The translations under genes were made by a program, and so were the position numbers. A stretch of DNA of 64,000 nt, from contig OZ024741.1 in the NCBI GenBank assembly GCA_964016885.1, positions 384,214,001 through 384,278,000 on the forward strand, in the 5' to 3' direction. Below the pieces are notes generated by a model. It saw nothing but the letters and a program-made list of their open reading frames with translations, did no database searches and had not been told where the DNA came from. Positions 1-64,000 of the stretch are shown piece by piece (within the stretch, counting starts at the first letter, position 1; each line of letters begins with the position of its first letter). The stretch comes from Eledone cirrhosa (Eukaryota).

Positions 1-540
1 TGGATATGTACTACCTTCTAGTCCATACAATCTATACGCTCAGATCTTCTACTGAGAAATAGAAGACATGCCAGAAGTGCCAATAGGAGATTTGAACATC
101 AACAATTTTAGTTATACAATCGATACTACCGTCATACCTTTCAACAGAGATGGTGTATAGAATCGTGTAACTATTGTAAATTGTAAAGGAATTCTCTACG
201 GAAGGACAATAAATGCAAAAAACAGACAAAATCAATGATACTCAGTCAGAAACAGCAGCCATCTAAAATAAATTTAACAATCGAAAGAAGCTGTAATGGG
301 GGAAAGGCAGGTGAACAAACAACAACGATAATATACCTGTGATATATGCAATAAGAAAACTGTCAAGCATACTAATTTCAAAAAACATTAATAAATGTTA
401 AGCATGATTCTCTCTACTTTACGGAGCTGAAACATGGACATTACCCGATATAATGTAAACTGGGACATTTTAGAATTATCTGTATTGACCATGGACAAAA
501 TATAGCACAGATGACTGAATACAAACTAAAGAGGCTTTGT
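1..540 (+). pseudogene. Degenerate RTE-type LINE reverse-transcriptase 3' remnant
   Basis: ctactttacggagctgaaacatggacatta (~413-443) reads LLYGAETWTL, a motif typical of the RTE-clade RT C-terminal region. The surrounding sequence has stops and frameshifts. Confidence 0.5.
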
Positions 541-691
541 AGGCGTCCGATCCTATATCAATTCAGGTGTTGTAAAATCAAAAAAAAATTCTAAATTATC
601 AACATTTATTCCTTACTATTAACGCGCTGTGAATATAACTTCTGTTACGAAACCTAATGCAGAGTTAGCAATATACGTTATTAAGGTCAAA

Positions 692-870
692 AGCGGTGGA
701 TTGGCAGGGTCGGACGCCATGCTTTGCCACATAGAGTTACGCCCCTTTACGTTCTGAGTTTAAATCCCGCTGAGGTTAACTTTGCCTTTCATGCTTACGG
801 GGTCAATAAAATAAAGTACCAGTAATACACTGTGATAATTGCTGGCCTTGTGCCAACAGTAGAAACAGTT
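692..870 (+). mobile_element. tRNA-derived SINE (octopod OR/OK-like family)
   Basis: gcggtggattggcag...gagtttaaatccc (B-box-like)...ttaactttgcctttcat...ggggtcaataaaataaagtaccagt. Flanked by the direct repeat gttattaaggt (TSD-like). Many copies in the window. Confidence 0.75.
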
Positions 871-1177
871 ATTAAGGTAAACTTTATCTTTCATCTTTCT
901 TAGGTCGATAAAATAAAGTATCAACATCAAGTACTGGAATCGATTTAATCAACTCTCCCCTCTTGCCAGCCAAATAAAATTGCTGAACATGCAGTTAAGT
1001 AGGTCAACAATAATGTAGACTTCTAACATAGACACATGTTCATAACGCTATCCAACGATTGACAAACATTGTTCATAAATGAGAGTCGTACAAGTTGAAC
1101 ACCTTCTTGTCCGTCTTAATCCTTACAACACATACGACACGCAACAAAATTATGACATGAACAATTTGTGTACAATA

Positions 1178-1356
1178 TGGTGAATTGGCAGTATCGGTAG
1201 AGGGTCGGACGGCATGTTTTGACGCATAGAGTTACGGCCCTTGCCATTCTGAGTTCAAATCCCATCGAGGTTAACTTTGCATTTCATCCTAATGGGGGTC
1301 GATAAAATAAAATACACTGGGATAATTTCTAGCCTTGTGCCTATTGTAGAAACAAA
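1178..1356 (+). mobile_element. tRNA-derived SINE, same family
   Basis: Co-linear with 692-870 and 30165-30560; contains the gagttcaaatccc B box. Confidence 0.75.
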
Positions 1357-3599
1357 TATTATAAATATTTTTTTTTAGAAATGTTTTAATTGTAAAAAGG
1401 TCAAACCGATGGAAATGTGTAGATAAGATAGCTTAAATCTGATAAATTCTGTATTTCGTATACCGGTTTTAATGCAGATTTTTGACTATTTTAGGGAAAG
1501 AGTATTGCCGATCAAATCAACCTCACCTGACATTACATAATTGATAATTATTTTATGAAACTTAAGTGGCCAGGCCGAGATTCTGCTTGCTACTGATACC
1601 ATGTAACCCAGTACAACCTACTTGATAGTCGAGTAGTCGGTGATTACACCTCCCCCCTCCAGACCCTTGTCTGATGAAGAGGGTAAGTGGAACCCCAGCA
1701 GGTCAAAAAATAACAAGAGCTGTTAAAATGGTGGATGAACTCCTCAGAGCCAACGACTTTTCACCCCAACTATGGGTTAAATAGCCTCACCAACCCACAA
1801 TTGGCCAGGCATGGTGTGTACGGTTAAACCCCTGACATGACCAAAGCCAAACAGGAAGTGATGGAAGTCAACCAGAGAGGAGTTCCTCCAGCAGGAGTTG
1901 AAAGGCTCTGGATTGGATTGGAAGTGGACAAAAAATAATTCTGGCCTTAATACTGAGGATAATCAGGAAGGTAACAAGTTTAGTTCAGAACCACATGGTC
2001 TCGGGTCCGAATTTACTGCGTGGCAAGTTGGCAAGGGCTTTTGTTACCATATTATCGGGTCTACAAAGGCCTTATAAGTGAAATTGGGTAGACGGAAACT
2101 GGGCACAAACCCACACTTGTTCTTATTAATCTTTTGCCTGGTTTAAAGCTACAACTTGTCTTCTGTGTGTCTTTAAGCGGAATCAATTTCGCTGTAAACA
2201 TTCGAACCAGGCTTCCGATTTGAAGATAACTATAAGTTCTGATGCACTTCTTCTTACAGAAGAAACAATTGGTTCATACTTTTCGTTCTCCTTTGACATC
2301 CCAAAATCTCACCACATCAGTCTTGGCGGTCCTACAAGCTCATGGGCACAACTCTTCATCCTCTGTCTAAGCCATAAAAAACATCAACGATCCCAAAACT
2401 CCCTTTCCGTATTTAAGCTCCCCTTTCATTATGTTTCACCATGGGTTTGCACTTGGAAAGTTCTTCTCGAAAGTGTTAGTCTTTGCATTGTTTTCGTTTT
2501 CTTTTGTAGGAGATGAGTTGTCGTCTATATATACACGTCACCCAACTCCACGCCATTGATGTTATCCAAAGGAAAAGCTTTGTATCAATGTAATCGCAGG
2601 TGGACTTAGAACGTAAAGAACTGAAATCGATATGACTTCGTAATAAAAAGCAAAGATGACCTCCTGATCGATATTTAGAACTCAGAGCACAGAGAGCTGG
2701 AACAAATTCCGTGAAGTCAATTTCTTACCATCTTTCTACACCGATCACTTTTTGAGATATCACAAAAATAAAATTGTCAAATCCCAATATAATTTGAAGC
2801 AAAAAATTGCCCTTTGTTTGCAATTCTAACTGCCAATATATTTTTCTAAAAACATTTTCAATAAATTAGTGATCTGCAAGAAGAAAATCTACATTGAGCG
2901 GATGTTTTGACAGGTTACAAAATTATAAGCCGAATTTTAGGTGAAATGTTTTATTTCCATTTAACAGCAATTTGAAATTTTATGTTATATTAGTTTTATT
3001 TGACAAATGTATTTATAGCATTATATTTGTGAATTATATAAATATGCGTTTGTATGTATGTGTGTATAGGTCTCTCTCTCTCTCTCTCTCACTCTCTTTC
3101 TTTCTCTCTCTCTCTATCTGTATATGTATATATATTTTTTTCCTATATATATACATATCACAGAAAAAAGAGAATCAGTTTTGCGACGAAAAGAATTTAT
3201 TGGACATATTACAAATGTTTCTCGGGCGACCAGCTCGAGGCACGATCGGTATGGTGATCACACCTGACTCTGAAATCAACACGATCGTCAGATACGTCTC
3301 GATTCTACAAAGCAGATTTTCCTATAGTCTTTTAACATCGAATTTCTTCGTTTATTGATTTAGATCCTGTCGTTATTCTATGAGTGGTCAAGAATTGTAC
3401 ACGTCATCGGTATTTCTAGCCACTCATTGTTGCCCACTTCTTGCTTCCTTTCGTTCTCCACCAGTCAATCAAAATTTCTTCATGTATCAGAATTACTACT
3501 GTGGTGGGAGAGGGGATGTAATCTTGAACGGCTGGCGTCACTTGGACGTCTTCATTGCCCCTAGGTGCCTTAGTCTACATCGGCCAGGTACACACCCGC

Positions 3600-6478
3600 A
3601 AATATGCTGTATGCGGCATTCATCATAAATAATGTTTTGCGGGAATTTAAAAAAAAAAAAAAATCATGGGGATATTTAGCGTAACATTTTTAGGACACAG
3701 CCTTAGGATATACTCCACCATACATATTTCAAAAAGAAAAAGAAAAAGGAAAAGAAAGAACCTGTAGCAAGAACGTTTTTTAAAAAACGTTTTTAAAAGA
3801 AAGCTTTCAACAGCCATTCAAACGGAAGGGCTATATCAAAGGTGTTTTCAACAAATAGACCCCATTCTACACTCACACACTGGACTCAGGGGAGCGTGCA
3901 TAGCCAAGACGCCGCACACATATATAGGCAGATGAGAAAAGAAAAATCCATAGATAGTCATCCGTACGCCCACGCATACATGCTGAGACAAATACATCAA
4001 CCCATGCATGCACACACGCGTGCTCATGCATGTCTGTGTGGGGACATATACATACACGCAACCGCGTGCTCCCACACCGGATGTATATATTTTATGAGTA
4101 GCCCCATCCGTCCACCCACGCGCCGCTGTGCAGATGGTGCACACAGTATTGTATGAGACAACGCATTTTAGGCCTTGACTTAACCTGATCACGTGGCGGT
4201 GTGAGTCTGAGGGTGTCTGCACAATATGCCTAAATGTTACGGCAGCACAATATCCCTGCACTAATCGCATATAGCGTGGGTGGCACATATATAAAAAAAA
4301 AACCTGTATGTACATAACATAAAATAATGAAGTTGTATACAATAATAAAATAAAATAAGATAAACTACAATAAAATAAAATGCTGGAAAAAGAGAATCCA
4401 TACATGACAAGGATGCAGAGGGGGACCAGGCATTATCGAGGTGTGCTTAAAGTTTCATACGATAGTTGGAGGCTGTGGTGCAAATGTTTATATGATATAC
4501 ATGGGGACTGGTGGGCTAAGGCACTGGGTGGGAGCCTGCGCATGATGCAGGTCTCGTTGCTTGTGGATAGGTGTAGGCCATGTGCGTGCACAAACAAGTT
4601 ATATATATATTGTGGTTATGTGTAACATCTATTTCATAAAAGTATATATGAGATGTGCATGGGTTTGGTGTATACATGGATTATAAAGGGTATATGCTTC
4701 ATAACAATATATATGGAATGCACGTGGAGTGTATGTATGATGAAATGCGTTGTGTGCGTGTGTATATCGGCGGCATGGAACGACAAAATTAAAACTTGAA
4801 ATCAAAATCAAAATTAAAATTAAAATTAACATCAACATTACAATTAACTGCAATATTAACCTTAAGACCAGCCTTCAGTCCATCATCCAAGTAGCGGATT
4901 AAGCACCGCGAATCGAATATCGGAAATCAACAATTTAAAAATTTAAGTTTGAAAATTTAGAAATTTGAAAATTTAAAACCACACATTTGTAGACCCAATC
5001 CTACTTGTAATGAGTCGGCGTCCGCAAATTGGTGTGGTGGTGATATTAAGGTGTTCTACGAGGTGGGCAACGTTTGAAGTGTCACTGCTATCAGCTTGTT
5101 CTGTCATGCATTCATAGATATGCAATGTTCTATGGTGGTCCGCTGCATGCGCTCCACCTGGTGTTGCGATGCCGGTGGTGTGCTATGCAGATCGATCCGG
5201 TATCTCTAGGGCGAAGAGTGTGCATTTACGTTGATGTCTGCATGCCATGATTATTTCAGACTTGAGGTTGACTGCGTCGCCCTTAAGTTTTATTATATCT
5301 ATAGCCTCGGACAGGCATAACTTGCACTTCCTGTCTCCGGCCGATTACGCATTCGCATGCTGTACAATACCCCAGCTGAGGTCGTATTCAATGCCACTGT
5401 CTTTGGCTCTCCATACTAAGTTCGCCAATCTGATGGAATGTCTCTTGTTCCTGTCCTTGAACGAGCTCTTGCGGTTGTATATGCTCGACTTAAAAGTCGT
5501 GGATGTAGCTCCGATGTATGTGTGCCTATCATTATGCGTGGTAACCACATATCTGTATACAACGCCCTTAGTCAGGCACATTCCCTGCAAGGGGAACTCC
5601 TCACGGAGACGGCAGTTACATGTCCGTGCATCATTTTTACAACTCCGGTTACGTGGTCCTGGCGTCTTTTTTGTGTTCTCACCGGTCCTCGAATGGTGCT
5701 CCGGCGGAGTGGTGGACTGAATGTTCACCACCAGCTGGTCGCTGCTTACAGGTCTGGGGCCCTCCGCAGCCGCGGGTCTGCCCCCAAGCACGTCCCCAGA
5801 ACCATCAGCCACTTCCGCGTGCTCTCCCCGCAACCCCCCCGTGGGCCTGGTGCCTGATCGTTGCGCCCATGAGGTGTCCTCAATTTCAACGCGTTGGTCC
5901 TGGCTATGTAGTCCGCCATGTTGGGTGCCGTAGAAAATGAGAACTTCACGGTGTGCCGATTGAAAGTTTTGTGGTACCTGTGTGAAGCCGGGAAACATTC
6001 GTCCAATGCCCTAAAGAAGTTAGTGCGTACATGCTTCGAGTACGGTGCATTAAACCATGTGACGTTTCTAGATCTATTTCTATTTCGTCGTCTGCTACTA
6101 GTGGTGCTTGCATTATCAAGCTGCTCTCTCGGGTTAAGCCCTACTCCTAATTGACCCCCCATACTATCCCTATGCATAGAACTGTTACTTAAGTCTGTGG
6201 AATGGCCTTCGCTCGCTAAGTTGTTCTGGGCACAGTTTCTAGCCCTATTTCCCGTATCTGTCCTGCTACCCGAGTATCCTGGCGTATCATTGCTGGTATT
6301 CTTAGTCTTGTAATAACCCCTAGAGATCCGGGCTGTGTTATCTACTTCACTATTTATGGTTTGCCCGTCCTGGCCCGTGGAGTTACTACTGTTCAGTCCG
6401 TATGTACATGTTTGTGTATATTTTAATTATTTAAAAATTATTTTCAAGTGAACGTGACGCAACCGGTCACGGGTGGTC
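3600..6478 (-). mobile_element. 5'-truncated Penelope-like element (Naiad-like): GIY-YIG endonuclease pseudogene (~5200-6400) plus long 3' region
   Basis: Minus-strand ORFs 5746-6177 (RNVTWFNAPYS, FPASHRYHKTFNRHTVKFSFS) and 5345-5998 (CNCR..FPLQGMCL, GVVYRY..HTYIGATSTTFKS, LANLVW), continuing CKLCLSE..CRH. Frameshifted. The extent of the 3' UTR is approximate. Confidence 0.8.
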
Positions 6479-6600
6479 TTATATATATATAAATATATAT
6501 ATATTTGTGTGTGTGTGTATGGGAAAAGAGTGAAGACCCCGACGGCTGAGCTCCAGCCGTTTCGAAAGCGAGATCCGAACTAAGCCAGCATATATATATA

Positions 6601-6682
<82 letters not shown>

Positions 6683-6804
6683 TAAAAAAATAATGAATAA
6701 AACAATGAAACAGTTCCTTATATTAAACAAAAAAAGTTCATTATTTAACGATCGTTTCTAGGATATATATGTGTTAGAATTGGCATGCATATGGTAGATT
6801 TATC

Positions 6805-6863
<59 letters not shown>

Positions 6864-7007
6864 ATACTTGGGGAGGGTCATATTTGTGTAATAATATTGC
6901 CAGAATTAATAACAGAACACACTCACTGTTTGGTTGGTTTTCGCTTCTGTGTCTTTTATATCGGTTAATTTAATTTATTCGATCCTCAATGTTACCATTA
7001 ATCGCAG

Positions 7008-7073
<66 letters not shown>

Positions 7074-7204
7074 TTCTACAGGACTAGAACTGTTTCATTC
7101 TTTCATTCAACGGAATAACGTATATATATATATATATATATATAATCTAATCTAGCCGAGTTTACAGTCGCAAATAAGAAGAACCAGAGCCGCCCCTAGG
7201 AGCA

Positions 7205-7512
7205 TTGGTTTAGTGTACTTCATATTTGTTTCGGTTGCTGAATACAATCGCTGCTTCTCCTGAAGCATTGATCACCTGCAAAGCCGCATTGTTCTCAGAA
7301 CTACAACACCAGTCTTTCGATGAGTGCAGCTGGAACTACTGCCACCCATTGATTTTTCAGGATCGCAACTCATTTCTACAGCTGAGCAAACTGGAGCAAC
7401 GGGAAATAAAGTGTCTTGCTCAAGGACACAACACATCACCCGGTCCGAAAATCGAACTCACAAACTTTCAATTGCAAACCCAATGCTCTAACCACTAATG
7501 CATGCGCCTTCA
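7205..7512 (-). mobile_element. tRNA-derived SINE (second family)
   Basis: Reverse strand reads a tRNA-like head (tagtggttagagc...gagttcgatt) followed by gtgtccttgagcaagacactttat. A related core lies at ~7715-7900 (+). Confidence 0.65.
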
Positions 7513-8182
7513 CTTATATATATATGCGTATTTTGAAAGTCTGGTACGTTATTGTAAGCGACTATAACGCAAGCTTAACCATAAAATAGTCGATGAAGTT
7601 GGCTCCTGGATTTATGTGCTCAACTTGTTCAACTATTTTATGGTTAAACCTGCCTTATGGCAGCCTACAATAAGCTAACATATTTTCAGAATTCAAATTT
7701 ACTCATCGCTTCGTAAAACCTTGAGCAAGGCACTTTATTCCACATTGATCCAGGCCATTCAGATAGAAAATATTAATTGCACCTGTAGTTCAAAAGGCCA
7801 GGTTTACCACATACTTCTTCACGCTTAATTGCCCTGGGAACTACTTCAAGGATGCACATTTCTGTGGAATGCCGTTTAAGTATTCGAACGATTGAAAAAT
7901 TTGCAGTCAGAACTAACAGCAGAACAACATATCTCACACACATATATCTGCGAGTGCGTGTATGTGTGTGTGTGTATGTGTATGTGTGTGTGTGTGTGTG
8001 TGCGTGTGCATGTACGTGTGTGTATGTATATATATGTATATAAAAATGGCTAACGGAATACGCACGTGTGTTTTTTCTTACTTTTTCTCTGTTCCTTCCT
8101 CATTTCACTCTTTATCTTTCTATTTCATTTTCTGTCTAACTCTGTACTGTGTCATTTGCTTTGTTATTTCTGTTTGTGTTTT

Positions 8183-8214
<32 letters not shown>

Positions 8215-8278
8215 GAAATCGTGTGTTGAAACAAATATTATACTTAGGGGAGGGTCATGTTATAATATTGACTAGAAA

Positions 8279-11200
8279 TCTCTTCTCTATATATATAAAA
8301 CTGAAGATGTCTGTCTGTGTGTGTGTATGACGTTTATGCATTTCTCTACCGATTTCTCTACCACATTTCTCTACAGATTTTGATGATTTTTTTTTCAATG
8401 TGCTCCAAATTTACCGACGATGGCCAACGCGACATAAACTTTGCCAAAAAATGTCCTGCTTCTATGAAAAAAATCGATAAAACTAAATCATATTCTAACT
8501 CTCTCTTGCCGCCTCAACTGTTGCGTCACATGTTGGTAAGGACGAAGGGCAGCGTTCCAGACGCCGACGTACGGACGCCGCTACTTTAATCTCAACAAAG
8601 ACATATTTTGTTGTTGTCCTTTCTGTAATTTTTTCTTCTTTCTTTTTAGCAATATGAGAAAAAAAAGTAATATAAATATTCTGATAAAAAGAAATAGCGA
8701 GAAAACTTTTTTCAGGAACGTCCGATTTTGATGATTTTTTGTTTCCAGTGTGCTCCAAATTATCGCCCCTGTTTACGCTCTTTTGTGCTATAACTCAGAG
8801 GTGCTTGGCTTACAGGTTTGACCTACTATTTGACGTGCATTCTTGCTACAACTTACTTAGTACTCACTTTCCACTTATTCACTGTTCAATTGAAATTTTT
8901 CGCTACCCCCTTTTTTGCTCTATTACCTGCATAAATATTTACGTGTTCGGTTTAATTAGTACTTCCTGTTTCCTTTTTAAACTTACTTTTAAAACATACT
9001 TTGACACTACGGTCATGCCCCCTAAGAAAAGACCACGGCTTAGTCGCCAAACTAAAGCTGCTTCTGGTGCCAAACGAAGAAGAGCTACAGAGTCGTCCCT
9101 CGAGAATTTGACTCGGTTGTCACAAAATGCAACTCGAAATGCAATTACCCGGTCAACCGAGACAGAAGAACAGAGGAGCATTCGCCTTTCCGGGAATGCA
9201 TTTCTAATTGCAGTTGCACGTGCAGCGCAAACTGATGAACAATATTCTCGACGACGAAGCAAAAATGCTGCCTCCACTGCTGCGGCGCGTGCTGGTGAGG
9301 ACGAAGAACAGCGCTCCAGACGACGAGGAAGAGATGTCGCCTCAACTGCTGCGTCACGTGCTGGTGAGGACGAAGGGCAGTGTTCCAGACGCTGACGTAC
9401 GGATGCCGCTTCAACCGCTTCTGTGCGCGCGTCAGAGACTGCACAAATTCTATTACACAGACTAAACGCCAATGCACTCCGCAGTAGTGCTCAACGAGGT
9501 ACTCCGAGGATCAGTTGTACTCAGTAGTCTCATGAGGCTTTCCACTATGACCCTACAGTTAACTACGCACTGTTGCCAGAAGTTCAGATTGGATCCATGT
9601 CCGTCATTTACCAATCTTGCCGGGCAAAAAAATGGCCTGGGGAGACTTCAGGGATGTGCTGCTCTGACGGCAAAGTGAAACTGCCTCCTCTACAGGAACC
9701 ACCACAACCTTTGAAGTCTCTACTAACCGGTGCCACAGCGGAGTCGGAACACTTCCTTCAATGTTCCAGGAGTTACAATGCTGCCTTCCAAATGACCTCT
9801 TTCAGAGCTAGCATCATACGGGAGGACGGCTTCATGCCTACCTTTAAAGTTCAAGGACAAATTTACCACAGGATCGGTTCGCTCCTGCCTAGGACAGACG
9901 GAGAGCCCCAGTTCCCACAGCTATACTTTGTCACTGACTATTTGGACCAAGCGGAAGGACGCGCTTTAATTTCGCCTGGCACAGACATGAAAATTCTGTT
10001 GGAAGTTCAGAGAATGCTGCACGAAAACAACAACTATATTTGCAGTTTTAAATGCACATTGGAGGCCGCTCCGGCGCCAAATGTTGCTGTTATAATCGAC
10101 ACTGACAGGAAACCACCAGGCACCCACGCCGGCCGTTTTAATGCTCCCACGTTCAATGAAATAGCTGTGCTTCTTCATGGAAAACAGTACAACAAGCGGG
10201 ACATCATACTTCAGTAGAAGGACAACACTCTGCAAAGGATCAGCGAGACGCATAGGTCCTACGACACATTCCAATAGCCCCTTCTTTTCCCATTCGGTGA
10301 CAACGGATACCACTTTGGAATTCCTTTGTGCAACAGCAATAAAACTGTTTCCTGTATGCAATTCAACGCCTACCGATTCATGGTCCGCGAAGGCTGCTTT
10401 AACCACCTTCACCGTGCAAGAGTACTCTTCAACCAGCTTGCTGTTGATGCGTGCGCAAAGATGGAATCTGAAAGGCTGTGCTACATAAGGAAAAATCAAT
10501 CACGCCTTCGTTCGGACAGCTACATTCACTTACGGGATGGAGTAAGGAATGACGTCGATCCTGAGAACCTAGGAAAACATTGTATGCTTCCGTCTATGTT
10601 TATTGGGAGTCCCCGATACATGAGTGAACGCACACAGGATGCTATGACTTACATGCGTCTCTACCGCCGACCGGATCTCTTCATCACTTTAACTTGCAAC
10701 CCTAAGTGGACTGAAATTACCGCGGAATTATTCCCCGGACAAAGGGCGTCAGACAGATGCGACCTTACGGCACAAGTCTTCCACTTGAAATTGACAAAAC
10801 GTATTGAACTCATACAATCAGGTAAGGCATTGGGACCTGTTAGGTGCTACGTATACACCGTTGAGTGGCAAAAGAGAGGCCTGCCACACGCCCATCTACT
10901 CAGTTGGCTAATAACGAAAATCAATGCAACCAGCATTGACGGCATTATTTCAGCAGAAATACCCGACCCGAAATTGGACAGAGAACTCCACAACATCGTC
11001 ACTGCTCACATGGTTCACGGGCCATGCGGAAACGGTTTCAACATGAATACGCCATGCATTAAAGAAAGAAGGTGCACCAAGAGGTAGCCAAGGCCATTCC
11101 TCCGAGAAACTCAGACAGGTGGCGAATTCCTCAATTCCTTGGACCTCTCCGGACTGCCACCTCATGAACTGCGCCTCAAAGTTGGGGATCCAGTGATCCT

Positions 11201-12003
11201 GGAAACATGGCGTCTCTGCAATGGAACACGGTTAGTGGTAAGAAACCTCCTGCCGCATGTAATTGAAGCCACAATTCTGACGGGCTGCGGCACTGGAATA
11301 AACGACTTTATACCCAGAATACCATTAACTCCATCAGATAAGAAATGCCCCTGTACTCTGCGCCGACTTCAATTCCCCGTTAAACTTTGCTTCGCGATGT
11401 CAATCAACAAGTCCCAAGGACAAACGCTAACAAAGGCAGGCCTCCATTTAGGCCAGCCGTGCTTCTCACACGGCCAATTATACGTCGAATGCTCAAGAGT
11501 CGGATGCAAGCAGAACTTAATCATACTTGCGCCCAAAGGCAGAAAAATGTGGTTTACAGACAGGTGTTATGACTCCTCTATTCAGCACCACTACAGTCTT
11601 GTCGGTCTGACATATGGTGAGTAGATGCTTTTATTGTATATTTTCAAACTTACCCGTATTTACTTACCCATGCTTATTCCCCCTCTTTCCTCCATAGGGC
11701 ATCCAATCTGTTTTCACAGAGCAAGAACCTGCGAACGTTTTACACCCCATTCCAGGACTTCCTAGCAAATTGTTACCATTGTGAGAACGATAACACGGCC
11801 CTTTTCTCGGCCACCTCACATTCAATTGTTACCCCCTTCTGAGAGTGCTGCAAAGCCCTTTGCAGGACTTTCTATCCCGTTGCAAATCTATTGGTTGGAC
11901 GGGAACTTATATCAATCTTTGCCTCAATAATCATAATTGAGTGGAATCATTAAGAGTACTTTAAAGCAATTAAACCCCGAGCAACGCCGGGCACTGCTGC
12001 TAG
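8279..12003 (+). mobile_element. Helitron (internally deleted)
   Basis: 5' TC at 8279 after host A; subterminal hairpin cccgagcaacgccggg (~11976-11991); 3' CTAG at 12000-12003 followed by host T. It splits a copy of the PLE terminal repeat (8235-8278 | 12004-12135). Confidence 0.9.
9015..11572 (+). pseudogene. Helitron Rep/Helicase pseudogene
   Basis: CCSDGKVKLP zinc motif, YNAAFQMTSF, PDLFITLTCNPKW, VEWQKRGLPHAH (HUH Rep). At ~11120 it jumps to the helicase C-terminus (LCNGTRL, RRLQFPVKLCFAMSINKSQGQT). Several stops; most of the helicase is deleted. Confidence 0.9.
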
Positions 12004-13373
12004 TATATAATAAAACACAACGACTGTTTGGTTCGGGTTGGTTTTCGCTTCCGGAAGCGAAAACCAAACAGTGAGTGTGTTTTATTATTTATTTCTGGCA
12101 ATATTATAACAACATGACTCTCCCATAAATATAACTATATCAGCTCCTTCTTCCAGTATCGGTCCATCGAAAGGTGTCAAGCAGCATTGATCCTATAGGG
12201 AATGTCCGAGTTTTTTGTTCATTCAGTAACACGATTTTCCGCATTACCATGCCGCTTTATCATAATCATTATGGTGCTTTAACCACTTCCAACACATATA
12301 TAGCTATACATAGCATATTGGCTGCATCTCAGTTTCGAGTATTGCGATCCCTTGACCTTTTTTTCATACATGGGTGGCATGAACATGAATTTTTAACTCT
12401 GCGAACGACTTAGATTCTTTTTTGCATATGCTGTAGTGAAAGAAAAAAGAAAAGGCCATGCTCACGCAACACACGTGAAAGTCATTTAGATCATGTGATG
12501 CCTGTGCTTAAAATTTTTTTATGTGAAAAAAGGCCTTGCACTAAACCAATCCCACTCTCGGAACAACGGTGACAGGTATCAAAAAAGAAGATCAGATCAA
12601 CATCATTGGTTACCATCGACTTTCAGATTTTGCATCAGGGTTTCTTTCTCCTAGAATTATGTTACATTCTTTTCAGTTTGAGTTCAATTACAGCCAAGGT
12701 CAACTTTGCATGTTAAACTGGATATCGAACAAATAAACTACCAATACTGTAGCCAATTTAATCCCGAGGTCAACGTATTCTGTCTGTCATTTTTACATGG
12801 TTGAAAGGTAAAATACCAGTGTGGGGCGCCAGATTGATGCAATTCTTGTGTGATTTCTTTCAGTTGTTTGTGTTCTGACTTCAAATACTGACGTGGCCTT
12901 CTTTGTTTCTAAACTTAATCTGTAACCTAGTTTAACACCACCACCTGGCCTTCGTGTATCTTTAACAGAGCCCAGTTTGTTGCTAGCATTCGGGTCGAGT
13001 CTGGTGAATCGCCTTTCCCTTCTATATAAAGAGAAAGGAAGTAAAAGAAAGAATCCGATCGTCCGATATGAACAAGGAAACAACGATTCTATTGGTCTTT
13101 CCATTGTTAAAACTATCTTCCACACTCAGCGAAAGATAAAAAGGTTCCAGCAGAACAGTTTTAAATGACCTATCTTTCGCTTCAAAATTGCAATGGATAA
13201 ATGTTGCTTTTGCTATGTAGTGTGTTGTCAAATTATTTAACTTGATCTGGTAAACTGTTGCATGGAAAGATTAGGAACAATTTTGATTTCACACTTTAGC
13301 AATAAAAAGGTTGTCTCTGAAGAAGGTCAATGTTGAATTATGCAACAGTACCTAATTAAATGTCACATCTTCT

Positions 13374-13443
<70 letters not shown>

Positions 13444-13667
13444 ATATATATATCTATGAATGTATGTGCGTGTGTGTATGTGTCTCTGTGTGTGTGTATG
13501 TGTGCGTATGTACATGAGTGTGTGTATAAAAAAAGAACGAAATAGCGATAGGAAAAGTGTTTCACGTGCGTGACGTGCCTTTATATATTCATGCGTAATC
13601 TTTTTTTAATATATGTACATATACATACATACACATACACACACACACACACATACACACACACATG

Positions 13668-13726
<59 letters not shown>

Positions 13727-13874
13727 GTATATACATATATATATATACACAATTGCACATGCATACATACATAATTTATATATACATACACACATACACA
13801 CACACATACATACATACATACATACATACATACATACATACATACATACATACATACATACATACATACATACA

Positions 13875-14483
13875 TGGTGGCTGCCAACTCGTTTTCGAGT
13901 ACGGCCACTACTTTATATCCATGTAGGAGAACTCCTACCAATGCGCTGAACGAGTGTGACTTTTTAGTCCAGCCAGCGACTTGAAAACTCTGGTACAAAC
14001 ACTACACCTGTGACAATTATTGACACATAGTTCTGGGCCCATCGTACCATGTGACGACAAGTGCAGAGAGATCTCCAGATATAAAGCAATGCCTGTGCCG
14101 TGAAGCTTTTATAGTGAGCAAAGGCACTGCACAAAGCCAGTCCCACTCTCTTAACCAAGATGATATTTACCAAAAAGAAGAACACGTCAACATCATTGGA
14201 TACCATCAGGGTTGCAGGTGTTATATCAGAGTTTTCCTTCTCCTAGAATTCTGCCTTGACAAAGGCTAAGGGGTCATCTCTCCCGGTGATTTTGGATGGC
14301 CATTGACTCTTAAGAGCTCCTTTGCCCTTTGACAGGTTTTGATTTTAGTCCTGTAGGATGTCCAAAGTCACCCTCCTCACCAAGAAACCTTGCTGGGGTT
14401 GCCAGTTTAGTCGCCAACGACCCGACCATTGTACTGGGACCCGACAGGTTGTACTGGGATACATGTTACCAGTAGCACCAACT
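13875..14483 (-). mobile_element. Non-autonomous RTE derivative (5' UTR-like part fused to the RTE 3' end) with (TGTA)n tail
   Basis: 3' part encodes a C2H2-like CHRCSVC..VFKSLAGLKSH. 5' part has ccttagcctttgtcaaggcagaattctaggagaaggaaaactctga, resembling RTE 5' UTRs. Confidence 0.55.
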
Positions 14484-15299
14484 GACATACATATACATAC
14501 ATACATACATACATACATACATACATACATACATACATACATACATACATTATATACATATATGAGCTTGCGCGCGTGTGTGTATAGTATGTATATGTAT
14601 ATGTATGTACATATGCATATTTGAAATATTGAAATATAAGTTCGTGCGCAACAGAAAGGATAAATGGTGATAGAACGAGAGAGTGGGGGGGGGAGACAGA
14701 GAGAGAAAGAGGGAGATCGAAACAGAGATTGAGAGATGGTATTTGAAATTCATATATACATGTTTTGTTTGATTCGATAAAGAATGCATACTAATGCATA
14801 TCAAAATGATAAATCAATAAAGCGCAGGAGTGTGTCACTAATACATATATAAGAAATATGTGAATTATACACATTTATCTACAGGTACACTCACACTCAT
14901 ATACATTCACATATATACAGATACATAGATATTTCGATGCATAAAGGTTTGTGTAGATGTATTTGCGTCTCTCTCTCTCTATATATATATATATGTGTGT
15001 GTGTGTTTGTGTGCGTGTGGGTGCGTGGGTGTTGGAGGGGGGGTGTATGTATATATCTATCTATATATATCTATATATATATATATTTACACAAGTGTAT
15101 ATATACGTATATATGTGAACGTATATCTGTACATACCTCTATATATATTAGATAAATGCACATATGCACATGTACATGTATATATATATATACATATTCA
15201 ACATGTGAGGGCGTGTGCGTGTGTGTATACATATATATACATACATATGCTTATATTTGTATATATCTATATACATGTATGTGTGTCTTTGTACGTATG

Positions 15300-15378
<79 letters not shown>

Positions 15379-15380
15379 GC

Positions 15381-15461
<81 letters not shown>

Positions 15462-15917
15462 TATATACATATATATATATACATAGTTGCAAGATAGTGT
15501 CTGATTTATTAGGTTGCATTTTAAATGATTCTTTCATTATTTAATTATTCAGGCGGGGTTTTTATTTTAGATTGTAGCTGCTGACATTTTGTTAAAAATA
15601 ACATTGCAGCTAAGAAAATGTCACCTGCTAATTTCCGTAAGCTTCACAAGTGTTCTCTCTAGTTGATGTAGAATGGAGGAAATATGTGCAGTACACAACA
15701 CTACACTATACTATTAGCTGATTAGTTTAGTTGTTCATGCAAGCAGGATCAGCCAACTTATCTTATACACTACTGTTTCACTAACGTTTTCTCATTCACC
15801 TTATTCTCTCTCTCTCTCTCTCGCCCGCTCACTCTCTCTCTCTCTCTCTCTCTTGCTGTGTACACAGTCACACACACACATATATATATATATATACACC
15901 CACACACATATATATAT

Positions 15918-16082
15918 ATGGTGGCTGCCAACTCGTTTTCGAGTACAGCCACTACTTTCTATCCATGTAGGAGAACCCCTACCGATGGGCTGAACGAGTG
16001 TGACTTTTTAGTCCAGCCAGCGACTTGAAAACTCTGGCACAAACACTACACTTGTGACAATTATTGACACATAGTACTGGGG
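15918..16082 (-). mobile_element. RTE 3'-end fragment, copy of 13875-14035
   Basis: Near-identical to 13875-14035; encodes CHKCSVCARVFKSLAGLKSHTRSAHR. Confidence 0.65.
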
Positions 16083-16167
16083 TACATACATACATACATA
16101 CATACATACATACATACATACATACGTATATCATATATATAGTAACCTCACAGCCCGCTACATTTCT

Positions 16168-16241
<74 letters not shown>

Positions 16242-16264
16242 TATACATATATATATAGAGAGAG

Positions 16265-16305
<41 letters not shown>

Positions 16306-17055
16306 CTAGCTGACGTACCCAGCTTCGCCCGGGTAAACAGATGATAAGAGAAGACAGGTAAAAGAGAAAATGACTGTATTGGATGTTTGTCTGGTTACAA
16401 TATGAGGCGAGTCCGTGATGTCTGTGTGCTACAAAAAAAAACAGTAAAAAAAAATCTTCCAGATATACCAGATTCTACGTTGTACCGTTTGTGCATAGTA
16501 TATTAACAATTCTAGGTGCTCCCACCTAGAATAGTGACCTCTAGGAGATGGTTCATCTTCTGCCTGACTGTAAAACGTGTATCATTGCATAGATGTGGTT
16601 GTTCCACGTTTCTCAAAAGGATGATGGAAGTTCCAATCTTTTATATTATATGTAGATATAGATATAGATAATGAATATAAAAGATGTCCGTCAGTGTAAA
16701 AAAGGTCCCTATTTACTTGAAATGGTTTATACAAATGCCAAATTAATATGGATATGGATAACATGCTTATCTATAAGTGGTCAGCTATAATAATAAAACA
16801 ACAAATTATATGACACAAAAATGTATTCAGTAATTTCCAGGCTCTTAGCCACTGAGTAATAGACAGTCAATGTTGCCCAGAGTTCAACTCGGGGAGGTGG
16901 TCTGGTTTGAACTCCAAATGGCGGATCCTTCTACTTCGAAAATAGAATCGTTTTTCAATATTATTCTAGCCCTGGCCGGCCATAGGATCCAACCATTTTG
17001 CCAGACTCAGCATATGATGAGGTTTTATTTACACCGCAATCAGAAGCGATAAATT

Positions 17056-17390
17056 TGAAGGCAATTTCTACCAATACCTGTTGGTTTTTATTGCTCATTA
17101 TCGACAATAAATGACATTGAACAGAAATGATAACTCTGTCAAAGCTCACAATACAGATCAAGGGACACCAATGTCTGAATCATTTACGTCGAACATTCAT
17201 AGCAGTGAAGGCAATTTCTACCAATACTTGTTGGTATTTATTGCGCAACATAGCAGTGAAAGCAATTTTTACCAATACTTGTTTGTTTTTATTGCTCATA
17301 ACGACATTAAATGACATTGAACATAAATGATAACTCTGTCAAAGCTCACAATACTGATCAAAGGATACCAATGTCCGAATCATTTACGTC
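17056..17390. repeat. Tandem duplication (~135 bp block x2 plus a partial) in the Helitron 3' region
   Basis: gaaggcaatttctaccaatac...aaatgataactctgtcaaagctcacaatac...gaatcatttacgtc repeated. Confidence 0.7.
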
Positions 17391-17421
17391 GCTTATTGAT
17401 AGCATTAAAGATATGCATACA

Positions 17422-20400
17422 TCAGCTCAAATCTTCATTATAGACAATATTCAGGGTTGTTCCTCTGTTAGTGGTATCAATTGCAAATTTTATACCATCA
17501 GGATCGCACACTCGAGATGCAGCAACATACAGTTGCCCATTGCTGAATGCTGGATCATTCAAGTAGACACCGACTCGCTTGAAAGTCTGTCCCTGTGCCT
17601 TGTTGACAGTCATGGAGAAGGCCAAATTGACGGGAAACTGTCTCCTTTGCCAAATGAATGGCAGCAGATCTTCACTTGGTCTCAGCATGATCCTCGGAAT
17701 GAGAACCGATTCCTCTCTGCCTGGGAGTTTAGCTTCTAAAACTCTTCCGTTAATCAATCTCTCAACAATCAATCTGGTACCATTGCAAAGACCCATTTTA
17801 TTATTGATATTTCTAAGCATTATAATCGGCATACCCTTTTTCAACCTCAAAATATGTGGGGGGGGGGGGGGAATCCGGGTATTTGAAGTGAATTCAGATA
17901 CTCAGTCGGAACATCCATATTGTTCTGCTGATTAAGCTCCATTACATCCGCACTGACGGTCAACCATTCCTCTCCAGGAAACATTCCGGCTACTTGTGAA
18001 TTTATTTCATCGACCGTTGCATTCGTATGAGTTAGAATAACGCGTTCCGATATTAAGGAGATATTCTGCCAAAAAGCATTCAAATCAGGGAACACCCAGT
18101 CAATCAATGCTTGGCGGTCCAGTGGCATGACCAAATGGTCTGGGATTCTTACAGTCTGATTATCACCAACGTGTGGCAATTCATCGTGTCCCAACTGCAT
18201 CAACCATCGGCCATATGTCTCAGCCTCTTCGTTTTGCCCGAAGTCGCATATTATCGTGTAATCGCAAAACTCTGAAATGGCGCCACAACGGGGACTTTTT
18301 CAGACATGCATCGACAATTTGCGCTCTTTGAGCATTCCTAACAATTGGTAGCACCTGTCTGAAATCGACACCAAGAACGATAGTCTTGCCACTGAATGGC
18401 AGGTCACTACCGCAGATGTCTCTCAAAGTTCTGTCCAATGCCTCCAGCAAATATCTGTGCGCCATTGGAGCCTCGTCCCAAATAATCAGAGACGTATTGC
18501 GTATAAGGCCCGTGAGTTCACTTTGTCCTGTAATGTTACAGATACTCAACTCATCCGGAGCCAGTGGAACCTTGAAGCATGAGTGGAAGGTCCTTCCACC
18601 ACTCAGCAAAGTGGCAGCGATCCTACTGGTGGCCACAGGGAGAGCAATCTTCCTCTGTGCTCTGACTGCCGATAACATAGTGTTGAAATAGAATGTCTTT
18701 CCGGTGCCTCCTGGAGCATTTATGAAAGCACAAAGTTGCTCATTAGTAGAAATCGAGTGGAGAACGCCATCGACCAATTCTCTCTGAGATTGAGTCAACA
18801 TTGGCATACGTTCATCTACAATACGTTGCTGTTCCAGTGGATCAAACTGGAATAGTTCCCTCCGATCGAGGCAACCGTTTAAGCTGCAATCCCATGTTCA
18901 ATGCTAAGACACGTTGCCGCATTTCTTCATCAGGAATTAGCAAATTGAAATCTGTTAAACATTTGAAATGAACTTCAAGCAATATTGAGCAAAACAATAG
19001 CTTTCATCAAATTTTCATCATTGACCTGAAGATGATGCCTAAAATCATCAGACATAATTCCCCAATGGCGTTCAAATAACTCTCTTGGATCGGCAGGATT
19101 GCAGAATCTTAGAATCGTGACAAACAACTGCCTTATTTGAGCTGGCATCTGTGTTGTTCCTGCAGCTTCCATGGCGCTATTCCATTCAGCGTCATCCTGA
19201 AGGAGTCCCAGATGCTGACACACAGCCTGGTATGTTTCATATTCCACGCCATTGATTGTTTTCAAATCAGCGAAGCTCTGTTTACCTCTCGAAAAATCAT
19301 TATGCAACAGAATTCGGAGATAAAACACATCACCAGATGCTGGATGGACATTACAAACCCGTCCAATAGTCATGAATCTCAACTTTTGTTTTCTATCATT
19401 CAATTTCTTTCCCTTCTTATCTCACGTATAGTGCAAAGGGAAATCGCAGTAGAGTTGCCTTTGATCCGGGTTCAAAGCATGTCCCCTATTATGCTTGAAC
19501 CACTCAGTCAATTCCGTCTTAGGAGGTGGTGCGTTAGCAATTCTTTCGATTGCGATAGCAATTCTTTCTAGTGTCCTTAAAACAGACCATTTGCCTATTC
19601 TCTAAGTGAACCGTCAGTTTCTGAACGCTGGGTTTGCGTTCAATGAGATCAAAATCGAACCTTCTCCAGCAAGCTTCGCTAGATCCAATCGAGCGAACAT
19701 CCTGGAACCTGCCAACTTCATCTCCTTGGTTCGCTTCCTCATTCCTGACATTGATCATTGCCCGATCATGACCTTTGTAAACATATTTGAATAGATATTT
19801 GCAAGCTTTCACTGAGCTACAAATTTCCACATTAATATGACAACGATATTTCATAATCAAATATGGATTGTATGGCACAACCCATTGATTTGTAACCTGT
19901 CAACCGTTTACATTTTTGACCAAACCGCTATCTGCAGGCGACCGTCTTCTGTATGAAGGATGAGCATCCCCATCGTTCCAGGAAGTGTTCGTGACAAAAG
20001 ATTTCGGAAATTGCTTACTACATTGGCCATTTTTCATGCAAGGCGCTTTCCGATTTGTCACGCCGCATTGGTTGTGCACCATTAACTTTGCCACCAAGTT
20101 GCGTAGTGCCTCATTCTCCGGCAGTTCAACACACACAACGCTGTCGACATCCTCAGCGCATCTCAATTTGCAATCTCTATGTAAAATGATCAGCAAATGT
20201 GCATGTAGCAATCCTCTTTTTTGGAATTCAATTACGTATGTAAAAGCAACTATACCTCCAAAGATTCCCTCTTTTTCCATAGCATCCATTATCTTTTTCA
20301 GATATCCTTTGAATACTCTTGCCACAATATCAGGACGGTCCTTTGGCTGTTGCCCTGGCAAAGGTGCATCCTCAATATCAGTCCATTCACGATTGCATGT

Positions 20401-22020
20401 AACCGTTATAAACAAATCTGGCTTTCCAAACTTTCTGACAATAGCCATTGAATCCTGATAGCGAATGTTCATATATCTCGGGCCGCCGATGAACGACGAT
20501 GGCAAAATGATGCGTCGACCAATTCGCTTGTAATTGGCACCATCGGCTGTTATCACATCCTGTGTATTATTATACAATTCAGCTCTGATATTTTGCTGAT
20601 GTGTAGCTATATAATTTAGCCTTTCATTTTCGATCTTTGCGAATGCCATACAACAGTATTCCTGGAACAATCTGCTGGCTTGAAATAGCGCATTTCTCTG
20701 TTGATTCCTATCGTTCAAATGGGACGCGTAAAAGTCGCGAATCGAATTATTGTGTCTATTGTCGCCTCCCTGTTGATGCTGATTCTCATGATCCTCTAAA
20801 TGAACAGACATGTTCCATCCATTTTCACTTTTGGGGAATAAAAGAACATAATGCAATAGATCGTATGCCCTATTTGACTCATTGATAGTCTTGAGACCAC
20901 CATCTCTGCGATTGAGGACGATATCTCTCGATCCAGGCTTATCGTCCATCAACACAGCAACTTCACGAAATCCTTCAGGGGCATTATATCGCCGTTCGTG
21001 TCTATTCCTTGGCACTGCGTCAGCCTTAATCACCAATGTTTGCTGCTGAACATTTTGCAGTTTAGCCACCAACATGAAATCCATAACATAAGGATTACAC
21101 TGTCTAAGCCATGATTGCAAATCACGGATCAAATCACTTAACCTTTGCCGTTCAAATTCAGTTATATTTCCCGGCAACTTCATCCAACCGATCCTGATAT
21201 CCTCCTCCGATTCACTATAATCTGGATCGTTAACGTAAATTTGAGTGAATCGAGGCCTCTCTCCTGGGGTAACTTCTAAATTACCGATACAATGATACAA
21301 ACAGCCTTGAATGACTACATTCGGTTGCCATGCTCCACTCTTAAACATCTCACTAACTCTCTGCGATGCTAAAGCTAATGAATGGTTAATTTGCCGCGAA
21401 TATTTGCGCAGTAATCTATCTCGGTCTCCTTGATCACCCCACATACTTAGTATTTTAAACTCCGGTGACTCCTCATCATCCGGCATTCGCAAGGGTTCTA
21501 GTTGAACTGCTCCTTTATGACAGCACATCGTGGTCCACGTCTTTTCGTGCCTCCAAAGCAATGCTCCACAATATGGACACTCTGCTCGTCCACCAATCTC
21601 AAAATGACACGGTTGCCATGGTCCATTTTTAATATCATCCGTTCGCCTTCTAACCTCTTTACTGGAATGAGGAGCACTTTGGCGACACATTCTCTGAACT
21701 TCTGTATTGCGCTGGCGCTGTTCAGCCAGCCCCTCTTCATCCATCGCAGCACGCCGTTGCTGCTGAATTCTGGCCATCTGCTGATGATGCTCAGCCAGTT
21801 CGTCTTCAACCATCGCAGCACGCCGTCGCTACTTGGCTCCAGCGTTTCGTTGGCGTTGTTCAGCCAGCTCCTCTTCATTCATGGCGGCACGTCTTTGCCT
21901 CTGATGTTCGGCGTTCCGATGACGCTGTTCGGCCCGTTTTTCTACATTGCTGGCTGCATGCCGTCGCCGCTGTAGTTCACTGTTTGATAAAGTCTAATTG
22001 TTTTTATTATCAGTATTCAT
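17422..22020 (-). pseudogene. Helitron Rep/PIF1-helicase pseudogene
   Basis: CPYCGA..CCHKG, PDLFITVTCN, VIEFQKRGLLHAH (HUH), KYLFKYVYKGHD, APGGTGKT (Walker A), IIWDEAPM (Walker B), FSMTVNKAQGQT, GQLYVAASRV. Broken by stops and frameshifts. Confidence 0.93.
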
Positions 22021-22724
22021 TTCTAGCAATTGTCAAAAAATGACACAATAATAAATATAAAAGATGTCCGTCAATATAAAAAAAGATCCCTATTTACTCC
22101 CTTCACAACTCTGTGTATGTTAGACTGACAAACAGGCACACATGCAAATAAACTGCGTGGCGATTGTGGAACGCCACACACATACACGCATGGAAACGTG
22201 CACACGCACGCAAACTTACACACGCACACAATCACACATGTTGATAGTTTTTACTTTCTGTGGAACGCTGCACGCACGCACACACACATAAACATACGCG
22301 CACGTACATACACACGCACACATGTTAATAGTTATTGAACACAGCGTTCACACTCTCCTTTCTCATTCCTTCATTGACATTATGCATATTAATTTCAGTT
22401 TGGCGTCGTTGAGGTGGGCGGAGTCGCTTGAAACCTATGAACCAATGATAATCGAGAATTATGACGCACGGAATAATGACGTTGTTGAAATTAATATATA
22501 GATAGATATATTTCTTTATTTACCATAAAGGTATAAAAAGAAGGGACAAATACAAAGGGGAGTTTACATAAAACCGAGTAAAAAGGGTATAAAATGAAAA
22601 TAATCAAAAACAACCTCAAAAGGGAAGGTACGTGATGGGGGTTGCACACACCCCCGAAAAAGTGTGCAATCCTTTGCCCGGGGAGCACATGTAGAAGGTG
22701 CTCCCCTCTCCTTCACTTCTTTAC

Positions 22725-25700
22725 CTACAGGATGGTATACAGAGAAGGCCCATTTACACGAGCCATTCTCGCCACTATCACCCACCTTTCATAAAACTGC
22801 CTGTGGCCAAGCACCTCTCTCTCCATTCTTATCCTTCTTCCGAAGTGATATCGGAAGAAGTAGACCAGTCTATGGCCAGAGAGGAAGTTGCCTGACCTCA
22901 GACCTTTCAATCGTGTCCACCAAACAACCTCTTTCAACATGGCTATTATGCACAGAAAAACCGCCTTTGCTTCCTTTGTGAAGAGGGGAGGCGGTTTGAT
23001 TGTCATCACGGACTCGGCGGTCAATCGAATCGGCGCCACCCGCGACAGCAGTTGTTCGGCGTAGCCCCACAGATCAGCCACGCCCGGACAGTGCACCAAT
23101 GCGTGCGCAACGGTTTCTTCGTGACGCACGCATCTAGGGCAAATCTTTTTCGAGTGATCCCTGCCCGGGCGCCCGTGTCTGTAGAGCTTTTCTCGAACGG
23201 ATAGAGCCCCCCGGTAGCACTGCCAAGCCAGTGACTTCTGGAAGTTGTCCATTGGTCCCGGGCCGAAAGTCCTACCGAATATGCTGGCCAGTTCGTCCTC
23301 TTCCATGTCCAGCGACTCTCCAAGGGTGTCACCGCCCCTGCTAGCCACCAGCCCTCTATAGAATGACGAGGTGGATTTTCCACCGATGGCCGGATCCGCT
23401 TGCCAGAGAGCCCTGAGCGCCTGGGCACACTCAGTGTGCCAGTCGCCCAGTTTTCCGGATCTTTGCTTGACCCAGGACTGCAGCTCGGTGAGCGAGACGA
23501 GTCTCGGAAAGGCTCGTTTCACGAACGGAGCCCACACCGGTTGACCAGTGAGGAATACCTGTAGGTGCCGTAGCCTTAATGCGTGCCTACGCATCATCAA
23601 CCACGGCATCCCCAGCCCTCCTTTCGAAGGTTGTTGGCAGCAGATGGATCTTCTCACCATAGGAGGGCGCTTCTTCCAAAGAAATTGAAAGAGCATGCGT
23701 TCCATGGTGGTGAGTGTTTCCTTAGGGCAAGGCACGACAGTCAGGCGGTAGTAGGTGACGGAGGCTATGTAAATGTTCGCCACCTCCGCCCGACCTTTCA
23801 GGGACAGCTTACACTTGGCCCATTTCTGGGTCAGTGCAAACACCTTGTTCGTAACCTTGCCCCAGTTCTTTTCCACCTGGAGGTCCGGTCCAAACCAGAC
23901 CCCAAGCAACTTCACCGGGCCCTCCGTCCAGTGTCCGACGACATCGTCGGGAGGCATTGGTCTGCCACTCCACGTTCCGAGTTGCAGCCCGATGGATTTT
24001 TCCCGGTTCAGTTTCGCTCCTGACAACCTTTCGTATTCCTCCAGTAAGGTACCGATCGCCTCGATCTCCGAGTCGGTCGATACCATTACTGTTACGTCAT
24101 CGGCGTAGGCCGACACCGCTTTCCTCAATCCTGGTTCCAGGGGGATACCCTGCAACAACTCCAACTTCCTCAGTAAAGGCTCGAGAGTCAATACGTACAG
24201 AAGGGAGGAGAGAGGGCACCCCTGTCGAATGGATCGTGTGATTTCGAACGGCTTCGAAAGGTAGCCGTTCACCTTGATCCTAGAACAGATGTGGTTGCGA
24301 TGTAAGGCAGTGATCCAGCCTCTGAAAACAGGACCGAACCCAGCCGCCGCTAGCACCGCATCCAGGTAACCATGGTCGACCCTATCGAACGCCTTAGACT
24401 GATCCAAGTTGATCAGGGCCCCACCAAAGCCGGGTTTGTTGCCAACCCTCTCTATGATGTATTGCATGAGGTGGAGGTTGTCGTGAATGGACCTGGATGG
24501 GATAACACATGTCTGCGCATCTCCCACCAGGCCACCCACGACAAGCGCCAACCTCTTTGCTAACACCTTGGCTAAAATCTTTAACTCTGTGTTTAGCAGG
24601 GTTATGGGCCGAAAATTATTTATACTATCCCCCTTGTTCTCATCCTTCCTCACCAGCGAGACTACGCCCTTGGCTACAGAACAAGGAATTCTCCCGTTCT
24701 GCTGCCAATTGCAGTAGACTGCTTCGAGGAGTTCGGAGAAGAAGACCGGCATTGCTAAATAAAGTTCGTAAGGTATACCATCGAGACCTGGAGATTTGCG
24801 TCTGCTGCATTGGCTCAGCGCATCCCCGATCTCATCAGCCGAGATTGGTCCCTCGCAGGACTCTGCCTCTTCGCTCGAGAGACGCGGCAAGCCGTCGAGG
24901 TATGGACTGAAATCCACGTCCCCGCCCGGACCCTCGCCTCCCCTGAACAATCGGGTAAAGTGCCTTTGAAAGGCCTCGCACATCTGCTTAGGCTCCCGGA
25001 TCACCCGTCCATCCTCGTCTTGCAAAGACCGGATGGTGGATCGATTTCCACTCTTAGCTTCTGTCACGCGGGCCCAGCCAACGGCTTTGGTCCCTTCATT
25101 ACCTAGAGCACGTATTTTACTTCGAATGACGCAGCCTTCGTGCTTTGCATCGAAAAACTGGCTCAATGCCGTCCTCGATGCCAGCACTCTGGCCACATCT
25201 TCGCTCTTGATTGCCTCTTCTAATTTACCTGTTAATTCTTTCTCGTTCCTATTCCTATCGGCAGCTAACATCTTGCTATAACTTATTGATTCTGTTCTAA
25301 TCTCTCTTTTGAGAGATGCCCACCATCGGTTGTTGACGATTGCACCCGTCAACCTCTCCTTAACTAATCTGCTAATCCGGTCTCTGTAAGCCTCTTTTGC
25401 CGGTAAAGACAAATTAAGTTTCCAGTAACCGGGACCCTGTCTATGTGTTCTCTTGAGGTTGACTACGCAGGTCACTAATTTGTGATCTGTATAGCCAACC
25501 ATTGAGTATTTCTGGACAGCTTAATATGTCCCTATCCTTACTTCTAACTAAGAATCTATCTAAGTACGATCTAGATTGACCACTATGGTTCGTCCAAGTC
25601 CAGGTTAGCACAGTTGGAAAATCTAGTTGATATCTATCGACCAAGTTAAAACGGTCGAGTAACCCCTTGAGGCTGCTACACCCCCCCCTCTATTAGGACA

Positions 25701-26165
25701 TGCTCCTGCATAGTCCCAACGTGCATCTAGGATATCATTCCAGTCCCCCGCTAGAAGCAGGGAACGCGACGTTCCCAGAAAAGTCTCCAGACGCTGGAAG
25801 AAGTCGGGTCGTTCAGCTCCGAAAGGGGAGTATACGGCGACCAGTCTCAAGGCCGCACCTCCACTACTGCCAACGTCTAGCACCAACAAACGACCTTCCG
25901 AGTCCGAGTGAACAACCTGTACGGCAAGACCCAGGTGTTTTTCCAGCAGTACGACAACCCCACCCCCACCTCCAGGTTGACAGAGAGATGCGTGTACCTC
26001 AAAGTCATCGTTGGTAGGGGCCAGCTGCCGCACGACGCTGATCCGAGTCTCACAGATAATCATTACATTTATACCACGTGACCTGAGGTCATTTAGAAGC
26101 TTTGCTTGCTTCCAAGTTGAGCCCAGGCCACGTGCATCAAACATCCTACTCTTAACACATCCATG
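22725..26165 (-). pseudogene. LINE ORF2: APE endonuclease + RT + C-terminal zinc finger (two frameshifts, near 25680 and 25500)
   Basis: ARGL..ICETR, LLAGDWN, TWTN..SYLDRFL, TDHKLV; KSPGLDGIPYE, FRPITLLNTELKILAK, LDQSKAFDRVDH, RQGCPLS, AYADDV; CPRC..ETVAHALVHC. Confidence 0.93.
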
Positions 26166-26197
26166 TGGGCGGCAAAGCCAAAGGAGAGTGTAGAGAC

Positions 26198-28107
26198 CTA
26201 CCTTTCTGCTTCCCGGGGTTCGGGTCGCACGACTGCCATGGGGTCGGGGGTGTTGGGTGAAGGGGTGTCTTGTGGTGGTGTGGGGTCGTCAGTGTGTGGT
26301 GGGGTTGGGGTGTTTGGAGTTGTGTTGGGGAGGGGAAGGGGAGGGGGAAAGCTTTTTAGGAGGACGCGGTTTATGGGTTTGACAGAGGGTGGTCCTACGT
26401 CCTCCTTAAAATCCTTTTTTAGTTTTTGGTAGAGGTTCATTGGGATCTTTATCAATTTTAAATGTGGGTAGTTTTCTGAAGAAACAAAGTTTACCCCTTC
26501 GGTTTGTACCGAAGGGTTATTGTTTATGAGTTCATTTAATTTATTATTGTTTCTGTTGATGTAAGTATAGTGTAATGTCTTTTTTTCGGATGGTGTGAGT
26601 GTTTCGAAGAGGGGAGGGGCAGGTTTGGTTTTCTTTGTTGCTGGAGGGGTGTTTTGTGTTTTATTGGATTGTGTTGACATTTGGGTAGGGGCTGTTTGGC
26701 CTTGTGTGTTTTGCACATGTTTTCTTTTTTTCCTTTTAATCTGTCTGAAGGACTCCGTTTCTTCCTCCGAATTCGTTGGGTTATCTTCAGTGTTGGAGGG
26801 AAGAGGTATGTTTGCTGGTAATGTTTCCGTGTTAGTTTTCTTTGTGGGGGAGATGGATGTCACTATGTTAGACTGTGTTGTGTGTTGTGGCTGCGGTGGT
26901 TGTGTTGTTTTATTGAGTGAGGGGTTGGGTGGGACTGTGTTTTGTTTTTGGGTAATGTGTTGTGTTTGTCTGTACTGTGGTGGTGGTGTAGTTTTACTGA
27001 GGGACGGGTTGGGTGGGACTGAATTTTGTTGTTTGTTTATCTGTTGTGGTGGTGGTGGAACTGGTGTTGGTAGCAGGGTTTTCTTCTTGTTGAGTTGGGG
27101 ACAAGCCGCCTTCAGGTGCCCTCTGCCTGCACAGATATGACAGGACGGCCTTCTCCCCTCCACGCTAATGTTTATATACCCGTGGCCCTCTAATAGGATT
27201 CTGTCGGGTATTTGGGCAATGCGTTCAGGCTTCATTTGCACTACAAGTTCTATACCTGTTCCACTGAACGCATTGCCTGTGGTTTTTCCAATGGAAATCA
27301 CGTTGTCATTCGCTGGATCAATAAAGCCAGCTATGAGCCAGCAGTAGTCCATATCTGGCATCATCGCATCCAGCCATATGCGCTGAGTTCTTTTACCCAT
27401 ATAAGATGGATAAAAGGTAAAACTTGTCGAACGAATCGGCGACAAAGCATATTCTTTTGCCGCCGATTCGTTCTTCATAATAATGGCCAGGCTTCCATAG
27501 AGCCTGTCTCTTCTTATGAAAGTGGCTTCATTAAGTACTTCTCTAAGTACCGCTTTAATTTCTGCTTGTGTTGGTTGTTGTAGCTTTTTTGAGATGTTGT
27601 TGATGGTGCGGAAAACGACCGTCCGACTTTCAATATCTTTGGTGAGTTCTTGGGGCATTTTTACTGACAAGGCTCCATTTTCCCCTTGAGTTATGAATTG
27701 TTTGGCGTTTTTTATTCTTTGTGCCACATCTGAAATATTTTCAGGTATTATGTTAAAGATTTTTTTGTTGTTTGTGCAAATGAGATGTTATTGGTGTTGA
27801 CTTTGTCGTCTGTTTTGCTTTCTGTTATGATGTTGTTGTTTTCAAATGTTATTTTTGTGTTTGTTGTTTCTTTGTTTGTGGTATTAATATTGTCATGCAA
27901 TTCTTTCATATTTTTTTTGTTGTTGGAATCAATCTCCAGATTTGTGTTTTCGTCGACATTTTTCTCCGCACATTCGTCTGTTTTTATTTTATTTTTTCTT
28001 TGCTTCTCTATGACGTTAGTTGGGAAGGAAGGGGGGACTAAAGCGTGCGAGCTTACAACTCTTACCGCTGTCCCCCCACCACTATTTTCGTTAGCTTCGT
28101 TTAACAT
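26198..28107 (-). pseudogene. LINE ORF1 gag-like nucleic-acid-binding protein (split at ~27740)
   Basis: CHICAGRGHLKAAC CCHC knuckle, Pro/Gln-rich tail, position directly upstream of ORF2. Confidence 0.8.
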
Positions 28108-28391
28108 TTCTCCCAGACGATTGAAATTTATGCAACAAAATTTTTAAAAACAGGTTTTTCACCCCTAGGAGGGGCGAAAATGAGCTGACCCACCGCCTGA
28201 CAGTTCAGACGGGGAGTCAAGCTACACAATAGTATCGAAATTAAAATTAAACTTACAAAATTTCAGCAATAAATTTGAACAAAACTTCTGCGCGAAGTGA
28301 ATTACGTCTACGCTATCGAACAGACGACAGCTAGATTATTATTGTGCCAAAAAAAAAAAAAAAAAAAAAAAAAAATAGAGACATTATATAC

Positions 28392-28440
<49 letters not shown>

Positions 28441-28476
28441 GAATAAATTTCAACTACAAAGAATACTTAGAACTCA

Positions 28477-42249: not shown

Positions 42250-43801
42250 AGATAATTTAATATATCTACTAACATAAGCGCAGAGATGTACGCCAATGCC
42301 AGCAAATACACAGGTTATGTCATAGTACCTAGGTGGCTCAATGCAGGAGGATGCAGAACAATAATATAAAAGACGTAAAATAAGAAAATTTAAAAAAAAA
42401 ATTAAAAAAAATTAACTTACTTACTTAAATTTTCACTCCAACTAATTAGTTTCTGCAATGGGATAAAGACAGTTACGTAATGAACTGTTGAGAATTTCAT
42501 TGCGTCATCAGGGAGGTCTATTCTCAGCCAAGTCTCCAGGCAATGCGCGGACACTGGGGACTCATATAAAAATAATAATAATTCGGTAAATGGAACAGCT
42601 ATCGAGGACTGGATTCCAAGCACTGAAAATTCTCGCTGCCACTGGTCAAATGGCCGATTCTAAAGAATCAATCACGTGACACTGAGGCTAGTCGGTAGGA
42701 ATGGGATGGTAAGATGGTAAGATGACAGACGCCTACTAACACCCCCAAAAAAATTTAGTAGTGGTTTTGGCAGGCGTACATCTGTGCGCTTATGTTAGTA
42801 GATATATTAAATTATCTATATTTATCTCCAAATCAGAAATTTGTCGAGCAAACCTGCCAAAACCACTACTAAATTTTTTTGGGGGTGTTAGTAGGCGTCT
42901 GTCATCTTACCATCCCATTCCTACCGACTAGCCTCAGTGTCACTTGATTGATTCTTTAGAATCGGCCATTTGACCAGTGGCAGCGAGAATTTTCAGTGCT
43001 TGGAATCCAGTCCTCGATGGCTGTTCCATTTACCGAATTATTATTATTTTTATATGAGTCCCCAGTGTCCGCGCATTGCCTGGAGACTTGGCTGAGAATA
43101 GACCTCCCTGATGACGCAATGAAATTCTCAACAGTTCATTACGTAACTGTCTTTATCCCATTGCAGAAACTAATTAGTTGGAGTGAAAATTTAAGTAAGT
43201 AAGTTAATTTTTTTTAATTTTTTTTTTTAATTTTCTTATTTTACGTCTTTTATATTATTGTTCTGCATCCTCCTGCATTGAACCACCTAGGTACTATGAC
43301 ATAACCTGTGTATTTGCTGGCATTGGCGTACATCTGCGCGCTTATGTTAGTAGATATATTAAATTATCTATATTTATCTCCAAATCACAAATTTGTCGAG
43401 CAAACCTGTCAAAACCACTACTAAATTTTTTTGGGGGTGTTAGTAGGCGTCTGTCATCTTACCATCCGATTCCTACCGACTAGCCTCAGTGTCACGTGAT
43501 TGATTCTTTAGAATCGGCCATTTGACCAGTGGCAGCGAGAATTTTCAGTGCTTGGAATCCAGTCCTCGATAGCTGTTCCATTTACCGAATTATTATTATT
43601 TTTATATGAGTCCCCAGTGTCTGCGCATTGCCTGGAGACTTGGCTGAGAATAGACCTCCCTGATGACGCAATGAAATTCTCAACAGTTCATTACGTAACT
43701 GTCTTTATCCCATTGCAGAAACTAATTAGTTGGAGTGAAAATTTAAGTAAGTTAATTTTTTTTTATTTTTTTTTTTTATTTTCTTATTTTACGTCTTTTA
43801 T
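42248..43801 (+). mobile_element. Retrozyme-like element: 552-bp unit, one inverted copy (42248-42773) then ~1.9 direct copies, with a putative minimal type III HHR
   Basis: Direct units start at 42773 and 43325. The motif tgagaa-UA-gacctcc-CUGAUGA-cgcaat-GAAA-ttctca occurs at 43093-43130, 43645-43682 and 42489-42526 (minus). (TA)n on both sides. Confidence 0.75.
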
Positions 43802-43833
43802 ATATATATAATATATATATATTATATATATAT

Positions 43834-43864
<31 letters not shown>

Positions 43865-43876
43865 TATATATTATAT

Positions 43877-43920
<44 letters not shown>

Positions 43921-43925
43921 TATAT

Positions 43926-43960
<35 letters not shown>

Positions 43961-43965
43961 GATAT

Positions 43966-45075
43966 ATATTTGTTGAAATAGCGGATTGGAGTTTGAGCAG
44001 GGAATCGCTGCTTTCTCCCTTAGGGGGATCTTCTGGAGCTAGCGGGGTCAATCTGTAGGCGCGGAACTGGATGTCTCGAGGAGCGTTGCAGCCGGGGGAA
44101 GACAGGAGGACGATGCTTTGGTTCGTGGAAGCGTTCGCTGGCAAAGAGCGGGAGGGGGAGAATGTCGTGCGTCATTGATGGGAGCGGTGAGAAGCAGTTG
44201 CGCGCAGGGACGGTGCCACGTTTGTGGTATGGGAGAGGTTGGGGACTGATGTTCTCTTGGGTGGTGCATGGAGGCGTTCTCTGGCAATGAACGAGAAAAC
44301 GAGGATGGTGCGTCATGTGTGGAGGGTGGGGAGCAGTAGCGCGCAGAGACGGGCCCATGTGAATGGTGTGGCGGAGGTAGTGGACTAGTGTTCTGGCAGG
44401 GAGACCAAATGAATCACCGCTACAGAGTTGGGAACAAGGTAAATAGGTGCAGTGCAGAGGTGGTAGAAGTAAATAGGTACATACACGCAAGCAGGTGCGT
44501 GCATGCGCAAGCGTCCGCAGGGGCTTACCATAGGTGTGCGGAGCCCCGCACATGTGTGTGTGTGTGCGTGTGTGCGGATAGATGAATAATTGTATAAACG
44601 TGTATAGGTGAATAAATGCGTATATAGCAGGCGCACACACGTGCCTCATGTGGACGCACGAATGTTCGGAGACGTGGGTCAGCCAAAGCATGAGGTGCAC
44701 ATGTACACGCACCCACCATACGTGCGAACCTGCATACTTACACAGACGCGGGACTCCCGTATACGCGTGGCCAAGCCATATGTGCCACAATGTGTAGAGA
44801 TTATACGCCGTAACAATCGTGTATACTTGCGAGAAGGTATACGTACCTTCACAAAACATAACCGCTCCTATTAATGACGTATTATATTCGTTTTTTCCCG
44901 TTCTTTGCCAACGAACGTTTCCACGAACCAAAGTATCGTCTTCCTGTCTTCCTCCGGTTGCAACGTTTTTTGAAATATCCAGTTCTGCGTTTACAGATTG
45001 ACTTTGTTAGTTTCAGAAGATCCCGTTAAGAGTGAAAGCAGCGATTTTTTGCTTAAACTTTAATCTGTTATTTTA

Positions 45076-45082
<7 letters not shown>
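43966..45082. mobile_element. Fold-back copy of the 35001 element; left arm A>G hypermutated
   Basis: 43966-44188 is the inverse of ~44862-45082. Variant HHRs at 43990-44040 (minus) and 45009-45059 (+). Confidence 0.85.
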
Positions 45083-45154
<72 letters not shown>

Positions 45155-45157
<3 letters not shown>

Positions 45158-45775
45158 ACATGGATTTCTAGTGTTTTGTGAAATGAAACCGATCGGTAAA
45201 AGCAACTTGAGTAGGTAAATATTTAAATTATATTTTTTAATTTATTTTAAAAAATTGTTTGAATTTTGCTTGTTCTGCTTATCTCAATATTATAGTTCTG
45301 GTATGTCAAATTAATACCATTGAACAACACTGTATCATAGACAACCTATATATTTCCAGGGGTACTTAGTACCCGTGAGCATATTAAATTCATTTAATAT
45401 TCTCCGTTATGTAGAGAACAAATCTGTTGTTCTATTTGGCTGCTATTTTTAGTGGTGGAGTAGACAACACGTCTATGTTTACTTCCGCTTTTGCTACGGA
45501 CTGGTTCATGTACAGGTCAAATTTTGGCCTCATTCGATCCTGTGCTAGCTAGTAGATGGCAATATATTTTGCCGTTCCTGGGACTTTTGTCCTAGGGAAG
45601 GAAAATGCTCTCTGATGATCTTGACTTTTCCACTGGAGGTCCACATGGATTTCTAGTGTTTTGTGAAGTGAAACCGATCGGTAAAAGCAACTTGAGTAGG
45701 TAAATATTTAAATTATATTTTTTTATTTATTTTAAAAAATTGTTTGAATTTTGCTTGTTCTGCTTATCTCAATAT
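45155..45775 (+). mobile_element. Retrozyme-like element: 485-bp unit x ~1.3 with a type I HHR (45606-45689)
   Basis: tccacatggatttctag... at 45155 and 45640. HHR: tgctct-CUGAUGA-...-GAAA-ccgatcgg-UA-aaagca. Confidence 0.78.
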
Positions 45776-46794
45776 ATATATGTATGTATGTATGGGAGGG
45801 GGACGGTAGCATATCTCATTATATCTGAATCTTTGAAAATGACATTAATGCTCAACACATTGTCTAAAAATTATCTTATTAATTTTGGGAGTAAATGAAT
45901 GGATCGCATTGCGTCTCGGTGCGTCAACATGTAATATGGTCATTCGATAGAGATCAATAATGAAATACTGAACTGAAATATGTTCTGAGGACGATATCGT
46001 TATCTAAACCATCTAAAGTGATATTCCAGCATGACCTTAGCTTGACTTGTGAAACCAGTAAAAGAAAAGTATATTAATATCCATCTATCTCTTCATCTAT
46101 CTTTTTGCAGATTTATCTTCTATCTGTCTATCTATTATCCACCTATCTAGCTATCTTTATCTATCTATCTTTCTATTTATCTGTCTATCTGACTGTCCAG
46201 TCATTCATTCCTCTCTAAATCTGAAGAGCCCTTGTATTTAACTAGTAAACTGGTTATGTATCTTTCGTTCTATTTGTCTTAGTACACGGAACCTTTTTCT
46301 TTCTCTTTTACGTACACACATACACTCACACACATATAACCTATATATATATATACACACAGGCACTTAGATATACACTTTCATACACACACACACACTC
46401 CTTCTTTGTACGTGACCTGCTAGCTGTCACTCCACTCACCGTAGCTAACTCACTGCACATGTAAGAATTATGACAACACGCAGAGATATTGAAATTGTTT
46501 TGAAAAATCGTTTTATGAAAGTAGTGTATAGATATAAAAATGCAGATATCTGTGAAATATTACAAACAATTTCACTTTGATGGTCTACAAAATTTCGATT
46601 TCTATATATATTGCAAATTGATTTGATTCTTGCAATTGCTCATTTGAATATTCTTGTTAGTTCACAGAAAGTTTTCGCAATTAATTTTCCTTAATATAGA
46701 TCACTTCCTTGCGGAACTTTTCTCAAACCATCAATAAATTTTCAAAATCTAGGATGTTACATAGGTGACCTGATCGACATCAACTCTATTAAAA

Positions 46795-47110
46795 AGATAT
46801 ATAAATAAATAAACAGATAAAATAAAAATGGCGTAGACATACAATACAACAGGAGGAACATAATAGTACCACTGATGATGTTGCAGATGTGCAACGAAAG
46901 AACTTTGTTAGACTATATATATGTGTTTATATCTATATTATATCTGTATTTTTTACCGTTGGTCAGTCAATGATAAATATTGAGAACCAAATGAATTAAC
47001 TGTGGAGATATAGAAGATACAGAAGCGAAAACCAACCAAACAGTGAGTGTGTTCTGTTATTATTTCTGGCAATATTATTACAACAATATGACCCTCCCCA
47101 AGTATAACAA
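46795..47110 (+). repeat. Solo copy of the 39831-PLE terminal repeat with an HHR-like core
   Basis: Homologous to 41240-41572; contains CUGAUGA-t gttgca gatg tgcaac-GAAA. Confidence 0.7.
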
Positions 47111-47118
47111 TATATATA

Positions 47119-47201
<83 letters not shown>

Positions 47202-47415
47202 AATATATATACTTGAAGGCGGCCGACAGAACTAGAAACTCCTAAATGTGTGGCCGCCTTCTTGTCTCTGTGCCTTTTCAGCCCCATGGATTATATTCCT
47301 TTGTTAAATTTCGAATACCTGATGATCTCACCGGATTCATACTGAACCCGGTCATTGAAATGTTCATAGAATAATAAACCTTTGAGCAATTACACCAGTC
47401 CAGCCTCCTATTATT

Positions 47416-48241
<826 letters not shown>

Positions 48242-48494
48242 TATATAACTAATACCTTCAATTGCCTTAACTTGAACTTAAATCTACAATGCTCTCTGCG
48301 AACTCAAGTAAACACAGTCCATAAACTGACATTCAATAAAACTCATCAGACCTATACCCCACAAGAGAAAGTAAAAATCAGACACTTCCTTCATAACAAT
48401 GCCCCTACCAAACTGGGCTAATTATTGGTATGGATGAGACGGGCGTCATCAGTGTGCAGCCGTCGTATTACGTCGTTTCTATAAGTATCATACA

Positions 48495-48601
48495 TACCGG
48501 GTGTCCCCAAAAATGTATAGACACTTCAACAGCATCATAATAAGTTTTGATTGTACAATAAAAGTGTATATACATTTTTTTGTTGGGGGGGGGGCACCCT
48601 G

Positions 48602-48603
<2 letters not shown>
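48495..48603. mobile_element. Tc1/mariner-type MITE
   Basis: TA-ccgggtgtccccaaaaatgtatagacactt ... aagtgtatatacattttt..ggggcaccctg-TA terminal inverted repeats. Confidence 0.6.
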
Positions 48604-48633
<30 letters not shown>

Positions 48634-49153
48634 GGTGTGGGGTGTTGGGTGCGTGTGTGTGCGTGTCTGCGTGTATGTGTGTGCGCAAATTTCTGCTATT
48701 TCCATTTACAAGGTTTGCGGGATGTGCTTAATTCCAAAAGTTTTCTGTACACATGTTTTGTTCAGGATTGAACATGTAATCCTTCTCTTTCAATTGCCAT
48801 ATATATCACATACCCACATGAATGCCACTCTCCCCCAACATACATTCTCATTACATAATGGAACATCCCAGATACCTGCATGTCTTAAAAAACACACGCA
48901 GTCACACGACTGCGACCTCAACCTGCCCCCTTACCTATTTATGGTTATACTATTTAATACGTCTTTTGTCTAAAATAAACGACTTCTAAATTCAGGCAGT
49001 CTTGTTGGTGATCGTTCCTCTCAGGACGGGCTTAACTTGACAGTTTTACTCATTTTAGTTTCATTCACAACCCAAGGCTATAGTAAAAGACACTTGCCCA
49101 ATATGAACTCAAACTTCCGTAATTGCGAAAGTAACTCCTTATCCACACGCTCA

Positions 49154-49272
<119 letters not shown>

Positions 49273-49421
49273 ACTGGAAATAGCACGGAAAATATATTTA
49301 AGGGTCTGTTTTTCTTCTTTTTTTTTTTTCCTTTCTTTGATTCTTCAAAGTGACATCATTGAAAAAATGAGAGGGACAATTCTTTTTAAAAAAAGTTTTA
49401 TAATGTATATCAGGTATATAA

Positions 49422-49469
49422 AGTATAACCGGTTTCGATGTATTAGTAAAATCCATCTTATCAAATGTT
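49422..49469 (-). ncRNA. Second U3-A8 HHR-like motif (weak stem I)
   Basis: Minus: aacat-UUGAUAA-gatg...catc-GAAA-ccgg-UU-atact. Confidence 0.5.
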
Positions 49470-49494
49470 AAGTATTTCAATTAAAAAGAATTAA

Positions 49495-50131
49495 TCTATA
49501 TATCTAAAACAGAGAATGTCTGTCTGTCTGTCTGACTCCCTAAAACTCGAGAACCACCCAACTGATTGTTTTCAAACTTTACACATGTAATACTTATGGT
49601 CTTGTGAGTGTTTTAAGCAAAAGATATTTCAAATTTTCAATGCCCTAGGGACCGGATTAAGCGATTTAGCGATCTCTCTCTATAATTCTTAGTCTTTCTT
49701 TTTAGATAGATACATAGATATAACGTTGCGCCCTTATAATATCTGTCTGTATGTCTGGCTGTCTGCATTACGATATTATGACGCTATATGTGTGTGTGTG
49801 TATATATATGTATATATAGTGTGTGTGTATATATATATATATATAGTGTGTAACGTTTTTCAAAATATTTACTTCTGCGTTCACAGATTGATTTTTTTTT
49901 TAGTTTCAGAAGATCCCGTTAAGGGTGAAAGCAGTGATTCTTTGCTTAAACTTTAATCTGTTATTTTAATATATATATATAATTATATATTCGTGTACAG
50001 ATATTTTTGTATACACAATAACAAAATATAAACAAACGTATTTATTTCACGAGGCTCGATAAGGATAAATATATATCAAATATATAAAAACCCTAGAGCA
50101 AATCACGAGCAACGCCGGGTCATTCTGCTTG
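49495..50131 (+). mobile_element. Non-autonomous Helitron, second copy
   Basis: A|TCTATATATCTAAAACAGAG start; hairpin and CTTG|T end. HHR fragment at 49902-49952. Confidence 0.72.
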
Positions 50132-50203
50132 TAAGAACTAAAAACTAAAAATTAAAGATTTAAAATTAAGTGGTGAGGCAAGTTTTTTTCATCTTCCTTA
50201 TTA

Positions 50204-50253
<50 letters not shown>

Positions 50254-50861
50254 TAAATCATGTCCTTAGAATTATTAGATAAAATATATACCATTTCCTC
50301 TCCCAATTAGCATAATTAACCATATAAAAAATCAATTAGACCAAGCTATAAGAATAAAGGCTCCTATGAAGAAATTTCCGACAAATAACCGAAATATATG
50401 TAAACCTTTATATTATATATATATAATATTTTTCCTTCGTAGTGAGCCTAGTATGGAACTAATACATTATTTATCAATCTCGGAAAAATGAAAGGCAAAG
50501 TTGACATTGGCTGAATCTGAACTCTGGAACTAATGATCCGTAACCAAACGAAACGATAGTATGTGCATTGAAAGTAATTTGACTGCTAATTCTAGTAGAT
50601 TTAGCTTCCGTACAATTGTGCCTCCATGAGCTTGATTACTCCGTATTATTCATGTATGTATTTGTATCTATGTTTGAAGTGAGTATGTCTGTATGGGTCC
50701 GTGGCTTCTGAAGGAGTCGTAGAGGTGCCGCTTCAACATACGCAGTTTCTAGAGCTTTTTATTTTTAAAAAAACTAGCGGAGCCCATCCCCCTCTCCAGG
50801 TCTGAATGCAGCATACTTTTTCCAGAGAAGGGTAGAAAGTGAGATATAGAGAAATAATTTA

Positions 50862-50995
50862 CCCAGTACTATACTATTATCGATCTTGAATAGTGGAAAG
50901 GCATAGTTGACCTCGGCGGGATTTGAACACAGAGAGCAGAAATGAATACCGTACAGCATTCTACCCGACGTTATAACAACTCTGCCAATTCGCCG
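50862..50995 (-). mobile_element. tRNA-derived SINE (inverted)
   Basis: Reverse complement matches ggcgaattggcagagt...gttcaaatcccgccgaggtcaact. Confidence 0.65.
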
Positions 50996-52373
50996 TTTTG
51001 TAGTTATATATATTTCCAACCAATATAATGTTGCTGTTTTACCATTAATCAAATCTGATTATTTTCCTGCTGTGACTTTTCACTAAACGCCTGACAATTG
51101 TTCATTTGTTGTTACTATTTCTATATATAATGTCATGATTAGACCATGGCCCATCCAGCCAACATAACTTGATTTACGCTTTTCCAGTGGCCATTGAGTT
51201 TGACCTACGCAGTCACAAGTCACTCATCGATCTTCGAGTCTGAACAATCTGTTTGTATATTTAGTAGATTTATATTTAAAACTACCGGCTTATTTTTCAT
51301 GATCAAAACTAGAAATAACAGGCGGACTTAGTGTGGTAAAAAAAAAAAATTAACTCAGTGGTTATTTTTGACAATATCTCTTTGATCGTCGAAAAGCTAT
51401 TATCAGAAATCATGATTTCTGACATAAACACAAGGACACGCATTTTATGAGAAGTCCTACAGACGATTAGATCGATTCAGTACTTATTTTATGTCCTGAG
51501 AAATATCAGAAATAATAACAGATGCACCATTGGAAAACATCAGCAATGAATAGCTTTCTATAAGTATTAACAATGAGGAGAACATAACTTTCTAGTTAAC
51601 TGCTTGTCATAGCCACCCCGATACTGGAAGACTTGTACACTATGGTTCACTCTTAGTAGCTCTTATAGCTGTTAATAATGATTTCATTTATTGGCCACAA
51701 GGGCCTTTATAGCTGTTAATAATAAATAAACAACGTACTAAAGTGTGACCTTTAAAAGCAGATCGGGTGTGAATGAAATTAATTCGTGTAAGAAGATGAA
51801 CTCCTATACACCATATCAGAATCGGAGAAACAGAACTCTAGATACATAAAAAAAACTATGCTATATGTTCGAAGAATAGTTTGTGGATGTAATAAAACTA
51901 ACAATTAGATGAAAATTCCGGACAAACATCATATGAAATGTCATTTCATTTGAAACGCTGCCAATTGTTGAAAATGAGAAACAAGACTTATAGAAAATAG
52001 TCTGAAAAATAATACCTGGAGGCCACGATATCTGTTTACATGAATATTTAAAGATGAATACAAGTATTGTTTGAGTAAACATTTTGACTGAATGGGAACG
52101 TTTCAGAGATATGTGCCGTTGTTAATGTCAGAGTGTTGGTCTTAAAAGATCAGTTCATCAGCTTAATTATTCTGCCAATATTAAATCGAAGCAATATATT
52201 TAATCGTAGAATTTACTCTACGATGATCGAAGGTGTGTGTGTGTGTGTGTACCTGTACATGTCTGGGTGTGATGGTTATGTTTGTGTTCATATGTGTGTA
52301 TGTGGGCATGACAGGAACTGAAAATTCTGTTCTATACGCCTGAATGTAACAGTATCTCTTTCTCTCTTTTCTC

Positions 52374-52424
<51 letters not shown>

Positions 52425-52453
52425 CACTCTCCCTGTCTCTCTCTATTTATCTA

Positions 52454-52504
<51 letters not shown>

Positions 52505-52559
52505 GTGTGTGTGTGTGTGTGTGCATGTGTGTGTGCGTGTGTGTTAAGTATTTCCATAG

Positions 52560-55320
52560 AAAAGGTAAAGGAAAGAAGAGTGCTCTATGTATAGTACAGA
52601 GGTATTTAATTATGTAATAAACAACACAATATAATTATTCCATTAACAAAGGTTTCAAGAAATAAGACTATCCTTATAGAAACGTCCAGCCCGTTCATCA
52701 GATGAAATAGTTATGTTTTGATATAAGTTTTGAAATTTATATATATATATATATATATATAGAAATTACATGAATCAAAGTTCTGTTCAAACCATTTATT
52801 AGCTTACAATTGTTTCGTCCAAACCGAGGTTTGAGGTCTTTGGAGCAATTTTTCAATGATTGTTTACATACATGACCTCCTTTCCAACGCAAGAGACATA
52901 CAGATACATATGTATATATCGATGCACAGTGGGGTGACATATATTATATTATTTTAGCATGGCAATTTACATTCAAAAATTAAAATCGTATTAAAAGAAA
53001 ATTAAAACAAAATTAAGTTAAAATACAACATCGGCAGTTTACGAAGATAATGCAAGAGGATAGTTTGAAGTAGTTAGTGTATGCAATAGTTACACGTGGG
53101 GCATGCACGTGTGTCTTATTTATATAAGATTATTGTGCGGCAGGGTATTATATGCAATACAAGCACTTTAAGCGGACAATCAAGAGTATTATGGGGGTTG
53201 TATTGGTAAAGTATTTTTTATGTATGATAAAGAAGCTTGTGTGCAGAGAAATATTAAAAATGAGAAGCAAAATAATGTTATGGTTTTCGTATACACCACC
53301 ATTTTCACAATCCAGGAAACGTAATATATAGATTATATGTCCTTCACATAATCAACGATGATTCAGTATTGGATGTTTGATGTATTAGGTTAGATTATTA
53401 CAGCTTGTTGTTCTTTAATTCAGTTTTATAGAGCAGGTTGTTTTTGTTGCGAGAATTTACATCGTTTTATTTTCCGGAAGTGTGTGTATGATTAAGGGGA
53501 GTTAATGCGTGACGGGAGGTAACTAGCTGATTTCTATAACTAAATTTATTATTCCAATGTACATTAAACGGTGTCCCAATTGAGTCCCTAACATATATGG
53601 TTATAAACAGTTTCTAAATTTAAGTATCATATCTTTAAATTACAGTCTACTCTATCAAGAAGTACTAAAGGTTCCATATTAGGATGATTACCCTCTATCA
53701 TAGAGTGCCACAACTGAATATTCCATATGATGAGTCAGATCTCCAAATCAATGATCTTTGTAAATGTAGTCTACCCACAGAACCTGGCAGGGTTTTATTA
53801 GAACCACGTCTATATACAACCCCTGGTAAGCTCTGGGTCAGTGCATGTCTGATTGCATGGTAAAGTTAAATATCTCTAGGGTAGACCAGAGAGCAATTCT
53901 CACTTACAATGTCATTAATCTGTCTATCAAGTCATACATGTATGTATAACTCATATACCACTTGTACATAATTCATTGTACTCAGCATATAGGTTATATA
54001 GCTCTTTTATGTTAATAAATTAATCTTCTATTTATCCAATGATGGCACTCCATACACAGAACAATATTAGCACAAACAATTCAGTGTTTAAAGTTTACAT
54101 TATATAGTGGTGTAATGTAGTCTAAGTAATTGAAGGCAATTATACCAAAAGTAGATGTACATAGGGATATTTCTAGGGTAAAAGGTTCTAGATAGATGTC
54201 ACTAATTGTGTTAAGATAGGGTGGATCATTGAGTATGGAGTTGTGGTGTAAGATGTGCCCTTGAGGTGTGTTGCTAGAAGTGGTGATGGGTTCAAGTCTG
54301 ACATTGCTATATATTGGGTTTAAAGTTTTGGAAGGAGTGTCGAAAGCGGTGCTGGCATGACGCGAACACTTCTGATTTTTTATTAAGGAGGTTATCGTTT
54401 ACGAAGATAATAGTATGGGTCTCTAGTAGACAGATGTTACATAATTTATTAGGTGGTTTGTACGATGTCGCCTTACCTATCACTTCCCATTTAAGTATAT
54501 AAGATTTATTTTTAGTTTTTAGGTAGTGTATGTAGCTAGATAGTGAAGTGGAGTTGGCTAGACTGTGTTTTTTGAAAGAGTAGAGGTGCGAATTGTATCT
54601 GGTTTTGAAGCAGTTTGAAGTAGAGCCTATATAGGTTTCAGAAGAGTTGCTAGTTGTGACGGTGCATAAGTATATGATATCCTTGATTAAGCATTTTTTG
54701 TCTAAAGGGCAGGTTCTATTAGATCTACAGTTACAATTATTCTGGGTGTTAGTCTGCCGGTTATTATGTTGTGTAGAAGTCTGGATGGTAGCTATAGGAT
54801 TATGGTTATGGGGGTTGTCGTTCCCAGCGTTATTGCTTACACTAGTGCTATTACTATTATTACTATTGTTATCAGGGTTAGTTGATATAATGTTATTTTG
54901 AAGGTTTACCGCCTGTTGTGATTTAGTTTGTTGGAAGTAAGAATTAATTTTTCTTTTATTGCTACTAGCTATGTGGTATGCTATGTTAGGCGTAGTAGAG
55001 TAGGAGATTTTAATTGTGTTTTTGTTTAAAAGGCTATGGTACTTGTGGCCAGATGGGAAGTTTTTATCTAGGAGTGAGAAGAATACATATACAATGATAT
55101 TAAATAAATGGGAAGTATATTTATAACACCATATTTATTCTATTATATATATATTTCAAGGGTACCAAAACTTTGGTACGTTCTCATCAGATAAAATACA
55201 AAGTTTGTTTTATAAATATTCACATATCCAGGAAGAAGATCTTAACGGTTCAAGTTTTTCCTGGATAGTTAAGATCTTCTTCCTGGATATGTCAATATTT
55301 ATAAAATTAAATATCCCTTT
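52560..55320 (-). mobile_element. 5'-truncated PLE-B (Naiad-like): GIY-YIG coding ~54310-55085, with HHR-bearing repeats at both ends
   Basis: Minus translation LLDKNFPSGHKYHSLLNKNTIKI..CNCR..CPLDKKCL..DIIYLC..TYIGSTSNCFKTRYNSH..CNICLLE..CQH. HHR motifs at 55136-55198 and 52636-52709. The extent of the 3' region is approximate. Confidence 0.75.
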
Positions 55321-55322
55321 TG

Positions 55323-55397
<75 letters not shown>

Positions 55398-55737
55398 ATA
55401 TACATACATGCACACATAAAATCACATGTGCGCATCTGTACGGACATCCATATATACACTCATACATATATACACATACATCCACACACACATATATATA
55501 TAAGAGATGGCAACATGAATGGACCTGTTATTTTTATCTAAAGACATGTTTTCCAATTCCACTCCGCCCTGCCCTTCAATATATCTAATTTCTCATTCTT
55601 TTTTCTGATGAAGGACTAGTGTCTGAAACCTTAAAACACTCTTCCTGCTATTTCAAGTGTTAACCTAATATATTTCTTCCATATACTGTACCAATTGTGT
55701 TGTTATTTCTGTTTACCTTTTACATATATATATATAC

Positions 55738-55775
<38 letters not shown>

Positions 55776-57231
55776 GCAAAAAGTTTTATTTAAAATGTTG
55801 GGTTACAACGAGTAAATATTTTATAACTGATATAAAAGCACTCAACAAGTTTTGGAGTATTTTACGATATTAAACAAATGGAAATTACATTTATAAAACC
55901 ATATTTATCTCATTATATATATTTCAGGGATATCATATTAAAAATATGGTATGCCCTCTTCAGACAAAATACAATATATAGACAGTTTTATAAATAAATT
56001 TGACATACCTTAGAGTTTACAACTTCCATTTAAAAAGTTGTTACGGTAGTGAAAATGTTAAGGACGGTTAGAAAGAAAGACGGAGAGAAAAGGAAAAAAA
56101 AGGAAAAAGAAAAAGAAGGAGAAAAGAAAAAGAAAGAGCGGAAGGTGAAGAAGATGAAGAAATGTATGTAAAGAGAAAACCACCAAATGAGAGATCTATG
56201 AGGGAAGGGGGTACTGTAATTATTCATTTGTTTATTTATTTATTTAGTATTAAGGATACGGGAAGAAATAAAAACAAAAATAAATAAGGAGAGGTAGATC
56301 GAGTAATATCTATCATACGAGGTGGGAGAGATAGGGGAGGGGTGATATACAGGAGATAGAGTTAAAACGGCCGATATAAGAGTAGAGGGAGGAGGAGAGG
56401 AGATATACTTAGAAACAAAAATGATAGTTTTAAAATATTATGTTTCATCAGTCTATCAATTCCTATGAATTATAATGTAAACATCAATATCCATGAATGA
56501 GACACATATCAATAATGTGTGAAAAAATAGTGACTATATGTTTAGTCTAAAAATCCATAGGTTTATAATCAAAATCTGAGATAAAACCTCAAAAAATACT
56601 GGAATACATAGGTACACATGTATCCTCATGAAAAAAGAGAAAAGAGAAAGAAAAAGAGAAGGTTATCTCAAACTGACATTATAGACACATGTGAGTTTAC
56701 ATGATCAGCTCTGTAAATTTTTATTTCACATGGAAATCTTCATTGCGCCAAACAGATTTTACCATACACATAAGTGTACATACATATATATATATACATA
56801 AAATATACATTATTAATAATAATAATATTCTTGCCCTTTCTTACATGATTATCGTACAAGCATAGAATAGAACAGATATCAATATATTAAAATATTAAAA
56901 ACGCCAAGAATATTTTCCTCCCCAGAATATCTAGGGCCGTAATAAAAACACAGTGTGCCCAGCATATCAATCAATCCCTCCAATTTATTTGACAATATTG
57001 CCAAGTTTATTAGAAGCAATCAGAGCCAAAAGCAAACAAAACCAAAATTATTCACCAAACCTATTTAGCAGAAATCATTAAAAAAACTTTAGGATGCTCG
57101 GTTGTTCTACAGATGCTCTTATATTTATTCTAGAAGTTTATCTAGCTTAAAAATGTTATTCAATAGATTTGGATCATCACCGTTTTAAGGTAGTTTAATT
57201 ACATTATTAATTATATATTCATTAAGAAGGT

Positions 57232-58308
57232 TTAAAGAACTGAAGGAATCGAAAGATCCACCGCCAAGTTTTCTAAAATAATTAAAAGTCTTAAGTAAAC
57301 ACACCACACTCCAAACCCATATTTATACCCAAAAGTTGAGTTCAATCTATGTCTGCAGCAACCGAATAAATTGGTCCGTAAATCAAGGGAACCTTTAGAT
57401 TTTAGTATAAAGAATATCTCCTCTGCGCAGAGGTCACATGTCTCAGAGGAGGAATTAAAAGGAATCCCTCCTGAGACCATATTCCAAACCGTCGAATATC
57501 CAACGTTATCATGTCTAAGTTGCCAGAGCAAGCCTGATAGCGATGTTGAAGATTTTTTGTTTGGATCTGTGAAAGAATTCCCGTGATTACTACAGCGAAG
57601 TTTAAATTCTGTCGAGGCGGAACCAACATAATTAAAAGAATTCAAGTCAGTTTTAACATTACAGTTGTATACTATATTTCTAACTAAGCAATTGTCATCC
57701 AACGGGCATTTAGATCTATCTCTACAGTCACAGTTGTTTACCCGAATATTGCCTATGCCATTATCGGTATTTTGGCCAGGTTTTAGATCTCTATTATTTA
57801 TTCTATTAATATCCTGTGCTAAATTTTTGGTGGACGAGTAGGTTAATTTTATAGCATGTCTATTGAAAACTGAGCGACACTTATGTGCTCTAGGGAATCG
57901 CCCGCCAAGAGCATTAAAAAATAGTTTAGCGATGTGGGTTTTAATGTTTAGTGAGAAAGGGGGGGGGGGCAAACCAAATTATGTTTCTAGTTCTATTCCT
58001 TTTCTGGTTTTTGGAATTATTGTAATTCTTTCTATTCTAGTTGTTAAAGTTGTTACCGTAATTAAAATTGTTGTTATTTTGATTAGTTTGTCTATTATTA
58101 TCGATGTACGTAATTTTATCACTATATCCTGCTCTAGCTAACGCTTCATTGTAATAGTGGGCTTTTTGGTCGAAAATATTTTTATTAGATGAGATTCTAG
58201 AGATACGTTTTTGAACAGAGTTCACTATAGTATTTTTAACAGATCTGGGGTGGTTGGAGTTAAAGTTGACATAATTCAAGTTTTCATTTAACTTGTGAAA
58301 TGGATAGT
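57232..58308 (-). pseudogene. Inverted partial copy of the PLE-A ORF (thumb + GIY-YIG)
   Basis: Reverse complement of 59700-60782. Confidence 0.9.
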
Positions 58309-58478
58309 TTTATATATGTAATTTCCATTTGTTTAATATCGTAAAATACTCCAAAACCTGTTGAGTGCTTTTATATCAGTTATAAAATATTTACTCGTTG
58401 TAACCCAACATTTTAAATAAAACTTTTGCATATTTTCTGCTCCAATACTGTTGAGCGCTTTATATTATAACTGAAAAA

Positions 58479-60782
58479 ATGGAATTCTTTAAGATCTCTT
58501 CTTCTCTAAAAGACATACCTCTACCTAGAAACAAAGACTTTATTAAACAATTAATAGATAAATCAGACTCTTTTATAAGGAGAATCAGGTGGCGTGCATT
58601 CTACTTTGATAAATCTAATACTAATGATAATGTCTCAGACTTAGATAAAGTTTTCAAATCTAAAAAAAATCCACCCCCCAACAAACTTTTAATTGATTTT
58701 GAAAACGATATAATCTCTATCATACAAGGAGTCAAATTCAAGAGAAACTTCAAAGGCCAGGAATATCTGAAAAGCATTAAGGATAATATTGTGAGCTTAG
58801 AGAGAACAGAGAAGATCTTGGTGAAATCGGACAAAACCAACAACCTCTATGGACTGGATAAAGACATGTATAATGGCCTCATACTGAAAGAACTAAGGAA
58901 AAAGTACAAGGTAGCATATAAGGCTGAACTTGAGAAAATGAACGTTGAGGCATCTTGTATAACGCATGAGTTGGAAATTGAGAACAAAACACAACCTTTC
59001 TTGCCCAGGAAACCCAAGATCAATATGAAAGATCACAAAAGAAATTTTGAAAACGACTTGCCAGTCAGATTGATCGCACCATCAAAATCTGACCTGGGTA
59101 AACTTAGCAAAAACATTCTAGACAGGGTGATACAGCAAATTAAGAACTTGAATTGTTCACCTAACTTAAGCTTGTGGAAGGGAACTGGAGAGGTTATTGA
59201 GTGGTTTAAAGAAATTAAATATAACAATAATAATAAATTTATTCAACTAGATATTGCTAACTACTATTCATCTATTACCCCTAACCTACTAAATAAGGCA
59301 CTAAATTATGCATTCAAACATACAGACCTAACTAGCAATGAAATGCACATTATACTATCGGCAAGAAAAACATTGATAGAATTTAATAACCAACTATGAC
59401 TAGGGCAGATAGGGATAGCAATTTTGACATTACTATGGGATCATCTGACTCAGCTCAGGTAACAGACCTTGTGGGCCTATTTATAATTAATTCGCTGCAT
59501 AGGAAAATACCCGGTGCTACCGGAGGATTATATCGGGATGACATGCTTTTACTTATTGAAAATAATAACTCTGAACTAAATAGAAAAAGAAAACAAATTA
59601 TACAATTTTTTAATTACCTTAATCTAAAAATAGAAATTGAGAATAACCATAGAATAGTCAATTTCCTAGATGTAACATTAAATCTCAACACATGTCTTCA
59701 CTATCCATTTCACAAGTTAAATGAAAACTTGAATTATGTCAACTTTAACTCCAACCACCCCAGATCTGTTAAAAATACTATAGTGAACTCTGTTCAAAAA
59801 CGTATCTCTAGAATCTCATCTAATAAAAATATTTTCGACCAAAAAGCCCACTATTACAATGAAGCGTTAGCTAGAGCAGGATATAGTGATAAAATTACGT
59901 ACATCGATAATAATAGACAAACTAACCAAAATAACAACAATTTTAATTACGGTAACAACTTTAACAACTATAATAGAAAGAATTACAATAATTCCAAAAA
60001 CCAGAAAAGGAATAGAACTAGAAACATAATTTGGTTTGCCCCCCCCCCCCCCCCCCTTCTCACTAAACATTAAAACCCACATCGCTAAACTATTTTTTAA
60101 TGCTCTTGGCGGGCGATTCCCTAGAGCACATAAGTGTCGCTCAGTTTTCAATAGACATGCTATAAAATTAACCTACTCGTCCACCAAAAATTTAGCACAG
60201 GATATTAATAGAATAAATAATAGAGATCTAAAACCTGGCCAAAATACCGATAATGGCATAGGCAATATTCGGGTAAACAACTCTGACTGTAGAGATAGAT
60301 CTAAATGCCCGTTGGATGACAATTGCTTAGTTAGAAATATAGTATACAACTGTAATGTTAAAACTGACTTGAATTCTTTTAATTATGTTGGTTCCGCCTC
60401 GACAGAATTTAAACTTCGCTGTAGTAATCACGGGAATTCTTTCACAGATCCAAACAAAAAATCTTCAACATCGCTATCAGGCTTGCTCTGGCAACTTAGA
60501 CATGATAACGTTGGATATTCGACGGTTTGGAATATGGTCTCAGGAGGGATTCCTTTTAATTCCTCCTCTGAGACATGTGACCTCTGCGCAGAGGAGATAT
60601 TCTTTATACTAAAATCTAAAGGTTCCCTTGATTTACGGACCAATTTATTCGGTTGCTGCAGACATAGATTGAACTCAACTTTTGGGTATAAATATGGGTT
60701 TGGAGTGTGGTGTGTTTACTTAAGACTTTTAATTATTTTAGAAAACTTGGCGGTGGATCTTTCGATTCCTTCAGTTCTTTAA
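58479..60782 (+). pseudogene. PLE-A RT + GIY-YIG polyprotein (frameshifts at ~59397 and at the poly-C ~60040)
   Basis: SLKDIPLP, FIRRIRWRA, KSDKTNNLY, KDHK..RLIAPSKS, LDIANYYSSI, FDITMGS, GLYRDD, NFLDVTLNL, SNHP, RNIIWF, CPLDDNCL, IVYNC..YVG, CDLC..E, CRH. Confidence 0.92.
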
Positions 60783-62042
60783 ACCTTCTTCATGAATATA
60801 TAATTAATAATGTAATTAAACTACCTTAAAACGGTGATGATCCAAATCTATTGAATAACATTTTTAAGCTAGATAAACTTCTAGAATAAATATAAGAGCA
60901 TCTGTAGAACAACCGAGCATCCTAAAGTTTTTTTAATGATTTCTGCTAAATAGGTTTGGTGAATAATTTTGGTTTTGTTTGCTTTTGGCTCTGATTGCTT
61001 CTAATAAACTTGGCAATATTGTCAAATAAATTGGAGGGATTGATTGATATGCTGGGCACACTGTGTTTTTATTACGGCCCTAGATATTCTGGGGAGGAAA
61101 ATATTCTTGGCGTTTTTAATATTTTAATATATTGATATCTGTTCTATTCTATGCTTGTACGATAATCATGTAAGAAAGGGCAAGAATATTATTATTATTA
61201 ATAATGTATATTTTATGTATATATATATATGTATGTACACTTATGTGTATGGTAAAATCTGTTTGGCGCAATGAAGATTTCCATGTGAAATAAAAATTTA
61301 CAGAGCTGATCATGTAAACTCACATGTGTCTATAATGTCAGTTTGAGATAACCTTCTCTTTTTCTTTCTCTTTTCTCTTTTTTCATGAGGATACATGTGT
61401 ACCTATGTATTCCAGTATTTTTTGAGGTTTTATCTCAGATTTTGATTATAAACCTATGGATTTTTAGACTAAACATATAGTCACTATTTTTTCACACATT
61501 ATTGATATGTGTCTCATTCATGGATATTGATGTTTACATTATAATTCATAGGAATTGATAGACTGATGAAACATAATATTTTAAAACTATCATTTTTGTT
61601 TCTAAGTATATCTCCTCTCCTCCTCCCTCTACTCTTATATCGGCCGTTTTAACTCTATCTCCTGTATATCACCCCTCCTCTATCTCTCCCACCTCGTATG
61701 ATAGATATTACTCAATCTACCTCTCCTTATTTATTTTTGTTTTTATTTCTTCCCGTATCCTTAATACTAAATAAATAAATAAACAAATGAATAATTACAG
61801 TACCCCCTTCCCTCATAGATCTCTCATTTGGTGGTTTTCTCTTTACATACATTTCTTCATCTTCTTCACCTTCCGCTCTTTCTTTTTCTTTTCTCCTTCT
61901 TTTTCTTTTTCCTTTTTTTTCCTTTTCTCTCCGTCTTTCTTTCTAACCGTCCTTAACATTTTCACTACCGTAACAACTTTTTAAATGGAAGTTGTAAACT
62001 CTAAGGTATGTCAAATTTATTTATAAAACTGTCTATATATTG

Positions 62043-62108
62043 TATTTTGTCTGAAGAGGGCATACCATATTTTTAATATGATATCCCTGAAATATATATA
62101 ATGAGATA
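62043..62108 (+). ncRNA. Type I HHR with (TA)n stem III (mirror copy 55906-55971, minus)
   Basis: tattttgt-CUGAAGA-ggg..ccct-GAAA-tatata-UA-atgagata. Confidence 0.75.
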
Positions 62109-62239
62109 AATATGGTTTTATAAATGTAATTTCCATTTGTTTAATATCGTAAAATACTCCAAAACTTGTTGAGTGCTTTTATATCAGTTATAAAATATTT
62201 ACTCGTTGTAACCCAACATTTTAAATAAAACTTTTTGCA

Positions 62240-62296
<57 letters not shown>

Positions 62297-62622
62297 GTAA
62301 AAGGTAAACAGAAATAACAACACAATTGGTACAGTATATGGAAGAAATATATTAGGTTAACACTTGAAATAGCAGGAAGAGTGTTTTAAGGTTTCAGACA
62401 CTAGTCCTTCATCAGAAAAAAGAATGAGAAATTAGATATATTGAAGGGCAGGGCGGAGTGGAATTGGAAAACATGTCTTTAGATAAAAATAACAGGTCCA
62501 TTCATGTTGCCATCTCTTATATATATATGTGTGTGTGGATGTATGTGTATATATGTATGAGTGTATATATGGATGTCCGTACAGATGCGCACATGTGATT
62601 TTATGTGTGCATGTATGTATAT

Positions 62623-62695
<73 letters not shown>

Positions 62696-62819
62696 CAAAA
62701 GGGATATTTAATTTTATAAATATTGACATATCCAGGAAGAAGATCTTAACTATCCAGGAAAAACTTGAACCGTTAAGATCTTCTTCCTGGATATGTGAAT
62801 ATTTATAAAACAAACTTTG

Positions 62820-62882
62820 TATTTTATCTGATGAGAACGTACCAAAGTTTTGGTACCCTTGAAATATATATATAATAGAATA
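62820..62882 (+). ncRNA. Type I HHR with (TA)n stem III (mirror copy 55136-55198, minus)
   Basis: tattttat-CUGAUGA-gaac gtaccaaa gt tttggtac cctt-GAAA-tatatata-UA-atagaata. Confidence 0.78.
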
Positions 62883-63230
62883 AATATGGTGTTATAAATA
62901 TACTTCCCATTTATTTAATATCATTGTATATGTATTCTTCTCACTCCTAGATAAAAACTTCCCATCTGGCCACAAGTACCATAGCCTTTTAAACAAAAAC
63001 ACAATTAAAATCCCCTACTCTACTACGCCTAACATAGCATACCACATAGCTAGTAGCAATAAAAGAAAAATTAATTCTTACTTCCAACAAACTAAATCAC
63101 AACAGGCGGTAAACCTTCAAAATAACATTATATCAACTAACCCTGATAACAATAGTAATAATAGTAATAGCACTAGTGTAAGCAATAACGCTGGGAACGA
63201 CAACCCCCATAACCATAATCCTATAGCTAC

Positions 63231-64000
63231 CATTTTACTAGCTTCAAGAACGCGTCTACACGACGTGAGAAAGAATCCCAAAAGGCGGAGGGGGAGATAG
63301 TCACGCGATATAACGGTCGAGAAACAGAGCTAAGCCTCTTATAACTCTGAAGAAAATACCACGGAGGCGGAGGGGGTATTTATATCGAAGCCGTTGTGTT
63401 GTTGGTGGTGCGAGTACGGAGTTAATTATTATAAAATAACGCGTTCTTGAAGCTAGTAAAATGAGGTATCCTCTTGATAAGTCGGCAGACCTCGCAAGGA
63501 CTCTATATCTTTATGATGTATTGTTTTTGTTTATGCCACGAAACTACGTAGTCGAGGAATCTAGGAGCAGTTTAGGTATGATACATTTTATTACTAATTA
63601 TATCTAAATGTTTCTTCTCTCTTCATAATGTATTTTTAACTCTGATACTGGTTCAGTCTAATTCAACCGGATTGGTCTGTCCCAGTCATTCATTGAGCAA
63701 CATCGGTGAGGTTGGCACCATTAACTCACGGTTGGGTGTGGATGCATTCATGTATATGTGTGTGTCCGCATGTATCTGTGTGTTTCTAAATATATTGTTA
63801 ATAACTCCCTCTGGTCGAGTAATCTTTGAAGTGTGGTGACTGCTGGAAAGCTTCCATTACTCATACTTCTCGCCTCCTTCATCACCTCTTCTACGGCTTC
63901 GATATAAATACCCCCTCCGCCTCCGTGGTATTTTCTTCGGGGTTATAAGAGGCTTAGCTCTGTTTCTCGACCGTTATATCGCGTGACTATCTCCCCCTCT
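63231..64000 (+). mobile_element. Second insertion of the 591-bp retrozyme-like family (inverted 5' piece 63231-63395, then a unit from 63439); HHR at 63469-63558
   Basis: Slightly diverged reverse complement of the 36803 array unit. The U3-A8 core is conserved. Confidence 0.85.

Follow-up and report, generated by a model that had tools for sequence, protein, structure and literature searches.

Clustered A-to-G changes in genomic copies of a Penelope-like element of Eledone cirrhosa point to probable ADAR editing of its sense RNA before insertion

The window analyzed here, a stretch of 64,000 nucleotides of the Eledone cirrhosa genome in whose coordinates all positions are given, contains a full-length copy of a Penelope-like element, PLE-A, built of a 131-bp terminal repeat, a frame for a reverse transcriptase (RT) and a GIY-YIG endonuclease, a 3′ UTR and a tail reaching up to (TA)n (Table 1). 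Its segment 58304-58433 is repeated at 62112-62242, the pseudo-LTR or partial tandem arrangement of Penelope-like elements. Copies terminate at 62151 or 62242, and the tail of ~90 bp is longer than the 30–40 bp described for such elements. In the siblings L040 (749 aa) and L253 (748 aa) the frame is unbroken, a single ORF running from the RT into a C-terminal GIY-YIG endonuclease as in EN+ Penelope-like elements, and the YRDD and endonuclease motifs are legible in sibling L034. Two things break the frame of the window copy, the loss of one base near 59398 and the length of a C run. The PLE-A protein has 37 homologues at 32–42% identity, with RVT_1 in one of them; searches of Pfam with the family protein, of PDB and of Rfam returned no direct match to PLE-A. 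The CCHH motif is a feature of EN+ Penelope-like elements, and the endonuclease residues R, H, E and N are named catalytic, in the accessible text of PMC8557442; at the codons checked, the PLE-A family has R, H, C, C, E, N, C and H. The hammerhead-like region near the 3′ end gave no Rfam hammerhead match, and its predicted fold is no better than that of shuffled sequences (z −0.55). Elsewhere in the window, the end of PLE-B, a separate Penelope-like family, forms a near-perfect 30-bp hairpin at an inverted terminal-repeat junction (55210-55304, 62714-62808), with Rfam microRNA matches below the cut-off. A 591-bp unit is arranged head to tail in about three repeats (36803-38484, 63231-64000), and a related copy of it abuts the right end of the palindrome described below and runs on past the window. 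Judged by their translations, five other stretches (5345-6426, 8688-11624, 17422-21828, 22725-27787 and 39802-41037) presumably contain further endonuclease frames of the Penelope-like type, parts of Helitron-like Rep/helicase genes and a LINE-like element whose RT frame is 931 aa long.

Table 1 Features of PLE-A and its surroundings in the window
Feature	Position	Strand	Basis or remark
PLE-B endonuclease region, separate Penelope-like family	54307..55134	-	GIY-YIG E 0.007, below cut-off
Flank of ~1 kb, duplicated inverted at 62243-63233	54785..55771	-	palindrome beyond the element
Inverted 5′-truncated arm, equals 59700-62242, same 68 A>G	55772..58308	-	self-comparison
PLE-A, full-length Penelope-like element copy	58304..62242	+	intact sibling frames, homologues
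Reverse-transcriptase coding part	58479..60073	+	unedited; frame broken
Second G-rich patch of the preliminary description	58740..59210	+	native family sequence, 0/188 A changed
A-rich Asn linker and C18 run (60039-60056)	59900..60098	+	unedited, marks sharp 5′ editing edge
Candidate antisense poly(A) signal ATTAAA	60096..60101	-	followed by GU-rich stretch and G-run on the minus strand
Hyper-edited tract, 55 A>G, GIY-YIG endonuclease region and 3′ UTR start	60109..60774	+	sibling comparison
Conserved endonuclease Asn to Asp	60630..60632	+	altered in 10/12 edited copies covering the site
Family stop codon to TGG (Trp)	60708..60710	+	identical change in 8/13 edited copies
Sparser second A>G cluster, 3′ UTR	61266..61523	+	9/81 A in 61260-61524; sharing with siblings
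Hammerhead-like core motif CTGAAGA...GAAA at 62051, terminal repeat region	62036..62116	+	motif scan

Changes were called against the commonest letter per column among sibling copies. By this yardstick, 55 of the 260 A in 60109-60774 are replaced by G in the window copy and none of the 209 T by C, the sole other change being a G>C at 60283 that is present in the right arm of the palindrome only. Among 28 siblings, A>G is found at 47 of 7261 A (0.6%) and at no more than 5 sites in any copy; against this background the excess in the tract has a binomial probability of ~1e-64. Over 58.5-62.25 kb, A>G accounts for 68 of the 85 differences between the window copy and its siblings. The preliminary description had placed an endonuclease region recoded by clustered A>G changes at 60095..60720, and the D>G, K>G, T>A, Y>C, H>R, I>V, N>S and N>D replacements that it cited are present among the recoded codons. 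The core of that interval stands, but its end does not, as the tract reaches 60774 and the sparser 3′ UTR cluster lies beyond. Neither of the two objections that the description had foreseen applies: the siblings lack the G letters in the endonuclease region, so these letters are not the consensus of the family or of a subfamily, and sense-strand A>G dominates. Isolated A>G changes are also seen in the stem of the hammerhead-like motif, at 62105 in the window and at the equivalents of 62101 and 62109 in L223, and may reflect local editing of a short hairpin.

Upstream of the tract, A>G affects 0 of 711 A in 58304-60098, including 0 of 86 in the A-rich segment 59900-60098. The patch at 58740-59210, previously taken for a second altered region, is therefore native: the cited NLYGLDKD and KMNVEASC are also found in the unedited sibling L034, and one A>G separates the majorities of the old and young subfamilies over this stretch. 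The misreading arose because PLE-B, another family, had served as the reference. The residues CDLCAEE, likewise listed as a deviation, occur in L034 as well, and the Tyr of YVG belongs to the family sequence. In the endonuclease region 33 of 198 codons encode an altered residue, among them an Asn that, judged by its position, is probably the catalytic N. Loss of the stop at 60708 extends the window frame to 60782. The idea that editing recodes without closing the ORF overlooks the removal of the natural stop and the indels, unrelated to editing, that break the copy.

The survey of the assembly (3.0 Gb), with natural edited stretches as queries and one degenerate pattern, uncovered 14 further hyper-edited PLE-A loci (L221-L232, L243, L244). 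The 15 edited loci lie on 7 contigs, each with its own flanks and its own edit set, and over 60090-60800 their private changes comprise 1091 A>G among 1172, with 14 T>C and 4 G>A, so that clusters of the APOBEC type (G>A) are absent. For the same interval, 60 sampled copies showed 30 A>G and 25 T>C among 229 changes, with at most 4 A>G in any copy. These 60 were the first among the site matches listed, all on contig C1, and five loci already known, one of them edited, had been left out, which gives an edited share of 1/65 there. Of 12 edited loci already known, the degenerate pattern recovered 6, and it matched 8 loci overall. This corresponds to ~16 edited copies among 1005 site matches, or ~1.5%, a lower bound given that both search methods favor heavy editing, and leaves an estimated ~98.5% of the ~1000 PLE-A copies unedited. 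In a tree computed without A columns (midpoint-rooted without an outgroup, L232 being too short to place), edited copies are interspersed with unedited ones across at least five clades. The overlap of edit sets with the window copy is near chance for most edited copies. Across 99 pairs of edited copies the top overlap is 79% of the smaller set, above uniform chance; the six most-overlapping pairs fall in different clades, and we therefore read high overlap as site preference. Descent of the edited copies from one edited master was rejected on the basis of this tree and the differing edit sets, and no daughter of the window copy was found among its 40 best matches. Hyper-editing of this Penelope family is real and family-wide, extending to at least five subfamilies.

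Some loci were less clear-cut. L084/L233 (G000:C1:76079001-76089000), in which A>G makes up 8 of 13 changes over the equivalent of 60735-62064, is possibly lightly edited and was excluded from every count as too weak. In L231, the A>G changes near 59025-59200 are mostly common to unedited kin, and a few further ones lie near 58888-58921. Four sequencing runs compared with one unedited copy yielded multi-copy contigs, whose strand bias was not usable and speaks neither for nor against editing.

Depletion of G upstream of the edited A is given as a mark of ADAR in the available portions of PMC2873906 and PMC5625713. At 13 loci taken together, 1104 of 2820 A are edited, and the edited share by 5′ neighbor is 0.48 for T, 0.44 for A, 0.29 for C and 0.15 for G; the depletion of 5′ G (54/370 versus 1050/2450, Fisher p 5e-28) bears out the neighbor preference that the preliminary description had proposed to examine. 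By 3′ neighbor the shares at the same loci are 0.51 for G, 0.42 for A, 0.34 for T and 0.33 for C (p 4e-6). The window copy alone shows a modest depletion of 5′ G (2/34 versus 52/224, p 0.02) and no significant 3′-G preference. Silent and replacement sites are edited alike (228/616 versus 763/1918). The host is predicted to encode a catalytic ADAR: its genome has A_deamin genes with PF02137 matches above the cut-off, and one ADAR2 exon shares 95% identity with Octopus vulgaris ADAR2 and matches human ADAR2 structures with E 3e-102. Three PLE-A loci, L287-L289 (G000:C1:146.70-146.78 Mb), lie within 80 kb of one another and ~250 kb from an A_deamin locus. The A>G clusters on one strand, as expected of ADAR, the neighbor pattern, the host ADAR genes and the 15 loci together give good support to the earlier proposal that the RNA of the element was hyper-edited before insertion.

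The edited tracts share a 5′ edge. Eight of 13 edited copies reach upstream of it; in six of these editing starts at 60099-60133, and in the remaining two at 59632 and ~60404. In L244 it starts at ~60065. The six spanning copies have 7 of 513 A edited in 59900-60098 versus 84 of 247 in 60099-60200, and the 3′ edges of editing vary widely, from ~60800 to 62100. At the 5′ edge lies the minus-strand ATTAAA of Table 1. Copies of the old subfamily, compared with a matched yardstick, have their first edit 3 nt past this hexamer, with editing throughout their own 3′ UTR, and the edge is thus common to young and old subfamilies. The hexamer is one of 20 antisense ATTAAA/AATAAA hexamers in the element, so that a single one near the edge counts for little. 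Only 1 of 89 A is edited in 60057-60098, and the A residues of 60087-60092 almost never are, which counts against a duplex ending 10–30 nt past the signal; the edge lies slightly nearer ATTAAA than cleavage would predict. A hot spot of truncation was not apparent, as one of 69 sampled arms ends within 60040-60140, and an edge that is shared without such a pile-up of arm ends indicates a feature of the element. Selection on the RT was rejected as the cause of the edge: upstream of it, neither the variable Asn linker nor silent sites are edited, and the endonuclease is heavily recoded.

No long inverted repeat was found within a single PLE-A element, and the shared edge suggests that the sense RNA had an antisense duplex partner. 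We slightly favor transcription of this partner from the 3′ part of the element itself, with RNAs often ending near 60090. Such an RNA would, with about the same likelihood, form a duplex over the endonuclease region and the 3′ UTR and spare the RT region. In L221 editing ends at 61996, and none of the 45 A residues further on is edited; this end lies just inside a TATA-like stretch (window 62030-62045), and such a stretch could start antisense transcription. The partner may instead, though with lower probability, have come from a head-to-head donor hairpin or from antisense of a truncated copy within a host transcript or small-RNA locus. An inverted arm lies next to the 5′ end in 33 of 60 sampled loci, and an unedited copy, L272 (G000:C1:103361200-103368200), spans the equivalent of 60083-62151, almost exactly the edited interval. 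L272 is a candidate antisense source; ~20 copies like it are expected among ~1000, and chance alone is expected to give such ends. Against these sources, the same edge recurs in edited copies of subfamilies whose 3′ UTRs are ~72–78% identical to the young one, and editing of each subfamily's own UTR would require several donors with one shared end. Moreover, arm ends are scattered, and no edited copy has a T>C arm.

Both strands of an RNA duplex should undergo editing. The early searches for edited loci could detect A>G copies only, and this bias was corrected by the use of mirror patterns at one 32-nt site, where the sense-edited pattern gave 9 matches at 8 loci and the antisense-edited pattern none (p 0.008). 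A second antisense pattern, one without a sense control of its own, also gave 0 edited matches. With both duplex strands editable and only sense edits found, the strand copied in the edited subset was very probably the edited sense RNA. The accessible text of PMC3846280 leaves the template strand of Penelope open and favors self-priming on an antisense template, and that of PMC11167929 describes copying in vitro of an RNA spanning the pLTR-ORF junction, the later steps being unvalidated. A sense template is in itself unsurprising given PMC11167929; what is added here is a record in vivo.

The inverted arms were informative on a second point. The palindrome of the window (54785-58308 versus 59700-63233, 99.35% identity, 9 substitutions) has no continuation past 63233 or outside the window. 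Its inverted arm includes the edited tract at ~57240-57905 and carries all 68 of the 68 A>G changes of 59700-62242, which confirms the earlier observation that the inverted copy has the same changes. Edits common to arm and main copy number 98/98 in L225, 5/5 in L223 and 10/12 in L232, and no T>C cluster was found in the inverted arms of edited copies. An RNA hairpin would be edited in its two arms separately and on opposite strands, so the arms must have been copied from one edited molecule. We infer that inverted arms arise by fold-back of antisense cDNA, in that the new cDNA would quite likely fold back and copy itself. The arm in the window itself is the least secure example, since the flank is duplicated too and a later DNA event may be responsible. 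For this flank-including palindrome, fold-back synthesis into target DNA, later duplication and assembly error are all possible. Both window arms keep the full tail, and in several siblings (L223, L225) one arm only does so.

Taken with the 15 edited insertions, the shared 5′ edge and the identical edits of the inverted arms, the changes, their strand and their neighbor pattern make it likely, at roughly nine in ten by our estimate, that the 55 A>G are ADAR A-to-I edits of a sense RNA that was paired with antisense RNA and then fixed via reverse transcription. Within such a duplex, ADAR would almost certainly edit 20–53% of the A residues. Alteration of the conserved Asn in 10 of 12 copies suggests that the edited endonuclease is dead, and the edited RNA would then probably have been moved by protein from unedited RNA or by protein made before editing. 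As a fuller account, we tentatively propose that the element itself gives rise to an antisense RNA whose 3′ end is built in, that ADAR hyper-edits and loosens the duplex, and that the sense RNA is retrotransposed in trans, a recurring germline route that would supply ~1–2% of insertions and leave barcodes of a sense template and of ends made by cDNA fold-back.

We regard editing as most probably a by-product, one that results in dead copies, and not as the main brake on the element. That it is an effective, selected defense against retroelements, with the edited copies as rare escapers, appears unlikely to us. The loss of conserved endonuclease residues, including the Asn, and the lack of a window-copy daughter among the 40 best matches would both fit a defense. 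Moreover, the accessible text of PMC9068888 proposes that repeat editing inhibits cephalopod retrotransposons, and that of PMC5224506 reports restriction of L1 by ADAR1 in cells; according to the latter, however, this restriction does not need editing and L1 RNA carries no edits. In PLE-A, editing is missing from ~98.5% of copies and from the RT region, every edited RNA seen did insert, and the equal editing of silent and replacement sites shows the edits to be unselected. Destroyed RNAs leave no insertions, and to that extent defense is possible.

Reverse transcription made error-prone by skewed dNTP pools, or a mutator acting on DNA, would be a very improbable source of the changes. A-to-G hypermutation in retroviral replication, which Kim et al. 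are said to have reported in 1996, offers a parallel, but the strong 5′-G depletion and 3′-G preference at 13 loci, and a sequence-fixed edge that recurs across subfamilies and adjoins a very A-rich unedited stretch, speak against such sources, and editing of the cDNA strand would appear as T>C, which is absent. Least probable of all is an artefact, either through edited cDNA that entered the assembly or through a subfamily consensus rich in G. Although the long palindrome of the window could be an assembly error, its arms differ by 9 substitutions, the 15 loci on 7 contigs have their own flanks and differing edit sets, older edited copies show ordinary divergence like their unedited neighbors, and the G letters are missing from the siblings.

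RNA editing usually leaves no lasting trace, and here it is recorded in inherited DNA, at a measurable rate and in an animal group known for editing. If ADAR did edit the RNA before insertion, the enzyme must act on retroelement transcripts in the germline or early embryo. The changes serve as natural barcodes for two questions about Penelope elements, the template strand and the origin of inverted ends, and a screen that compares A>G with T>C clusters in each family is applicable to any genome as a record of old double-stranded RNA and of template polarity.

Among known systems, A-to-G hypermutated retroviral genomes likewise carry A>G clusters through reverse transcription. Those genomes belong to infectious retroviruses in culture; the edited PLE-A copies, in contrast, make up a recurrent fraction of an endogenous family in the germline and have a fixed edge. 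PLE-A resembles the EN+ Penelope-like elements described in the available text of PMC3846280, PMC8557442 and PMC11167929 in its RT and C-terminal GIY-YIG frame, terminal repeat and tail, and also in 5′ truncation, head-to-head inverted arms, (TA)n targets and the Asn-rich linker. It goes beyond them in that its edits tag the sense strand in vivo, and both arms have them in common. Hyper-edited Penelope RNA in a lizard and heavy editing in octopus have already been published (PMC5625713, PMC9068888). As far as the accessible parts of these two papers extend, ADAR hyper-edited repeat RNA shares with PLE-A the dense A>G clusters and the upstream-G depletion, with Penelope RNA as a heavy substrate and octopus as a heavy editor. 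The edits they describe are differences between RNA and genome, whereas those of PLE-A are found in genomic copies, which they would have reached through reverse transcription into the germline. Among the open-access papers listed by literature searches, no title or opening of an abstract mentions ADAR-edited retroelement copies fixed in a genome; the supplements of PMC4866542 and PMC5625713 may bear on this point. The APOBEC-edited genomic retroelements of PMC4866542 are alike in being fixed hypermutated copies with changes on one strand, an enzyme motif and damage to the frame. In the available text of that paper, they result from G>A editing of DNA in vertebrate LTR elements, with invertebrates as the negative control. 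PLE-A differs in its A>G changes, in an enzyme acting at the RNA stage, and in being a Penelope-like element of an invertebrate, and its edited copies are thus an RNA-stage, invertebrate counterpart to the APOBEC-scarred retroelements.
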